A stretch of 64,000 bases of DNA from Patescibacteria group bacterium (GCA_028716485.1 JAQUPS010000005.1:3666-67665), one strand, 5' to 3'. Positions 1 through 64,000 are shown, counted from the first letter of the stretch. The notes: generated by a model from the letters alone, not told the origin. Program-made: numbers and translations.

Positions 1-1
1 T

Positions 2-1861
2 ATCACTTCCGAAGAAATTTATTATCAGTCGCAGGATTCTCTGTACAGTCAGCTGCGCGATAAATTGTTGGGTGAAATTGATTCGTCCTGGTGGCTGAAA
101 GATAAGAGCGGCAACTTCGTTTCCTTTTGGTCAAAGACGAGGATGCTTAATCTGACCGACGGCTCGGGAATGAATGGCTCCGGCCAGCGTTGGAACGATT
201 TTCTTCCGCAATTCGTTAATGACAACGTTATGTCCACCGGACTTTGGGATGGAGTTTTTTATGATAATGTCTGGCCGGATATTTCCTGGCTGAACGGCGG
301 CAATTTGGATGTTGATAATGACGGCCAAGCCGAAAGTAAAAGTGTTTTGGATAATGCCTGGGTAGCGGGCAATAAAAAAATGATGGCCAATACGCAAGCG
401 CTTTTCGGTAATAAATATCTGGTTGTGGCCAACAGCCGGCGCGCACCGGCTTACCAGTTTTATCTGAACGGCATCATGCTGGAAAGTTTTCCCGCGCCCT
501 GGGAAGCTGGAGGTACCTGGGCAGGATCAATGAACACTTATGCCGATAACAAAAATTTTCTCAATCCTTATGTCGGAATTATCAACGCTAATACTGATAA
601 TAACTGGTCGCCGGATAATTACCATAAGATGCGTTTTTCTTTGGGCTCGGCGCTTCTGGGCAATGGCAGTTTTTCTTTTGATTTCGGCGTCAATGACCAT
701 TCGCAGACTTGGTGGTATGACGAATACCAAACGGCTTTGGGGAAAGCAGTAGCCGAACCGATAAATATTTTGGATAAAAATAATAAAACTTATAAAAAAG
801 GATTATGGCGGCGCGATTTTCAAAACGGCATCGCGGTGGTCAACTCGACTGATCAAACGCAGAATTACGCCTTCACTGACGAAGCTTTCAATAAATTGAG
901 CGGCCAGCAAGACCCGATTGTCAATAACGGTTCGCGAGTGAATCTGGTGAGTATTGCCGCGCGCGACGCGGTGATTTTGCTCGGCGATTTATCCAGTCGG
1001 AAAATTCCGGCTGCGAATCAGTTTGCGCCTATTCTTCCGGCCGCTCAGCCGGTTTCTACTGGCAAAACCACGGAGAATATAATCAAGGAAGCGGTTTTTA
1101 AGAATGGCATGTTTTTCCGGAGTTTTGACCAGGCCGGCAATCAAACCCGCAATGGTTGGTTCGCTTATGACAGCCGTTATCCGGGCGGAGCGCAAATTAT
1201 TTCTGCCGATATCGATAATGACGGCGTCAACGAAACTTTGGCCGCGAGCAATGGCGTAATCACGATTTATCGCGGCGCGAAAATATTAAAAACCTTTCAG
1301 CCGTTTGACGGCAGATTCAAAGGGGATATCTCATTGGCTATCGCCGATTTGAACGGCAACGGCCAGAAGCAATTGGTCATCGGCGCCGGAGCCGGCGGCG
1401 GCCCGCAGGTGCGGATTTTCAGCACTGACGGGCGTTTGCTTTCCGGCGGATTTTTCGCCTATGATCGCAACTTCCGCGGCGGAGTCAATGTGGCGGCGGT
1501 TGATTATAATAATGACGGCCGCGATGAGATAATTACCGGCGCCGGAGCCGGCGGCGGCCCGCAGGTGCGGATTTTCAATAAGGATGGCAAGGTTTTGGGC
1601 GGTTTTTTCGCCTATGACAAGAATTCCCGCTCCGGCGTTTCGGTTTCGGCTGGAAATGTTTCGGGAAACGGCGAAAAGCAAATTATCACCGGAGCCGGTT
1701 CGGGAGCTTTGCCGCAAGCGAGGGTTTGGGATAAATTCGGCCATTTGATTTCGCAATTTTTGGCTTATGATAAAAATTCGACTAGCGGCCTGACCATTGT
1801 TGCCGCCGATATCGATAACAGCGGCCAAGATGAAATTTTAGCGGGAAGCACGGCGTATTAA
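2..1861 (+). CDS. FG-GAP/VCBS-repeat surface protein (5' end outside window)
   Basis: The frame is open from nt 2, so the listed TTG at 65 is internal. The C-terminal half carries repeated FG-GAP-like units (DIDNDGVNE; DLNGNGQKQLVIGAGAGGGPQVRIF; DYNNDGRDEIITGAGAGGGPQVRIF; ADIDNSGQDEIL). The N-terminal part resembles glycoside-hydrolase-like domains (tentative). Confidence 0.75.
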   Translation: MTSEEIYYQSQDSLYSQLRDKLLGEIDSSWWLKDKSGNFVSFWSKTRMLNLTDGSGMNGSGQRWNDFLPQFVNDNVMSTGLWDGVFYDNVWPDISWLNGGNLDVDNDGQAESKSVLDNAWVAGNKKMMANTQALFGNKYLVVANSRRAPAYQFYLNGIMLESFPAPWEAGGTWAGSMNTYADNKNFLNPYVGIINANTDNNWSPDNYHKMRFSLGSALLGNGSFSFDFGVNDHSQTWWYDEYQTALGKAVAEPINILDKNNKTYKKGLWRRDFQNGIAVVNSTDQTQNYAFTDEAFNKLSGQQDPIVNNGSRVNLVSIAARDAVILLGDLSSRKIPAANQFAPILPAAQPVSTGKTTENIIKEAVFKNGMFFRSFDQAGNQTRNGWFAYDSRYPGGAQIISADIDNDGVNETLAASNGVITIYRGAKILKTFQPFDGRFKGDISLAIADLNGNGQKQLVIGAGAGGGPQVRIFSTDGRLLSGGFFAYDRNFRGGVNVAAVDYNNDGRDEIITGAGAGGGPQVRIFNKDGKVLGGFFAYDKNSRSGVSVSAGNVSGNGEKQIITGAGSGALPQARVWDKFGHLISQFLAYDKNSTSGLTIVAADIDNSGQDEILAGSTAY

Positions 1862-1870
1862 ATTAAGAAT

Positions 1871-1904
1871 TTCCGCCAAAGGCGGATCAGCCCTTGGCTG
1901 AAAG
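1871..1904. repeat. twin-hairpin miniature element, copy 1
   Basis: CCGCCaaaGGCGG-at-CAGCCcttGGCTG. It is flanked by the 10-bp direct repeat AATTAAGAAT at 1861-1870 and 1905-1914. Confidence 0.7.
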
Positions 1905-1972
1905 AATTAAGAATGTCTATCGTTAATGAATGGCCAAGATAATAAATAAGCTATATAATTAATAATAACCAT

Positions 1973-3904
1973 ATGGACAAAGAAAATAAGAAAAATTTGG
2001 CGGAAGAAAGCGGAGATGATAAAAATTTGCCGGTAATCGTGGCTCAAGAAGTGGAGCCCGCTTACGCAAAAGCTTCGGCGGACAAGCGCGAAAAAGATGA
2101 AGCCATTGAATTGGCCGGGGGCAAGCTTGATGTCAAAAAAAGCGGCAACATCATCATCGGCACGATCAATGTGATGGCCAGGCCGATAACCGAGCATTTG
2201 AAAAACCGCCACGAAAGATTTTATCGCGACAGCAAGTTCCATCTGGTAGCCGATATTGTTTTCGTTTTGGCTATTTTAGGATTAGTATTCACTGCCGTCT
2301 ATCTTCTTAATCTCCGGCCCAAGGCGCAGATCGATTTGCAGATTTCAACCGTTTCCGACAATGTGCAAAGCGGCCAAGGCGAAACTTTCGTCGTCCAATA
2401 TAAGAATAACAGCAAGATGGATATCAAAGCGGCCACGCTCTCTTTGGTTTTCCCGAAAAATTTTACCTTGCAGGCTGTCAATCCGCAAAATATTTGGTCT
2501 GATCAAACTAACACTTTTACCATCGGCGATCTGCCCCGCGGCGCCAACGGCAAGGTTAAATTTACCGGCGTGCCCCAAGGAGTTGTCGGAACAGACCAGA
2601 CTATCAATTATTCTTTAAATTATTCGGAAAACGGCCGGACAGCCAACACGCTTGGCTCGTATATGTTCACGCTGGAATCTTCCGTCTTGCGCCTAAGCTT
2701 TGATGCGCCGAAACAAATCTACCAAAATCTTGATTTTGCCGGAAATATCAATTTGAAAAATACCGGCCAGGCCGATGTGGCCGGAGAAATTGATCTGTTT
2801 TTTGCCAACAGCCCGATAATCATCAAGAGTATTTCCTCGGACGCGGCCAATCTGGTCAATGGCGTTATCATCGTGAATGGTTTGAAGGCCGGACAAAGCG
2901 CGGCGATTGAATATGAGGCGTCAACCGACGCAGGCGGGGGGACAGTACCGGCGGTTCTGGAAGCTGATTTGAATTTGGGCGGGCAGAAAATGAAACAAGC
3001 AAGCGCCGATTTGAATCTTAATGTAACGGTGCCGAAATTCGGCGTCACTATTTCGTCAGATAAAAATGTCATCAACAGTGAAGACACGGTTAATTTTAAA
3101 TTGAATTTTATCAATAAAGAAGGGGCGGCAATTAACAGCTCGACGCTGACAATTATGCCCGCCGACAGCGCCGCGGTAATTAAGAACCTGACGCTGGCTA
3201 ACGGAGCGGATAAATATAAAATCAGCGGCAATACGATCGCTTTGGGAAATTTATCGGTTGGCCAATCAGGCGAACTGGATTTTTCCGCTCGGCTTTCCCG
3301 CCAGACCATCAGCGCCAGCCAGCAAACCGGAATTGTCGCCAATGTAAATTATCAGGTGAACGGCCGCGCGGTTGAATACCAGATGTTCAGTCCGAAGATT
3401 AAATTCTTATCCGATTTGCAGATCGGTTCCAAGGGGCTTTATTACAGCGCGCAAGGCGACCAGCTCGGCATCGGCCCTCTGCCGCCGGTAGTGGACGCGC
3501 CGACTCGTTATTGGATATTCTGGGAAATAAATAATTCCGGCAATGAATTGAAAAATTTGGCTGTCAGCGCGGATTTGCCGGCCAATGTCGGCTGGACCAA
3601 TCAGAAAACGGTTTTAGCCGGCGATGTCCGCTACGGCGAAATCAGCCACAAGGTTGTTTGGACGGTTGATGATATTGCCGCCTCGGGCGGAAATTATCGC
3701 GTTGGTTTTGAAATCGAATTAATCCCGACCGCCGCCGATTTGGGCAAAGTCCCGGCGCTCATTTCCAATATCCGATATAGCGCCACGGATTCTTTTGCCA
3801 ATCAGGAAATTTCCGGTTCGCTTTCCGATATTAATGCCAATTTGAAAGATGACCCGTCCGTTTCGGGGAAGGGGACGGTCATCCAGTTGAAAATAGTAAA
3901 GTAG
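1973..3904 (+). CDS. membrane-anchored hypothetical protein with repetitive extracellular region (DUF11/CARDB-like, tentative)
   Basis: 643-aa ORF with a charged N-terminus, then one hydrophobic helix (FHLVADIVFVLAILGLVFTAVYLL), then a long S/T/N/G-rich repetitive part. Confidence 0.6.
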   Translation: MDKENKKNLAEESGDDKNLPVIVAQEVEPAYAKASADKREKDEAIELAGGKLDVKKSGNIIIGTINVMARPITEHLKNRHERFYRDSKFHLVADIVFVLAILGLVFTAVYLLNLRPKAQIDLQISTVSDNVQSGQGETFVVQYKNNSKMDIKAATLSLVFPKNFTLQAVNPQNIWSDQTNTFTIGDLPRGANGKVKFTGVPQGVVGTDQTINYSLNYSENGRTANTLGSYMFTLESSVLRLSFDAPKQIYQNLDFAGNINLKNTGQADVAGEIDLFFANSPIIIKSISSDAANLVNGVIIVNGLKAGQSAAIEYEASTDAGGGTVPAVLEADLNLGGQKMKQASADLNLNVTVPKFGVTISSDKNVINSEDTVNFKLNFINKEGAAINSSTLTIMPADSAAVIKNLTLANGADKYKISGNTIALGNLSVGQSGELDFSARLSRQTISASQQTGIVANVNYQVNGRAVEYQMFSPKIKFLSDLQIGSKGLYYSAQGDQLGIGPLPPVVDAPTRYWIFWEINNSGNELKNLAVSADLPANVGWTNQKTVLAGDVRYGEISHKVVWTVDDIAASGGNYRVGFEIELIPTAADLGKVPALISNIRYSATDSFANQEISGSLSDINANLKDDPSVSGKGTVIQLKIVK

Positions 3905-3935
3905 AAAGTTATAAAGTGTTATTCTCTATGTGATA

Positions 3936-3975
3936 ATAAAAAATCACCCCGAAGTTAATCAGGGTGATTTTTTTG
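3936..3975. terminator. bidirectional intrinsic terminator
   Basis: An A-run, the stem ATCACCC(3943-3949)/GGGTGAT(3962-3968) and a T-run lie between convergent genes (3904 + and 3993 -). Confidence 0.75.
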
Positions 3976-3992
3976 TCTATTTAAAAAAGGTA

Positions 3993-4190
3993 TTAAGCTT
4001 TTCTAACTTGAGAAGCGGCCGGACCTTTCGGGGTCTCGCCGAGTTCGAAAGTGACAGCGTCACCTTCTCTCAATTCGCTGAAGTCGACTCCTTCCAAGCT
4101 CGAAGCGTGGAAAAACAGATCTTTGCTGCCGTCGGCAGGAGTGATGAAACCAAAGTTTCTGTCAGTCAATTTTTTGATGGATCCTTGCAT
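3993..4190 (-). CDS. cspA: cold-shock protein (CspA family)
   Basis: 65 aa. MQGSIKKLTDRNFGFITPADGSKDLFFHASSL carries the RNP1-like motif (FGFI) and an RNP2-like motif (LFFHAS, vs canonical VFVHFS). Confidence 0.9.
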   Translation of the reverse strand: MQGSIKKLTDRNFGFITPADGSKDLFFHASSLEGVDFSELREGDAVTFELGETPKGPAASQVRKA

Positions 4191-4306
4191 GTAAATGTAA
4201 AAATCAAGTTTGTTAATTAGTTTTAGCGCCGGAAATTCGACTTGCTTCCCTTAACGCTATCTTCGAATTCATTTAATGAATTCGGTCAGTTTTAGCTAAC
4301 ATAGTA

Positions 4307-4335
4307 AGTATAGCATAAAGAAATTGAGGTGTCAA
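4307..4335 (-). promoter_or_regulatory. sigma70-type promoter of csp with long 5' UTR
   Basis: On the minus strand this reads TTGACA-17 nt-TATACT. It leaves a ~110-nt leader before the ATG at 4190, as is typical for cspA-type genes. Confidence 0.6.
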
Positions 4336-4395
4336 TGGTTTTTGCTTTTTGGCCGATTTATAAGGTAAAAATGGCATATTTGTTAAGTATTAAGT

Positions 4396-4424
4396 TTGAC
4401 AATAAATATTAATAGTATTATAAT
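4396..4424 (+). promoter_or_regulatory. consensus sigma70 promoter
   Basis: TTGACA (4396-4401), a 17-nt spacer, then TATAAT (4419-4424), located ~40 nt upstream of the methyltransferase ATG. Confidence 0.7.
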
Positions 4425-4466
4425 GCTTTTAACAAATTAATCGCTCTTTTTAGAAAGGAATATCAA

Positions 4467-5099
4467 ATGATGCCAAGATTCAAGTCAATAACCGAGTATT
4501 ACAATCATGCCGCTGAGTATTATGATGACGCCATAGATGAGTTTAAGGTTAATACTCAGGCCATTTTCGAATTCGTGAACAGGTATTTTCATGATGAGTT
4601 AAGTGGAAGATTATTAGATGTTTGTTGCGGCACTGGCGATGCTTCCCGTCAATTCGCGCGACAGGGAATGAAGATATACGGGGTAGACAATTCTCCCGGG
4701 ATGCTCGAAGTATTCAAGCAAAAAAATTTTTCTGTTGATTCACGGCTTGTCGATGTCATGGAGAATGATTTACCCTATCAAAATCAATTTTTCGACATTG
4801 CTATTTCCAATGGGGCATTCTGCATAATCCCTTCGCTTGATAAAATAATATCCGAGGCGGGCAGAGTTTTGAAAAGCAGAGGAATCTTTTGCTTCTCGGC
4901 TGAAAATATCAACCGCCCGAGTCCGGCCATGTTCACGCGCTCAAATATGCAAATTTATCGGCATAGCGCGGAATATTTGGAGAAATTATTGGAAAAATCC
5001 GGTTTTAACTTGATTGACAGACTGAATTTTATTTATCAAGTAAGCGTCTTCGACGGTTCGATAACGATATTTACGGCCGTGCTGTGCCGAAAGAATTGA
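4467..5099 (+). CDS. class I SAM-dependent methyltransferase
   Basis: Motif I LLDVCCGTGDASRQF, followed by GVDNSPGML and FDIAISNGAF. Confidence 0.8.
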   Translation: MMPRFKSITEYYNHAAEYYDDAIDEFKVNTQAIFEFVNRYFHDELSGRLLDVCCGTGDASRQFARQGMKIYGVDNSPGMLEVFKQKNFSVDSRLVDVMENDLPYQNQFFDIAISNGAFCIIPSLDKIISEAGRVLKSRGIFCFSAENINRPSPAMFTRSNMQIYRHSAEYLEKLLEKSGFNLIDRLNFIYQVSVFDGSITIFTAVLCRKN

Positions 5100-5249
5100 T
5101 AAGTTAAGGGGTTAGACGAAAACGTCCGACCCTTTTTAAATCGAGCTAACTATCATTGACTGATTATCGAGTTTTGTTTATAGTATTACTAAATCAATGA
5201 AGGATTTTTTTAAATCGAAAATCAAAAATCACAATTCAAAAATAAAAAC

Positions 5250-5271
5250 GGTCCCTTCGTCTAACGGTTAG
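5250..5271 (+). pseudogene. tRNA-Glu-like 5' fragment A (acceptor + D-arm only)
   Basis: GGTCCCT TC GTCT AACGGTTA G matches the 5' end of the tRNA copies B and C downstream. The homology then breaks into a twin hairpin. Confidence 0.6.
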
Positions 5272-5308
5272 TGCCGACGCAAGGTCGGCATCCCGACTTT
5301 ACGTCGGG
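5272..5308. repeat. twin GC hairpin (related to the twin-hairpin family)
   Basis: TGCCGAC-gcaag-GTCGGCA, T, CCCGAC-tttac-GTCGGG. Confidence 0.6.
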
Positions 5309-5324
5309 AGACACCTTTTATGAA

Positions 5325-5478
5325 ATGGCATACGCTTATATATTAAAAACGGCCAAGGGAACTTATTACGTTGGAAGCACTGACCAGGGCCGATGCCCAG
5401 AAAAAAGAATATAAAATAAAAAGTTGGAAAAGCAGAAAGATGATTGAAGGAATTATTAAGCTTGGCCCGTTCGTCTAA
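5325..5478 (+). pseudogene. GIY-YIG nuclease remnant (internal deletion + frameshift)
   Basis: The N-terminus MAYAYILKTAKGTYYVGSTD (GIY-YIG motif) stops at 5414. The +1 frame continues as ..AQKKEYKIKSWKSRKMIEGIIKLGPFV*, which matches the C-terminus of the family. Its stop TAA (5476-5478) lies in the D-loop of tRNA fragment B. Confidence 0.65.
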
Positions 5479-5535
5479 CGGTAAGGACATCAGGTTCTTC
5501 AGCCAGAGGCTGACCACCCTCTGGGTGGCATCCTG
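5464..5535 (+). pseudogene. tRNA-Glu-like 5' half B with hairpin insertion in anticodon loop, 3' truncated
   Basis: GGCCCGT TC GTCT AACGGTAA GGAC A TCAGG TTCT[30-nt twin hairpin]CAT CCTG. No T-arm or 3' acceptor follows. Confidence 0.6.
5497..5530. repeat. twin-hairpin miniature element, copy 2 (inside tRNA-like loop)
   Basis: CAGCCagaGGCTG-a-CCACCCtctGGGTGG. Confidence 0.65.
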
Positions 5536-5548
5536 CCAATTTTAATCT

Positions 5549-5806
5549 ATGTGGTTTGTGTATTTAATACAAAGTAAAAAAGATTATACTTTTTATATCG
5601 GGTATACCGATGACATGAGAAGAAGATTAAAAGAACATAATGAGGGACGAACAAAATCAATTAAACATAAAGTTCCATTTGTCTTAAAATATTGTGAAAT
5701 TTATTGCAATAAAACAGTCGCAAGAAAAAGAGAGCTGGAATTAAAAAATAACAGTTTTAAAAAGAAAGAATTATTAGATAGGATTAAACATGCCGCCATC
5801 GTCTAG
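5549..5806 (+). CDS. GIY-YIG nuclease family protein (small stand-alone type)
   Basis: 85 aa. MWFVYLIQSKKDYTFYIGYTDDMRRRLKEHNEG carries the GIY-(x)-YIG motif plus R..L.EHN. The last 5 codons overlap tRNA-Glu, and the stop TAG sits in its D-loop. Confidence 0.85.
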   Translation: MWFVYLIQSKKDYTFYIGYTDDMRRRLKEHNEGRTKSIKHKVPFVLKYCEIYCNKTVARKRELELKNNSFKKKELLDRIKHAAIV

Positions 5807-5863
5807 TGGCTAGGACATAAGGTTCTCATCCTTAAAACCGGGGTTCAATTCCCCGTGGCGGTA
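5792..5863 (+). tRNA. tRNA-Glu(CUC)
   Basis: Hand-folded 72-nt cloverleaf: acceptor GCCGCCA/TGGCGGT; D arm GTCT-AGTGGCTA-GGAC; anticodon arm TAAGG-TTCTCAT-CCTTA; T arm CGGGG-TTCAATT-CCCCG. No CCA is encoded. Confidence 0.85.
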
Positions 5864-5868
5864 CGAAA

Positions 5869-5959
5869 AGCATATTCGTTAAATTAGGTTCTTCAGCCAG
5901 AGGCTGACCACCCCCTGGGCGGCATCCTGATAAGAGGAGTTCGATTCTCCCATGGACTA
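5869..5959 (+). pseudogene. tRNA-like copy D (degenerate 5' half, hairpin insertion, intact T-arm)
   Basis: AGCATAT TC GTT AAA TTAGG TTCT[twin hairpin]CAT CCTGA TAAG AGGAG TTCGATT CTCCC ATGGACT A. The D-arm is largely deleted and the acceptor pairs at only 5 of 7 positions. Confidence 0.55.
5891..5924. repeat. twin-hairpin miniature element, copy 3 (inside tRNA-like loop)
   Basis: CAGCCagaGGCTG-a-CCACCCcctGGGCGG. Confidence 0.65.
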
Positions 5960-5988
5960 CGGAATTTTAATTAACTAAACCATATCTT

Positions 5989-6567
5989 ATGCCTAAAAAA
6001 ATTACGGGATTGGCGGCAGTTTTATTTACCGCCGTTTTATTGGTTAGCGGCTGTTCAGCTCCTTGGGCTAAACAACCGGTACAGCCGATTGTCGGCAATG
6101 ACCGCGACGCGCACGGCTGTATCGGCTCGGCCGGATATTCCTGGTGCGAACTGAAGCAAAAATGTTTGCGGCCCTGGGAAGAGGCTTGCGCCAGCAAGCC
6201 CGCGCCAGCCACATCCACCATAATCACTTATTTGATTTCTAAAGAAGATCCGCTGAAGTATTGCAATGGCGGCGATATGAACAGCGATGCCTATCGGAAA
6301 ACTATAACCGCAGAAATGTCATCTACTACGCCGGAAATCAATTTGACCGAAGCGCAGTTGGCCAAAGACACGGCGATTCTGGCAACGAGCGGCATGTGCC
6401 AGACGGTTTTGAAACAACTTCCTGATTTTACCGTGGCGAGCGGAACGGTGGAAATTCCACCCATCAGCGGCTGGGCCGGCGTGTCAATCGTAATGTGCTA
6501 TTGCCAGCCGCAAGTGGAAGTCAATCTGCTGCGTTTGCCCGGTATTACGAAAGTCGTCTGGAAATAA
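5989..6567 (+). CDS. putative lipoprotein
   Basis: Signal peptide with lipobox: MPKKITGLAAVLFTAVLLVSGC|SAP. No recognisable catalytic motif. Confidence 0.6.
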   Translation: MPKKITGLAAVLFTAVLLVSGCSAPWAKQPVQPIVGNDRDAHGCIGSAGYSWCELKQKCLRPWEEACASKPAPATSTIITYLISKEDPLKYCNGGDMNSDAYRKTITAEMSSTTPEINLTEAQLAKDTAILATSGMCQTVLKQLPDFTVASGTVEIPPISGWAGVSIVMCYCQPQVEVNLLRLPGITKVVWK

Positions 6568-6702
6568 TAAAATAATAGTTTAAAAAACTTCCACGTTAAT
6601 GCGGAAGTTTTTTGTTTAAAAGATTGTCAACATCTTTGCCACTTTTTTTCAAAAAAAAGTGGCGCAAAAAAATGCTTGCCATACGGAAATTCATTTATTT
6701 TA

Positions 6703-7656
6703 TTATTTTAAAATTGTTCCGATAAAGTCGGCGTGGCCGCGCAGGAATTCTTCGGCCGAAAGCGGTTTCCCGCCCTCTAATTGCAGCTTTTTTATAATCA
6801 ACGCATCCTTGCCGCATTGAACAGCTATTTTATCATTATCCAAAAAAGTTTCCCCGGCCTTAAATTTATTTATTGGTAAAATCGTATTTTCAGCCTCTAA
6901 AATTTTAATAATTATTAATTCTTTATTCTTAATTATTAATTGGCCGAAGGCCGAAGGCCACGGCGTGAACGCCCTTACTTTTCGTTCAATTTCCACCGCC
7001 GGTTTCGACCAATCAATATGTCCGTCTTCTTTTTTTAATTCTCGCGCGTAAGTGACGGATTTTTCATCTTGCGGTTTCAATTCCATAACGCCCGCGGCGA
7101 AGGCTTTCAAGGTTTCCGGCAGCATTTTCGCGCCGAGCGCGGCCAATTCATCATGCAGAGTCGCGGCAGTTTCATTTTTTAAGATATTTATTTTCATCTG
7201 CGCAATGATCGGCCCGGTATCTAATCCAGCATCCATTTTCATAATCGTCACTCCGGTTTCCGTATCGCCGGCCAAAATCGGAGCCTGGATTACGGCCGCA
7301 CCCCGCCAGCGGGGGAGCAGGGAGGCGTGAATATTGACGCAGCCGTATTTGGGAATATCCAAAATATTTTGCGGAATTATTTGGCCGTAAGCGATGACGA
7401 TGATAAAATCCGGCTGAAGCGCGGCAATTTCATCTTTAATATCTTTTATTTTTTTCGGCTGTAAAATTTTAATCTTATTTTCCGTCGCGACCGTCTTGAC
7501 CGGCGGGGGAGTGAGCGTTTGCTTTCGGCCGACCGGCTTGTCTTCCTGGGTGATGACTGCGACAATATCAAAATCAGCGTCCGCAATCAGCGCCTTAAGC
7601 GCGGGAACGGCAAAGTCCGGCGTGCCGGCAAAGATTATTTTAAATTTATTTTTCAT
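6703..7656 (-). CDS. fmt: methionyl-tRNA formyltransferase
   Basis: MKNKFKIIFAGTPDFAVPALKAL..., HASLLPRWRGAAVIQAPI. The start is placed at the ATG at 7656, because the longer ORF would begin inside the 7672-7697 hairpin. Confidence 0.9.
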   Translation of the reverse strand: MKNKFKIIFAGTPDFAVPALKALIADADFDIVAVITQEDKPVGRKQTLTPPPVKTVATENKIKILQPKKIKDIKDEIAALQPDFIIVIAYGQIIPQNILDIPKYGCVNIHASLLPRWRGAAVIQAPILAGDTETGVTIMKMDAGLDTGPIIAQMKINILKNETAATLHDELAALGAKMLPETLKAFAAGVMELKPQDEKSVTYARELKKEDGHIDWSKPAVEIERKVRAFTPWPSAFGQLIIKNKELIIIKILEAENTILPINKFKAGETFLDNDKIAVQCGKDALIIKKLQLEGGKPLSAEEFLRGHADFIGTILK

Positions 7657-7671
7657 ATACGTTATTAATAA

Positions 7672-7697
7672 TGTCATCCCCGCGAAGGCGGGGATGA
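7672..7697. repeat. perfect 11-bp GC-rich hairpin
   Basis: GTCATCCCCGC-gaag-GCGGGGATGAC in the divergent spacer between fmt and dedA. Confidence 0.7.
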
Positions 7698-7767
7698 CAG
7701 ATGGACGGGGGCTTCAGAATAGTTGGAGGCGGTTGCGTCTTATTCCAATTATACTTATAATGTTTGT

Positions 7768-8442
7768 ATGCTTAATTTTATAAATAACTTAATAAATATT
7801 TTTGGACATTTCGGCTATCAGGGCATTGTTTTCTTGATGGCCTTGGAAAGCTCGATTATTCCCGTGCCGTCCGAATTGGTAATCCCGCCGGCCGGTATTT
7901 TGGCGGCCAGAGGAGAAATGAATTTGCTTATCGTAATCATTGCCGGAGTGGCCGGCAGTCTGATCGGCGCGATTTTGAGCTATTGGGTTTCCTGGCTGTT
8001 GGGCCGGGCGGTAATTCTGATTTTGGCTGATCATAAAATCGCGAAAATCTTGCAGATTACTCCGGCGAAAGTGGAGAAAGCGGAAAAATTTTTCTTGAAA
8101 TACGGCTCGGTTTCGGTTTTCGTCGGCCGCTTATTGCCGGTTATCCGCCATCTGATTTCCATTCCGGCCGGATTTTCCAAAATGAATTTTAGCAAATTCG
8201 TTTTTTATACTTTCGCCGGTTCGGCCATCTGGGTAACTGTTTTGGCCGTGGGCGGCTATTATCTTGGCGCCGAAACTGAACTGATTGCCGAGAATTTTAA
8301 AATGATCGTCGAAGTCCTTATCATCGTCGCAATTTTAGCTGGAATATTTTACTGGATATACGCAAGACGCCAGAAAATCCGCGGTAAACTTAATGCTAAT
8401 CTCGCGAATGATGCGGATGCCGCGAATATTGAAAAAAAATAA
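7768..8442 (+). CDS. DedA family membrane protein
   Basis: ESSIIPVPSELVIPPAG..., GRLLPVIRHLISIPAG. Multiple TM helices. The start is placed at MLNFINNL. Confidence 0.8.
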   Translation: MLNFINNLINIFGHFGYQGIVFLMALESSIIPVPSELVIPPAGILAARGEMNLLIVIIAGVAGSLIGAILSYWVSWLLGRAVILILADHKIAKILQITPAKVEKAEKFFLKYGSVSVFVGRLLPVIRHLISIPAGFSKMNFSKFVFYTFAGSAIWVTVLAVGGYYLGAETELIAENFKMIVEVLIIVAILAGIFYWIYARRQKIRGKLNANLANDADAANIEKK

Positions 8443-8462
8443 TTTATTTGACTTCAAATTTT

Positions 8463-8966
8463 CTAATTTTCCAATTTTCCAATTTCATCATTATTTTCAT
8501 CTATCTTCTTCAAATTTTTAGCTTTATCAATAAATAGAATTCCGTCCAGATGGTCGATCTCGTGCTGGATTACCCGGGAAAGAAAACCCGAAGCTTTGAT
8601 TTTATCTTTGGCTCCGGCTCGGTTGCAGAAAACGCAGGTGATTTTTTTATGCCGCTTAACGTCGCCAAAAATTAGAGGTACGGACAGACAGCCTTCCTCG
8701 CCCCATTCTTTCTGCCAGGATTTTTGCACGATTTTCGGATTGAATAATAAAATCGGCCCGTGTTTCGTGTTGACCACGATCAAGCGGACATTCTTGCCGA
8801 TTTGCGGCGCGGCCAAGCCTACGCCTTCTTTCTTAATCATCGTCTCTTCCAAATCAGCGCAAAGCTCCTCGAATTCTTTGGCTGTTATCCGATCTTCGCC
8901 GATTACTTCGGATTTGCGGCGCAAACTTTCCGCCGGTAGGGTTAATATTTTTAAGACTTTAGGCAT
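8463..8966 (-). CDS. def: peptide deformylase
   Basis: Motifs GLAAPQIG, EGCLSVP and HEIDHLDG. Confidence 0.92.
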   Translation of the reverse strand: MPKVLKILTLPAESLRRKSEVIGEDRITAKEFEELCADLEETMIKKEGVGLAAPQIGKNVRLIVVNTKHGPILLFNPKIVQKSWQKEWGEEGCLSVPLIFGDVKRHKKITCVFCNRAGAKDKIKASGFLSRVIQHEIDHLDGILFIDKAKNLKKIDENNDEIGKLEN

Positions 8967-9114
8967 AAATTATCATAACACATAGCACATAACACGTAAC
9001 ACGAATTCCTATGATCATGTTATGTGTTATGAGTTGCGCGTTACGTTATGTAATATTGAGAATTAACCAATATTATGATAAAGTATAGTATTAATACGAT
9101 GAAAATGCAAATTT

Positions 9115-9420
9115 ATGGGGAATGAAAATAAAAGCGAATTTGAAAGCTTGAGTTCGATATTTATTCAAAATAAAAAACGAACGGCTAAGAAGCCGCCGGC
9201 CTATCCCTGGCAGGATTTTGCTTTGCAAGTGGTGGCGGGTTTGGGCGTACCGAATTTTAAGCGCGCCTCGATTTTTAAGATTTGCCGCGATTACCCCAAG
9301 GATTTTGTGGAAAGATGTTTGAACGACACGAAGGAGTTATGCCAGAGCGGAGAGAAGTGGAAGTATTTTTTGAAAGTGGTCGATACAGAAATAAAAAGGA
9401 ACATAGAGCATAGAACATGA
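9115..9420 (+). CDS. hypothetical protein
   Basis: 101-aa ORF with no recognisable motif. Confidence 0.4.
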   Translation: MGNENKSEFESLSSIFIQNKKRTAKKPPAYPWQDFALQVVAGLGVPNFKRASIFKICRDYPKDFVERCLNDTKELCQSGEKWKYFLKVVDTEIKRNIEHRT

Positions 9421-9455
9421 CTTATTAAAATTGCTTCGCGCTCCATGTTCGTTTT

Positions 9456-10253
9456 TTAGTTGGGCAGCGGTTTGAAAATCATGGACAGATAGCCGACGCC
9501 GAAAGGGGATTCGTAGGCGGTTGAGGCGATGTCATAGCCGGTATTGCCCAGGATTCCCAAGAGCATCGCGATGGCCGAAAGTCCGCAAGGCTTGGCTTCG
9601 GCGATCAAGTTTTCGTCAAGATTAAGAAAATCAATAACTGATTTATTTTGCAGCAACTCGATTATTCTCTGGTCAAATTTTGCCGCGCGCGGAGAAAATC
9701 CGGCCGGTGATTTTTTTTCCAAAGTATGAGATAAGTCGCCGGAGGCTAAGACTGCGATTTTTTTTCGGCCTTTTTCTATCTGCGCGCCGATAATTTTTCC
9801 TAAATTGAAATTGGCCAGCAAGCCGGCATGAGCTATGTAAAGCGGGACGACTTCAATATTTTTTTGATTGGCGAGCAGGGAATAAAGCGGCACGCCGCAG
9901 CCATGGTCGAGGGTGGGTTGGGAAATCGCCTGAACCTGATGATGTTCGATTAATTTTTCCCGGATGTTTTGCGCCAGCTCCAAATCGCCGCCAAGATTAA
10001 GCTTGGCGGAAAAATCGCCGAACTCTTCAAAATTAATTTCAAATTCCGGCGCCAGATTGATGCTCCAAGTATCCGGTCTGATCGGGCCGTGCGAAGAAAC
10101 GATAACGATAGTTTCTATTTTTTCCGCCGCCAAATACTCTTCTATTTTAGAATAGGAATTTTTGGTTTTTTCCAGGCGCAAAATATTTTCCTTGCCGATG
10201 GAAGGAATTAATATGGGCGGGTGAGGGACGATAGCGGCAAGTTTAAGCGACAT
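9456..10253 (-). CDS. class III extradiol dioxygenase (LigB/Memo-like) family protein
   Basis: AIVPHPPILIPSIG..., VSSHGP, DHGCGVPLY, LASGDLSH. This pattern is typical of LigB-fold proteins. The substrate is unknown. Confidence 0.6.
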   Translation of the reverse strand: MSLKLAAIVPHPPILIPSIGKENILRLEKTKNSYSKIEEYLAAEKIETIVIVSSHGPIRPDTWSINLAPEFEINFEEFGDFSAKLNLGGDLELAQNIREKLIEHHQVQAISQPTLDHGCGVPLYSLLANQKNIEVVPLYIAHAGLLANFNLGKIIGAQIEKGRKKIAVLASGDLSHTLEKKSPAGFSPRAAKFDQRIIELLQNKSVIDFLNLDENLIAEAKPCGLSAIAMLLGILGNTGYDIASTAYESPFGVGYLSMIFKPLPN

Positions 10254-10261
10254 AAAATTAT

Positions 10262-10333
10262 ATATAATGCGAATGCCGCGAAAATCGCGAATAAATTATC
10301 AATTCATCATTATTCACGTCATTCGCATTAATA
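10262..10333. repeat. dispersed ~75-bp hairpin spacer element, copy 1
   Basis: TAATGCGAATG (10265-10275) pairs perfectly with CATTCGCATTA (10320-10330). It shares the words GAATGCCGCGAA and CGTCATTCGCATTA with 43131-43213. Confidence 0.6.
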
Positions 10334-10337
10334 ACTT

Positions 10338-11741
10338 TTAGAAGTTATTTTCCTTAATCACTTCACCGTTGTTATAGTTGGCGAGGAATTGGGGCGAGAC
10401 ATTGATAATGTTGGATAATTTATAGCCGAGCTTGACAAGCAGATCAGAAGACATGAACGGTCGTTTAACTCCGCCGGCAATCAGATAGATAGCCGGAGAG
10501 TTCGAAGATTTCAAGAGTTCGCCGTCGCCGAAGAGTATCGGGTCGGTAGTCGGGTATTGAGCCAATTCCGCGGCGGCAGCCTTAATAATTTTTTTGTTTT
10601 TAAATTTGTTCGTGAGCACGGCCTTGTCGGGGATGGGGGCTTTTTTGCCTTCGTACACCCAATAAACTCCGCCGGTCTTGCTGTCTTGCAGCAGGGCGCC
10701 GGCCGGATAAGTCGAAGTGGCAGTCAGGGGAACGCCTTCGGGATACGAATTTATATCATTCCAGCCGGCGGCCACGACTTCCGCCGGGTTGTAGCCGAAT
10801 TTCTTGAAGACAGCCTTGGAAGTGAAGCCGCGCTTCTGGTCGTCCACCAAAAGATAAACCGTACCGCGCGGGGAACGGATTAAAGAATAATTGGAAAATC
10901 TGATCGGCGTGCTGGTTCCGAATTTATCCATATCGGCTTTTTCGACCGTAATTATTTTATTAATATTGAATCTTGACGCCAGGACGCTCGGAGAACTAAA
11001 GGCTCTTTTTTTGCCGTCTTGGATCAGCCAAACTGTTTTATCGCCTTTGATCTGCAAAAGCGAACCGTCCGGATAATTGCGGGCGAAATATTTTTGCCAG
11101 AGCGTGTAGAAATTATAATTGCCGTTAAAGACGTGCGGCGTGTAATTATATAAAGCGGCCGTGGCGAGATTGTAAGGCGTGACCAGCGAAGAAGGAGGAT
11201 TGTTATACGCCGAGCAGGTATTATTGAAAGTATAAGTATTGCCCGGGCGATAGCCATATTCAAAGGGGTTCACCATATAATCATAAAATTGCAGGGTGGC
11301 GCTGTTGATTTGTTTCCAAAATCCTTGCCAGCGCGAGTTGCAGCCGCCGCCGTCGGGACAGCCATAGCCCGTGGCCCAATCAAGGCTCCCCTGGGACGGA
11401 TTGGGATCTTCGATCAATCCTTGTTCTTTTTGCAAAAGCACCAGCACGAATCGGGGACTGATCTTGTTGGCCTGACAGACCTCATAGATGGCTTGAGCCG
11501 CGGTTTCACAGACGCCGGTATTGGGATTGGTGACGGTATAAGCGGCCAGATAGCTGCCTTTGCTTTGCAGAAAATTCTGGATATCCTGGGCATCCATTGC
11601 GTTATAATTAAAAATTTCCGCATCACTGATGATGTAATTCGGGTCAAAATCCGGCCGGATGTCCTGCGCCAAAGTTGTTCGGGACAGGCCAAAAACGGCT
11701 ATTATAGATAAGATGACGGCCAAGAGATGTATTTTTTTCAT
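10338..11741 (-). CDS. secreted hypothetical protein (possible cell-wall-binding/hydrolase-like N-domain)
   Basis: Signal peptide MKKIHLLAVILSIIAVFGLSRTTLA. The functional assignment is weak. Confidence 0.5.
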   Translation of the reverse strand: MKKIHLLAVILSIIAVFGLSRTTLAQDIRPDFDPNYIISDAEIFNYNAMDAQDIQNFLQSKGSYLAAYTVTNPNTGVCETAAQAIYEVCQANKISPRFVLVLLQKEQGLIEDPNPSQGSLDWATGYGCPDGGGCNSRWQGFWKQINSATLQFYDYMVNPFEYGYRPGNTYTFNNTCSAYNNPPSSLVTPYNLATAALYNYTPHVFNGNYNFYTLWQKYFARNYPDGSLLQIKGDKTVWLIQDGKKRAFSSPSVLASRFNINKIITVEKADMDKFGTSTPIRFSNYSLIRSPRGTVYLLVDDQKRGFTSKAVFKKFGYNPAEVVAAGWNDINSYPEGVPLTATSTYPAGALLQDSKTGGVYWVYEGKKAPIPDKAVLTNKFKNKKIIKAAAAELAQYPTTDPILFGDGELLKSSNSPAIYLIAGGVKRPFMSSDLLVKLGYKLSNIINVSPQFLANYNNGEVIKENNF

Positions 11742-11852
11742 GAGTAATAAGATAATTATTTTTTAAAGCAATATAGGGATAGTATAATACAATACCGGAC
11801 ATTTTTCAATTGCTGATTGTGGACGCGGAACGCCGAGGGGTAAATTTATGAC

Positions 11853-11921
11853 TTATCCACAGAAAATTTATAAAAATTCACCACAATTTTTTAAACGCAA
11901 TTTAGGACGGGCTGTGGATAA
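11853..11921. promoter_or_regulatory. pair of perfect DnaA boxes (inverted)
   Basis: TTATCCACA at 11853-11861 on the + strand, and TGTGGATAA at 11913-11921 (TTATCCACA on the - strand). Weaker boxes are TTCACCACA at 11877-11885 and TGTGGAC at 11818-11824. Confidence 0.55.
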
Positions 11922-11976
11922 TTTTTGGGTAAATTTCGGGGCTAATTTTTACATAAATCAGGGTGGGGAAGGGGGT

Positions 11977-12005
11977 TTGACGCTGATTTTTTTTAGGTGT
12001 ATAAT
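11977..12005 (+). promoter_or_regulatory. sigma70 promoter of nrdR-nrdD-nrdG
   Basis: TTGACG (11977-11982), 17 nt, then TATAAT (12000-12005) preceded by TG. Confidence 0.65.
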
Positions 12006-12016
12006 ATAATTAGATA

Positions 12017-12064
12017 CCACAAGATATGGGGTTTGAACGTTGATTAAGCCACAAATTATTGATT
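12017..12064 (+). promoter_or_regulatory. tandem NrdR boxes
   Basis: CCACAAGATATGGGGT (12017-12032) and CCACAAATTATTGATT (12049-12064) match the NrdR-box consensus acaCwAtATaTwGtgt (as I recall it) at 12/16 and 11/16 positions. The boxes are 32 bp apart, immediately downstream of the promoter. Confidence 0.6.
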
Positions 12065-12269
12065 AAGTCAATTTCCCCACCTTCGCTCGCCGTAGCCTTG
12101 GCAAAGGCGAGTTTCATTAGAGATTGTGGCGAATGGCAAAGGTAAGATTTATAAAATTATAGCGAGCTCTTCGGTGGACACGACCAACAGGCTTTTATTA
12201 GCTGTAACCTTGGCGAAGGCAAGCTTCGCGGGACAAAGCCCATCTATTATCGTGGCTAATTAAATTTTT

Positions 12270-12740
12270 ATGATTTGCCCTATCTGCTATTTTGAAGATA
12301 CCAAGGTGATTGATTCCCGGGTGGCGTCCGACGGTCTTTCGATCAGGCGGAGAAGAGAGTGCGAAAAATGCGGTTTCCGCTTTTCCACTTTTGAAGAAAT
12401 GGAAATATTGGATTTGACAGTCGTTAAGCGCGACGGCCAGAAAGAAGCTTACAGCCGCGATAAATTGGTTTCCGGTTTGAAAAAAGCCTTGGAAAAACGG
12501 CCGATTGATGATGACGGTTTTAAAAAATTAGTCCATAATATCGAACGGGATATCCAGCAATTGAAAAAGAGCGAGGTGACATCCAGTGAAATCGGCGAAA
12601 TCGTGATGAAACACTTGAAAGAGACCGATGTGGTCGCCTATATCCGCTTTGCCTCGGTTTATGAATCATTCGAAGACGCGAAAGATTTCAAGGAAACTTT
12701 AAATAAGATATTAGAAGATAAGAAAAAAAGCAAGAAGTAA
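12270..12740 (+). CDS. nrdR: transcriptional repressor NrdR
   Basis: Zn-ribbon MICPICYFEDTKVIDSR...CEKCGFRFSTFE followed by an ATP-cone. Confidence 0.92.
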   Translation: MICPICYFEDTKVIDSRVASDGLSIRRRRECEKCGFRFSTFEEMEILDLTVVKRDGQKEAYSRDKLVSGLKKALEKRPIDDDGFKKLVHNIERDIQQLKKSEVTSSEIGEIVMKHLKETDVVAYIRFASVYESFEDAKDFKETLNKILEDKKKSKK

Positions 12741-12812
12741 AAAGCAAAAAATTATTTAAGTTTTTTGTAATTAGACCGGCTCACTTTTAACTTTCCGCTT
12801 TTAATTTCCGTT

Positions 12813-14966
12813 ATGCCAAATATTATATCGCAAATTCGTAAGCGCTCGGGTGAAATCGTTGATTTTAACCGGGAAAAAATTACCGCCGCCGTCAAGAAAG
12901 CGGAAGAATCAGTCGGTATGGCTGATTCTGATTTGGCGGAAAAGCTTACCAATCAGGTCGTCGATAAGCTGTCCCGAAAATTCCATGCCCGCAGCATTCC
13001 GGCGGTCGAAGAAATCCAGGATGTGGTCGAAGAAACTTTGATTGAAAGCAAGCAGATCACTTTGGCCAAGGCGTTTATCCTTTATCGCGACCAGCACCGC
13101 CAGCTGCGCGACTTGAATACTAAAACCAACGACGAAAAATTGATGGAAGATTATCTCGGGCAGGCGGATTGGCGTTTGAAAGAAAACAGCAATATGAGTT
13201 TTTCCGTGCAGGGTTTGAATAATTATCTGGCTTCCTCGATTTCCGCCAAGTATTGGCTTAATAAATTGTATCCGGTCGAGATTCGCGACGCGCACATCAA
13301 CGCTGATCTGCATATTCATGATTTGGGGATGCTGGCGTCGTATTGCGCGGGCTGGAATTTAAAAGATCTTTTAATGCGTGGGTTTTCCGGCGTGGATGAG
13401 AAAACGCAATCCGGGCCGGCCAATCATTTCCGCAGCGCCTTGGGGCAATTGGTGAATTTTCTTTATACTATGCAAGGAGAATTGGCTGGCGCCTGCGCGG
13501 TTTCCAATTTTGACACTTACCTCGCGCCGTTTATCCGTTATGACGGCTTAACCAAGAAAGAAGTAAAACAAGCTTTGCAGGAATTCGTTTTCAATATGAA
13601 TGTGGCGACTCGCGTCGGTTTTCAGACGCCGTTTACCAATGTCACTTTGGATGTCAAACCGATCGGCACTTTGGCCGAGGAATGCGTGATCATCGGCGGG
13701 ATGGTTAAGCCGGAAAAATACAAGGATTTTCAGCCGGAAATAGATATTTTCAATGAAACATTCGCTTCGATAATGCTGGAAGGGGATTCCAAGCACCGGA
13801 TGTTCGCTTTCCCGATTCCGACTTACAATATTGATAAGACTTTTGAATGGGATCGTCCGTCATTGGCAGGAGTTTGGGAGATGACCGCCAAATATGGTAT
13901 TCCTTATTTTTCCAATTTTGTTAATTCCGATATGAAACCGGAAGACGCCCGCAGTATGTGCTGCCGCTTGCGCCTGGACAACCGCGAATTAAGAAAACGC
14001 GGCGGCGGATTGTTCGGCGCCAATCCCTTGACCGGATCAATCGGCGTAGTCACCATCAATCTGGCGCGCATCGGTTTCTTAGCCAAGGATAAAGAGGATT
14101 ATAAATTGCGCCTGGGCCATTTGATGGATTTGGCCAAAGAAAGTTTGGAAATAAAAAGAAAAGTTCTGGAAAGATTCACCGAAGCCGGACTTTATCCTTA
14201 TTCCAAATTTTATCTTTCCGATATCGTGGAAAGATTCGGCAAGTATTGGCAGAACCATTTTTCCACCATCGGCATCAATGGGATGAACGAATCGCTCTTG
14301 AATTTTATGAAGCGCGACATCGCTTCCGCCGAGGGCAAGGCTTTTGCCGTGGAAGTCCTTGATTTCATCCGGGAGCGATTGAAAAATTATCAGAACGAAA
14401 CCAATAATCTTTATAATCTGGAAGCGACGCCGGCCGAAGGAACCACTTATCGTTTTGCCAAGAAAGACAAAGAGATTTATCCCAATATTATCGTGGCCAA
14501 TGACGAAGCGGTGAAGAAAGGCGCGGATCCGTATTACACCAATTCCACGCACTTGCCGGTTAATTATACCAGCGATATTTTCGAGGCGCTGGAATTGCAG
14601 GATGAATTGCAAACCAAATATACCGGCGGCACGGTTTTGCACGGCTTCTTGGGCCAGAAAATAGATGATCCGGAAGCGGCCAAACGCCTGGTCAAGAAAA
14701 TAGTTTATAATTATCATTTGCCTTATTTCACCATCACCCCGACTTTTTCCATCTGTCCTAAACACGGTTATCTGGCCGGCGAGCATAAATATTGCCCCAA
14801 ATGCGACGAGGAAAACGGCTACCGAGAATTAGCGGCCGACGTGTCCGCCGAAGTCCCGCTCGGCGGGACGAAGGGGGGAGAAATGGTCGTGCGCCCAGTC
14901 GTAATTGAAGCAGTTGAAACCAGTCATAGCGGCAAGGAAAGGGATATTATTAACGCCATCGCTTAG
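12813..14966 (+). CDS. nrdD: anaerobic ribonucleoside-triphosphate reductase NrdD, lacking the glycyl-radical C-terminus
   Basis: ATP-cone N-terminus and class III RNR core (..NSDMKPEDARSMCCRLRL.., GGTVLHGFLG, Zn site ICPKHGY..YCPKC). After the Zn site the ORF runs into GC-hairpin-derived sequence and stops without the RVxGY/W glycyl-radical motif. Confidence 0.85.
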   Translation: MPNIISQIRKRSGEIVDFNREKITAAVKKAEESVGMADSDLAEKLTNQVVDKLSRKFHARSIPAVEEIQDVVEETLIESKQITLAKAFILYRDQHRQLRDLNTKTNDEKLMEDYLGQADWRLKENSNMSFSVQGLNNYLASSISAKYWLNKLYPVEIRDAHINADLHIHDLGMLASYCAGWNLKDLLMRGFSGVDEKTQSGPANHFRSALGQLVNFLYTMQGELAGACAVSNFDTYLAPFIRYDGLTKKEVKQALQEFVFNMNVATRVGFQTPFTNVTLDVKPIGTLAEECVIIGGMVKPEKYKDFQPEIDIFNETFASIMLEGDSKHRMFAFPIPTYNIDKTFEWDRPSLAGVWEMTAKYGIPYFSNFVNSDMKPEDARSMCCRLRLDNRELRKRGGGLFGANPLTGSIGVVTINLARIGFLAKDKEDYKLRLGHLMDLAKESLEIKRKVLERFTEAGLYPYSKFYLSDIVERFGKYWQNHFSTIGINGMNESLLNFMKRDIASAEGKAFAVEVLDFIRERLKNYQNETNNLYNLEATPAEGTTYRFAKKDKEIYPNIIVANDEAVKKGADPYYTNSTHLPVNYTSDIFEALELQDELQTKYTGGTVLHGFLGQKIDDPEAAKRLVKKIVYNYHLPYFTITPTFSICPKHGYLAGEHKYCPKCDEENGYRELAADVSAEVPLGGTKGGEMVVRPVVIEAVETSHSGKERDIINAIA

Positions 14967-15157
14967 GCCAATTTAAAGTTACCTTGCCTACCGGCAGGCA
15001 GGAAAATGAAAAATTAAAAATAAGAATTTTAAAATTAATAAACTAAATAAAAATATAAAAAAAAGAATTAAAAACGCCAAATTAGAAATTAAAAATTGCC
15101 CAAGCCTAATAAAATTTTTAACTTTTAATTTTTAACTTTTAATTTTTTAAAGGAGTT

Positions 15158-15301
15158 ATGAGCCCGATCAAAACAAAAAGACAGGAATGCATCATTTACA
15201 GCCGCGTCGTCGGCTGGCTGACGCCGGTAAAAAATTGGAACAAGGGCAAAAAAGCCGAGTTCGTCGACCGGAAGACTTTTGATGTGGATGAGAAGTTTTA
15301 A
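15158..15301 (+). CDS. stand-alone NrdD glycyl-radical domain (47 aa)
   Basis: MSPIKTKRQECIIYSRVVGWLTPVKNWNKGKKAEFVDRKTFDVDEKF matches the canonical NrdD C-terminus (YSRVxG[YW]..P...WN.GK..E...R). AGGAG lies 5 nt upstream of the ATG. It is absent from the ORF track because it is under 60 aa. Confidence 0.75.
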   Translation: MSPIKTKRQECIIYSRVVGWLTPVKNWNKGKKAEFVDRKTFDVDEKF

Positions 15302-15345
15302 CTAATTTCATGACCGGTTAGCTGGTTTCTAACCGGCCTATCGTT

Positions 15346-16086
15346 ATGAAAATCGGTGGTTTGGAAAAATTAAGCTTGATCGATTACCCGGGCGAGTTGT
15401 CAGCAGTTGTTTTTACTATCGGTTGCACGTTCCGCTGCCCGTTTTGCTATAATCCCATGCTTGTCCTGTCCGGTTCGGATAGGAGTGGAGATACTTTGCC
15501 GCGAGGCGAAGAAATAGATAAAGATCATACTCGGTTAAACGAGGATGATCTTTTTCTTTTTTTATCTCGCCGCCAAAATAAGCTGGACGCCGTGGTGATC
15601 ACCGGCGGCGAGCCGACCATGCACCAGGATTTGCCGGAGTTTATCCGGAAAATCAAAAAGCTTGGCTATAAAATAAAGCTCGACACCAACGGCACCAACC
15701 CGGCAATGTTAAAAAAAATAATTTCCGCCAATTTGATCGATTATCTGGCAATGGATATCAAAGCCGCTCCGGCCGATTATCCGCGCGCGACAGGCGTCAA
15801 ATTTGATTTTGAGAAAATCAAGCAAAGTGTTAAAATAATAATGGCGAGCAACTTGCCTTACGAATTCCGCACCACTTGCGTTCCCGGCTTCATCGATGCG
15901 GACGGCATTGCTAAAATAGGGGAGTTAATTAAAGGCGCGGACAAATGGTATTTGCAAAATTTTAAATCAGATGCGGAATTGATTGATAATAACCTGCGCG
16001 GCAAATCCGGGTTTACGGCCGCGGAAATGGAAACATTTGCCAGTATCGGTCGGAAATATGTAAAGAAATGCGAGGTGAGAGGATAA
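15346..16086 (+). CDS. nrdG: anaerobic RNR activating enzyme (radical SAM)
   Basis: CTFRCPFCYNP (CxxxCxxC) and VVITGGEPT. Confidence 0.88.
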   Translation: MKIGGLEKLSLIDYPGELSAVVFTIGCTFRCPFCYNPMLVLSGSDRSGDTLPRGEEIDKDHTRLNEDDLFLFLSRRQNKLDAVVITGGEPTMHQDLPEFIRKIKKLGYKIKLDTNGTNPAMLKKIISANLIDYLAMDIKAAPADYPRATGVKFDFEKIKQSVKIIMASNLPYEFRTTCVPGFIDADGIAKIGELIKGADKWYLQNFKSDAELIDNNLRGKSGFTAAEMETFASIGRKYVKKCEVRG

Positions 16087-16162
16087 TACTAAATATCAGG
16101 TAACAGGTAGCATGTAACATATCGATTCTAAATTTTGTTACTTGATACATGTTGCTTGCCAC

Positions 16163-16432
16163 ATGAAATTTATGGACGAGGAATTAAAAAAATATCTCGA
16201 AAAGAATGTTGAGGATATGGCTGAGATGAAAAAGATGGTCAAGAGCATTAAAAATCATTTTGTCCGCGCGGAAATTTACCAATGGTTGGTGATAATAGTG
16301 TTTATCTTGCCGGTTGTGGTTGCCGGATTTTATCTTTGGCCGATGTTGCAAGGTTTATCCGGCCAATACCAGCAGATTTTAACCAACGGCCTGGGCGCAA
16401 TCACCGGCAGCGACGCCAATTTGCTAAAATAG
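16163..16432 (+). CDS. small membrane protein, hypothetical
   Basis: One hydrophobic helix (IYQWLVIIVFILPVVVAGFYLW). The start is uncertain (ATG at 16163 or 16172). Confidence 0.4.
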   Translation: MKFMDEELKKYLEKNVEDMAEMKKMVKSIKNHFVRAEIYQWLVIIVFILPVVVAGFYLWPMLQGLSGQYQQILTNGLGAITGSDANLLK

Positions 16433-16530
16433 CAATCCCCGGTTGTTTAAAAACTTTATAAAGTTTCAAGGTCTGTTTAGATTTTCAAATCTAAGAAGGA
16501 TAATAATTTTAAACAATATTATTAAGATTC

Positions 16531-17265
16531 ATGCCAAACGAAATAAAAATAGCAATTTTTAAGGGCAAAAAAATTAGAAAAATCATTCATCAAAATGAAT
16601 GGTGGTTTTCGGTTATTGATGTTTGCGAGGCGCTTACTGATAGTGTTGATGCCGGGGCGTATTGGCGGAAATTAAAACAAAGATTGTCAGAAGAAGGAAG
16701 TGAAGTCGTGACATTCTGTCACGGGTTGAAAATGAAAGCTCCTGACGGAAAAATGCGTGAAACCGATTGTGCCGATACAGAGGGAGTTTTTCGTATTATC
16801 CAGTCAATTCCTTCTCCCAAAGCCGAACCATTCAAGCGTTGGCTGGCAAAAGTCGGCTATGAACGAATTCAAGAAATTGCCATTCGAGAAGAATTAATGG
16901 ATGAATGGAATAAAAGAGGAGCCAAGGAACGAAAAGAGTATGAAATTTTGACAGCGGAAATTTCCAAAGCGACTTTTGGCTTGACGCCCAGCCAATATAA
17001 GAAACATAAAAATCTCAAAAGAGAAAATCTCCGCGATCATATGGATGATTTTGAACTGATTTTCTCCATGCTTGGAGAAAAGTCAACTACGGAAATTCAT
17101 CGCACGGAAAATTCTCAAGGCGTGCCAAAATTAAAAGCGGACGCTAAATCCGGAGGCGATATTGCCGGCGGTGCCAGAAAAAAACTTGAAAAACGACTGG
17201 GTCGTTCCGTTGTTTCCAAAAATAATTTTAAGCCGTTAGGCGATCGGAAAAAATTGAGCAAGTAA
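16531..17265 (+). CDS. BRO-N domain protein (phage antirepressor/DinD-like)
   Basis: IRKIIHQNEWWFSVIDVCEAL..., FRIIQSIPSPKAEPFKRWLAKVGYERIQEI. Confidence 0.65.
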   Translation: MPNEIKIAIFKGKKIRKIIHQNEWWFSVIDVCEALTDSVDAGAYWRKLKQRLSEEGSEVVTFCHGLKMKAPDGKMRETDCADTEGVFRIIQSIPSPKAEPFKRWLAKVGYERIQEIAIREELMDEWNKRGAKERKEYEILTAEISKATFGLTPSQYKKHKNLKRENLRDHMDDFELIFSMLGEKSTTEIHRTENSQGVPKLKADAKSGGDIAGGARKKLEKRLGRSVVSKNNFKPLGDRKKLSK

Positions 17266-17283
17266 TGTTTTCCGTGCTATAAT
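17254..17283 (+). promoter_or_regulatory. extended -10 promoter
   Basis: TTGAGC, 18 nt, then TGcTATAAT (TATAAT at 17278-17283). It overlaps the stop of the BRO-N gene. Confidence 0.55.
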
Positions 17284-17354
17284 TAAAACAATAAGAAGTT
17301 AGATTGTGAATAAGCATTAGTATGCTCAAAATTCAGAGGGTAGAGCAAGTAATT

Positions 17355-17377
17355 GAGAGAGAGAGAGAGAGAGAGAG
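17355..17377. repeat. (GA)11.5 dinucleotide microsatellite
   Basis: gagagagagagagagagagagag, counted by hand. Confidence 0.95.
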
Positions 17378-17425
17378 TAAAATCCGCTCGCCGATTTTCA
17401 GCTTGCTCAATTTTATTATTTAAAA

Positions 17426-17449
17426 GCACCGTTTTAACGGCGCTTTTTT
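17426..17449 (+). terminator. intrinsic terminator
   Basis: The stem GCACCGT/ACGGCGC has one mismatch and a TTTA loop, and is followed by T6. Confidence 0.6.
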
Positions 17450-17524
17450 AGTAAAAAGTCCCTTTCCGGGAGGGGACTGATATATAAATTAAAAAATTTA
17501 AAATAATATAATTTAAAAAATAAT

Positions 17525-18913
17525 ATGTCCAAGCAAAAAAATCCACTTAAATTAATAATCACCGGCGGACTGACCGTGGCTATTTCGGTTTTGATTATTA
17601 TTTCCATTGTCAGAGCCTCAGGCTATGGTTCGTTGACGCCTTCGGGCACTCCGACAGCAACTGGTTATACGCTGGCTGATATTTATAACCGCCTCAACAG
17701 CAACACCCCGGCCGTTGCCGGCAACCATACCTTTACCGCCGGCGCCACCTCAAGTAATGGTTTTTATACTTTGGTTGATGTTTACGACAAAATCCCCACC
17801 ATTAATCCGTCCAATCTGCTAAGCAGTACGACCTATCTGGGCGTGACCGGTAATATCGCCATCAGGGGAGCTTTTGGCTTGAAGGGCAGTACTACCGATC
17901 AATCAGTCGCGGCCGGCTATTACAGCGGCGGCACCCTGTCCGGCAGCGCGACTTTAATCCCCGGCAATATTAAAAATGGCGTTAATATTTTCGGCACCAT
18001 CGGCAATTACACCGCCGGCGGGTATGTATATGGGGATAATGATCCGGCCAAAGTTCTTACTGCGGCTACCAGCAATCTCGGCGCGAGTTCGTATCTTGCC
18101 GATAATCTTGCTGTCGGCAAGGTAAAGTATGGTACGACATTCGGCATCGGTCCCCAGACCGGCACCCTTTATGGCGATACCGACGCATCCAAAGTCTGTT
18201 CGACCGCCAGCGCCGCCGGTACAGTTTCGGTAACCGCCTCGCTTGTCGCCACCTCCACCACCTACTGCGGCGTGACCGGAACTTTGTTAGGCCATCTTTT
18301 TAACGGCACTTGCTTTAATTCGCATTTTTGTACCGTCGGCACGGAGTATCTGGGCGGTTCCCAAGCCAATGGCGGAGTCGACGACTACAATTATGGCGCG
18401 GCCATGCCCGTAGGCGCTTATTCTGCAAACTGGACAAAATGTACTGCCAATAATTCTTATTGCGGAACCAATGATTCTTTTGCTTATTCCAAAGACAATG
18501 CTACGGGTTTGATTTGGAGCAACCCTTGCGCTTCTGCCGGATGTACCACTTATTCAAGTTCTTCCCCGACGGCCTATCAATGGAATAGCAAAGGAGTAAA
18601 TAATTACTATGTTGGCTTGGGAACGGCCGGCTCCAGCACCGCTTCTCAATTATGCTCAAATGATGTGAACGCAGTAACTGGCGGCGGCTTTCATATGGGC
18701 GGCTGGTTTTTGCCCCATCAGAAACAGTTTATGATGGCATATATCGACGGCTCGTATGGAAGTTTAGAAATAGGATATACTCGCTTTTTTTGGACGGCAA
18801 CCACGGAATCGGATAGCGTCACAAGCGCGCATGATTTTAACTTAGGGGCAGGCACTGACACTCTTAATAGCAAGTCAACAGCTATTAAAGTTAGATGTGT
18901 TCGCAGTTATTAA
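17525..18913 (+). CDS. membrane-anchored surface protein with DUF1566-like C-terminus (tentative)
   Basis: N-terminal anchor LKLIITGGLTVAISVLIIISIV, a G/T/S/A-rich repetitive middle, and a Cys-rich C-terminus with GGWFLPHQKQFMMAY. Confidence 0.55.
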   Translation: MSKQKNPLKLIITGGLTVAISVLIIISIVRASGYGSLTPSGTPTATGYTLADIYNRLNSNTPAVAGNHTFTAGATSSNGFYTLVDVYDKIPTINPSNLLSSTTYLGVTGNIAIRGAFGLKGSTTDQSVAAGYYSGGTLSGSATLIPGNIKNGVNIFGTIGNYTAGGYVYGDNDPAKVLTAATSNLGASSYLADNLAVGKVKYGTTFGIGPQTGTLYGDTDASKVCSTASAAGTVSVTASLVATSTTYCGVTGTLLGHLFNGTCFNSHFCTVGTEYLGGSQANGGVDDYNYGAAMPVGAYSANWTKCTANNSYCGTNDSFAYSKDNATGLIWSNPCASAGCTTYSSSSPTAYQWNSKGVNNYYVGLGTAGSSTASQLCSNDVNAVTGGGFHMGGWFLPHQKQFMMAYIDGSYGSLEIGYTRFFWTATTESDSVTSAHDFNLGAGTDTLNSKSTAIKVRCVRSY

Positions 18914-18998
18914 TTAAGACAATGCAATTTTTATTTTTAATATTTTTAGGCAAAGCTAAATTATTATGGTTAATAACGGAGTTTTAAATATCTAAATT

Positions 18999-21900
18999 AT
19001 GATCACGCGTCATAAAACTATCCCGCGGTTAAATGTTAAGCGAATATTCTCCCGAGGCTATAAACAGCATCCATGTATTTTTTCTTTCGGGATGTTTATT
19101 GTTTTGGCGGCCATTTTTTTATCAATTATAATTACTTCGGAAATCAATACGAATCCTGTCAAAGCCGCTGGAAATTATTATTATGTCAGCACAAGCTCGG
19201 TTTCGACCGATTGGAACGCGGCACAAGATATTGCTGCTCCCTGCACCGTGGCCACGGCCTTTGCCAATGCTGCTGCCGGAGATACGGTATATTTTCGAGG
19301 CGGAACATATAATGTGCCGGCAAAAAATTCCGGAGACTGGATGTCCGGCTATTATAATGTCGCGCATTCCGGCACGGCCGGCAATCAAATTACGTTTATG
19401 GCCTATCCGGGCGAGACGCCTTTGTTCAACGGAACGTCGGGCGGCTCCGGCGATAAAGACGGCCAGAATCATTACACTTATGCCACGATTTTCAGCACTA
19501 ACTACAACAGTTATATAACTTTTGACGGATTTTCTTTCCAAGCCAACAAAGGAACAAGCTCGGCGCGCATTGTCGTAACCGGAGGTGATAACGGAAGTCT
19601 GACCCGAACAACCGGCTGCGTTGTTAAAAATTGCACCTTTAACGGCGGCACGACCGCCTATAGTTCCGGAGATAACCGGGAAGCGATTTTTGTCAGCCAG
19701 ACAAATTATTTGACCATCAGTAACTGCAAAATTTTCAGCTATATTGAAGCGGCCAATGATCACAATACGTCGGGAATCAAAACCTATCATTGCGGACACG
19801 TGAAAGTGGAAAATTGCGAAATTTACAATAATACCGTGGGAATTTTCTATAAAAGCGATACCGACGATACGATTACCCGCTATAGTTACTTTCATAATAA
19901 CTATCAGGGAATTTTAATAACGCCGGATATTTATCCGACCATGAACACTGATCGCCTTTTATTTTATCAAAACATTTTCGCCAACAATACTTATCTTGGG
20001 TTTGATCAATCCGGAGCAGGCTCTGATTATGGAACCCATGGCGATGATTATTTGTTTTTCAACAACACATTCTATAATAATGGTACTTATGGCCTTATTT
20101 TAGGGTATACTGATCCGGGCGGCTATGGCGCTGAGGTTTTTAATAATATTATCAGAGCGGGAACTTATTCGTTGGTGACGCAAGACAGAACAGGTTGGCC
20201 AAATTATCTTAAAGCAACAGATCATAACCAATGGGGGTCAACTTTCAATACTATTCGCATCGGCGACAATGTAAGAAATACCAATTACACCTCTTTATCC
20301 GCCTGGCAATCTTCCGGCCAGCTGGAAAATATCATCAATGTCGGTTGCGGCGCCAGTAAGAATCCGGGCTGTGGCGACCTCTCTTCTGATCCGCTCTTCG
20401 TCAACGGTTCGGGCAATCTTAATCTGCTCGCTGATTTCGCGCTTCCCGCCAATTCGCCGGACAAGCATGTCGGCCGGGGCGGTTTTGATATCGGCGCCTC
20501 TACTACTCTGGTCGGCGTCTATACAGTCGGAGGAATTCTGGCTGACCCGCCGGCCATTTCCGACAATCAAGCTCCGTCCGCTCCGACCAATCTGTCCGCC
20601 GCCCCGGTCGATAGCAATAGAATTAATTTGAGCTGGGTATCTTCGGCGGATAATGTCGGTATTGCCGGATACTATATTTATCGCGATGGCATAAAATTAG
20701 CCACCTCTTCTACTAATACCAAGTTTCATGATTCCGGCTTGGCCGCCTCTACGCTTTATACCTATACCGTCGCCGCTTTTGACGCGGCCGGCAATACCAG
20801 CGCCTCAAGCACTTCAGCTTCGACTTCCACCTTGGGCTATTCTGATACCGCCGCGCCATCAATCCCCACCGGTCTCACTGCCACCGGAGTTTCGACTTCG
20901 CAGATCAATCTTTCCTGGACTGCCTCGACCGACGATGTCGGCGTGGCCGGCTATCAGATTTGGCGAAGTGGCTTTTTGCTGTATATTACCGGTAATGACA
21001 ACACCAGCTATAATAACACCGGTCTATCGTCTAACACTCATTATACTTACACAGTTTTAGCTTATGACGCGGTCGGCAACCAAAGCGCCCAAAGCGCTTC
21101 GGCCGGCGCCACCACCACGGCCGCGGCCGATGTCACTCCACCAGTGATCACGGCTATCGCCACCTCGACTACCGCCGCCACGGCTGTCATTGCCTGGACT
21201 ACCAACGAATTATCCACCTCAACGGTCAGATACGGCCTAAGCTCTGCCTACGGCTCGGCCTCATCTTCAAATAATCTAGTCACTTCACACTCGGTCACTA
21301 TCCGCGGCTTGGCGCAAAACACCGTCTATCATTACCGCGTGGAGTCCACCGACGCTTCGCATAATCGCGCCACTTCCTCCGACCATCTTTTCACTACGGC
21401 GCACCAGACTTATATCTTGACTTATACCGCCGGCACTCACGGCTCGATTTCCGGAGCTTCGCCACAAACGGTTAATCAGGGCGCCAGCGGTTCGGCTGTG
21501 ACCGCCTTGCCGATTTCCGGTTATCATTTCGTGGACTGGAGCGATGGCTCGACCGCCAATCCGCGCACCGACACTAGCGTGGCGGGCAATGTTTCCGTCA
21601 CCGCCAATTTTTTAACCGATGATCCTGCATTCGGCTCGATCGACTTGACTTCCCGCTATGCCTGGATGGAAAACGCCGGCTGGCTGGATTTAGGCGCCGC
21701 GTCCGGCAGCGTCAGGGTTGCCGACTCCGGTCTTACCGGCTATGCCTGGGGAGAGAATATCGGCTGGATCAATTTCAATCCGGCATTAGGCGGAGTGGCC
21801 AACGACGGTGAGGGAAATTTATCCGGCTATGCCTGGGGAGAGAATGTGGGCTGGATTTGTTTCGGCGCTCTGTTCGGCGGCGGATTAACTATTAATTCCG

Positions 21901-24368
21901 CAGGCGACTTCACCGGCTATGCCTGGGGCGAAAACGTCGGCTGGATTGTTTTCAATTGCGCCACCACCAATTCCTGCGGCACGGTCAATTACAAAATCAA
22001 CACTGATTGGCGTCCGCAAAGCTACCGCCAGCCGCCGGTAATCACTCTTACCGGCACTTCCACCACCGCCACGACTGCCACTATCAGCTGGACGACCGAT
22101 CAGAATGCCACTTCCACCGTCAGGTATGGCACCGCCTTGCCGTATACCCTGGCTTCTTCTTCAAATTCTTTCGCCACTTCGCATTCGATCACTCTCCATG
22201 GCCTTTCTTTTAACACCACTTATCATTATCAAGCAGGTTCCAGTAATGTTTATGGCAACAAATCCACTTCTAGCGATCACACGCTTAGAACTAACATCAC
22301 AAGTTATACGTTGTCTTATGCCGCCGGAGCTCACGGATCGATTTCCGGTTCGTCGCCGCAGATTGTAAATTCAGGGGCAAATGGTTCGGCCGTCACCCCG
22401 GTTCCCGATACCGGTTATCATTTCGTTGATTGGAGCGATGCCTCCACCGCCAATCCGCGCACCGACACCTCGGTTGCTGCCAATATTTCCGTGACGGCCA
22501 ATTTTGCCATCAATACCTATACTGTAACTTTCAACAAGAACACCGGCGATACCGAAGCCAGTCCGACCACCAAGACCGCCAGCTACAATGGCAATGTCGG
22601 CACCCTGCCCACCGCCCCGACCAAAACCGGTTCTATTTTCGCCTCCTGGAACACGGCCGCCGACGGTTCCGGCACCGCGTTCAATGCGGCTACCGCCGTT
22701 ACCGCCGATCTTACAGTCTATGCTCAGTGGACGATCAACACCTACACCATCACCGCCTCCACCGGCGCTAATGGCACGGTCACTCCCTCCGGCGTTACTA
22801 CCAAGAACTACGGCGATAGCCAAGCCTACACCATCGCCACCTCCACGGCCGGCTATCACATCTCCGATATTTTAGTCGATTCGGTTTCGGTCGGCACCAG
22901 CAGCGCCACCTACACATTTACCAATATCACGGCTAACCACACCATCTCGGCCACATTCGGTATCGTTTCCACTCCGCCGGCAACTACCTACACCATCGGC
23001 GGCACAATCTCCGGCCTATCCGGCACGGTTGTTTTGCAAAACAACGGCAAAGATGACAAAACTATTTCCGCTACCGGCTCGTTCACTTTCTCCACGGCCA
23101 CCACCACTGGTTCAGGCTATTCAGTCACAGTTCTCACCAACCCCTCGGGCCAGACCTGTACTGTTTCCTCCGGCTCGGGCACAGTGTCCGGCGCCAATAT
23201 CACCGCTGTTACCGTCGCTTGCGCTGACAACACTTGCGCTACGGTTTCCCACGCCTCAACCTACAATGCCTATCCGACCTGCGGCGCGGCCAGCTGCGCT
23301 TCCGGCTATACTTTGTCCGGTTCCGGTTCAGCGGCTGTTTGCGCCGCTCAATCATCAGGAGGCGGAGGCGGCGGAAGCCCGGCCGACACAACCGCTCCCG
23401 GCATCCCGGCTAATTTCAAGGCCGCCACCTCCACCGGAAAAATAATCCTCTCCTGGATCAATCCGACCGACAGCGATTTCGCCGGCGTCAAACTCTACCG
23501 CAAGATTAATTCCGCCCCCACCGGCCAAACTGATATTTTGGCTAAATTAATTTATCAGGGCAAGGCCGTAAGTTTTGCCGACACAACCGCCACCACCAGC
23601 CAGCTCTATTATTACTCCATCTATTCTTTTGACAATCAGCCGAATTATTCCCAGCCCAAAACTATTTCCGCCCGTGTTTCGGCCAGCAATCAAACCGCGA
23701 CCTCGACCAATCCGATTTCCACCCCGGGCGATGGAAATCCGGCCCCCAATACCGGCAATAGCGGAACCAACGGCGCCATTGCCAGTCTGATCAACGCCGG
23801 CAGCGCCATCGTCAACCAAGTGACCGGTTCGGAAACCGCCGCTCTGATCGCCCAAGCCCAACCCGTTGTTCTCTCGGCAATCGAGCAGACAATTTACGCG
23901 AAAATAATCGCTTTGGCAATCAAACCTCTGGCGCAGGAATTAAAATATCTCATCGCCGATTTCATTCACCTCGGCACTCCCACCACCCTCATTCTGGGCG
24001 CGGGCGAACGGGCCGGTTCGATTTCTTCGTTCAATTCCGCTTTCGGCCATCTGCCGGCCACCGCCGCTGATTGGCAGGACGTGATTAAGATCGGTAATGG
24101 CCGCTGGCCGACCCAAAAAAGCGTTGCTGCCGAAGCCCGAGCCAAAGTTAATTTCAAGATTGTCTATGGCAGAAATCCGGACATGAATAATACGCACGAC
24201 AATGCCGCCGTTACCATCATGGCCTACGGCCTAAGGCCGGCCGCCCGGAATACCAACAGCGAAAAAGCCGCCATCAAATCTTTCCGCTTCATTTATCATC
24301 GGACTCCGGCCACGGCCCGAGAATGGGATATTGTGCGAGCGATCGCGTATTCGGGGGCGAAGAGATAA
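18999..24368 (+). CDS. giant surface protein: right-handed beta-helix + FN3 repeats + GYAWGEN[IV]GW repeats + Listeria/Bacteroides-type repeats
   Basis: 1789 aa. N-terminal anchor, then beta-helix signatures (VKNCTFNGG, ISNCKIF, VENCEIYNN). Two FN3-like units follow (APSAPTNLSA..., APSIPTGLTA...), then a duplicated ~160-aa module and a YTVTFNKNTGD...FASWNTAADGSGTAF repeat. Confidence 0.8.
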   Translation: MITRHKTIPRLNVKRIFSRGYKQHPCIFSFGMFIVLAAIFLSIIITSEINTNPVKAAGNYYYVSTSSVSTDWNAAQDIAAPCTVATAFANAAAGDTVYFRGGTYNVPAKNSGDWMSGYYNVAHSGTAGNQITFMAYPGETPLFNGTSGGSGDKDGQNHYTYATIFSTNYNSYITFDGFSFQANKGTSSARIVVTGGDNGSLTRTTGCVVKNCTFNGGTTAYSSGDNREAIFVSQTNYLTISNCKIFSYIEAANDHNTSGIKTYHCGHVKVENCEIYNNTVGIFYKSDTDDTITRYSYFHNNYQGILITPDIYPTMNTDRLLFYQNIFANNTYLGFDQSGAGSDYGTHGDDYLFFNNTFYNNGTYGLILGYTDPGGYGAEVFNNIIRAGTYSLVTQDRTGWPNYLKATDHNQWGSTFNTIRIGDNVRNTNYTSLSAWQSSGQLENIINVGCGASKNPGCGDLSSDPLFVNGSGNLNLLADFALPANSPDKHVGRGGFDIGASTTLVGVYTVGGILADPPAISDNQAPSAPTNLSAAPVDSNRINLSWVSSADNVGIAGYYIYRDGIKLATSSTNTKFHDSGLAASTLYTYTVAAFDAAGNTSASSTSASTSTLGYSDTAAPSIPTGLTATGVSTSQINLSWTASTDDVGVAGYQIWRSGFLLYITGNDNTSYNNTGLSSNTHYTYTVLAYDAVGNQSAQSASAGATTTAAADVTPPVITAIATSTTAATAVIAWTTNELSTSTVRYGLSSAYGSASSSNNLVTSHSVTIRGLAQNTVYHYRVESTDASHNRATSSDHLFTTAHQTYILTYTAGTHGSISGASPQTVNQGASGSAVTALPISGYHFVDWSDGSTANPRTDTSVAGNVSVTANFLTDDPAFGSIDLTSRYAWMENAGWLDLGAASGSVRVADSGLTGYAWGENIGWINFNPALGGVANDGEGNLSGYAWGENVGWICFGALFGGGLTINSAGDFTGYAWGENVGWIVFNCATTNSCGTVNYKINTDWRPQSYRQPPVITLTGTSTTATTATISWTTDQNATSTVRYGTALPYTLASSSNSFATSHSITLHGLSFNTTYHYQAGSSNVYGNKSTSSDHTLRTNITSYTLSYAAGAHGSISGSSPQIVNSGANGSAVTPVPDTGYHFVDWSDASTANPRTDTSVAANISVTANFAINTYTVTFNKNTGDTEASPTTKTASYNGNVGTLPTAPTKTGSIFASWNTAADGSGTAFNAATAVTADLTVYAQWTINTYTITASTGANGTVTPSGVTTKNYGDSQAYTIATSTAGYHISDILVDSVSVGTSSATYTFTNITANHTISATFGIVSTPPATTYTIGGTISGLSGTVVLQNNGKDDKTISATGSFTFSTATTTGSGYSVTVLTNPSGQTCTVSSGSGTVSGANITAVTVACADNTCATVSHASTYNAYPTCGAASCASGYTLSGSGSAAVCAAQSSGGGGGGSPADTTAPGIPANFKAATSTGKIILSWINPTDSDFAGVKLYRKINSAPTGQTDILAKLIYQGKAVSFADTTATTSQLYYYSIYSFDNQPNYSQPKTISARVSASNQTATSTNPISTPGDGNPAPNTGNSGTNGAIASLINAGSAIVNQVTGSETAALIAQAQPVVLSAIEQTIYAKIIALAIKPLAQELKYLIADFIHLGTPTTLILGAGERAGSISSFNSAFGHLPATAADWQDVIKIGNGRWPTQKSVAAEARAKVNFKIVYGRNPDMNNTHDNAAVTIMAYGLRPAARNTNSEKAAIKSFRFIYHRTPATAREWDIVRAIAYSGAKR

Positions 24369-24435
24369 TTTTAGCAGAAGCGCAAGATAAAATATAGATG
24401 ATTATTTTTAATTTTGAGATTTTCATTTTAAATTA

Positions 24436-27400
24436 ATGTTTGTCCATCTCCACAATCATACTCATTATTCTTTGCTCGACGGTCTGACCAAGATCGACGA
24501 GATGGTTAAGTATGCCAAGGAGCAGGGTTCGCCGGCCATCGCCATTACCGACCACGGCACGATGTATGGCGTGATCGAGTTTTATGAACGCTGCAAGAAA
24601 GAGGGGATTAAGCCGATCATCGGCGTGGAAACTTATCTGGCTCCCCGCGGCCGGACACTTAAGGAAACTGTGGAAGATCGCGCCAATCATCATCTTTTAT
24701 TGTTGGCTAAAAATAATGCAGGATATAAAAATCTGATCAAGCTGGTTTCGGCCGCGCATTTGGAAGGTTTTTATTATAAGCCTCGGATCGATTGGGAATT
24801 GCTGGAAAAATATCATGACGGCCTGATTGCCTGCACCGCTTGTTTGGGCGGAGAAATTCCGCACTTAATTGAGGCCGGACAAATCGACAAGGCGAGAAAA
24901 AGAATTTTGGAATACAACGAACTTTTCGGCCAGGGAAATTTTTTTCTGGAAATCCAGGACCATCCCAACCTGGAAGGCCAGGCCGAATGCAACGCGCAGA
25001 TGGTTAAATTTTCCCGCGAACTCGGTATTTCGCTGGTGGCTACCAATGATATTCATTATTTCCGCAAAGATGATGCCGAAGCGCAGGATATTTTATTATG
25101 TCTGCAGAACAAGAAAAAAGTCGAAGATGAAGATCGGATGAATATGATGGGCACGGATTTTTCCATGCGCTCCAATGAAGAAATGCTCGCCGCTTTCAAA
25201 GATATTCCGGAAGCAACGGCCAACACCTTGAAAATCGCCGAAATGTGCAATGTGGAAATCCCTTTGGGTCAGATTCAATTGCCTTATTTTCCCGTGCCGG
25301 CCGGTTTTGATGAAATCGGCTACTTAGAAAATTGGGCTCACGAGGGCTGCAAGAAGCGTTATGGAAAAACTTACGCGGAAATGGATAAAGCCAGGAAGGA
25401 TCGCATTGATTACGAAATTTCGGTAATCAAAAAAATGGGCTGGCCGTCATATTTTTTAATCGTTGCTGATTTTATCAATTGGGCCAAAGACTCGGGAATT
25501 ATCGTCGGGCCGGGCAGAGGTTCGGCTGCCGGTTCTTTGGTTTGCTATTTGATCGGCATCACTAATCTTGATCCGCTGGATTATGATCTGCTGTTTGAAA
25601 GATTCTTGAATCCGGAGCGCATTTCCATGCCCGATATCGATACGGATTTTGCCGATACCGGCCGCGACGCGGTAATCCGTTATGTGGAAGGAAAATACGG
25701 CAAGGATCATGTTTCGCAGATCATCACTTTCGGAACTATCGCCGCCCGCGCTTCGATGCGCGATGTCGGCCGCGTGCTGGATATGCCTTACGACTATTGC
25801 GATAAGCTGGCCAAGATGATTCCGCTGATGATGGATTTGTCCGAGACCTTGGAAACCGTCCAGGAATTCAAGGATATATATAATAAGGAAGCGGACGCGC
25901 GGAAAATCATCGATTATGCTTTGCGTTTGGAAGGCGTGGCGCGGCATGCCTCGACGCACGCCTGCGGAGTTTTGATCACCAAAGAGCCATTGACCGAATA
26001 CGTGCCGATCCAATACGCCTCGACTTCGGATTTGACCGTCGTGTCGCAATATTCTTTGCATCCGATCGAAGATTTGGGTTTGTTGAAAATGGATTTCTTG
26101 GGTTTGAAAAATTTGACCATCATAGAAGCGGCTTTGAAAATCATCAAACGGACGCGCGGCGTGGAATTGAAAATGGATGAGTTTCCGCTGGACGATAAAA
26201 CCGCTTATAAATTATTCCAGAACGGCGAAACCACCGGCGTGTTCCAATTCGAATCTTCGGGAATGAAAAGATATTTGAAAGAATTGAAACCGACCGTTTT
26301 TGAAGATATTATTGCCATGGTCGCGTTGTATCGGCCTGGTCCGATGGAGTGGATCCCTGATTATATTTCAGGCAAGCATGGGCGAAAACGGGTGCAATAT
26401 CTGCATCCGGTCTTAAAGCCGATTTTGGACAAGACTTACGGCGTGGCGATTTATCAGGAACAGGTGATGCAGATTGCCCGCGATCTGGCTGGCTTCACGA
26501 TGGGCGAAGCGGACGTCTTGCGCAAAGCCGTGGGCAAAAAAATCGCCAAGCTATTGGCCGAGCAGAAAGAAAAATTCGTCGAAGGCTGCATGAAAAAAGG
26601 CGTGCCCAAGGAATTGGGCGAGCAAGTTTTTTCTTTCATCGAACCGTTCGCCGGCTACGGCTTCAACCGGTCGCACGCCGCCTGCTACGCGATGATCGGT
26701 TATCAAACCGCTTATCTGAAAGCTCATTACCCGGCGGAATTTATGGCCGCGCTCTTAACCTCGGATCAGCAGGATATCGATCGCATCGCTATTGAAATCG
26801 AAGAATGCCGCAATATGGGGATCAAAGTTTTGTCGCCGGACATCAATGAATCATTCGCATCATTCACGGTTGTTAAAGATGAAAAAACCGGCGAAGAATT
26901 CATCCGCTTCGGATTGAATGCGGTTAAAAATGTCGGCGAGCATATTGTTGAAGTTGTCATTGAAGAAAGAAAAACTAACGGCAGATATAAAGATATTTTT
27001 GATCTGCTGGAAAGAATTGTTGACCGGGATATGAATAAAAAATCGCTGGAATCTTTAGCTAAATGCGGCGCGCTTGACCAGTTCAACGACCGCGGTTTGC
27101 TTTTAGCAAATATGGAAGCGCTGCTGGAATTCAACAAAGAAGTCAGCCGCAACAAAGATTCCAAACAGGTGAGCCTGTTCGGCAATCCGTCCGGCACAGC
27201 GCCCGGCCGGATTAAATTAGATAAATCAGCGACCGTAACGCAACAGGAAAAATTATCCTGGGAAAAAGAATTGCTCGGCCTTTATGTCAGCGCTCATCCG
27301 TTCAATGATTTCAAGAAACATCTGGATAATTTTATCGTTCCGATTGCCGGCTTGTCTTCGCATTTGAACGAAGACGCGGTCAGGACGGCCGGCGTCATCA

Positions 27401-28071
27401 CCGTGGTCAAAAAAATAATCACCCGCAGCAACAAGCCGATGCTGTTCGTCAAGATTGAAGACGCGGCCGCTTCCACCGAGCTGCTGGTTTTTCCTAATCT
27501 TTATGAAACGACCGCCGAACTCTGGCAGCCGGGAAAAGTTATTTTGGCGCAGGGAAAAATTTCCGACAAAGATCAGGAAGTTAAATTATTAGTGGACAAA
27601 GCGGCTGTGTTGACGCTGGATAATTTGGCCGCTAACATCGATTCATTCAAAAAAATCGAAGTGAATAATCGGAAACAATTCAACGGCAACGGCAATAATT
27701 ATTTTCGTCGGCCGGAATCCTCCTTCGTCCCGCCGAGCGGGACTGCGGGGGACAAGCCCCCCTTCGCTACGGCTTCGGGGGACAAGCCCCCCTTCGCTAC
27801 GGCTTCGGGGGACAAGCCCGCGCCAATCATTCAGACCGGTCCGCCGCCGCTTAAATTATTTTTCAAAAAAGATTTATCCGCTGAACAATCAGCCTTGCTT
27901 AAACAAATTTTGGCTCAGGCGTCCGGCAGCAGCCGAGTCCTTATTAAAATCATCAGAAACGGCGCGCCGGTTATCATTGAAGGAGGCTTCCGCGTCAATA
28001 ATAATCTCAATCTGGTGAACCAGATTAAAAAAGAATTTTCGGGCTCAATCGAAGTTGTAGACGCCAAGTAG
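24436..28071 (+). CDS. dnaE: DNA polymerase III alpha subunit
   Basis: PHP domain MFVHLHNHTHYSLLDG, PDIDTDF, and the ..GYGFNRSHAACYA.. region. 1211 aa. Confidence 0.93.
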   Translation: MFVHLHNHTHYSLLDGLTKIDEMVKYAKEQGSPAIAITDHGTMYGVIEFYERCKKEGIKPIIGVETYLAPRGRTLKETVEDRANHHLLLLAKNNAGYKNLIKLVSAAHLEGFYYKPRIDWELLEKYHDGLIACTACLGGEIPHLIEAGQIDKARKRILEYNELFGQGNFFLEIQDHPNLEGQAECNAQMVKFSRELGISLVATNDIHYFRKDDAEAQDILLCLQNKKKVEDEDRMNMMGTDFSMRSNEEMLAAFKDIPEATANTLKIAEMCNVEIPLGQIQLPYFPVPAGFDEIGYLENWAHEGCKKRYGKTYAEMDKARKDRIDYEISVIKKMGWPSYFLIVADFINWAKDSGIIVGPGRGSAAGSLVCYLIGITNLDPLDYDLLFERFLNPERISMPDIDTDFADTGRDAVIRYVEGKYGKDHVSQIITFGTIAARASMRDVGRVLDMPYDYCDKLAKMIPLMMDLSETLETVQEFKDIYNKEADARKIIDYALRLEGVARHASTHACGVLITKEPLTEYVPIQYASTSDLTVVSQYSLHPIEDLGLLKMDFLGLKNLTIIEAALKIIKRTRGVELKMDEFPLDDKTAYKLFQNGETTGVFQFESSGMKRYLKELKPTVFEDIIAMVALYRPGPMEWIPDYISGKHGRKRVQYLHPVLKPILDKTYGVAIYQEQVMQIARDLAGFTMGEADVLRKAVGKKIAKLLAEQKEKFVEGCMKKGVPKELGEQVFSFIEPFAGYGFNRSHAACYAMIGYQTAYLKAHYPAEFMAALLTSDQQDIDRIAIEIEECRNMGIKVLSPDINESFASFTVVKDEKTGEEFIRFGLNAVKNVGEHIVEVVIEERKTNGRYKDIFDLLERIVDRDMNKKSLESLAKCGALDQFNDRGLLLANMEALLEFNKEVSRNKDSKQVSLFGNPSGTAPGRIKLDKSATVTQQEKLSWEKELLGLYVSAHPFNDFKKHLDNFIVPIAGLSSHLNEDAVRTAGVITVVKKIITRSNKPMLFVKIEDAAASTELLVFPNLYETTAELWQPGKVILAQGKISDKDQEVKLLVDKAAVLTLDNLAANIDSFKKIEVNNRKQFNGNGNNYFRRPESSFVPPSGTAGDKPPFATASGDKPPFATASGDKPAPIIQTGPPPLKLFFKKDLSAEQSALLKQILAQASGSSRVLIKIIRNGAPVIIEGGFRVNNNLNLVNQIKKEFSGSIEVVDAK
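27747..27819 (+). repeat. 30-nt GC-rich tandem repeat (2.4 copies) inside dnaE
   Basis: Unit GGGGGACAAGCCCCCCTTCGCTACGGCTTC, in frame, translated as GDKPPFATAS x2.4. Confidence 0.9.
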
Positions 28072-28168
28072 AAATTGTAGTATAATAAAGTCATTGATAA
28101 TAACTTCAAGGTTCTTAGCTTTTAAATTTGTCAGGGAATGATTGTCGCAACGGAGTAAATTTTTAATT

Positions 28169-28200
28169 TTTTCAGCCAAAGGCTGATCACCCTTTGAGTG
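28169..28200. repeat. twin-hairpin miniature element, copy 4
   Basis: CAGCCaaaGGCTG-a-TCACCCtttGAGTGA. It is flanked by the 12-bp direct repeat AAATTTTTAATT at 28157-28168 and 28201-28212. Confidence 0.7.
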
Positions 28201-28221
28201 AAATTTTTAATTGATTAAAAT

Positions 28222-29688
28222 ATGGCTTCTGAAAAAAAAGACTCGCTAACTTCGACCAGAATAAAAACAGTAGTTGTGAAACGGCGTTTTGCCCAACCAT
28301 CCGCGAATTCTGTCGCGCCGGAAGGGGAGCATGAATCGGAAAAGAATTCGGAGAACAAAAAACTTCCCAAGAAAAGCAAATTGGCCGTCCGAGTGGTCGG
28401 GCGAGATTTGCCAGTTAAGGAAAAAGGAAGCCGGAGCAAGAAAACCGAGAGTGATTTTTTTGATCGGATCAGCCATCGGATCGAAGAAACAAAAGTCGAA
28501 TCAGCTGATTATCAAAAAAGCAAGGAAAAGAAAAAACCTCGGCGCGAAACCGAATCTCGACCGGTCGGCATGTATCGCAAAATATCAATATTTTTTATTT
28601 TTTTGACCCTGGCCTTGCTGGCGGCCGCTTTTTATTTTTTCATAGTTAGTTTGACAGTTGAGGTAACGCCTAAATCCGAAAGAATCAGCGATAAGCTGGA
28701 TATTATCGTTGCTAACAGTTCGTCAAATCAAGCGGGAGCTAATCTTTCCGGCGCGGCCGGCATTAACGGTTCGGTCGAGCAAATTCCGGTCAAGGAACAG
28801 AAGATTTATGAGGCCACCGGCGCCAATGTTTTGGGTCAGGAAATCACCGGCAAAGTGAGCATTATCAATAATTATTCTCAGGATAAGACTTTGGTGGCCA
28901 CGACCAGACTATTGACTTCAGACGGCAAATTATTCCGGATTAAAGACAAAATTAGTATTCCTGCCGGCGGTTCGACCGAAGTGGAAATCTATACTGACGA
29001 GCCGAGCCCGGAGATGGCCATCGGCCCGACAACTTTCAATATCCCGGGATTGTGGGCGGGTTTGCAGGATAAGATTTATGCCAAATCGGCAACCGCTTTT
29101 GTCTATCAATCAAACGTGCAGAAATTCGTCCAGGCCATGGATATTGAAAAAGCCGCGCAAGATATCAAAGAATCTTTAATCAAGAAAGTTAATGATCAGT
29201 TTGCCAGCAATTACAAAGGCTTTGATAAGGTAATCGTCCAGATCGATAAAGATTCCTTGGTGTCCAGCAGCTCGGTGAAAGCCAATATGAAAGTTAATTC
29301 TTTCAATCTTTCGCTTTCAGCCAATGTTGACATAGTGGCTTTCCATACCGCGGATGTCCTAAAATTGGCCGAGGATAAACTTATTTCCGTGATGCCGGCC
29401 GGAGAGAAATTAGCCGGCCTTAATCAGGACGAGACGCAATACAATTTGATTAGCGGCGACTTCAAAAATGGCACGGCTAATCTGGAAGTTCCTTTTGTGG
29501 GAACGATGTCTTTGTCGGACATCGGCAACGCGGTGGATAAAACCAAGCTGGTCGGACTAAGCGGCGCGCAAATTGTCAGCTATCTGAACAGTCTGGACAA
29601 ATTTTCCGACGTGAAATTGATTTTTATGCCTTCGTTTATCAATAAAGCGCCGAGTCTGGTGGATCGGATAAAGATTGTGATAAATTAG
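28222..29688 (+). CDS. hypothetical membrane protein
   Basis: Lys/Glu-rich N-terminus, one TM helix (ISIFFIFLTLALLAAAFYFFIV), then a ~340-aa extracytoplasmic domain. Confidence 0.5.
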   Translation: MASEKKDSLTSTRIKTVVVKRRFAQPSANSVAPEGEHESEKNSENKKLPKKSKLAVRVVGRDLPVKEKGSRSKKTESDFFDRISHRIEETKVESADYQKSKEKKKPRRETESRPVGMYRKISIFFIFLTLALLAAAFYFFIVSLTVEVTPKSERISDKLDIIVANSSSNQAGANLSGAAGINGSVEQIPVKEQKIYEATGANVLGQEITGKVSIINNYSQDKTLVATTRLLTSDGKLFRIKDKISIPAGGSTEVEIYTDEPSPEMAIGPTTFNIPGLWAGLQDKIYAKSATAFVYQSNVQKFVQAMDIEKAAQDIKESLIKKVNDQFASNYKGFDKVIVQIDKDSLVSSSSVKANMKVNSFNLSLSANVDIVAFHTADVLKLAEDKLISVMPAGEKLAGLNQDETQYNLISGDFKNGTANLEVPFVGTMSLSDIGNAVDKTKLVGLSGAQIVSYLNSLDKFSDVKLIFMPSFINKAPSLVDRIKIVIN

Positions 29689-29780
29689 AAATTAGAAATT
29701 AGAAATTAGAAATTAGAAATTAGAAATTAGAAATTAGAAATTAGAAATTAGAAATTAGAAATTAGAAATTAGAAATTAGA
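29683..29780. repeat. heptanucleotide tandem repeat (AATTAGA)x14
   Basis: 14 perfect units counted by hand. The TAG stop of the upstream gene (29686-29688) lies in the first unit. Confidence 0.95.
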
Positions 29781-29881
29781 ATCTTCCTTCTACTAGTTAA
29801 TAAAAATATTCCCGGAATTTTTGAATTTCTTGCTTGAATCACCTGATTTCCTGATTTTAAATTTTGAATATCTCTAACGGT

Positions 29882-30919
29882 ATGGAAGGAGAAAAAAATA
29901 CGGTAAATATAAATATTTCTTGGCAAGGCATCTTGAAAATTATTGTCGTCTTGGCGGTTATTTATTTCCTCTTTTTGATCAGGGGAGTTTTGGCGATCCT
30001 TTTCGTGGCTTATCTTTTGTCCAGCGCCATCGAACCGGCGGTTGACTGGCTGCAGCGGAAGAGAATCCCGCGCGTTTTGTCCGCCGCCATCCTTTATTTG
30101 GCGGTTATTTCTCTGCTGGGTTTGTTTGTTTATCTTTTCGCGCCGCCGATCGCCAAAGAAGTCGTGGAATTTTCCAAGAATTCCCCGGAATATGTTTCCA
30201 AAATCACTTCCAGTTTGTCTTTTTTGGACGGTTATTCCAATGATCAGAACAGCGCGACATTGATTGATGAGATAAATTCCTTGGGCGCCAATTGGCAGGG
30301 CGCGGCAGGAAAAATATTTTCCTCCCTGGTAACTTTTTTCGGCGGAATTTTGTCGTTTATTTTGATCATGGTGCTGTCCTTCTATATGATCGTGGAGGAT
30401 CGCGCGCTTAATAAATTGATTTTATCGGTTGTACCGGAAGAAAACCAGCCTTATGCGCTAAGCTTATCCAGCCGCATTGAGCGCGGCGTGGGGCGATGGC
30501 TCAGGGGCCAATTACTCTTATCGCTGATTGTTTTCACCATCATTTATGTCGGCTTATTGATTATTGGCGTCAAATACGCGCTAGTACTGGCGATAATCGC
30601 CGGATTGGCCGAATTTATTCCTTATCTGGGTCCGTTGATTTCTTCGATTCCCGCGCTGCTGGTTTCTTTCATTCAGGCTCCGGTTTTGATAATCGCGGTC
30701 GTTATCTTATATTATCTGACTCATTGGCTGGAAAGCCACATCATCGTTCCGCAGGTGATGGGCAGGATCATCGGGCTTAATCCGATAATTATTATCGCGG
30801 TAATGCTGATTGGTTTTCGCCTGGCCGGCCTGGTCGGCGTGGTGCTGGCGATCCCCTTGGCGATGACTGCCAATATCATCCTCGGCGATATTATCCATGC
30901 CCGATCCGCGCGCGAATAA
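29882..30919 (+). CDS. AI-2E/PerM (UPF0118) family transporter
   Basis: Multi-TM protein with ..GLAEFIPYLGPLISSIPA.. The start is placed at the first ATG. Confidence 0.8.
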   Translation: MEGEKNTVNINISWQGILKIIVVLAVIYFLFLIRGVLAILFVAYLLSSAIEPAVDWLQRKRIPRVLSAAILYLAVISLLGLFVYLFAPPIAKEVVEFSKNSPEYVSKITSSLSFLDGYSNDQNSATLIDEINSLGANWQGAAGKIFSSLVTFFGGILSFILIMVLSFYMIVEDRALNKLILSVVPEENQPYALSLSSRIERGVGRWLRGQLLLSLIVFTIIYVGLLIIGVKYALVLAIIAGLAEFIPYLGPLISSIPALLVSFIQAPVLIIAVVILYYLTHWLESHIIVPQVMGRIIGLNPIIIIAVMLIGFRLAGLVGVVLAIPLAMTANIILGDIIHARSARE

Positions 30920-31021
30920 TTCGCGCGTCTTTTTGCCGCCCCTGCCGCTATGGGCGGATTTTTTTATAAAAAAAAGGCAGTCATCGTTAACTGCCTAAAG
31001 CCAAAAATCACGCGGTCGGAT

Positions 31022-31366
31022 TCAGCTGGCCGAGATTTTTGTATTTTTTGAAAAAAGAACGATGGCGCTGTCATCCAGTTTGGGCGCGGAGAGAATTATT
31101 TGTTGGGCGGTAGCCATTCTGACGCGATAGAGAGAAATTTCCGCCGAACAATAATTCAATTCATTCACCGGCGCCCATTCCTGATGATGATCCAGGGAGC
31201 TGGATTTCGCGAGTTCAGAAAAATCAACGACGATCCTCTTGTTTCTAAGAATGATTTTCTCTATATCTCCGAGAAGAATCTCGTGTTTTTTTTGATTATA
31301 GATTTTCATCCGTCCGCCTTGAAAATCTTTCGCGATTCTCCCGATGATTTCTTTGCTTAAAATCAA
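31022..31366 (-). CDS. hypothetical protein
   Basis: 114-aa ORF with no motif recognised. Confidence 0.4.
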   Translation of the reverse strand: MILSKEIIGRIAKDFQGGRMKIYNQKKHEILLGDIEKIILRNKRIVVDFSELAKSSSLDHHQEWAPVNELNYCSAEISLYRVRMATAQQIILSAPKLDDSAIVLFSKNTKISAS

Positions 31367-31404
31367 AATTACCCCCTGCGTTAAAAGTTAATGCCCTTGA
31401 TGAT

Positions 31405-31444
31405 TTTTTACAGGCACGGTGGGAATCCCTGCCTGCCGGCAGGG
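31405..31444 (-). pseudogene. duplicated tRNA-Leu 3' fragment interrupted by a palindromic element
   Basis: The minus strand reads GGGTTC[CCTGCCGGCAGGCAGG]GATTCCCACCGTGCC. The genuine tRNA reads GGGTTCGATTCCCACCATGCC. Confidence 0.6.
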
Positions 31445-31464
31445 AACCCGATGTATTGATAAAT

Positions 31465-31551
31465 TGGTGGGCATGGTGGGAATCGAACCCACATGAGATT
31501 GCTCTCACACGATTTTGAGTCGTGCGCGTCTGCCAGTTCCGCCACACGCCC
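31465..31551 (-). tRNA. tRNA-Leu(CAA)
   Basis: Hand-folded: acceptor GGGCGTG/CATGCCC; anticodon arm CACGA-CTCAAAA-TCGTG; long variable arm TGAGAGCAATCTCAT; T arm GTGGG-TTCGATT-CCCAC. A73 and CCA are encoded. Confidence 0.85.
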
Positions 31552-31759
31552 GGGATTAAAATTAAAAAATCACAATTTTAAATTTTAAAAAATAAAGAGT
31601 TTTTTGACTCCAAATTTCGTTTATATTATATATAATAATTTTTTAACTGTCAAATTGCAAAAATTGCCAAAATCGATAAAATTTTATATAATATACGTAT
31701 GCTTGAAATTTGTGATTTATTTTAAAATTTAAAATTTAGATTTGAATTTTTATCGGTCT

Positions 31760-32530
31760 ATGGGTAAAATAATCGCTATTGTCAACCAAAAAGGAGGAGT
31801 AGGCAAGACCACCACCGCGGTTAATCTGGGGGCGTATTTGGCGCAACTGGGCAGGCATGTCTTGCTGGTCGATGTTGACCCGCAAGGCAATGCGACTTCC
31901 GGCATCGGCGTTGACCCGAAAGAACTGGAACACGGCCTTTACGAGGCTTTAACCGAGCAAAAGACGATTTTTGAGATCATCAAGAAAACCATGCAGGAGA
32001 AATATCATATCGCCCCTTCGACGCCGGCTTTGGCCGGAGCCGGAGTGGAGCTGGTTAATCTGGAAGACCGGGAATTCCGCTTATCGCGTTTGCTCGAGGC
32101 GGTGAAAAGCGAGTATGATTATATCATCGTGGACGCGCCACCGTCGCTCGGACTGCTGACGATCAACAGTCTGGTGGCCGCTGACGAAGTCTTGATCCCG
32201 GTGCAGAGCGAGTATTACGCCCTGGAAGGCTTGGGGCAATTATTGGAAACGATTTCCCTGGTGCAGAATAATCTCAAGCCGTCTCTGGGCATCATGGGCG
32301 CGGTGATCACGATGTTCGATGCCCGCAATAAATTATCATCTTCGGTGATGGGCGAATTATACCAATATTTTCCCAATCGTGTTTTCCGTTCGGTGATACC
32401 CCGCAGCGTCCGGCTGGCTGAGGCGCCCAGTTTCGGCCGCTCGATTCTGCATTATGACAAAAATTCCAAAGGCGGCCGCGCCTATGAAAGATTAGCCCGG
32501 GAAATCATCGACATGGAAGCGAGTAAATGA
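31760..32530 (+). CDS. parA: chromosome partitioning ATPase ParA/Soj
   Basis: MGKIIAIVNQKGGVGKTT (deviant Walker A) and DYIIVDAPPSLG. Confidence 0.92.
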   Translation: MGKIIAIVNQKGGVGKTTTAVNLGAYLAQLGRHVLLVDVDPQGNATSGIGVDPKELEHGLYEALTEQKTIFEIIKKTMQEKYHIAPSTPALAGAGVELVNLEDREFRLSRLLEAVKSEYDYIIVDAPPSLGLLTINSLVAADEVLIPVQSEYYALEGLGQLLETISLVQNNLKPSLGIMGAVITMFDARNKLSSSVMGELYQYFPNRVFRSVIPRSVRLAEAPSFGRSILHYDKNSKGGRAYERLAREIIDMEASK

Positions 32531-32581
32531 TTTTTATCTTTCCGCTTTAAACTTTTAACTTTTTAACTTTCAACTCATTAT

Positions 32582-33466
32582 ATGGCTTATGGCTTAGGCA
32601 GGGGATTGAGTTCGTTAATTCCGAAAAAAACGGAAAAACCCCAGGCAATTATCAAAGAAGATGAATATTTTTCCCCATCTTATCCGGTCAATGCCGGCGG
32701 GATGGCGATTTTGGAAATCGCGCCGGAAGAAATCGAGGCCAATCCGATGCAGCCGCGGAAAAGTTTTTCCGACACGGATATTAATGAGCTGGCCGATTCC
32801 ATCAAGCTTTACGGTATCATTCAGCCGCTGATCGTGACGAGAAAGGGCGGCCGCTATGAATTGATCGCCGGCGAGCGCCGCCTCAGAGCCGCCAAAATCG
32901 CCGGCTTGCCAAAAGTGCCGGTGGTTGTCCGCGATTATGATCAGCAGAAAAAATTGGAAGTGGCTTTGGTGGAAAATTTGCAAAGAGAAGATTTGAATCC
33001 GATGGATCGCGCCGGCGCTTACCGGCAATTGATGGACGATTTTAATTTGAGCGTCGAAGAGGCGGCCAAGAAAGTCGGCAAGTCTCGCCCGCAGGTTTCC
33101 AATACTTTGCGCTTGCTGTCGCTGCCGGAAGAAATTCGCCTGGCGCTGTCTGGCGGGCGATTGAGCGAAGCGCATGCCATTTATCTTTTGGGTTTGGATT
33201 CGGAAGTCAAGCAATTGAAGGTGTTCAGGAAAATTTTGCAAAACGGCTGGACGGTCAGGGAAACAGGCGACCAAGTGCGCAAAATCGGCGGCACCAAAGA
33301 ATCGCGCATTAAAGATGACCCGGCCGACCGCGCCCGCGAGGCCGCTTTCCGCTCTTATTTCGGAGCCAAAACCGAAATTAAGCGGGCCAATCGCGGCGGC
33401 CGCGTTATTATTGATTTTTACAGCGATGATGAGTTGGCGGAAATGGTTGCGAAAATTAAGAATTAA
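32582..33466 (+). CDS. parB: chromosome partitioning protein ParB/Spo0J
   Basis: IQPLIVTRKGGRYELIAGERRLRAAKIAGL, VENLQREDLNP, and an HTH. Confidence 0.92.
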   Translation: MAYGLGRGLSSLIPKKTEKPQAIIKEDEYFSPSYPVNAGGMAILEIAPEEIEANPMQPRKSFSDTDINELADSIKLYGIIQPLIVTRKGGRYELIAGERRLRAAKIAGLPKVPVVVRDYDQQKKLEVALVENLQREDLNPMDRAGAYRQLMDDFNLSVEEAAKKVGKSRPQVSNTLRLLSLPEEIRLALSGGRLSEAHAIYLLGLDSEVKQLKVFRKILQNGWTVRETGDQVRKIGGTKESRIKDDPADRAREAAFRSYFGAKTEIKRANRGGRVIIDFYSDDELAEMVAKIKN

Positions 33467-33471
33467 AAAAT

Positions 33472-34398
33472 ATGGCGGATAATAAAATAAACGATCAAAA
33501 CGTCGTTAAGAAAGAGATTAATCTGAGCCGGTATGATACCGACGTCGAGGGATTGTCGATGAAAAAGCTGGAGGCCGGTTTGTGGTGGGCGAAAAATAAA
33601 AAAAATCTGAAAATTATCCTGATTGTTTTTCTGTTGCTGATAGCTATTCCCAGCTGGGCCTATACTCTTTATGGTTTCGGCTCCTATCTTTTAACGGGAA
33701 TGAACGCCGATAGCCAAATGATAAATCTTTTTACGCAATCGAAGACAGTGGACCAAAGCTATCTTGATCATATCGCGGCGAAAAATTTAATTTTGTCTCC
33801 GGCCGGATTTATCGCCAATGACGGCAAATACGACCTTTATTTTCAAGTTACCAATCCCAACGCGAGGTGGTGGGGAACTTTTAATTATTGCTTCGCCGGA
33901 TTGAACGGCGAAAAATCCTGCGGCAGCGATTTTATTCTCCCCGGAGAAAAGAAATATGTTTTGTCTTTAAGCCAGGTTTTCAGCGCGGCGCCCAACGATT
34001 TAAGCTATTCCCTTGCCAACGTCAGCTGGAAAAAAATCAATAATCACGTGATTGCCGATTGGAATCAGTATCGGGCGGAGCATCTCAATTTCATCATAAA
34101 CAGCGAGCAGTTTACTCCGGCGGCGAATAACGCCTCCTCGGAAAAAGTCGCGCTTAACGCCTTAGCTTTTAATTTAACCAATAACAGCGCTTACGGCTAT
34201 TGGGAAGTTCCCTTGACGATCGTTCTGACGAGCGGCAATCGAATCGTTTATCTTAATCATTATACAGTCAGCGATTTTACTTCCGTGGAAAGCCGCGATA
34301 TCAAGATAACCTGGCCGGGTGAAATCGGCGATGTTACCGGCATCAGCATCACGCCTGATTTGAATATTTTAGATCAAGGAGTTTACAAGGGGCCATAG
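33472..34398 (+). CDS. hypothetical membrane protein
   Basis: One TM helix (LKIILIVFLLLIAIPSWAYTLYGF) and an extracytoplasmic domain. Confidence 0.45.
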   Translation: MADNKINDQNVVKKEINLSRYDTDVEGLSMKKLEAGLWWAKNKKNLKIILIVFLLLIAIPSWAYTLYGFGSYLLTGMNADSQMINLFTQSKTVDQSYLDHIAAKNLILSPAGFIANDGKYDLYFQVTNPNARWWGTFNYCFAGLNGEKSCGSDFILPGEKKYVLSLSQVFSAAPNDLSYSLANVSWKKINNHVIADWNQYRAEHLNFIINSEQFTPAANNASSEKVALNALAFNLTNNSAYGYWEVPLTIVLTSGNRIVYLNHYTVSDFTSVESRDIKITWPGEIGDVTGISITPDLNILDQGVYKGP

Positions 34399-34403
34399 CC
34401 GAA

Positions 34404-35507
34404 ATGAACAAGTTAATCATATATTTAAAAAATTTCGACTGGGTGCTGTTCTCCGCGGTGCTGCTGCTGCTTTGTTTCGGACTGGTGGAAATCTACAGCA
34501 TCGCCCTGGGCAGAGGAACGGCCGATTTGCTGAATTTTAAAAAGCAGATTCTGTTCGTAATCCTGGGAATCGCTTTCCTTTTCGTTTTCGCCTTTTTGGA
34601 CTTCAATTATTTAAAAATTTCCAGCAAGTATTTATATATTTTTGCCCTGATATTCTTAGCCGCCGTTTTATTGGTCGGCAAAACGGTTAATGGCGCCAAA
34701 GCCTGGTTTAACGTCCTGGGCTTCGGCTTGCAGCCGGTGGAATTCGTTAAAATAATTTTAATCATCCTGCTGGCTTATTTTTTTTCCTCGCGGGCGATCA
34801 AGATCAGGTCGGCCAGGCAGCTGATCATTTCGGGATTGCTGCTGCTGCCTCTGGTATTTTTAACTTTTATCCAGCCGGATTTCGGCTCGGCGATGGTTTT
34901 GTTTTTCATCTGGCTCGTTATGCTGGCAATCGCCGGATTCAGCAAAAAGTATTTTATTATTCTGCTGGTGATCATTCTGGCGACCGGCGCCGGCCTTTGG
35001 TTTTTTTCTTTCAAGGATTATCAGAAGGAAAGGATTATGACTTTTATCAATCCGTCCGCCAACAGCCTGAATCAGGGCTACAACGCCACCCAGGCGATGA
35101 TCGCCGTCGGTTCGGGAGGAATAATCGGCCGCGGAGTGGGCTTTGGCTCCCAGTCGCAACTAAAATTCCTGCCCGAGGCTCAAACCGATTTTATTTTCGC
35201 GGTTATTTGCGAAGAATTGGGTTTTTTGGGCGTTGCTTTAATTTTTCTGTTTTTTGGCATTATTTTTTATCGCTGTCTGATAATTACCCGCAAAATTAAC
35301 AATGATTTCGGGATTTTCTTGATTTTGGGCGGGGTGGGCTTGATTTTTCTGGAAATGTTCATTAATATAAGTATGAATATCGGCATTTTGCCGATCGTGG
35401 GAATTACTTTGCCGTTTTTAAGCTATGGCGGCAGTTCGATCATTTCTTCGCTGATCATGATCGGGATAATCGAGAATATTATTATAAAATCTAAAATTAA
35501 TTATTGA
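34404..35507 (+). CDS. SEDS family peptidoglycan polymerase (FtsW/RodA)
   Basis: ~10 TM segments, with QPVEFVKI, GSGGIIGRGVGFGSQ, LPEAQTDFIFAVICEELG and LPFLSYGGSS. Confidence 0.9.
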   Translation: MNKLIIYLKNFDWVLFSAVLLLLCFGLVEIYSIALGRGTADLLNFKKQILFVILGIAFLFVFAFLDFNYLKISSKYLYIFALIFLAAVLLVGKTVNGAKAWFNVLGFGLQPVEFVKIILIILLAYFFSSRAIKIRSARQLIISGLLLLPLVFLTFIQPDFGSAMVLFFIWLVMLAIAGFSKKYFIILLVIILATGAGLWFFSFKDYQKERIMTFINPSANSLNQGYNATQAMIAVGSGGIIGRGVGFGSQSQLKFLPEAQTDFIFAVICEELGFLGVALIFLFFGIIFYRCLIITRKINNDFGIFLILGGVGLIFLEMFINISMNIGILPIVGITLPFLSYGGSSIISSLIMIGIIENIIIKSKINY

Positions 35508-35595
35508 GATTAGAAATTCGAGATTGGAGATTTGGATAATTAAAAATTATTCGCCCGACAAATCTCAAATTTCTAATCTCAAATTTCGTTTAACT

Positions 35596-36282
35596 ATGGC
35601 GAGCTTGAAATTGGAAGCGAAAAAAAGAGACAAGGAAGAAGATTTGAAAAAAATGATCAAGTCCGGATTCATTCCGGCGGTCGTTTACGGCCCGCATCTC
35701 AAAGCCAATAAGCTGGTGAAGGCGGCGGTGAATGATCTGCGCAAGCTGATCGCGGCGGCCGGCGAATCGACTTTGATCGATTTGATCGTCGATGGCAAAC
35801 CAGAGGGAAAAGTTTTAATCAAGGAAGAGCAGCGCGACCCGGTGAAAGACACTTTGATCCATCTGGATTTTTATGAAGTGGATATGAGCAAGGAAATCCA
35901 TGCCGAAATTCCGCTGCATTTTGTCGGCGAGTCCAAAGCGGTGAAAGAATTGGCCGGCGTCTTGATCAGGAGCATTAACGAGATTGAAGTAAGATGTTTG
36001 CCGGCTGATTTGGTAAATCATTTTGACGTGGATATTTCCGTGTTGAATACTTTTGATGATATTATCAAGATTCATGATTTGAAATTGCCCAAGGGAATAA
36101 AATTGATCCATGAAACCGACGACGTGGTGGCGACGGTCGCCGAACCGAAAGCGGAAGAAGTGTTTGAAACCGCGCCGGCCGAAGGCGAACAGGTCGCGGC
36201 GGTAGAAACCGAAGTTGCCGCTGATGAAGCTGAAGCCGGCGCCGAAGCCAAGGCCGAACCGAAGGCGGAAGCCAAGAAATAA
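35596..36282 (+). CDS. rplY: 50S ribosomal protein L25/Ctc
   Basis: GFIPAVVYGP..., LIHLDFYEV. Acidic/Ala-rich C-terminal tail. The start is placed at MASLKLEAKKR. Confidence 0.85.
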   Translation: MASLKLEAKKRDKEEDLKKMIKSGFIPAVVYGPHLKANKLVKAAVNDLRKLIAAAGESTLIDLIVDGKPEGKVLIKEEQRDPVKDTLIHLDFYEVDMSKEIHAEIPLHFVGESKAVKELAGVLIRSINEIEVRCLPADLVNHFDVDISVLNTFDDIIKIHDLKLPKGIKLIHETDDVVATVAEPKAEEVFETAPAEGEQVAAVETEVAADEAEAGAEAKAEPKAEAKK

Positions 36283-36328
36283 AGTTCTCTTTCAAACGAT
36301 TTTGGATTTGTACTCAAAAAACAAGGAG

Positions 36329-37408
36329 ATGCTTGCCAATCTGAAAAATTATCTGCAAAACAAATCAAAACTATGGAAAAGTCTGATGATTATTTCCATA
36401 GTTTTGTTTTTAGTGATTTTGTCTTGCTTGCTTTGGGCGTTCGCGGCGCGCCCGGGAATAAAAAGCAAGGCTGATATTTCGGCGGTTGCGGACGATAATT
36501 CCGCGCTGTCGGTTAAAAAATCGGCTAAATGCGATAATTGCGCGCGGCGCCAAATCGACGGAGTCTATGTTGAACCGTCAATTGCTGATTTAGCCCCGGT
36601 GGCGATAATGATCGATAATCATCCTGACGCGCGCCCGCCGGCCGGATTGGAGAAAGCGAATTTGGTTTATGAAGCGGAGGTTGAAGGATATTATACTCGC
36701 CTGATGGCTGTTTTTGCCTCGGGCGGCGAGGTCGGCAAGATCGGTCCGGTCCGTTCAGCGCGCCCTTATTTCGTTGATTGGGCCAACGAGCTTCAAGCGG
36801 TCTACGCTCATTGCGGCGGCAGTCCCGAGGCTTTGGTGGATATCGAACAAAAAGGAATCGTTGATTTGAATGAATTTTATAACGGCCAATATTTTTGGCG
36901 CGCGGCCGACCGCTCGGCTCCGCATAATATCTATATTTCCTCGGCTGATTTTAATAAATTTTTAACCGCCAAAAATATCACTGCCGGCGATTACCAGGCC
37001 TGGCAATATAAGGAAGATTCGCCGGTCGCCGATTCTTCCACGACTGAGCCGATTTTGATCGACTACCGCGCGCCGGAATTTCAAGCCAAATGGGTTTACG
37101 ACAAAACCGGCAATGATTATATCCGTTATTATCAGGACAAGCTCGTCTTGACCGCGGATAATAATCTGCTGGTTGCCAAGAATGTCATCATTCAGACCGT
37201 TCCGGCCGCCGTCATCGATGCCGTCTTGCGGCTGAAAATGCAGGATGTCGGCTCCGGCATTGCGAAGATTTGCCTTGACGGCGCCTGCCGGCCGGGCGCT
37301 TGGAGCAAGCCGGATTCTTCCTCGCGGACAATCTTCAGCTATGCCGATGGCGAGGAAGTAAAATTCAACGCCGGCACGACTTGGGTGGAAGTTATGCGCC
37401 CTAATTAA
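36329..37408 (+). CDS. DUF3048-family secreted protein
   Basis: AAGGAG lies just upstream of the ATG. Signal anchor, then PVAIMIDNHPDARPPAGLEKANLVYEAEVEGYYTRLMAVF. Confidence 0.7.
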   Translation: MLANLKNYLQNKSKLWKSLMIISIVLFLVILSCLLWAFAARPGIKSKADISAVADDNSALSVKKSAKCDNCARRQIDGVYVEPSIADLAPVAIMIDNHPDARPPAGLEKANLVYEAEVEGYYTRLMAVFASGGEVGKIGPVRSARPYFVDWANELQAVYAHCGGSPEALVDIEQKGIVDLNEFYNGQYFWRAADRSAPHNIYISSADFNKFLTAKNITAGDYQAWQYKEDSPVADSSTTEPILIDYRAPEFQAKWVYDKTGNDYIRYYQDKLVLTADNNLLVAKNVIIQTVPAAVIDAVLRLKMQDVGSGIAKICLDGACRPGAWSKPDSSSRTIFSYADGEEVKFNAGTTWVEVMRPN

Positions 37409-37435
37409 AACAATTACTCTAATATTATGATTATA

Positions 37436-37465
37436 AAACCTCGGTTAGGATACCGAGGTTTTAAT
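37436..37465. terminator. bidirectional intrinsic terminator
   Basis: AAACCTCGG-ttaggata-CCGAGGTTTT between convergent genes. Confidence 0.75.
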
Positions 37466-37486
37466 ATTGCCCGATTATTTTGGAAT

Positions 37487-38359
37487 TTATAATTCGATAA
37501 CCGCCAGACGGGAAAAACCTCCCAGATCCGGGATTATTTCCGATTTCGCGCGGGGGAAATTTTGGCTGATCAAATTTTCCATCGAATTTTTTTGAGTATC
37601 GTCGATTTCACAGAGAATAAATACGTCATTTTTAATAAAAGGGGATAATTCCTTGATTTGTTGGAATAGGCGGCGATAACAATCAAGTCCGTCAGCTCCG
37701 GCTGACAAAGCGCTTTTTGGCTCTTTTTGTATCGTTGGTGAATTCTTAATCTGCTCCGGAGTCAGATAAGGAAGATTCGCGGTGATCAAAACCGGCTCTT
37801 TGAAAATATTTTTATCAATAGCATTAAGCAAATCGCTGTATAAAAAATGTATACGGCCGCCGACATCATTCTTTTTTGCATTTTTTCTGGCAACGCTTAA
37901 TGCTTTTCGCGAAATATCCAAACCGGTAAAGCCAATTTTAGCAGGGAGTAATTTTTTTGCCAATGAAACTATAATACAACCGGAGCCGGTACCGATATCA
38001 ATAATCGCATTTGGCATTTCGCATTTGGCATTTCGTATATTTTCAATAATTGTATCAATGAGAATTTCCGTTTCCGGTCGGGGGATTAAGACATTTTTAT
38101 TGACCAGAAAATCAAGGCCGTAAAATTCCTGATGGCCGGTAAGATACGCCAAAGGGATGCCTTTTATTCTTTGCCCGACAAAATATTGATACTTGATCAA
38201 CTGCCAAAAACTTATTTTTTTTTCCGGATAAGTGAATAAATATTCTTTATTTTTCCGTAAAACAAATGACAAAATGGCTTCTGCCTCAATTTCCGGCGAA
38301 GGAATATTCATCGATTTTAATTTTTTTTCGGTCATCGCTATGGCTGTTTGAATATTCAT
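37487..38359 (-). CDS. prmC: release-factor glutamine N5-methyltransferase
   Basis: IIDIGTGSGCI (SAM motif) and ITANLPYL (NPPY-type motif). It lies downstream of prfA. Confidence 0.85.
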   Translation of the reverse strand: MNIQTAIAMTEKKLKSMNIPSPEIEAEAILSFVLRKNKEYLFTYPEKKISFWQLIKYQYFVGQRIKGIPLAYLTGHQEFYGLDFLVNKNVLIPRPETEILIDTIIENIRNAKCEMPNAIIDIGTGSGCIIVSLAKKLLPAKIGFTGLDISRKALSVARKNAKKNDVGGRIHFLYSDLLNAIDKNIFKEPVLITANLPYLTPEQIKNSPTIQKEPKSALSAGADGLDCYRRLFQQIKELSPFIKNDVFILCEIDDTQKNSMENLISQNFPRAKSEIIPDLGGFSRLAVIEL

Positions 38360-38398
38360 GAAAAATTGACGCCTATTTAATAATTTGATAAAATTCAA

Positions 38399-38655
38399 AT
38401 ATCAAGTTGTGGAAAATGCCGAATCGGTAAAGCTAAGTGGAAAACAATCCGCGCGAATATTCCAAGCGTTATCGCGCGAACCTAAGCGATTAGGCAGGCT
38501 GGCTTTAATCCGATTTTGAGGCGAGTTTCTAAACCATAACAGAGCGATAAGGAGGGCGAATGACGTATCGGCTCCTTAGACAAAGCATTACCGCCGTTAA
38601 ACCAGTGATCGCCGCCGCGATCCCTAACGAGGGAGAGGAGGCGATCCTAAATTAA
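38399..38655. other. structured GC-richer spacer between prfA and prmC (unassigned)
   Basis: No ORF. It holds many local stems: CCTAAgcgaTTAGG, TAAGGAG...CTCCTTA, GATCGCcgccGCGATC, TCCCTaacgAGGGA, TCGCGCGA...TCGCGCG. Confidence 0.3.
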
Positions 38656-38656
38656 T

Positions 38657-38681
38657 CTAAAAAATCGCCATCAGCGGCGAT
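38657..38681 (-). terminator. intrinsic terminator after prfA
   Basis: The minus strand reads ATCGCC-gctgat-GGCGAT followed by T6. Confidence 0.5.
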
Positions 38682-38773
38682 GTCTCTGCGGTTTAATGGC
38701 AAAAAAATGGAATAAAGCCTGACTTTAGCATTTGCCGGAGAATTATCTCATTCAAGAGATTTTCTCCGGTTTT

Positions 38774-39820
38774 TCATTTATTCAGATTCTTTTCCGCTTC
38801 CCGGAGCGCGGCAATTATCTCTTCCAGATTATTTTCCATCATCACTGTGATATTGCTCCAAGATTGCTTGAGGCGGTGGTCGGTAATCCGATCCTGGGGA
38901 AAATTATAAGTCCGGATTTTTTCGCTGCGGTCGCCCGTGCCAATCTGTTTGAGACGGGTGGCGTCGGCCTTGGCTCTTTTTTCATCTTCCATTCTTTGCG
39001 CCAGGCGCGAGCGCAGAATCATCATGGCCTTTTCTTTGTTCTGATGCTGGGATTTTTCATCCTGGCATTGCACAACCACATTGGTCGGCAAATGGGTGAT
39101 TCTGATTGCCGAAGAAGTCTTGTTGACCTTCTGGCCGCCCGGTCCGGAGGAGCAATAAGTGTCGATGCGCAAATCTTTCGGGTCGATAACCAGTTCGACA
39201 TCCTCGATTTCCGGCACAACGGCGACCGTGGCGGTGGAAGTATGGACGCGTCCCTGTTTTTCCGTTTCGGGAACGCGCTGGACGCGGTGAGTGCCGCCCT
39301 CGAATTTGAGATTGCCATAAACTCCTTTGCCCGTAATGCCAAAAACAACTTCCTTGAATCCGCCGATGCCGTTTTGATTGGCTTCAAAAAGTTCAAGCTT
39401 CCAATGCTGGCGTTCGGCAAATCTCGAATACATCCGGAAAAGTTCGGCCGCGAATAAAGCCGATTCATCGCCGCCAGCCCCGGCTCTAATTTCTATAATT
39501 ACATTTTTTTTATCATTCGGATCCGCCGGATGTAATTCCTCATCAATCTGGTTTTTCAATAAAGCTACTTTCATTTCCGCTTCGGCCAATTCTGATTGAG
39601 CCATCTCTTTCATTTCCGGGTCTTTTTCTTCGGCGATCAGATCCTTGGTTTGTGAAATAGTTTGTTCGTTTTTTTCCAATTCTAAAATCTTCCCCATCAA
39701 GTCTTTGAGGTTGGCGCGCTTTTTTCCGACCGAAGCCATTTTGGACGGATCAGCGGCAATGGCCGGATCCATTAACTGCGCTTCCAAATCGGCAAATTTT
39801 TTTTTAATATCTTCGTACAT
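38774..39820 (-). CDS. prfA: peptide chain release factor 1
   Basis: RVQRVPETEKQGRVHTS (PxT-type tripeptide) and SGPGGQKVNKTSSAIRITHLPT (GGQ). Confidence 0.92.
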   Translation of the reverse strand: MYEDIKKKFADLEAQLMDPAIAADPSKMASVGKKRANLKDLMGKILELEKNEQTISQTKDLIAEEKDPEMKEMAQSELAEAEMKVALLKNQIDEELHPADPNDKKNVIIEIRAGAGGDESALFAAELFRMYSRFAERQHWKLELFEANQNGIGGFKEVVFGITGKGVYGNLKFEGGTHRVQRVPETEKQGRVHTSTATVAVVPEIEDVELVIDPKDLRIDTYCSSGPGGQKVNKTSSAIRITHLPTNVVVQCQDEKSQHQNKEKAMMILRSRLAQRMEDEKRAKADATRLKQIGTGDRSEKIRTYNFPQDRITDHRLKQSWSNITVMMENNLEEIIAALREAEKNLNK

Positions 39821-39900
39821 AATCAGCTAATATAAAACGGCTACTCCTTTCCGCATGCTATATAATTATAGCACGCAAAAAAGAATAGCCGTTAATGACG

Positions 39901-40191
39901 TTAAACCTTTTCGACTCTCTTGGCCGTTCTCTTGGCGGCTTTGGCCGTCAACTTTTCCTTTTTACTGGTTCTTTTGCCGGTAATCTTGCTGGAAGCTTCA
40001 AGCCTGGCTTGAAATTTTTCCACGCGGCGGGCGGTATCGACCAGTTTCTGTTTGCCGGTATAAAAAGGATGGCAAGCGGAGCACAAATCAACTCTTAATT
40101 CCGGCTTAGTCGAGCCGGTGGTAAAAGTATTGCCGCAGGCGCAAACCACCTTGGCATCTTCGTAATATTTCGGATGAATGTCCTTTTTCAT
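39901..40191 (-). CDS. rpmE: 50S ribosomal protein L31
   Basis: [28 protein letters not shown]...[13 protein letters not shown], with a Lys-rich C-terminal extension. Confidence 0.9.
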
Positions 40192-40490
40192 AAAAGATAA
40201 TGCTGATCCGCGAATAGTTTATTCAGGTAAATAAAAAAGCATTCGCTGATGCTATAATTTATGATTAAATGCTAACATAAAAGATAAAAATAGGCAAGGG
40301 AAGATATTTTGGCCAATTTTTAACTAAATTTTGTGTTGAAAATAAGCGTTGACCATTGCTAATATGTGCTATAATATCATAAGAATATATGAGCATGAGA
40401 GCATAAGAACATTGGAGCATAAAAGTATAAATTTTATTGTTTTTTACTATTATGTTCTCATGCTCCTATGTTTTTATGTTTTGTTGCTTT

Positions 40491-41972
40491 ATGGAGAATG
40501 ACGAACTACAAATCGAACAGGAAGTGGAGGACATCGCCAAGGTTGATGGCAGCGTGACGCGCAACACTTCTTATTTTACTTTCGCCTTGATTTTGCAAAA
40601 GGTGGTTTCGTTTACTTATTTCACGCTGTTGGCGCGGAATTTAGGGCCGGAAAATCTGGGCAGCTATTATTTCGCCATTTCTTTCACGACGATTTTTTCC
40701 ATCATTATGGATTTCGGTTTAGTCGGCGTGCTGACCCGCGAAGTAGCCAAAAAGAATCTCTCCGCCAAAGAATTGCTCGGTACTGTCTTATCGGTAAAAT
40801 TGCCGCTGACTTTTTTAGCCCTGTTCGTTATTTTTATCGCCGCGCAAATCGCCGGGTACGGCGGCGAAGTCCGAATCCTTATTTATCTGGCCGCTATCGG
40901 CGCCGCTCTTGATTCTTTCACCGTCGCTTTCTACGGGGTGATCCGCGGATTCCACAATTTATTTTTTGAAAGCATTTCCTCGGTAGTTTTTCAGCTGATC
41001 GTCATGACCGGCGGTTTGATTTTTATGCATTACGGTTTTTCTTTGCCGTTCATTTTCAGCTCTTTGACCGCGGCATCCGCCTTTAATTTTATTTATTCCT
41101 ATACGGTGCTGCGGCGGAAAATCGGCGTCAAGATTGAATTGCATTTCGATCCCGAGCTGCTGAAAAAAATAGTTTTGATTGCCATCCCGTTCGGCATTTT
41201 CGCGGTTTTCCAGCGCGTTTACACTTATCTGGATTCGGTAATGCTGGAACATTTCGCCGGAGCCAGATATGTCGGTTATTACCAGATTTCTTTTCGTATA
41301 ATTTTCGCTTTGCAATTTCTGCCCGGCGCGTTTATCGCCTCGCTTTATCCGGCGATGAGCCGATATTGGGTGAGTAATCGGCAGCAATTGGCGATTTCTT
41401 TTGAAAAGTCCCTGATTTATCTGGCCATTATTTCTTTGCCGATTTCCGCCGGAGTTTTCGCTTTGGCCGATAAAATCATTCTTTTATTTAAAACCGGATA
41501 TTCGGAAGCGATCTGGCCGATGCAGATTACCATCTTGGCCTGCTTCTTTGTTTTTATCAATTATCCCATCGGCGCCCTGCTGAACGCCTGCGACCGGCAA
41601 AAAAACAATACGATCAACATGGTAATTATCACGGTTATCAGCGTCGCGCTTAATTTTCTCTTGATTCCTCTTTACCAGGCCGCGGGCGCGAGCTGGACGG
41701 TTTTGATTACCAATTTCCTGATGACGGTCTTGGGATTTTATTGGGCGGGAAAAATCATTAAGATCGATAAGAAGAAAATTTCCCTTGCTTTTGGCAAGAT
41801 TTTGGCGGCCGCTGCCATCATGGCCTTGGCCGCGTTTTATCTTAAGACAAAAATGAGTATCATAATTGTAATTCCTCTGGTCGGCCTATTGTATTCGGCG
41901 CTGATCTTGTGGTTCAAAACTATTAAAAAAGAAGAGATTGGCTACGTGTTACGGTCGTTTGTAAAAAAATAA
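40491..41972 (+). CDS. polysaccharide flippase (MOP/Wzx-like)
   Basis: Polytopic membrane protein of ~490 aa whose N-terminus is typical of polysaccharide biosynthesis proteins (SYFTFALILQKVVSFTYFTLLAR). Start at ATG 40491. Confidence 0.7.
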   Translation: MENDELQIEQEVEDIAKVDGSVTRNTSYFTFALILQKVVSFTYFTLLARNLGPENLGSYYFAISFTTIFSIIMDFGLVGVLTREVAKKNLSAKELLGTVLSVKLPLTFLALFVIFIAAQIAGYGGEVRILIYLAAIGAALDSFTVAFYGVIRGFHNLFFESISSVVFQLIVMTGGLIFMHYGFSLPFIFSSLTAASAFNFIYSYTVLRRKIGVKIELHFDPELLKKIVLIAIPFGIFAVFQRVYTYLDSVMLEHFAGARYVGYYQISFRIIFALQFLPGAFIASLYPAMSRYWVSNRQQLAISFEKSLIYLAIISLPISAGVFALADKIILLFKTGYSEAIWPMQITILACFFVFINYPIGALLNACDRQKNNTINMVIITVISVALNFLLIPLYQAAGASWTVLITNFLMTVLGFYWAGKIIKIDKKKISLAFGKILAAAAIMALAAFYLKTKMSIIIVIPLVGLLYSALILWFKTIKKEEIGYVLRSFVKK

Positions 41973-41977
41973 TCGTT

Positions 41978-43129
41978 ATGGATTCCTCGCCGCAAAAATT
42001 TTTGTTATTTACCTTGGAATTTCCTCCGCTCAAAGGAGGGGTGGCGACGCTTTACCAAAATTATGCCGCCTATTGGCCGGCCGGCGATTTGTCAGTTTTA
42101 TCCGATGCCATCCCCGGAGGAAAAGATAGTGAATTTATAAAATATCGCTCGTTGATTGCCAGGCATCTCCGGCCGCGCTGGCTTCCGGCTATCTGGCAGC
42201 TTCATCGGGAAATATCCAATATCAAATATCCAATATCAAATATCCGCGTTATCGTCGGACAAATTCTTCCGCTTGGCATCGCCGCCTATTATTTGTCGAA
42301 ATTTATCAAGTTCAAATACGCGATTCTCTTGCACGGTCTGGATTTTTCTTTGGCGACCGAAACGAAGCGGAAGAAAAAAATCACCGCGAAAATTTTAGCG
42401 CGGGCTGATAAGATTATTTGTTCCAATAGTTATACGGCCAATCAGGTTAAAGTTTTCGATTCCTCTTTGGCGTCCAAATTAAGCATGGTCAACCCGGGAA
42501 TTGAACCGAGCTTTATCAGGAATCCGCGGCGAGTCCAAGAATTGCGCCAACAATACGGTTTGGAAAATAAGATTGTCTTGTTCGGTTTAGGCAGATTGGT
42601 GCGCCGTAAAGGCTTTGACAAGGTTATCGAAGCGATGAGCATGATAATCAAGTCGGCTTCCGAGGTGATTTATGCGATTGCCGGCGCCGGACCGGACGGT
42701 GAGATGTTAAAAAAAATGGCTGAAGCCTTGCCGGCAGAAACAAAAGATAAGATTATTTTTCTCGGACAAGTTTCCGATGCTGACCGGTGGGCATGGCTGG
42801 AATTATGTGATATATTTATAATGCCGTCGCGGAATATTTCCGGCGATTACGAAGGCTTTGGCACGGTTTATCTGGAAGCCAACCTGGCCGGCAAACCGGT
42901 GATTGCCGGCGACAGCGGGGGAGTGCGCGACGCGGTAATTGATAATATCAGCGGACTGCTGGTCAATCCGGAAAGTCCGGCGGAAATCGCGCAAGCGGCG
43001 ATTAAATTGGCCGCCGATTCCGAATTAAGGCGCGCGCTGGGCGAGCAAGGCAAGCGCCGAGCCGTGGAAAATTTCAGCGCCAAAAAAATGGCGGAAAAAA
43101 TTTATAATATAATGCTAATCCGCAAATAG
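41978..43129 (+). CDS. glycosyltransferase family 4 (GT-B)
   Basis: EGFGTVYLEANLAGKPVIAGDSGGVRDAV (E-x7-E region). Confidence 0.85.
   Translation: MDSSPQKFLLFTLEFPPLKGGVATLYQNYAAYWPAGDLSVLSDAIPGGKDSEFIKYRSLIARHLRPRWLPAIWQLHREISNIKYPISNIRVIVGQILPLGIAAYYLSKFIKFKYAILLHGLDFSLATETKRKKKITAKILARADKIICSNSYTANQVKVFDSSLASKLSMVNPGIEPSFIRNPRRVQELRQQYGLENKIVLFGLGRLVRRKGFDKVIEAMSMIIKSASEVIYAIAGAGPDGEMLKKMAEALPAETKDKIIFLGQVSDADRWAWLELCDIFIMPSRNISGDYEGFGTVYLEANLAGKPVIAGDSGGVRDAVIDNISGLLVNPESPAEIAQAAIKLAADSELRRALGEQGKRRAVENFSAKKMAEKIYNIMLIRK
42211..42245 (+). repeat. heptanucleotide repeat AATATC[C/A] x5 inside the GT4 CDS
   Basis: aatatcc aatatca aatatcc aatatca aatatcc, translated as ISNIKYPISNI. Confidence 0.9.
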
Positions 43130-43130
43130 A

Positions 43131-43213
43131 TTCGAATGCCGCGAATAATGCGAATAATATTTATTTGCGGTATTCGCGGCATTAGCGCTCCCATTCGCGT
43201 CATTCGCATTACG
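43131..43213. repeat. dispersed hairpin spacer element, copy 2
   Basis: AATGCCGCGAAT (43135-43146) pairs perfectly (12 bp) with ATTCGCGGCATT (43172-43183). It shares words with 10262-10333. Confidence 0.6.
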
Positions 43214-43218
43214 CCTTT

Positions 43219-43944
43219 ATGATTAGCATAATCATCCCAGCTTATAATCAAGACGAGAAACTAAGACGATGTCTTTATAGTATTTTAGTGCAAACTTATA
43301 AGGATTTGGAAGTCATTGTGGTTAATGACGGTTCGATTGATCAGACCGGCGAGATCATCAATTCATTAAGGGAGAAATTCAAGCTGGCCGAAATAAGTTA
43401 TAAATCGATTGAGCAGGAAAATAAAGGCGCGCCCAACGCCCGCAACCATGGTTTCCAGGCCTCGAAAGGGGATTATCTGTTTTTTTGCGATGCCGATGTG
43501 GCGTTGGATAAAAATTGCCTCTGGGAGATGATTAACGTTTTACAGAATCATCCCGAAGCCGCTTTCGCATATTCTTCTTTCAAATGGGGCGATAAGCTTT
43601 TTCGGCTGCAGCCTTTTGATTGGAAAAAATTAAGGCAGATGCCCTACATTTCATCGATGTCGCTGGTCCGGACTAAAAATTTTCCCATCACCGGCTGGGA
43701 TGAAAATTTGAAAAAATTCCAGGATTGGGATTTATGGCTCACTATCGGCGAGCAGGGAGGAAAAGGAATCTGGATTGACAAGCCGCTTTTTGCCGCCAGC
43801 GCCGGCGGAACGATTTCCAGCTGGCTGCCTTCATTTGCTTATAAATTTTTTCCTTTTCTGCCCGCGGTGAAAAAATATAAAGAAGCGGTGCGAATTATCA
43901 AAGAAAAGCACGGCCTGCTGTTGGCAAGGAAAGAAAATAAATAG
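43219..43944 (+). CDS. glycosyltransferase family 2
   Basis: ISIIIPAYNQDEKLRRCL, VVNDGSID, FFCDADV (DxD). Confidence 0.85.
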   Translation: MISIIIPAYNQDEKLRRCLYSILVQTYKDLEVIVVNDGSIDQTGEIINSLREKFKLAEISYKSIEQENKGAPNARNHGFQASKGDYLFFCDADVALDKNCLWEMINVLQNHPEAAFAYSSFKWGDKLFRLQPFDWKKLRQMPYISSMSLVRTKNFPITGWDENLKKFQDWDLWLTIGEQGGKGIWIDKPLFAASAGGTISSWLPSFAYKFFPFLPAVKKYKEAVRIIKEKHGLLLARKENK

Positions 43945-44123
43945 CAGAGGCTGGCGGATATAATAAATATTAAATCCGAAACACTAAATCCTAAACAAAT
44001 TCGAAATTTAAAATCTGAAATTCAAAAAGTTTTTAATTTCGTGCTTCGGATTTTGGATTTGTTTCTAATTCAGAGCTTCGGATTCAGGATTTTAAAAGTT
44101 GTTGGCGCTCTTATCGTAATTTT

Positions 44124-45677
44124 ATGGGATTGATAAAAAGATTGTTTAACGTTTATTTTTTTCTAATTATCCTGGCGATCGCGCTTGTCGAATTAATGTC
44201 CTTTGCCGGGCATTTTTTTCTGGATATCGACCACTGGGTATTTATCCTGGTGGCTTTGTTAACCCTGGTTTTGTCGTTGCGCAATATCAAATACGGCGTC
44301 TGGATAATTTTATTGGAATTATTCATCGGCTCGCAAGGTTATCTTCTGCATCTTGATATCGGCGCGGTGAAAATATCTTTGCGCATCGCCCTTTGGCTGA
44401 TCGTACTGTCGATCTGGTTCAAGAATTTCTTATTTTCTTTTTCAGCCAAAAGTAAAATCCGTTCAATTTTTTCAAACAGCAAGATTTTTTCCATTGCCAA
44501 TTTTTCTTATTTTTTAATACTTTTTTTCTTTGTCGCGTTGGGCGGGGCGGTCGGATATCTTCACGGCAATGATTGGCAAAATTTATTTTTCGACGCTAAC
44601 GGCTGGCTGTTTTTCCTGCTGATTTTTCCTTTCTACGAAGCGTTTTTCAATCCGGGTCTGGCCGGCGAAAAACCATTTGCTCCGGTCTGGCGGCTGCTGT
44701 CGGCCGGAACCGCTTGGATTTGCCTGAAAACTTTTTTGCTTTTTTTCTTTTTTACCCATCCTTTTCCGGCGAACAGTTTCTTACATCAGCTTTTTACCAT
44801 TCAGCTTTATCAATGGGTGAGAGATACGCTGATCGGGGAGATAACGATGACGCCGAGCGGTTTTGTCCGGATATTTATTCAATCGCAAATTTTTATCGCC
44901 ATCGCGTTATTTCTCGGCTTATTCGCGGTTAATAATTATTGGGATGAGTTGAAGAAGAGCCGAAAAACAATCTTTTTTTTACTGGCGGCAGGGGCGGCTA
45001 TGATTGGAACTTTACTGGTCAGTTTCTCCCGCAGTTTTTGGGCGGGATTGGCTGCCGTTTTTATTTTTTACATCTATCTGACCGTTAAAAATTACGGCTG
45101 GAAAAGATTTTTTACCGCCGTTGTTCTGCTGTTCGGCTCTTTGGCGATAAGCGTCGCGCTGATTTTTGCCGTCGCCAGGTTTCCTATTCCCAAGCCGAGT
45201 ATTGATTTTGATATTGCCCGGGCAATATCATCCCGAGCCGGACAACTGACGAATGAGGCCGCGCTTTCTTCGCGCTATGCCTTATTGCCGCTCTTATGGC
45301 AAAAAATTAGCAATAATCCGGTTTGGGGCGAGGGGTTTGGCGCGACCATCACTTATCGCGCCAGCGACCCGCGCATCTTGGCGCAAAATCAGGGCGGAAC
45401 TTATACCACCTATGCGTTCGAATGGGGCTGGCTGGATATTTGGCTGAAGATCGGGCTATTCGGTCTGTTGGCTTATCTATTATTGATCGGTAAGATAATT
45501 GAAGACGGTTGGAAAAAAAATACTTGGCTGGCCGCGGGATTGGCCGCCGGCCTGCTGTTGATAACTATCGTCAGTTTTTTCAGTCCCTACACGAATCATC
45601 CTTTGGGCATCGGCTTTTTATTGCTGGCCGCCGCCGCGATTTATCACGAGAAAAATGCCACTTGCGCTTGTTCATGA
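44124..45677 (+). CDS. O-antigen ligase/polymerase-like membrane protein
   Basis: More than 10 TM segments, with a Wzy_C-like loop (LVSFSRSFWAGLAAVF). Confidence 0.6.
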   Translation: MGLIKRLFNVYFFLIILAIALVELMSFAGHFFLDIDHWVFILVALLTLVLSLRNIKYGVWIILLELFIGSQGYLLHLDIGAVKISLRIALWLIVLSIWFKNFLFSFSAKSKIRSIFSNSKIFSIANFSYFLILFFFVALGGAVGYLHGNDWQNLFFDANGWLFFLLIFPFYEAFFNPGLAGEKPFAPVWRLLSAGTAWICLKTFLLFFFFTHPFPANSFLHQLFTIQLYQWVRDTLIGEITMTPSGFVRIFIQSQIFIAIALFLGLFAVNNYWDELKKSRKTIFFLLAAGAAMIGTLLVSFSRSFWAGLAAVFIFYIYLTVKNYGWKRFFTAVVLLFGSLAISVALIFAVARFPIPKPSIDFDIARAISSRAGQLTNEAALSSRYALLPLLWQKISNNPVWGEGFGATITYRASDPRILAQNQGGTYTTYAFEWGWLDIWLKIGLFGLLAYLLLIGKIIEDGWKKNTWLAAGLAAGLLLITIVSFFSPYTNHPLGIGFLLLAAAAIYHEKNATCACS

Positions 45678-45788
45678 AAAGTATTATATTTAATCTTATT
45701 AAAATTCAAATAATGTTAAATATTGTTTAATAAACTTATCTTGGCGATAAATTTAGCATTCATCATTTAGCATTTAGCATTGCCGGTT

Positions 45789-46262
45789 ATGCCCGACCAA
45801 ATCATTTCGCAAGAAGGCTTTAACAAGTTGCAGGAAGAACTGGATTTGCTGACCAATGTTAAAAGAAGAGAGATTGCCGATCGGATCGAGAAAGCGAAAG
45901 AACTGGGCGACTTAAGCGAGAACGCCGAGTATCATGAAGCAAAAGACGCGCAAGCTTTTAATGACGGCAGGATTATCGAGCTTTCGACCTTGTTAAAAAA
46001 TCTCACAGTAGTGGAAAGCGACGGCCATGGCAACGGCGATGGCAAGGCGGCGATGGGATCGAAGATAACGGTAAAAAATTTAAAAAACGGCGAAGAAAAA
46101 CAATACTCGATCGTCAGCTTTAACGAGGCGGATCCGGGGCAGGGGAAGATTTCCAACGAATCGCCGCTGGGCTTGGCCTTTTTGGGGCATCGCAAAGGAG
46201 ATGAAGTTGAAGTGACAACTCCCAGGGGCGAACTGAAATATAAAATATTACGGATTGAATAG
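45789..46262 (+). CDS. greA: transcription elongation factor GreA
   Basis: ELGDLSENAEYHEAKDAQAFNDGRIIEL and a C-terminal FKBP-like domain. Confidence 0.9.
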   Translation: MPDQIISQEGFNKLQEELDLLTNVKRREIADRIEKAKELGDLSENAEYHEAKDAQAFNDGRIIELSTLLKNLTVVESDGHGNGDGKAAMGSKITVKNLKNGEEKQYSIVSFNEADPGQGKISNESPLGLAFLGHRKGDEVEVTTPRGELKYKILRIE

Positions 46263-46333
46263 AAGATTGGTTTATTAGTGAATTAGTTGATTGGTTGACT
46301 GATTTTCCGACTACAATTATTCAAACAATAAAA

Positions 46334-46355
46334 ACGGGTATTTATCCGTTTTTTG
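46334..46355 (+). terminator. intrinsic terminator after greA
   Basis: ACGGGT-attt-ATCCGT followed by a T-run. Confidence 0.6.
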
Positions 46356-46510
46356 TTATTTAATATTAAGATAATATATACATTTTTTGTCAATATTGAC
46401 GTTTATTCGACGGTGTGATAAAAAGATTATGGGTATAGTTCTTCTATGCCCTTGTGCTGTAAGGGGGCCTGCCTAAGGCTCTCAAGTCTTCCTTGAAAGG
46501 AGGGAAGCCA

Positions 46511-46567
46511 ATGAAATACTGTTTCATGGCAACAGCGATTTTCCTTTTAATTCACGCCTTCCTATGA
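46511..46567 (+). CDS. 18-aa hydrophobic micro-ORF (MKYCFMATAIFLLIHAFL)
   Basis: AGGAGG (46498-46503) lies 7 nt upstream of the ATG. It is not in the ORF track because of its size. Coding status is unproven. Confidence 0.3.
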   Translation: MKYCFMATAIFLLIHAFL

Positions 46568-46969
46568 GCAAACAAATGCTTCGGCATCTTGCTCAGCAAT
46601 AAAGGATTTGGAGTGTTGGATAAATCGTCAACCCCGGATAAAACCGGGGGCGGGGAAGCGGGATGGCCGCGGAAGCGGCCAACCTCTATCTGTTTTTATT
46701 ACCGCTGGCGCGAACCGTCAGGATAAAAAAATAGTTCAAAAAATCAACCAAGCGCAAAAAAACAAAAAAATTTCAAAAATCACCAACACAAAAACCTTTC
46801 TCTCTCCCTCACACACTCGCTCTTTAAATTTATTTGTCCGATGGGTCTGACACGCCGCAACTCTTTTTTCCAATCACAACTCTTTTTTTCTCCTTCCCTC
46901 GCTCTTTCTACCCATCACATTTAAATTTTCATCATCCACCCCCATCCCTTCATTCTCCGTTTTTCCATC

Positions 46970-47003
46970 GCCCTCGGCTCATTTTTCCGAGGGCCTTTTT
47001 TTT
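46970..47003 (+). terminator. strong intrinsic terminator
   Basis: GCCCTCGG-ctcattttt-CCGAGGGC (8-bp stem) followed by C and T8. Confidence 0.8.
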
Positions 47004-47016
47004 ACTGCAAATACTA

Positions 47017-47036
47017 CCTACCTGCCGGCAGGCAGG
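47017..47036. repeat. CCTGCCGGCAGGCAGG-type palindrome, copy 3
   Basis: CCTACCTGCCGGCAGGCAGG. Homologous copies lie at 14982-15002 and 31427-31444. Confidence 0.7.
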
Positions 47037-47103
47037 CGAAAAAGGCATCCGAATATACTACGAATAAACATCGAAGCCGCCAGAGCCAAGGCCGCGCAAG
47101 GCT

Positions 47104-47132
47104 TTGACAATAAACTAAAAATGGCATAAAAT
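47104..47132 (+). promoter_or_regulatory. sigma70 promoter of lysS
   Basis: TTGACA, 17 nt, then TAAAAT. Confidence 0.65.
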
Positions 47133-47188
47133 TATCGTATAAATATCAGCCATTTCCCCTCGCGAGAGGAGAAGGATTTTTTGTTAAT

Positions 47189-48673
47189 ATGCCAAACAAT
47201 GAACAAAATAGCGAAGTCCGAAATCCGAACGAGAGAGAAGATCGCTTGAAGAAATTGGAAGAATTAAAAAAATCAGGCATCAATCCTTATCCGGACAAAA
47301 CAAGCCGATCCAATTCCATCGTCGATGTTTTGGCGCACTGGGAAGATTTAATGCCGGCCAATAAAACCCTGGTTATTACCGGTCGGGTTATGCTTAAGCG
47401 TGAATTCGGCAATTTGATTTTTGTCGAACTTTATGATGGCACGGGAAAGATCCAGTTGGCTTTTTCTAAAAAAGACATCGGCGCTGACGAATTTAAGAAA
47501 TTTACCAAGCTGATTGACCGCGGAGATTTTATCGAAGCGGCCGGCGCTTGTTTTATTACTCACAAAGGTGAAAAAAGCTTAATGGTTTCGGGTTGGAAAA
47601 TTTTGGCTAAAGCTCTCTTGCCTCTGCCGGAAAAATGGCACGGTTTGGAAAATGAGGATGAACGCTTTCGCCAAAGATATTTGGATCTGCTCGCTAATCC
47701 GGAAATTCATGATTTGTTCATCAAGAAAGCGAAATTTTGGGATACGGTGCGGCGCTTTATGCAGGATAAAGGATTTTTGGAAGTGGAAACTCCGACTTTG
47801 GAAACTACCACCGGCGGCGCCGAGGCCAATCCTTTCCGCACTCATCACGATGATTTTGACTTGGATGTTTATCTGCGGATTTCCATCGGCGAGCTTTGGC
47901 AAAAAAGATTGATGGCCGGCGGTTTTGACAAGACTTTCGAAATCGGCCGCGCTTACCGCAATGAAGGTTCTTCACCTGACCACACGCAAGAATTTACCAA
48001 TCTGGAATTCTATTGGGCTTATGCCAATTATGAAGACGGAATGGAAATTTCCCAAGAACTATATCAAAAAATCGCCCAAGACGTTTTCGGAACCACTAAA
48101 TTCAAAAGCAAGAATTATGAATATGATTTGGCGGGGGAGTGGCCGCGCGTTGAGTATTGCTCAAAAATAAAAGAAGAAACCGGAATAAATGTTTTAGAGG
48201 CGAGCGTCGATCAAATCAAAGAAAAATTAGCCGAATTAAACGTAAAATACGAAGGCGACAGCAAAGAACGCCTGATCGATACGCTCTGGAAATTCTGCCG
48301 GAAAAAAATCGTTGGTCCGGCCTTTGTAATCAATCATCCCAAGATCGTTTCACCTTTAGCCAAGGCCATTCCGGGCAATCCGGAACTTACCGAGCGTTTC
48401 CAAATTCTCATTGCCGGTTCGGAAATCGGCAATGGCTATTCGGAATTGAATGATCCATTGGAACAGCGCCAGCGTTTTGAAGAACAGCAAAAATTAATAG
48501 ATAGAGGCGATAAAGAAGCGATGATGCCGGATTGGGAATTCGTGGAAATGCTGGAGCACGGCATGCCTCCCACCTGCGGCTTCGGTTTTGGCGAGCGCCT
48601 CTTCGCTTTCTTAGCCGATAAGCCGATCCGCGAATGCCAATTATTTCCTCTAATGAAGCCAAAAATCAAGTAG
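47189..48673 (+). CDS. lysS: lysyl-tRNA synthetase, class II
   Basis: FRTHHDDFDLDVYLRISIGELWQKRLM, EIGRAYRNEGSSPDHTQEFTNLEFY, GFGFGERL. Confidence 0.93.
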   Translation: MPNNEQNSEVRNPNEREDRLKKLEELKKSGINPYPDKTSRSNSIVDVLAHWEDLMPANKTLVITGRVMLKREFGNLIFVELYDGTGKIQLAFSKKDIGADEFKKFTKLIDRGDFIEAAGACFITHKGEKSLMVSGWKILAKALLPLPEKWHGLENEDERFRQRYLDLLANPEIHDLFIKKAKFWDTVRRFMQDKGFLEVETPTLETTTGGAEANPFRTHHDDFDLDVYLRISIGELWQKRLMAGGFDKTFEIGRAYRNEGSSPDHTQEFTNLEFYWAYANYEDGMEISQELYQKIAQDVFGTTKFKSKNYEYDLAGEWPRVEYCSKIKEETGINVLEASVDQIKEKLAELNVKYEGDSKERLIDTLWKFCRKKIVGPAFVINHPKIVSPLAKAIPGNPELTERFQILIAGSEIGNGYSELNDPLEQRQRFEEQQKLIDRGDKEAMMPDWEFVEMLEHGMPPTCGFGFGERLFAFLADKPIRECQLFPLMKPKIK

Positions 48674-48689
48674 CGAAATAACACGCAGC

Positions 48690-49091
48690 GTGATTATGCA
48701 TCAATCGGCCGGAGCTATAATTAAGGATAAAGAGGGGAGAGTTTTATTGATTGAACGCAAGTTCGCTCCGTTCGGCTGGGCCGGACCGGCCGGGCATATT
48801 GACGAAGGGGAAGATCCGGAAAGGGCAATGAAACGAGAAATGCGGGAAGAAGTCGGCCTGCAAGTTGAAAAATCCCAGTTGCTTTTTCACGAAATGCTTG
48901 CCTGGAATAAATGCAGCCGCGGCGTTCTTGGTCACGATTGGTATTTATATGAAGTTTTGGAATGGTCGGGCGAAATTAAAAGGGAAAAATCAGAAGTGAA
49001 AAATATCAGATGGGTTGAGCTGGATAAGATCAAAGATTTGCCACTGGAAGAAGCCTATCAATATTGGTTTAAAAAATTAGGTTATCTATGA
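48690..49091 (+). CDS. NUDIX hydrolase
   Basis: Nudix box GPAGHIDEGEDPERAMKREMREEVGL. Confidence 0.85.
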   Translation: MIMHQSAGAIIKDKEGRVLLIERKFAPFGWAGPAGHIDEGEDPERAMKREMREEVGLQVEKSQLLFHEMLAWNKCSRGVLGHDWYLYEVLEWSGEIKREKSEVKNIRWVELDKIKDLPLEEAYQYWFKKLGYL

Positions 49092-49531
49092 AAATAACCA
49101 TCTGCGGCAGCATTGCTTTTTACGATCAGATGCTGGCTGTCCAAAAAGAATTGGAAAATTCCGGCTATGAAGTAAAATTGCCTCCCTTAACGACCAAGGA
49201 CGAGAATGGCAATCCGATTTCGGTGATAGAATTTTATAATCTCCGCCGGGCGGAAACCGACGAACAAAGCTGGATGTGGCAGAGAAAAAAAGAAGCAATC
49301 AAAATGCACTTTGATAAGATTGAATGGTCTGACGTAATTCTGGTATTGAATCATGATAAAAAGGGGATTGCTAATTATATCGGCGGCAATACTTTGATGG
49401 AAATGGGCGTGGCTTTTTATCTAAACAAGCCGATTTATCTATTGCAGCCATTGCCGGAAATTTCTTATAAAGAAGAAATCCTCGGCATGTTTCCGATAAT
49501 TATCAGCGGTGACTTATCAAAAATTAAATAA
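49088..49531 (+). CDS. nucleoside 2-deoxyribosyltransferase/DNPH1(Rcl)-like fold protein (tentative)
   Basis: MKITICGSIAF... and ..IGGNTLMEMGVAFYLNKPIYLL resemble the FCGSIRGG / GVGYELG..KPI pattern of the family. The start overlaps the Nudix stop (ATGA). Confidence 0.45.
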   Translation: MKITICGSIAFYDQMLAVQKELENSGYEVKLPPLTTKDENGNPISVIEFYNLRRAETDEQSWMWQRKKEAIKMHFDKIEWSDVILVLNHDKKGIANYIGGNTLMEMGVAFYLNKPIYLLQPLPEISYKEEILGMFPIIISGDLSKIK

Positions 49532-49580
49532 AATCAGCAGCACATTTTTAATTTTTCATTTTTAACTTTTAATTGAAATT

Positions 49581-50852
49581 ATGTTGGATATAAAATACAT
49601 CCGCGAACATAAGGAGGAGGTAAAAAAGAACTGTGAAAACAGGTTGTCTTCGGCAAACGTCGATGAACTTTTAAAGCTTGATGAACAGCGCCGCAAGATT
49701 ATCGGCGAAATCGACTCTTTGCGTACCGAACGGAACCAAGGTTCCAAAGGCAAGCCGAGCCCGGAAGAAATAGAGGCTATGAAGCAGAAGAGGGTCAGGA
49801 TCGGAGAAATGGAAGCGGAATTGGCAAAAATCGAGGAAAAATATAACGAAGAACTTTTCAAGGTGCCGAATCTTACGCATCCGGACGTGAAGGCGAGCAA
49901 AAACGAAGATGATAATCCGGTTTTGGAAATTTTCAAGGAGCCGGCCAAATTTGATTTTGAACCGAAGGATCATGTTCAGCTATCCGAGGCGCTTGATCTG
50001 ATCGATTTCAACCGCGCCGCGGAAGTTTCCGGCGCCAAATTCTATTATTTAAAGAATGAACTGGCGCTTTTGGAATTCGCTTTGATCCAATATGCCTTGG
50101 AAATTCTATATCAGAAAGGTTTTACGCCGATCACCACGCCGGATTTGGCCAAGCAGGAAGTTTTGAAGGCCATGGGTTTTAATCCAAGAGGGGAGTCGAC
50201 CCAGATTTATAACATTGAGAATTCGGATTTATCCCTGATCGGCACGGCGGAAATTACCATGGGCGGCTATCATCGCGGCGAAGTTTTATCCGAAGCCGAG
50301 CTGCCGAAAAAATACGCGGCAGTCTCTCATTGCTTCCGCACCGAAGCCGGCAGCTATTCCAAATTTTCCAAAGGGATTTTCCGCGTCCATCAGTTCACCA
50401 AAATAGAAATGTTCCAATATGTCAGGCCGGAAACTTCCGAAGCGGCGCACCGGGAACTTTTAGAAATCGAGAAAGAAATTTTCAAAGGATTGGATATCCC
50501 TTTCCGCGTCGTTGACCATTGCACGGCCGACCTGGGCGCGCCATCGACCAGGACTTTTGATTTGGAAGCTTGGATGCCGGGCAAGCCCAATAAAGAAGGA
50601 AAGATGGGGGATTGGGGCGAAATCACTTCCACTTCGAACTGCACTGATTATCAGGCTCGCGCTCTCAATATCAAATACAAAAAAGCCGATGGCGATAAAG
50701 AATATGTCCATATGCTCAATGGCACGGCCATTGCCGTCACCCGGGCGATAATCGCCATCTTGGAAAATTATCAGCAAGCTGACGGCAGTATTAAAATCCC
50801 GGAAGTATTGGTGAAATACATGCCCGGCAGAATCACATCCATAAAAAAATAA
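49581..50852 (+). CDS. serS: seryl-tRNA synthetase
   Basis: MLDIKYIREHKEEV, FRTEAGSYSK, GIFRVHQFTKIEMF, LNGTAIAVTRAIIAILENYQ. Confidence 0.93.
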   Translation: MLDIKYIREHKEEVKKNCENRLSSANVDELLKLDEQRRKIIGEIDSLRTERNQGSKGKPSPEEIEAMKQKRVRIGEMEAELAKIEEKYNEELFKVPNLTHPDVKASKNEDDNPVLEIFKEPAKFDFEPKDHVQLSEALDLIDFNRAAEVSGAKFYYLKNELALLEFALIQYALEILYQKGFTPITTPDLAKQEVLKAMGFNPRGESTQIYNIENSDLSLIGTAEITMGGYHRGEVLSEAELPKKYAAVSHCFRTEAGSYSKFSKGIFRVHQFTKIEMFQYVRPETSEAAHRELLEIEKEIFKGLDIPFRVVDHCTADLGAPSTRTFDLEAWMPGKPNKEGKMGDWGEITSTSNCTDYQARALNIKYKKADGDKEYVHMLNGTAIAVTRAIIAILENYQQADGSIKIPEVLVKYMPGRITSIKK

Positions 50853-50854
50853 AT

Positions 50855-51712
50855 ATGCCATTATTCGGCAATTATTCGGGAAAAAGGCGCCAGCCGATCG
50901 ACTACCACGAAAAAAAACTGGAAAATCCTTTTTATAAAAGGCGGGAAAGGATAATATCGCTTGCCGGAATCAAGGGCAAATTAATTATCATCCTCACTGT
51001 CTTAATTTTGATTTTTATCATCTGGTTCATTTTTATCTCGCATTTTTGGGGGATAAAAAAGATTTCCATCTCCGGTGTGGACCAAATGTCCGATACCGAT
51101 GTCCGCAATCTGATCACCGAGCAGATGCATGCGAGGAATTTCATCCTATTTCCCCAGGATAATCTCCTTTTTTTTAATAAAAGAAATTTTGAGAATACGC
51201 TGCAGAAAAAATATCATTTTCAAAAAATCGAAATAAAAGAAGAATGGCCCAACGCGCTGGTGATCAACATTATCAGCAAGCCATTGGCCGGCATCTGGAA
51301 TGAAGGGGATAAATATTATTATATTGATACCGACGGCTACGCGGTGCAGGAAATCAACCCCCTGGATTTGAAAGATAATAAATATCCTTTAATAACCAAT
51401 CTGTCTTCGCTGCGCTTGCGCGGCAATCGGATCGCGGTTGATCCAAGTTATATAAATTTTGCCGTCTTGCTGTACGCGAAATTCGCCCAGGCGATGCCGG
51501 GCGTGAATATCGACCGATTTGTTATCGACGACGAAGTCGATACGCTGAAATTACTGACCCCTGAAGGCCTGAAAATAATTTTTAACACCAAAGACGATAT
51601 CGACAAGCAGTTGAGCAACCTGGCGATTTTAAAAAATCAGAAATTGAAGGATGTTTTTAACAAGCAAAAGCTGATTGACCTCCGTTACGGCGATAAAATT
51701 TATTATCAATGA
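50855..51712 (+). CDS. FtsQ/DivIB-like cell division protein (POTRA)
   Basis: N-terminal TM helix, then ISISGVDQMSDTDVRNLI (POTRA-like). Confidence 0.6.
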   Translation: MPLFGNYSGKRRQPIDYHEKKLENPFYKRRERIISLAGIKGKLIIILTVLILIFIIWFIFISHFWGIKKISISGVDQMSDTDVRNLITEQMHARNFILFPQDNLLFFNKRNFENTLQKKYHFQKIEIKEEWPNALVINIISKPLAGIWNEGDKYYYIDTDGYAVQEINPLDLKDNKYPLITNLSSLRLRGNRIAVDPSYINFAVLLYAKFAQAMPGVNIDRFVIDDEVDTLKLLTPEGLKIIFNTKDDIDKQLSNLAILKNQKLKDVFNKQKLIDLRYGDKIYYQ

Positions 51713-51734
51713 CATAAGTTAACCAAATAATCAT

Positions 51735-51893
51735 ATGAGCAATGAATCAACCGAAAAAATATTCAAATTTGTTTTTTTTCTCGCGGTGATTGTCTTCCTG
51801 ATCTTGGTTATCGGAATTTTTCTCCTACTGGTGAAGTTTTCGCTGAATTTCACTCCGGTGATCCATATTTTGGGCGTGACCATGACCAATTAG
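51735..51893 (+). CDS. small membrane protein, hypothetical (52 aa)
   Basis: MSNESTEKIFKFVFFLAVIVFLILVIGIFLLLVKF... Hand-translated; below the ORF-track cutoff. Confidence 0.35.
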   Translation: MSNESTEKIFKFVFFLAVIVFLILVIGIFLLLVKFSLNFTPVIHILGVTMTN

Positions 51894-52290
51894 CCGCCTA
51901 TCCTTAAAATTTTACCGAATTTGGGTGTTTGTGATACTCAAAAAGAAAAAACCTTTAAAATAGGCCAGTGCAGAGGTTTTTAGCTTAATTTAGTGCTAAT
52001 ATTAGCTATTTTATTAGTATTATGATCAATCAATCTGGCAATGATTAGCCGCCTTTTTAAAAAAAATTATTTATCGGCCGACAAGAGCGAGAAGTGAAAA
52101 AAATTTTGCCGTAAATAAAAAATAATTTTTAAAAAATAAATTTTTTTGGCATCAAATACAAGGGCAAGGAGAAGATGACAACAGAATGAACGATTTAACG
52201 AGAAACTTTAAAAGAGGCCTTTTGTTATAGCTACTACTTCGCTTAATCTACACTAATATAAGCCAAATACTTCTTTAAAAAGCCCCCTAC

Positions 52291-52322
52291 TTTTCACCCT
52301 TGATTTTATTGGGTGAAAAAAA
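52291..52322. terminator. bidirectional hairpin
   Basis: TTTTCACCC-ttgattttatt-GGGTGAAAAAAA. Confidence 0.55.
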
Positions 52323-52341
52323 TTAAACAATTAAGGCAAAA

Positions 52342-52369
52342 AGCTCGACGTAAAAGGTCGGGCTTTTTT
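52342..52369 (+). terminator. intrinsic terminator
   Basis: AGCTCGAC-gtaaaag-GTCGGGCT (8 bp, one G.T pair) followed by T6. Confidence 0.7.
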
Positions 52370-52392
52370 GTATCTCTTTAATTTGCATTAAA

Positions 52393-52417
52393 ACCCGGCC
52401 GAAAGGTCGGGTTTTTT
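52393..52417 (+). terminator. intrinsic terminator (GAAA tetraloop)
   Basis: ACCCGGCC-gaaa-GGTCGGGT followed by T6. Confidence 0.7.
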
Positions 52418-52460
52418 CGTATGTTCGACACATTAAATCAGTAATGTCAACGACAAAAAT

Positions 52461-52634
52461 ATGCAAAAAAACGATGTCTTCAACGGTAATTTTGGCATTA
52501 CCCCTGAGGGCAAGGAAGCAAGAAACGTTCCGATCATCTTCTTCACCGGCGAGGTGGAAGACGAGATCGATGCGGAGAGCGAACAGCACCGCCGCATGAC
52601 CAGCGAACCGGTCCCGGAAAACATTCCGGCTTAA
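52461..52634 (+). CDS. small acidic protein, hypothetical (57 aa)
   Basis: MQKNDVFNGNFGITPEGKEARNVPIIFFTGEVEDEIDAESEQHRRM... Hand-translated. Confidence 0.35.
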   Translation: MQKNDVFNGNFGITPEGKEARNVPIIFFTGEVEDEIDAESEQHRRMTSEPVPENIPA

Positions 52635-52652
52635 AAAATTAGCTAATACCCC

Positions 52653-53096
52653 ATGATTAGCCTCAAGCCAAATTCAACACAAGTACCCAATATCGTCATG
52701 GACGAATGGCTTCCGGATCTAAGCGATACGGAGTTGCGAATCATCTTGATCATCGCCCGCCAAACCACTGGCTGGGGAAAAGAAAGAGATTGGATAACTC
52801 GCCACCTGCTGGCAAAAAAAATAAACAGGGAAGTGAGAATCGTGACTCGAGCCGTCGGAAAATTGGTGAAGCTTGGAATAATTAAAACCTTCAACGAAAA
52901 AGGAATCGAGCTCATCACACCATCGTCTCGGCAGCGCCAAAAAATATACTACGAATTATCAGGTGAGGTTAGGCAAAAATCTTTGTTTGGCGGCGCAAAT
53001 TCAAAACTGTGGAAAAACTGTGCGCGTCAAGGGGATAAAGCGGCATCTGGTGCACTCCAGTTCACCAGCACCAAATGTCCCAATACAAATAAATGA
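52653..53096 (+). CDS. phage replication protein O N-terminal-like (wHTH)
   Basis: VPNIVMDEWLPDLSDTELRIILIIARQTTGWGKERDWITRHLLAKKI... matches the Rep-O N-domain pattern (L...ELRvll.i.R.T.GW.K..DwIs). Confidence 0.55.
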   Translation: MISLKPNSTQVPNIVMDEWLPDLSDTELRIILIIARQTTGWGKERDWITRHLLAKKINREVRIVTRAVGKLVKLGIIKTFNEKGIELITPSSRQRQKIYYELSGEVRQKSLFGGANSKLWKNCARQGDKAASGALQFTSTKCPNTNK

Positions 53097-53142
53097 AAAC
53101 TATTAAAGACAAGATTAATAATAGCTTTCAAAAAACAAAAAA

Positions 53143-53700
53143 ATGCCAATACAAAATTTTAAGCCACTCGTCTGCCAATGCTGCAATACCAAACTGACTT
53201 ACATCCTCCCAATCGACAAAGGATCAACTGATCTCCTAAAAGCAATCTCTATCGCAATACGAAAAAAGGGGATCAATGAAATTCATCTCCGGGACGAAAT
53301 GGAAGTCAGCCTTGATTTAAAAGGAAAAAACGCGAAAGACAGAGCGGCGATGATTCACCAAGCAAACATTAACGGCCATATCGTCAGCAACCAAACAGGA
53401 AATCTTAGCAGACCAAAGCGGCACGGATTAATCGCCCCCGTAGCCGGGGCGCAGGATGGCACCTACTGCCTGACACGCAAAGGAGCGGCATATCTCCGGG
53501 GAGATCGAATCCCAAAATACGCGATCATCGACAAAGTCAAAGGCAAGCAGGTCGGATACTTTGAAGAATCGACAGAAACCTGCACAGTCAATGATTTTCT
53601 CGATCCGGACTGCCCATACTGGGAGATGATCAACTTCGACGTCGTTGATAAAAAAATAATTCTGATCGTCGGTAACCACGTTCAAGCAAAGCTTTTATAA
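53143..53700 (+). CDS. hypothetical phage protein
   Basis: 185-aa ORF with an N-terminal CQCC pair. No family recognised. Confidence 0.45.
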   Translation: MPIQNFKPLVCQCCNTKLTYILPIDKGSTDLLKAISIAIRKKGINEIHLRDEMEVSLDLKGKNAKDRAAMIHQANINGHIVSNQTGNLSRPKRHGLIAPVAGAQDGTYCLTRKGAAYLRGDRIPKYAIIDKVKGKQVGYFEESTETCTVNDFLDPDCPYWEMINFDVVDKKIILIVGNHVQAKLL

Positions 53701-53761
53701 AAATTAAATCCAGCTCAAAAATTATTCCTCCCCATGGAAAATTCACGAGCTCCCCAAAGTT

Positions 53762-55054
53762 ATGACAATGCAACTTAGAAAGGCTGAGCGCAAGCAAGCA
53801 AAGCTTCGTATCAGCATGGCTGGGCCGTCCGGATCAGGCAAAACCTATTCCGCGCTACTCTTAGCCAGAGGCTTAACCGACAGCTGGGATAAAATCGCCC
53901 TGATCGATACAGAAAATAAGCGCGGCGACCTATACAGCCAGCTGGGCGATTACAACATCATCACCCTAGAAGCCCCATTCTCCCCGGAACGCTTCATCGA
54001 AGCGATTAAGTCCTGTGAGCTCGCCGGTATGGAAGTAATCATCATCGACAGCTCGTCGCACGAATGGGAGGGAGCGGGAGGATGCCTGGAGATCAACGAG
54101 AAACTTGCCCAGACCAAATTCAAAGGCAACACCTGGGCCGCCTGGAGCGATACCACTCCCCGGCACCAGAAATTCATCTCCGCTATAATTGCCTCCCCAT
54201 GCCACATCATCACGACGATGAGATCAAAGACCGACACGATTCAAACCGAGGACAAGAAGATCAAAAAAGTCGGCCTCAAAGAAATTCAGCGCGAAGGATT
54301 CGAATACGAGATGACCGTCAGCTTCAACATCGATCGCGAAACCCACTACGCGATGGTCGGCAAGGACAACACCCAGATCTTCAACGACGGAGAACCTTTT
54401 AAAATCGGCGTCGAGCACGGACAGAAGATTCGGACCTGGAACGAGGGAGGAAAGATAAACACTATCGAACAGAAGCGCGAGATCATGCGCCAGCTGGAAA
54501 GAATCGGATTGAACACCACCGACAAAGCGCAGATCGAAGCGGATATCACCGACCAAACCGGCCTGGCGCTCATCGAAAAGAATTATTCCGCGATCATCGA
54601 CAAATTAAAAACCATCAGACCGATTGAGGAGCAAATCGCTGCAGCTAAGCCTGCCGCTACAATCGAGCCGGACCCGGTTATTCCTCCCCAGGAAGAAGCC
54701 GGGGAGCCGGAGCCGACAGTTGAGCCGGAGAAGACCCAGGACGAACTAAAAGAAGAATTGGGGCTTAATACGCCCGCCGAGCCGACTGTCCCGGGAGATC
54801 CAGCCTTCAACGCCATTCTCACCGGCAACAAGTCAGAAAAAAAGCAGAGCAAGATGGGCGATGAAAAAAAAGCGGGAGCGGCAAAGATCTCGATCATCAG
54901 AAAATTAGCGCAGCAGAAACAGAACCTTGCTGATGATGCCGGCATTATTTCCTACATCGCTTTTATTCACAACATCGAGGTGGCAATCCTCGAAGATCTG
55001 ACGACCGGGCAGGCTGACAAGATCTGGAAAGACCTCGTCAACCAGAAAGTATAA
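53762..55054 (+). CDS. phage AAA/RecA-like ATPase (Sak4/AAA_24-like)
   Basis: Walker A MAGPSGSGKTYSAL and Walker B VIIIDSSSHEW, with a long acidic/proline-rich C-terminal extension. Confidence 0.7.
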   Translation: MTMQLRKAERKQAKLRISMAGPSGSGKTYSALLLARGLTDSWDKIALIDTENKRGDLYSQLGDYNIITLEAPFSPERFIEAIKSCELAGMEVIIIDSSSHEWEGAGGCLEINEKLAQTKFKGNTWAAWSDTTPRHQKFISAIIASPCHIITTMRSKTDTIQTEDKKIKKVGLKEIQREGFEYEMTVSFNIDRETHYAMVGKDNTQIFNDGEPFKIGVEHGQKIRTWNEGGKINTIEQKREIMRQLERIGLNTTDKAQIEADITDQTGLALIEKNYSAIIDKLKTIRPIEEQIAAAKPAATIEPDPVIPPQEEAGEPEPTVEPEKTQDELKEELGLNTPAEPTVPGDPAFNAILTGNKSEKKQSKMGDEKKAGAAKISIIRKLAQQKQNLADDAGIISYIAFIHNIEVAILEDLTTGQADKIWKDLVNQKV

Positions 55055-55097
55055 ACAGACTAAAATCGTTAAACATTAAACAAAAATAAAAAAAAAT

Positions 55098-55607
55098 ATG
55101 AATCAGCTTAGAAATTCAAAAGGCAGATTCGCAAAAAATAAAATATCTATTTGCTTTTTGATAATGATTTCGGTCATGACCATTATGGCCTGGGCCGGAA
55201 TGCAAGAATCTAAAAAATACACGCGCGCGATAGTTCAGGAACCGGAAAAAGTCGCCGTTGCGATGATCAATCACTTGCCGGCAAGCAGCAATGCGCCGGT
55301 CAAACAGATCATCGTCAATGTCGCCGGTAAGAGAAAATTCAAATACACCGATTATTTAGTCCGCTTGTCTTATTGTGAAAGTCGCTTCGACGTGACGAGG
55401 ACTAATGACAACGGAGAATTTGGAATCGACCGAGGACCTTTCCAGATCAATAATTTCTTTCACCCGGAAGTGAATGACAAGCAGGCCAGGGATGTGATAT
55501 TCGCCACCAACTGGACCATTGACATGATCAACGCGGGGAGGCAGCACGAATGGGCTTGCGACAAATTGATCAAGGGAAAGCTGAATTATATCGCGATGAA
55601 TAAATAA
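55098..55607 (+). CDS. lytic transglycosylase (SLT-domain) lysin with N-terminal signal-anchor
   Basis: TM helix ISICFLIMISVMTIMAWAG. Catalytic region LSYCESRFD...GIDRGPFQIN. Confidence 0.65.
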   Translation: MNQLRNSKGRFAKNKISICFLIMISVMTIMAWAGMQESKKYTRAIVQEPEKVAVAMINHLPASSNAPVKQIIVNVAGKRKFKYTDYLVRLSYCESRFDVTRTNDNGEFGIDRGPFQINNFFHPEVNDKQARDVIFATNWTIDMINAGRQHEWACDKLIKGKLNYIAMNK

Positions 55608-55684
55608 TTTTGGCCGGCGCTGCGGGGAGAATGAGATCGGGTAGCTGCAGCACGATCCCCGCCATCGCCGGCGAATTGAAAGAT

Positions 55685-56149
55685 ATGCAATTAAAAGATC
55701 AAGTCGTTTCCCTGGAACTGTCGAAGCGCTTTAAAAAATTAGGATTTAAGCGGGATAGTTTATTTGCTTATTACAGAAATGCTGGAATTTGGCACGACGC
55801 CATCGTTGATATGGGAATGTACAAAGACGTCGACGATGATTTTAAAGAAGCAAAATTACTTCCAGCCTATACCGTCGCTGAGTTAGCACAGATTATTCCG
55901 GACAAATTGGTTGACGGAAAATATCATTTTCACATCTACAGACTTCCCGAGTGGCTCAAAGAAAACGATTACAAAATGAAAGATGGCTGGGCGTGCGGAT
56001 ACGAAGTTTATGACTGGGATCAAATGTCTTGCCGCCATTACTGGGGAGGATGGTTTGTCTGGAAACATTCTGAAAAATTGGCAGATGCTATGGCTCTATT
56101 GCTTGAGTATCTGGCTAAAGTGAATTTAATTAACCCGGCCGAATTTTAG
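55685..56149 (+). CDS. hypothetical phage protein
   Basis: The ORF is taken from ATG 55685 (MQLKDQVVSLELSKRFKKLGF...). Confidence 0.45.
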   Translation: MQLKDQVVSLELSKRFKKLGFKRDSLFAYYRNAGIWHDAIVDMGMYKDVDDDFKEAKLLPAYTVAELAQIIPDKLVDGKYHFHIYRLPEWLKENDYKMKDGWACGYEVYDWDQMSCRHYWGGWFVWKHSEKLADAMALLLEYLAKVNLINPAEF

Positions 56150-56169
56150 AGCCGGATCATAACAAAAAT

Positions 56170-56301
56170 ATGGCTACGAAAATGACTGAGAAGAAAATCG
56201 CGAAAATTAAAGCGCTCAGAAAACAAAAATTGAGCGAGCGCGCTATCGCCAAGAAGGTCGGTTGCTCGCGCAGCGCGGTGAATTACCAGTTGAATAAGTA
56301 G
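56170..56301 (+). CDS. small HTH protein (43 aa)
   Basis: MATKMTEKKIAKIKALRKQKLSERAIAKKVGCSRSAVNYQLNK has a resolvase-type HTH pattern. Hand-translated. Confidence 0.45.
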   Translation: MATKMTEKKIAKIKALRKQKLSERAIAKKVGCSRSAVNYQLNK

Positions 56302-56509
56302 GTTATTACAATTTGAGGATTCCAAATTTGTGTCTGGCCCTTTACGGGGCCAGCAACAAGCCGAGAATCAAGGTGGTCATCAATCCGCAGCCCTCCTTCG
56401 GATAATTGATCAACCAAGCGCGCCGCGTAAGATCGGCAGCGCTGCCGCCGGGGTCGTCAGACAACAGCGTTCCTTGATCGGGCTTCTTAAAAATAATCGA
56501 TTCAAATAA

Positions 56510-56797
56510 ATGAGCGAGCAGACAGTTTACTGGAAGCGAAAATTTAACAAAGGCCGCCAGGCGATCAAAAAATTAAAGCAGGAAGGATTTGGAGAAATTT
56601 ATCAGATTGAAGAAGGATCCGGCTTTGATTTGCTCGCCATTAAGAACGACGAGATCAGACTGATCCGGATCGTCTGGGAAAATCCGGGCGATGCCTACAA
56701 CCAGGAAGAAGACGGCCCGGTCAAGAAAGAAATCTGGCATTTCCCGCACCGGGCGATGCAACCTAAAATCTTTGAACTTAACAAGGTAATTAAATAA
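56510..56797 (+). CDS. hypothetical phage protein (possible PD-(D/E)xK-like)
   Basis: 95 aa. GFDLLAIKNDEIRLIRIV is weakly reminiscent of endonuclease-fold proteins. Confidence 0.35.
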   Translation: MSEQTVYWKRKFNKGRQAIKKLKQEGFGEIYQIEEGSGFDLLAIKNDEIRLIRIVWENPGDAYNQEEDGPVKKEIWHFPHRAMQPKIFELNKVIK

Positions 56798-56815
56798 ATT
56801 TTAGTCCGGGCGATT

Positions 56816-58213
56816 TTGTCGCGCGAACTAAGCAACAAAGCTATGAAAACGCAAGAGCTTAAAAACATCGCGGTCGCTGATTGCTTCCTGTCGAAGACCA
56901 ATACGGCCGGCAGAAACAAGGGCACCGACTTTGACGAGCTGGTCGCCAGTGTCAAAGAAAAGGGCGTGCTCACTCCCATTCTGGTGCGTGCGAAAGAAGG
57001 AAAATCAAAACCGGCCTGGGAAGTTATTGCCGGCAATCGCCGCTGGGCTGCTGCCAAAGAGGCTGGCCTGAAAGAGATCCCGGCGCAGATTGTGGAAATG
57101 ACTGACGAAGAAGCGCGCGAAGCGCAGATCGTCGAGAATCTGCAGCGAGCCGATTTGCACCCGATTGATGAAGCTGAATTATTCGTGAAACTAGTCAAGA
57201 CAGCCGACGACTTTAAAGTGCTTGGCGCGAAGCTTGGAAAGAGCGAGGCATACATCCGCAACAGAATCATGCTTCTTAATTTGGCGGCTGAAGTTCAAAA
57301 GGCTTATCGGGATGGAAGTTTGAACGATGGCCACGCCTTGGAAATATCCAGGCTTACGCCGGGAGATGATCAGCATAAAGCTTTGAAGTATGTCCAGGAA
57401 AAGCAGAAGTGGGGAAAGGCGGTCAGCGTTAAGGATTTGAAAGAATTTATTGATCAAGAATTTTTTGACGAGCTGAAATTCCAGCCCTGGCTCAAGGACG
57501 AGGAAGCGATGAAAGCGGTCGGGGAGTGTATCGAATGCCCGAAGGACACTAACACTTTATTCGGCGAGGTCAAGGCAGGCGCTTGCACCACGATTAAATG
57601 CTATCGCCGCAAAATGAAGAAATACGTCGATTGGATGAAAGAGAAAACCCCGGGATTGGTTCTCGTGAGCTCCGGATACAATCCAAAGGCTGGAGTGCTG
57701 GGAGAGTTCGATTACGAGAAGGCGAAAAAATCGGATGCGAAAGTAAAATCAGCTTTAGTTGTTGATGGAAAAAATCGCGGCAAAATTATCAACGTCGTTA
57801 TCACTAAGATGCCGGTCAATCAAATGACGGCTGAAGAGAAAAAAGAACACGAAAAAGAACTGGAAAAACAGAGGATTGCCGACGAGAAGCGGGAGGCGGC
57901 CGAGAAAGAAAGAGAGGCGCGCAAAATGGAGGGCGCTTTGAAAAATATCACCTGGCCGATACAGGACAAGCACCTTAATTCCTTGGCAGAGATAGCGATC
58001 AGCCGCGCCGATAACGATGACATGACTGATATTGCGAAACGCTTAAAGCTTGAAGGCAAGTGCGATGAAGATGGGGAATTTGAAGACGTGGAAAAAGTTT
58101 TGCGCGGATACTGGGAGAAAGCGGGAGCGCAAGAAAAATTGAGGCTTATTTTTGAGCTCTTCCTCGGCACGCTGTGGGGAGATGCCAGAAATAAAGTCAT
58201 CAAGTCTTTATAA
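56816..58213 (+). CDS. ParB-like nuclease domain protein
   Basis: VIAGNRRWAAAKEAGLKEIPAQIVEMTDEEAREAQIVENLQRADLHPIDEA. Confidence 0.8.
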   Translation: MSRELSNKAMKTQELKNIAVADCFLSKTNTAGRNKGTDFDELVASVKEKGVLTPILVRAKEGKSKPAWEVIAGNRRWAAAKEAGLKEIPAQIVEMTDEEAREAQIVENLQRADLHPIDEAELFVKLVKTADDFKVLGAKLGKSEAYIRNRIMLLNLAAEVQKAYRDGSLNDGHALEISRLTPGDDQHKALKYVQEKQKWGKAVSVKDLKEFIDQEFFDELKFQPWLKDEEAMKAVGECIECPKDTNTLFGEVKAGACTTIKCYRRKMKKYVDWMKEKTPGLVLVSSGYNPKAGVLGEFDYEKAKKSDAKVKSALVVDGKNRGKIINVVITKMPVNQMTAEEKKEHEKELEKQRIADEKREAAEKEREARKMEGALKNITWPIQDKHLNSLAEIAISRADNDDMTDIAKRLKLEGKCDEDGEFEDVEKVLRGYWEKAGAQEKLRLIFELFLGTLWGDARNKVIKSL

Positions 58214-58230
58214 AATAATTTTGAACGACC

Positions 58231-58935
58231 ATGTTATCACTCAAAAATTTAATTTTCTTAGATACCGAAACTACTGGCAAGGAAAATGGCCGCCTGGTCC
58301 AGCTGGCGGTGATGAGATACGGCGCGGAAAAGCCGACAACTGAAAACTTTAAACCGGCCGAGCCGATCGGAATCGAAGCGATGGAAGTCCACGGCATCAC
58401 CAACGAAGAAGTCGCCGACCTTGGAATGTTCGAGGCAACCGAAGAAGCTAAAAAAGAGATCTTTAATTCCGTCATCGTCGCGCATAACGCAAAATTTGAT
58501 ATCGGCGTGCTCGCGCGCGAAGGCGTGACGGTCGATAAATACATCGACACGATGCGCGTCGCCCAGCACCTCATAGAGGCTCCTGCCTATCGTCTGCAGT
58601 ACTTGCGCCATTATCTGAAACTGAATGTGCCAAAGACTGCCGCGGCGCACGATGCCGGTGGCGATGTGCTGGCGCTAGTAGAGCTTTTTAAATATCTTTT
58701 CACTAGAACCACATGTAAAGGCAACGCGGGCGAGGAAATAGAAGATGCGGCGCTCAACGAAATGATCGCTTTGAGCCAGAAACCAGTCTTATTAAAAACC
58801 GTTCCGTTTGGAAAGCACAAAGACAAATCGTTCGCGGATGTTGCCCGGACCGATCGGAGTTATCTTGATTGGTTAATTAAACAACCGGACCTGAGCGAAG
58901 ATTTATCCTTCACTTTAAAACATTATTTAAAATAA
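58231..58935 (+). CDS. DEDDh 3'-5' exonuclease with DUF3820-like C-terminus
   Basis: ExoI FLDTETTG, ExoII VAHNAKFDIGVL, ExoIII AAAHDAGGDVLAL. The C-terminus reads GKHKDKSFADV..DRSYLDWL. Confidence 0.8.
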   Translation: MLSLKNLIFLDTETTGKENGRLVQLAVMRYGAEKPTTENFKPAEPIGIEAMEVHGITNEEVADLGMFEATEEAKKEIFNSVIVAHNAKFDIGVLAREGVTVDKYIDTMRVAQHLIEAPAYRLQYLRHYLKLNVPKTAAAHDAGGDVLALVELFKYLFTRTTCKGNAGEEIEDAALNEMIALSQKPVLLKTVPFGKHKDKSFADVARTDRSYLDWLIKQPDLSEDLSFTLKHYLK

Positions 58936-58950
58936 AAAACAAAAAACGCT

Positions 58951-59136
58951 ATGACGGCTCGAATCAGACCAACTGTGCCATATAACGGGATTTATCCTCA
59001 CCGGGAACACCGCTCACCCAAGGGTCGAGATAAGCAGTATCACAAGAAAAAATTTGAGGGCGGAGTGAAGCGGCAAAAAAAAGAAATCATCAAAGAGCTC
59101 GAGTGCGAAGAAGAGCTTAATAATCTTTTAAAATAA
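58951..59136 (+). CDS. small basic protein, hypothetical
   Basis: 61-aa ORF. Confidence 0.35.
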   Translation: MTARIRPTVPYNGIYPHREHRSPKGRDKQYHKKKFEGGVKRQKKEIIKELECEEELNNLLK

Positions 59137-59142
59137 AACGTC

Positions 59143-59605
59143 ATGAACGACCAAGAAAAAGTAGAGTATCTGGCGGGGCTTTTTCGGCAGCGCCAGGAAG
59201 TGGAAGACAAGATTAAGGCGGTTTTGTCCGGGGAAAAAATAAAGATTGTGGTGCCTCTTTCGCCGTCTCAGAAAGCGGCCAGAGCCCAAAAGGTTAAGGG
59301 GGGGGGGCTTAAAAGCAAAAAACGGTGAAGCGAAAATCTGCGACGAGTGCGGCAGGGAACTGAAGCCCGGCCAGTACCTCTGCCACGGATTATGCCCCGC
59401 TTGCTATCAGCGCAGTCGTAAAGGCGGCGGTAAACCCAGGAATAAGGCAACAATGGCCAAGCGGCACGCCCAGGAGCGAGGCGAGGAACGGCAGCGAGGC
59501 TTTAAATACGAATGCGTGGACTGCGGCGAAAAAATAACCAGTACGCTCGACATTGACGAGGTGAAATGCCCCAACAATGAAAATCATACGATGGTGCAGA
59601 AATAA
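59143..59605 (+). pseudogene. Zn-ribbon protein gene interrupted by frameshift at a G10 tract
   Basis: The frame-1 ORF 59143-59328 and the frame-2 ORF (to 59605; CDECGRELKPGQYLCHGLCPACYQR, YECVDCGEK...KCPNNENH) meet at GGGGGGGGGG (59298-59307). A G9 tract would fuse them. Confidence 0.6.
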
Positions 59606-59702
59606 TCAATAACCAAATTAATTTATAGCAAAGCAAGGTCAATTATTCGAGGTATACAATCGTGTCAGCCAGGCCAAAAAAGAAACAAAGGAGCTGAAAG
59701 CG

Positions 59703-59987
59703 ATGTATCGCGACGCTCTTAATAATTCCGGAAGCTATCAAAAAAAGGTGGAGGAAATTAAAAAGCTGCGCGATGAAAAGAAGCAAATTGAGTTAGGCGT
59801 CAAGGAAGAATTTGCCAGCGAGTTCGACAAGCTGGAAATTCTGAACAACGAAATCAAAAACGATCAGCAGCTTTTGTCAGACATCGTTATGAGCCAAGTA
59901 TCCAAGGGTGAAAAAATAGAGCTGGAAGATGAGTATGAGAATAAATTGGAGCCGATATTTTCGGTCAGATTTAAAAAAATTTCTTAA
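59703..59987 (+). CDS. coiled-coil hypothetical phage protein
   Basis: 94-aa K/E-rich ORF. Confidence 0.4.
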   Translation: MYRDALNNSGSYQKKVEEIKKLRDEKKQIELGVKEEFASEFDKLEILNNEIKNDQQLLSDIVMSQVSKGEKIELEDEYENKLEPIFSVRFKKIS

Positions 59988-60164
59988 TTAATTTATTTAT
60001 CTCTCATCCGATGCTCCTTGGTGTCACGAATCTCTAATGCTCTTCAATGGGCTGATCCCCATGCCGGCCCACGGATGCCATATGGCAGAGGATATTAAAG
60101 CATCCTGCATTAATCATCTTTTTTGTCATCGAGGGGCTCCGAATGAGAGATAATCAAAATTTTT

Positions 60165-60443
60165 ATGGACAAAGGTAAAAAAAAGGAGCTCACGCTTCAG
60201 GAAAAAATGACTATCGCCCTGACAAAAAATCCGATTAAACTCCCCACCAGCAAGGAGATGCTTGAGGAGATGATAGTAAGTTCTTTTAAGATCATTGAGA
60301 AAAATAAAACAGTGCTGGAATACGTCGAATCCCTGTTGGCTGAAAATCCGAAAGACAAGATGCGCTTTATCCAAAAGCAAGCAATCGCTGAAGAGATAAA
60401 AAGCGGCGAGCACCACTTGGCTTGGTTGCTCGATAGAATATAA
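60165..60443 (+). CDS. hypothetical phage protein
   Basis: 92-aa ORF. Confidence 0.4.
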   Translation: MDKGKKKELTLQEKMTIALTKNPIKLPTSKEMLEEMIVSSFKIIEKNKTVLEYVESLLAENPKDKMRFIQKQAIAEEIKSGEHHLAWLLDRI

Positions 60444-60464
60444 TTTTAAATTTTTCTGTAATTT

Positions 60465-61154
60465 ATGCGAAAAATACTATACGAATCTGGCCAAAAATTT
60501 AATCGTCTAACTTTTATAAAGGAACTTAAAGAAGTAAAGACGAAAAAAACCGCCTATCGTATGGCTTTGTGGGGTTGTGATTGCGGAAAAAAGGTAAAAC
60601 TAGTCTTGATGAATGTGGTGAGAGGATACACTAAAAGTTGTGGATGTTTTAATAGAGAATTGACAATTGCCAGAAATAAAAATTCGGCGATTCATGGAAT
60701 GACTAAAACTAGATTCTGGAAAATTTGGAGTGGAATAATTTATCGATGCGATCATGACCCCAAATATATTCCGCGTGGAGTATGTGAAAGATGGAGAATT
60801 TTTTTAAATTTTAAGTCTGACATGTACGATAGTTATATTAAACATTACGAAAAATTTGGGAAAAAAGATACTTCAATCGATCGTATAGATAATAGTCTGG
60901 GATATTCTAAAGAAAATTGTAGATGGGCGACACTCAAGGAGCAGTTAAATAATCGGGAAATCACCTTTATGATTGAATTTAGGGGAAAGCGAGAAAATTT
61001 AGAATACTGGTCTAAAAATACCGGAATAAAAAAAGAATTAATTTTTAAACGAATATGGGAACAAAAATGGCCAATAAAAAGGGCATTGGAAACGCCTTCG
61101 CTCAGACCTGCCCGACCGAATATCAAGATCAAGTTGCTCTCGTCCAATACTTAG
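60465..61154 (+). CDS. phage DNA-binding/nuclease-like protein (function unassigned)
   Basis: CDCGKK...CGC Zn-like pairs. GMTKTRFWKIWSGIIYRC...VCERW...SIDRIDNSLGYSKENCRWATLKEQLNNR is a conserved phage motif that I cannot assign securely. Confidence 0.4.
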   Translation: MRKILYESGQKFNRLTFIKELKEVKTKKTAYRMALWGCDCGKKVKLVLMNVVRGYTKSCGCFNRELTIARNKNSAIHGMTKTRFWKIWSGIIYRCDHDPKYIPRGVCERWRIFLNFKSDMYDSYIKHYEKFGKKDTSIDRIDNSLGYSKENCRWATLKEQLNNREITFMIEFRGKRENLEYWSKNTGIKKELIFKRIWEQKWPIKRALETPSLRPARPNIKIKLLSSNT

Positions 61155-61474
61155 AATTAAAAGGGCTCAAATTTTCAAAATTAGCCCAAGAAACATTCAC
61201 GAGAAGCTGGTCGACAAAGATGAAAAATAAGATGAGCGGACTACGAAAAGGAGTTCCGGACATGATGATAATCATTGAGCGTCCTGAATCAGAAAAAGCC
61301 GGTCCGCGAAATAATATCCTGCTTTTTATTGAGCTGAAAAGGAAAATCGGCGGTAAAGTGAGTCAGGAACAAGCCGATTGGATCAATGCGCTAAATAAAT
61401 GTTTTGGAGTCGTTGCTGTTGTTGCGCGTGGATTTGATCACGCCAAGGAAATTATCGATGCATATACTCAATAA
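61067..61474 (+). CDS. VRR-NUC domain nuclease
   Basis: GVPDMMIII...LLFIELKRKIGGKVSQEQADWINAL (PD-(D/E)xK core). Confidence 0.65.
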   Translation: MANKKGIGNAFAQTCPTEYQDQVALVQYLELKGLKFSKLAQETFTRSWSTKMKNKMSGLRKGVPDMMIIIERPESEKAGPRNNILLFIELKRKIGGKVSQEQADWINALNKCFGVVAVVARGFDHAKEIIDAYTQ

Positions 61475-61478
61475 ATTA

Positions 61479-61503
61479 AAAACCGGTTTTCCAGCCGGTT
61501 TTG
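61479..61503 (+). terminator. intrinsic terminator
   Basis: AACCGG-ttttccag-CCGGTT followed by TTG. Confidence 0.5.
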
Positions 61504-61574
61504 TGGGGGATGGTCCAATGGTAAGACGGAAGGTTTTGAGCCTTTTTATCTTGGTTCGAGTCCAAGTCTCCCAG
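61504..61574 (+). tRNA. tRNA-Gln(UUG), phage-borne
   Basis: Hand-folded 71 nt: acceptor TGGGGGA/TCTCCCA with U1-A72 and G73 (Gln identity features); anticodon arm GAAGG-TTTTGAG-CCTTT; T arm CTTGG-TTCGAGT-CCAAG. Confidence 0.8.
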
Positions 61575-61597
61575 CTTTAAAAATTAATTAAATTTTT

Positions 61598-61753
61598 ATG
61601 AGTGGAAAGTCAGAAAAAAAAGTCAGACAGTTAGTCAAAAGAGGTTACGGCGATATGGCGCGGCAGTTTTATGACCACCTCGACGAACGCCGGCCATTCA
61701 TCATCCCGAAATTTATCTGGCGGCCTTTCATTAAGTGGCTGATTTATCTTTAA
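61598..61753 (+). CDS. small hypothetical protein (51 aa)
   Basis: MSGKSEKKVRQLVKRGYGDMARQFYDHLDERRPFIIPKFIWRPFIKWLIYL. Hand-translated. Confidence 0.35.
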   Translation: MSGKSEKKVRQLVKRGYGDMARQFYDHLDERRPFIIPKFIWRPFIKWLIYL

Positions 61754-61757
61754 TCGT

Positions 61758-62306
61758 ATGGCGAGAACCAAAAAAGCCGACGAGGCAGCAAAGAAAAAAG
61801 AAGAGCGAACCCGAGCATTGGCCGAACTGCAAATGCCTGATGACGGCTGGGATGAAGATGATTCCGGGCACGAGAATTATATTAAGCGCGACAAGCGCGG
61901 CAGACCCACCGTAATGACAAAACAGACACTAGATAAACTACGCGTGGCGTTCAAATTTGGCTGTCCGGACGAAGAAGCCTGTATTTATGCGGGTATTGAC
62001 CCACAAACCCTTTACACTTATTGCAAAAAATATCCTGATTTCTCGAGTGAAAAGGAGGAGTTGAAGCAGTCACCGGTTTTGATTGCCCGCAGCACCGTCG
62101 TCAATGCCTTAAAAAGCAGCACTCCTGATGCTTGGGAATATCTTCGCCGCAAGCGCAAGAAGGAATTTGCCGAGGCGAAAATCGAGATCCCTACAGACGA
62201 AACGGTCACGGCCGACGACCTCGAGAAACTTGACCGCGGCGACATCCAGGTGATTGGTGGCGGCAAGAAGCCGGCACCGATCAAGATTAAGAAATTTAAA
62301 AAATAA
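61758..62306 (+). CDS. terminase small subunit-like HTH protein
   Basis: GRPTVMTKQTLDKLRVAFKFGCPDEEACIYAGIDPQTLYTYCKKYPDF. Its position is just upstream of TerL. Confidence 0.5.
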   Translation: MARTKKADEAAKKKEERTRALAELQMPDDGWDEDDSGHENYIKRDKRGRPTVMTKQTLDKLRVAFKFGCPDEEACIYAGIDPQTLYTYCKKYPDFSSEKEELKQSPVLIARSTVVNALKSSTPDAWEYLRRKRKKEFAEAKIEIPTDETVTADDLEKLDRGDIQVIGGGKKPAPIKIKKFKK

Positions 62307-62308
62307 TT

Positions 62309-62581
62309 ATGCTTAGCTTTATTAAAAACCTGCTGCGTACAAACTCCCCGGAGATCCCGCGGCATCAAGCCTATATTCCTCAATCTTGCGCGATGCGCTT
62401 TATCCCGCACATCGGCGAAGAATTTTATTATTTTAAATGGTGCGGCGTTGTAGTTGGCGATATTTGGTGCGATCACAAAAATCAGAAGCAGTTGGTCAGG
62501 CGCGGCATGGCGGCATTCCGCACAGTCGAAGAAGCCAAATCAGCCTACTACAATCACGATTACGATTCATCGATTCAGTAA
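62309..62581 (+). CDS. hypothetical phage protein
   Basis: 90-aa ORF. Confidence 0.4.
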   Translation: MLSFIKNLLRTNSPEIPRHQAYIPQSCAMRFIPHIGEEFYYFKWCGVVVGDIWCDHKNQKQLVRRGMAAFRTVEEAKSAYYNHDYDSSIQ

Positions 62582-62593
62582 CCTGGATATTTT

Positions 62594-62941
62594 ATGATAA
62601 TTGCTTTTGATGTTGATGACACCTTGATCGTCCCAGGCGTAGCGACCGGCTTGCCGTTTGATACTCCCAACTACGAAAATATCGCAATTTTCCACTGGTT
62701 CCAGGCCCAAGGTAATTACATGATCATCTGGTCTGGCGGCGGTTGCGATTACGCGCAGCGCTGGGCGGAAAAGCTTGGACTCTCCCCGGTGGCAATCCGG
62801 GTAAAACAGAAATACGACGATGTCGATATCGCCTTTGATGATTGCGCCGGCGTTGATCTGGCCAAGGTGAACGTCAGAGTGAAGCGGATCAACAACGGCA
62901 AATCGCGCAAAGAGTGGAATGACCACAATAAAATTAAATAA
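62594..62941 (+). CDS. small HAD-like protein (tentative)
   Basis: The N-terminal MIIAFDVDDTLI carries a DxDxT motif. Confidence 0.35.
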   Translation: MIIAFDVDDTLIVPGVATGLPFDTPNYENIAIFHWFQAQGNYMIIWSGGGCDYAQRWAEKLGLSPVAIRVKQKYDDVDIAFDDCAGVDLAKVNVRVKRINNGKSRKEWNDHNKIK

Positions 62942-64000
62942 ATGCAAGTCACCCAAAGAGATCTGGACACGATCCTGAATAAGCGATGGCGGATGGAGCA
63001 CCTCTACAAAATTAAAACGGAAGATGCCAGATTGACTAATTTAAAATTCAACGATGACCAGGAAGTGCTCTGGAATTATTGCGCGAGCAAAGGCCACCGC
63101 GGACTTGAGTCGATAATCCCGAAGGCGCGCAAAAAGGGCGTCTCGACTTACTGGTTAATTTATTATTTAGACGATACTCTTTGGACTCCCAACACGACCA
63201 GCGTGATCCTGGCTCACAAAGAAAAGGATCTGCGCAAACTTTTTAAAATCGTTAAACTCGCTTACAGCAAATGCCCGCAATCAATCAAGTTGGAATGTGG
63301 CAAGACCTGGCATAAGCCGGCGGCGAATTACGACAACGTCAACGAGCTGGCCTTCGGCGATATCAACTCAACAATCTACATCGCCCTGGAAAGCCGCGGC
63401 GATACGCCCAGCAACCTGCACGTCTCGGAAGCGGCGCATATCAAAGACGTTGAGCAGCGCCTCATTCCCACCCTGGCGGCCGTACCGACCAATGGACGGT
63501 CAAATGTTTCGATCGAATCGACTGCCAACGGCGTGGGTGATTGGTTTGAGGAAACCTGCTCGGAATGTTCTGCCGGCCACGGGCCTTATGATATCTTTTT
63601 CTTCGGCTGGTGGACTAAAAAACTGAACTCTATCAAGCCGCCGGCCGACTACGAGCCGAGCGAAGAAGCTCTGCACAAAGCAGGGCTTGTTTTGGCGCAA
63701 TACGGCATCAAACTGAGTCCTGAGCAGCTTTGCTGGTGGGATAAGACGAAGAAGCGCCAGCGCCGCATTATGGATCAGGAAAACCCGACTATCCTGTCAG
63801 ACAGCTTCATGACCTCGTCCGGAATGGTCTTTGACAGTGAGGCAATGCAGAAACTGACTACGCGCAAGCCGCTTTATCGCCGCGCGATTAAGATCGAAGG
63901 CGCGGAAGGCAGGATGGAAACGTTCTATGCTGACATTTACGTCAACCCGATGCCGGGCCGGCGCTACATCCTGGGCGGAGATCCGGCCGAGGGAACCGGC
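62942..64000 (+). CDS. terminase large subunit (3' end outside window)
   Basis: Hand-translated; 353 codons stay open to the window end, and the ORF is absent from the track because no stop falls in the window. Motifs: IIPKARKKGVSTYW (Walker A-like), NLHVSEAAH (Walker B-like), and ILGGDPAEGTG at the start of the nuclease domain. Confidence 0.75.
   Translation, partial: MQVTQRDLDTILNKRWRMEHLYKIKTEDARLTNLKFNDDQEVLWNYCASKGHRGLESIIPKARKKGVSTYWLIYYLDDTLWTPNTTSVILAHKEKDLRKLFKIVKLAYSKCPQSIKLECGKTWHKPAANYDNVNELAFGDINSTIYIALESRGDTPSNLHVSEAAHIKDVEQRLIPTLAAVPTNGRSNVSIESTANGVGDWFEETCSECSAGHGPYDIFFFGWWTKKLNSIKPPADYEPSEEALHKAGLVLAQYGIKLSPEQLCWWDKTKKRQRRIMDQENPTILSDSFMTSSGMVFDSEAMQKLTTRKPLYRRAIKIEGAEGRMETFYADIYVNPMPGRRYILGGDPAEGTG

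Follow-up and report, generated by a model that had tools for sequence, protein, structure and literature searches.

Introduction

Mobile elements of the IMEX type, including CTXphi, VGJphi, TLCphi, the gonococcal genetic island, EludIMEX-1 and the dif-type double-jelly-roll (DJR) Vibrio phages, target the chromosomal dif site, leave a hybrid or degenerate border in which one arm and the centre are kept, and show no integrase beside that border (PMC5357621, PMC12715192). The locus described here shares these traits, but the DNA inserted here belongs to a tailed dsDNA phage, which encodes terminase and portal and whose right half lies out of view, and the host is a CPR bacterium with a palindromic dif adjoining a xer gene. 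In XerS/difSL of streptococci and lactococci and XerH/difH of Helicobacter and Campylobacter, the site is linked to the recombinase gene as a module (PMC5357621), as it is in the CPR locus, and in all of them the site lies at the switch in GC skew. Unlike these two systems, the CPR locus has a site of classical 11-6-11 length, one arm of which equals the canonical XerC arm (TTATGCG...), its recombinase is XerC/D-like and of ~319 aa (versus ~356 aa in single-recombinase systems), and the module directly follows ftsQ. The placement of a palindromic dif beside xer suggests that the CPR host may operate a single-recombinase system.

The element itself follows the order replication, nucleases, TerS, TerL and portal of lambda-like integrase phages and of the contig IMGVR_UViG_3300025018_000471, in which an int/HTH/non-coding region occupies the position of the host junction in our locus. 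It differs from these phages in its target, which is dif and neither a tRNA gene nor a protein-coding one. Hundreds of Patescibacteria temperate vOTUs and prophages have already been described, so that a preliminary description of this DNA, in which few integrated CPR phages were said to be characterised, was out of date on this point; those reported from groundwater MAG surveys are likewise of the Caudoviricetes type and located within CPR MAG contigs (PMC12911398, PMC12455944), but here attL is resolved to the base. One of these reports mentions neither an integrase nor an integration site nor Xer (PMC12455944), and the literature searched held no paper combining Patescibacteria, 'dif site' and Xer, nor any insertion of a tailed phage at dif. 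Here we describe what is very likely a temperate tailed phage of the Caudoviricetes lineage in the chromosome of a Falkowbacteria-like Patescibacterium, joined to it by a tyrosine-recombinase-type crossover within the host dif.

Results

The analysed stretch of 64,000 nucleotides (the window) comes, judging from its homologs, from a Falkowbacteria-like Patescibacterium: the nearest relatives of its host portion carry the titles Candidatus Falkowbacteria or Patescibacteria group (FtsQ homologs, GTDB titles), in keeping with the CPR host presumed in the preliminary description. Two of them (L028 and L031) show ~75% nucleotide identity to the window and are collinear with it as far as a conserved 52-aa ORF, of which the copies in L124 and L066 are 79-87% identical to that of L028. 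This ORF lies 3' of ftsQ (Table 1), which is syntenic in more than 60 loci and whose Patescibacteria and Falkowbacteria homologs bear the name FtsQ. The AT-rich spacer that follows contains the palindrome GCTAATATTAGC at 51995, and blastn matches of host relatives extend through it as far as 52252. No homologs of xer, M23, L27 or pyrG occur within the 64-kb window.

The order ftsQ, 52-aa ORF, 28-bp palindrome, Xer recombinase and M23 peptidase recurs in over 60 related genomes and metagenome contigs. The intact site, ACTTCGCTTAA-TCTACA-TTATGCGAAGT, is an imperfect palindrome whose arms are complementary at 10/11 positions, and its 11-6-11 layout agrees with the published description of dif as a pair of inverted 11-bp arms flanking a centre of 6-8 bp (PMC5357621). 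It is kept between ftsQ and xer in ~20 GTDB/JGI loci, and among 80 metagenome loci retrieved with a dif 20-mer, 42 carry both ftsQ and xer and a further 23 one of the two; in the 42 loci xer lies 22-1406 bp downstream of the site (median 79). GC skew across 20 loci is +0.091 upstream and -0.092 downstream, being higher upstream in all 20, positive upstream in 19 and negative downstream in 19. Because the skew switches sign there, we take the palindrome to be the putative chromosomal dif at the replication terminus; 19 of its 28 bases equal those of E. coli dif. The adjacent recombinase, one of a family that counts more than 3,300 Patescibacteria proteins under the name XerD, is highly conserved (84-94% identity where FtsQ shows 40-70%). 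Site and recombinase co-vary, as L031 and L048, which have another recombinase (29% identity), carry the palindrome ACTGAGTATAATATCCCTTACACTCAGT instead.

Within the window, the left arm ACTTCGCTTAA (52236-52246) and the central region TCTACA (52247-52252) are intact and match the relatives at 17/17 positions, with divergence thereafter: the right arm, CTAATATAAGC (52253-52263), is phage-derived and identical to the host arm TTATGCGAAGT at 5/11 positions. More than 20 independent alignments to relatives all terminate at 52252, placing the host/phage boundary at 52252/52253 and not at 51894, where the preliminary description had begun the phage-like block; the interval 51894-52252 can be aligned to relatives and is host spacer. 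From this comparison of sites, the junction bears the mark of site-specific recombination inside the conserved 28-bp dif and constitutes a hybrid site, attL. The dif site, the informative feature of the locus, had gone unnoticed in the earlier account. The CPR dif 20-mer is absent from all IMG/VR contigs, and the fetched parts of the IMG/VR relatives contain no dif-like attP. Public sequence yielded neither attR and the right host flank nor the final part of the element (~20 kb or more).

The junction is common to three assemblies, whose samples may be related or identical: the window, GCA_043956575.1 and, at k=31, a Logan contig (L024, run SRR22315508) that passes it by 59 nt, to 52311. Another Logan contig (L023, SRR22315506) stops exactly at 52252, as would be expected if the de Bruijn graph forked there into an occupied and an empty allele; this end suggests that both alleles are present side by side and hence that the element moved recently. 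The interval 52312-52774 is covered by none of the Logan contigs. Phage occupancy is a single case, since ~65 other CPR dif loci are all without phage.

From 52253 to its end the window holds one + strand phage module (Table 1). The identical NCBI contig JBINOC010002845.1 continues it by 4.5 kb, to window-equivalent 68525, so that at least 16.3 kb of the element (52253-68525) is visible, and all ORFs across these 16 kb are intact, closely packed and on a single strand. At the left edge, the leader has no match in any host relative and folds into three hairpins (52291-52319, 52336-52371 and 52390-52415; -50.3 kcal/mol, z = -4.1), one of which was also picked up by a terminator scan. The ~570-nt non-coding region with three hairpins noted previously is real in its hairpins but not foreign throughout, being host DNA up to 52252.

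Table 1. Features of the host-phage junction region (window coordinates).
Feature	Position	Strand	Evidence
ftsQ (POTRA-type), last large host gene ahead of the junction	50855..51712	+	weak PF08478 match
Conserved 52-aa membrane ORF, host, 3' of ftsQ	51735..51893	+	gene call in L019, L028, L031
Host AT-rich spacer, 52-aa ORF to dif	51894..52235	.	patchy alignment to L028, L031
Hybrid dif (attL)	52236..52263	+	site comparison across relatives
Phage non-coding leader, three tandem terminator-like hairpins	52264..52460	+	RNA fold
First phage ORF, 57 aa	52461..52634	+	gene call in NCBI contig; family searches without match
RepO-like replication initiator, N-terminal winged-helix domain	52653..53096	+	PF04492 6.4e-9; phrog_678 4e-19
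185-aa phage protein	53143..53700	+	43% identity to L002 2483-2968, closest relative
AAA_24 / RecA-like ATPase	53762..55054	+	PF13479 1.9e-20; phrog_1366 4e-88
Membrane-anchored protein, tentative lysozyme-like	55098..55607	+	SLT_3 PF18896 E = 0.002, below Pfam cut-off
ParB-like protein (ParB_N + HTH_ParB)	56816..58213	+	PF02195 5.9e-20; PF17762 3.2e-13; phrog_4715 3e-30
DEDDh 3'-5' exonuclease (RNase_T), ExoX-like C-terminus	58231..58935	+	PF00929 1.3e-14; PF20600 3.6e-9; phrog_192 5e-45
HNH endonuclease	60465..61154	+	phrog_374 3.6e-41
VRR-NUC nuclease, overlaps HNH ORF	61055..61474	+	PF08774 1.2e-9; phrog_824 2e-24
Phage-borne tRNA-Gln (UUG; ttg)	61504..61575	+	ARAGORN; Rfam RF00005 55.5 bits
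TerS	61758..62306	+	phrog_4102 1.6e-17; 51-53% identity to L001, L002
TerL, N-terminal 352 aa	62942..64000	+	runs past window, to window-equivalent 64510 in L025

The uninterrupted + strand array reported earlier was confirmed for the RepO-like protein, the AAA_24 ATPase, the ParB-like protein, the DEDDh exonuclease, VRR-NUC (start codon uncertain, the public gene call beginning at 61262), tRNA-Gln, TerS and TerL, while the SLT call for the membrane-anchored protein listed as a lysin proved weak. The gene list had omitted the HNH endonuclease. Searches of phage databases with the ATPase and TerL, as the preliminary description had advised, gave family matches: the ATPase (Table 1) is 38-78% identical to homologs in 16 IMG/VR contigs and 49% to those of Acinetobacter phages, and the full TerL (522 aa; phrog_2 1.2e-16, phrog_24361 2.5e-19) is 28-30% identical to proteins annotated as TerL in Vibrio and Stx phages and 78% to that of two IMG/VR contigs (L001, L002). 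Downstream structural genes were also sought, and JBINOC010002845.1 supplies the remainder of TerL followed by a portal gene (PF04860; phrog_2662 1.5e-50), the sole virion structural gene recognised in 52253-68525, where no capsid, tail or lysis gene was identified; the pair of ORFs that follows the portal gave no family match, and the contig stops within a signal-peptide protein of 582+ aa. Codon usage differs between block and host (RSCU correlation 0.96 between host halves, 0.70-0.72 between host and block), as does A-T skew (+0.21 in the block, ~0 in the host), at equal GC. This composition supports the foreign origin proposed earlier, and the evidence as a whole supports the block being phage DNA attached to a Patescibacteria chromosome.

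Neither an integrase nor a repressor pair nor a tRNA at the junction was found in the visible block, as had been noted for the left junction (integrase, CI/Cro-type pair, tRNA att site); no tyrosine recombinase is encoded in the whole 64 kb, and no recombinase or integrase in 52253-68525. The block is syntenic with the IMG/VR contig 3300025018_000471 (TerL and portal 78-79% identical). Two relatives (L027 and L003), one being the closest overall and the other having the ATPase most similar to that of the block, carry a phrog_1 integrase and a small HTH ORF directly upstream of the replication module, with 400-470 nt of non-coding DNA, including a terminator, in between; where they carry int and HTH, the window phage has the 57-aa ORF and RepO. 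Extrapolating from the sizes of published Paceibacteria prophages and from a relative represented by a partial contig of 27.5 kb, the full prophage probably measures 35-45 kb.

Discussion

Taken together, the data are best accommodated by a crossover inside the 28-bp dif (11-6-11), which lies at the replication terminus with ftsQ on one side and the host xer on the other. Host DNA runs through the left arm and 6-bp centre to 52252 and continues into the phage right arm as attL, which is followed first by the three terminator hairpins and next by the genes for replication, nucleases and packaging. The predicted attR would consist of the phage left arm, TCTACA and TTATGCGAAGT, and so restore a dif immediately 5' of xer. 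In the circular form the three hairpins may terminate the preceding phage operon, and in the prophage they may shield the early genes from ftsQ read-through.

On balance, we favour as the recombinase a phage-encoded Xer-like integrase at the unseen far right end of the prophage. This end is the most likely location because the two relatives carry their integrase just upstream of the replication module, and the absence of the gene at the visible end would be accounted for because insertion puts the equivalent of that upstream position at the far end.

The phage may instead be an IMEX-type tailed phage without integrase, in which host Xer recombines chromosomal dif with a dif-like attP of one good arm, a matching central region and one degenerate arm, a possibility that we regard as real but rather unlikely. 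It would fit an insertion exactly in dif with homology ending at the boundary of central region and right arm, a hybrid site shaped like difGGI and attP-TLC, in which arm and centre are kept and the other arm diverges (PMC5357621), 16.3 kb without a recombinase, the replacement of the relatives' int and HTH by the 57-aa ORF and RepO, and a host xer that adjoins the site in all relatives. However, two relatives have their own integrase beside the equivalent position, half or more of the prophage lies out of view, and the phage-derived arm agrees with the Xer arm at only 5/11 positions. Moreover, the reports of dif integration found in the literature searched concern filamentous or tailless phages and place no tailed phage there (PMC11630473, PMC12715192), and the tailless dif-targeting phages of Vibrio frequently encode integrases.

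A defective remnant or satellite, that is, a decayed prophage piece or a phage-inducible island in which the genes for replication and packaging survive but virions cannot be formed, is improbable. The lack of visible capsid, tail and lysis genes and the end of the contig within the signal-peptide protein would be compatible with it, and dif-integrated elements commonly form arrays and decay (PMC12715192), but the ORFs are intact, closely packed and on one strand over 16 kb, TerS, TerL and portal are full length with 51-79% identity to IMG/VR relatives that have the same downstream genes, and the end of L023 points to recent mobility.

Although CPR-community MAG assemblies are liable to misjoins, a single junction is visible, the per-run Logan contigs are short and 52312-52774 is covered by none, an assembly chimera, i.e. 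a free phage genome misjoined to a host contig without integration, is highly improbable, because the junction forms a hybrid dif with its breakpoint, to the base, at the central-region edge of a syntenic 28-bp site, which a random misjoin would not predict, because at most 17 nt of visible sequence, below usual assembly k-mers, would be available for a misjoin, and because the join is identical in GCA_043956575.1 and spanned by the k=31 contig L024 from another run.

Integration of the phage within dif thus stands as the preferred reading. A base-precise phage-host junction is rare for CPR bacteria, and here attL is defined to a single base. The dif site is that by which the cell resolves chromosome dimers, and in this host it would have served as the entry point of a phage; with a dif regenerated at the predicted attR, the host would therefore keep dimer resolution.

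A phage block joined to the chromosome within dif

Upstream of the phage block the window is ordinary chromosome (DnaE, NrdD, FtsW, polysaccharide genes, GreA, LysRS, SerRS and FtsQ), and FtsQ homologs and the titles of GTDB records place the putative host among Candidatus Falkowbacteria / Patescibacteria. L028 and L031, contigs from relatives of the host (~75% nucleotide identity), are collinear with the window from the polysaccharide genes through ftsQ to a conserved ORF for a 52-aa membrane protein, past which they and ~20 more genomes carry a short spacer, a tyrosine recombinase gene (xer), an M23 peptidase gene on the opposite strand, L27 and pyrG; homologs of xer, M23, L27 and pyrG occur nowhere in the 64-kb window. 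Between the 52-aa ORF and xer, these relatives share a 28-bp imperfect palindrome, ACTTCGCTTAA-TCTACA-TTATGCGAAGT, whose reverse complement matches E. coli dif at 19/28 positions. The palindrome has an 11-6-11 layout, the one by which dif is defined (PMC5357621).

The window has an intact copy of the left arm and centre of this site (52236-52252, 17/17), and the next 11 bases read CTAATATAAGC in place of TTATGCGAAGT (5/11 match). When relatives are aligned to the window spacer, each of the more than 20 independent alignments stops at 52252, and right of this position we found no match to any host sequence. The boundary therefore lies at 52252/52253, ~360 nt to the right of position 51894, where the preliminary description had drawn it. 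Judged from its bases, 52236-52263 is the product expected of a crossover in the dif central region, a predicted attL made of host arm, centre and phage arm; the junction within a conserved dif site thus supports the earlier reading of the block as a prophage. An attL alone gives only the right-hand limit of attP/attB identity, and the corresponding attB and attP sequences are listed in the table on these terms.

GC content is equal on either side of the junction. The correlation of relative synonymous codon usage (RSCU) is 0.96 between the two halves of the host region versus 0.70-0.72 between host and block, so that codon usage differs in the comparison that had been proposed, and the coding strand of the block has a strong excess of A over T.

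Three further observations concern the host side. A palindrome, GCTAATATTAGC, occurs once in the window (51995-52006), between the 52-aa ORF and dif, and is kept with its flanks in the spacers of four relatives (L028, L031, L033 and L038) despite diverged surroundings; it may be a regulatory element or a small RNA. Positions 18999-24368 encode a 1789-aa surface-type protein with beta-helix, fn3, InlB B-repeat and Listeria-Bacteroides repeat domains, in a region of GC 0.53-0.55 and GC skew down to -0.27 (GC ~0.44 in the rest of the host region). The records of several contigs that contain an ftsQ-dif-xer locus of Patescibacteria type bear the titles 'uncultured Gammaproteobacteria bacterium', 'Candidatus Nanoarchaeia archaeon' or 'Candidatus Methylomirabilis sp.' (table), and such titles probably reflect mislabelled taxonomy in MAGs submitted by third parties.

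Gene content and relatives of the phage

Behind attL, three terminator-like hairpins (fold z = -4.1), already recognised in the preliminary description, precede the first phage ORF, and all substantial ORFs from 52461 to the window end lie on the + strand (table). Profile searches recovered most members of the gene list first proposed; its 'SLT lysin' is a tentative assignment (sub-threshold SLT_3 hit, E = 0.002), and the list had omitted an HNH endonuclease. The HNH and VRR-NUC ORFs share 100 nt, and the pair (60465-61474) lies just 5' of tRNA-Gln and TerS. An HNH gene adjoining the terminase is an arrangement typical of cos-type packaging modules. The only Rfam matches in the window are tRNAs (n=3).

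The window is 100% identical to the 19.4-kb contig JBINOC010002845.1 (GCA_043956575.1; window 49088-68525) and to a number of short Logan contigs (runs SRR22315506 and SRR22315508), and in NCBI and Logan contigs public sequence reaches only 4.5 kb past the window end. JBINOC010002845.1 adds the rest of TerL (522 aa total), a portal gene (PF04860; phrog_2662, 1.5e-50), a 273-aa ORF and the beginning of a signal-peptide protein of 582+ aa. A lack of downstream structural genes had been named beforehand as grounds for abandoning the prophage interpretation, and the portal is such a gene. The signal-peptide protein (>582 aa; 15519-17264 of JBINOC010002845.1, window-equivalent 66780-68525), 3' of the portal and the 273-aa ORF, occupies the place expected of a scaffold/capsid gene; its N-terminal 46 aa are also conserved in L002, an IMG/VR relative, and a family search with it gave no match.

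TerL is only 28-30% identical to that of deposited phages. The phage-database searches proposed earlier brought up closer relatives in IMG/VR: 3300025018_000471 has a TerL and portal 78-79% identical to those of the window phage, in the same gene order, and the ATPase is common to 16 IMG/VR contigs (38-78% identity). No TerL relatives were found in GTDB genomes and no RepO relatives in IMG/VR or JGI metagenomes. The exact phage-side junction sequence had no match in IMG/VR, nor did the CPR (Patescibacteria) dif 20-mer in any IMG/VR contig; the single IMG/VR match of a CPR dif 17-mer lies inside a 599-aa ORF and was judged to be due to chance. No att or dif-like sites were found in the parts of the phage relatives that were searched.

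Features of the phage block, the attachment sites and the ftsQ-dif-xer module
Feature	Position	Strand	Basis or remark
RepO-like initiator	52653-53096	+	profile search
AAA_24/RecA-like ATPase	53762-55054	+	profile search
ParB_N + HTH_ParB protein	56816-58213	+	profile search
RNase_T/ExoX DEDDh exonuclease	58231-58935	+	profile search
HNH endonuclease	60465-61154	+	phrog_374, 4e-41
VRR-NUC	61055-61474	+	profile search; start uncertain, 61262 in public gene calls
tRNA-Gln(UUG)	61504-61575	+	tRNA/Rfam search
TerS	61758-62306	+	profile search
TerL	from 62942, off window end	+	profile search
attL junction sequence			...TCTACACTAATATAAGCC
Empty attB (expected)			ftsQ-side flank + TCTACATTATGCGAAGT
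Circular attP (predicted)			phage left end + TCTACACTAATATAAGCC
Module examples, host relatives	L028 11363-11390; L032, L033, L036, L037		~60 further JGI loci (L058-L137)
dif half-site 5' of xer	L028 ~11990-12015; L032 ~2630-2655; L033 ~11985-12010; L036 ~11225-11250; L057 120-148
Oddly titled records	L034, L035, L037, L039-L041, L044-L046, L048, L052, L054; L032; P0066		GTDB, for the first twelve

Which recombinase integrated the phage

The 16.3 kb of available phage sequence contains no recombinase gene, in line with the earlier remark that an integrase is missing at the visible end. The right junction (attR) was not found in the sequence, which reaches window-equivalent 68525; a search for it by way of host Xer proteins led to Logan-only cluster members (P0187, P0196 and P0184) that come from other samples.

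We lean towards a phage-encoded integrase whose gene would lie at the right-hand extremity of the prophage. The nearest relative overall, like the relative whose ATPase resembles that of the window phage most, carries a phrog_1 integrase gene and a small HTH ORF directly 5' of the replication module, together with a 400-470-nt non-coding stretch with a terminator after int/HTH. Were the window phage laid out in the same way, its attP would lie between int/HTH and the hairpins, and integration would then put the integrase at the far right end, past public sequence. In L027, the closest relative, the stretch at 6640-6800 (minus strand), which separates int/HTH from the ATPase gene, contains a promoter close to consensus (TTGACT-N17-TACAAT), then ~100 nt rich in hairpins and a strong terminator; this non-coding stretch may be a phage small RNA or an attP region.

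Possible, and the less likely of the two, is a phage that lacks an integrase and relies on the Xer of its host. Besides the 16.3 kb devoid of a recombinase, it is favoured by a 57-aa ORF and RepO standing in the window phage where the relatives carry int and HTH, and by the form of attL, which, like the IMEX (integrative mobile element exploiting Xer) sites difGGI and attP-TLC, keeps one arm and the centre and diverges in the other arm (PMC5357621). Integration at dif has been described for filamentous and tailless phages, some with their own integrases, and tailed phages are not placed there in the literature searched (PMC11630473, PMC12715192).

Assemblies that cross or stop at the junction

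An assembly chimera, with a free phage misjoined to a host contig, is very improbable: a chance misjoin is not expected exactly where the central region of a syntenically placed 28-bp recombination site ends, GCA_043956575.1 contains the identical join, and a k=31 Logan contig (L024, SRR22315508) runs 59 nt past the junction. A second Logan contig (L023, SRR22315506; window 50330-52252) ends exactly where the dif central region ends, which fits a de Bruijn fork between the occupied allele (next base C) and the empty one (next base T) and suggests that lysogens and non-lysogens co-exist.

Elsewhere, the 83-kb GTDB contig CAYNAR010000005.1 (L035, ends at 11414) stops 2 bp past a complete dif, and four JGI contigs (L067, L075, L076 and L126) have ends within 35 bp of dif. 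Assembly graphs may fork at dif via alternative junctions, the excess of contig ends there over chance being too weak to build on (~3-4 observed versus ~1 expected).

A conserved ftsQ-dif-xer module in Patescibacteria

Scanning JGI metagenomes with the inner 20-mer of the palindrome returned 80 loci. In 42 of these the site is flanked by ftsQ on the upstream side (median 437 bp) and by xer on the downstream side (median 79 bp). Another 23 show one of the two genes, the other flank being shorter than 0.8 kb in all except L077, and the remaining 15 show neither and lie in other genomic contexts or carry a canonical XerD-type left arm. At all 20 loci with at least 4 kb per side, GC skew is higher upstream than downstream of the site (means +0.091 versus -0.092; positive upstream in 19/20, negative downstream in 19/20), and this flip therefore places the site at the replication terminus. 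Many Patescibacteria thus share a module of ftsQ, the 52-aa ORF, the 28-bp dif, xer and an M23 peptidase gene at the GC-skew switch.

The recombinase of the L028 type, one of a family of >3,300 proteins from Patescibacteria with the annotation XerD, is 84-94% identical across hosts whose FtsQ is only 40-70% identical, and because of this conservation we regard it as the host Xer; the reading of the recombinases after ftsQ as mobile-element integrases of a variable hotspot was rejected on the same grounds. A single-recombinase Xer system is suggested by the near-perfect palindrome and by its linkage to the gene; a dif linked to its recombinase gene has been described as a hallmark of the XerS and XerH systems, which have a single recombinase (PMC5357621).

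Some loci depart from this pattern. In L031 (11480-11545) and L048 (~11140-11180), another tyrosine recombinase follows ftsQ (29% identical to the common Xer, 62% mutually), paired with another palindrome, ACTGAGTATAATATCCCTTACACTCAGT, at the dif position, and L031 has a second recombinase of 264 aa 0.5 kb downstream; by sequence an exchange of the entire dif/xer cassette appears to have taken place, and since enzyme and palindrome both differ, recombinase and site co-vary. In several relatives another dif half-site (ACTTCGCTTAATAT or ACTTCGCATAATATTGTATAC) directly precedes the xer start codon, and Xer may bind there to regulate its own gene. CPR-type dif sites that are not next to ftsQ and xer (L084, L108 and L109) were considered as mobile elements and rejected, their neighbours being ordinary host genes (ATP synthase, UvrD-like and RecG-like genes among others). 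None of ~65 other CPR dif loci is occupied by a phage, the window being the single case.

Implications for Patescibacteria and their phages

The preliminary description had pointed out that few CPR prophages are characterised; such prophages have already been reported (PMC12911398, PMC12455944), and what is new is where the phage integrated, in the chromosomal dif within a conserved ftsQ-dif-xer module. In the literature searched, no paper brings together Patescibacteria, 'dif site' and Xer. It is doubtful that this is the first tailed dsDNA phage to act as an IMEX, with no integrase and a half-degenerate dif mimic, using the single Xer of its host and regenerating a working dif beside xer. 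If it were, an IMEX-like phage would lysogenise an ultra-small CPR bacterium, and, as a corollary, ftsQ-dif-xer would be both the dimer resolution system of a large part of Patescibacteria and a phage entry point.

Links between Patescibacteria phages and hosts are mostly statistical, resting on co-binning, homology or spacer matches. A base-resolved junction at a recognisable recombination site gives a firm host to a phage lineage that is also present in IMG/VR. The ftsQ-dif-xer module is a candidate dimer-resolution module and a ready terminus marker for CPR MAGs. If the phage lacks an integrase, tailed phages would join filamentous and tailless ones as exploiters of Xer; if it has its own, dif would still act as a conserved att target in genomes poor in tRNA genes.
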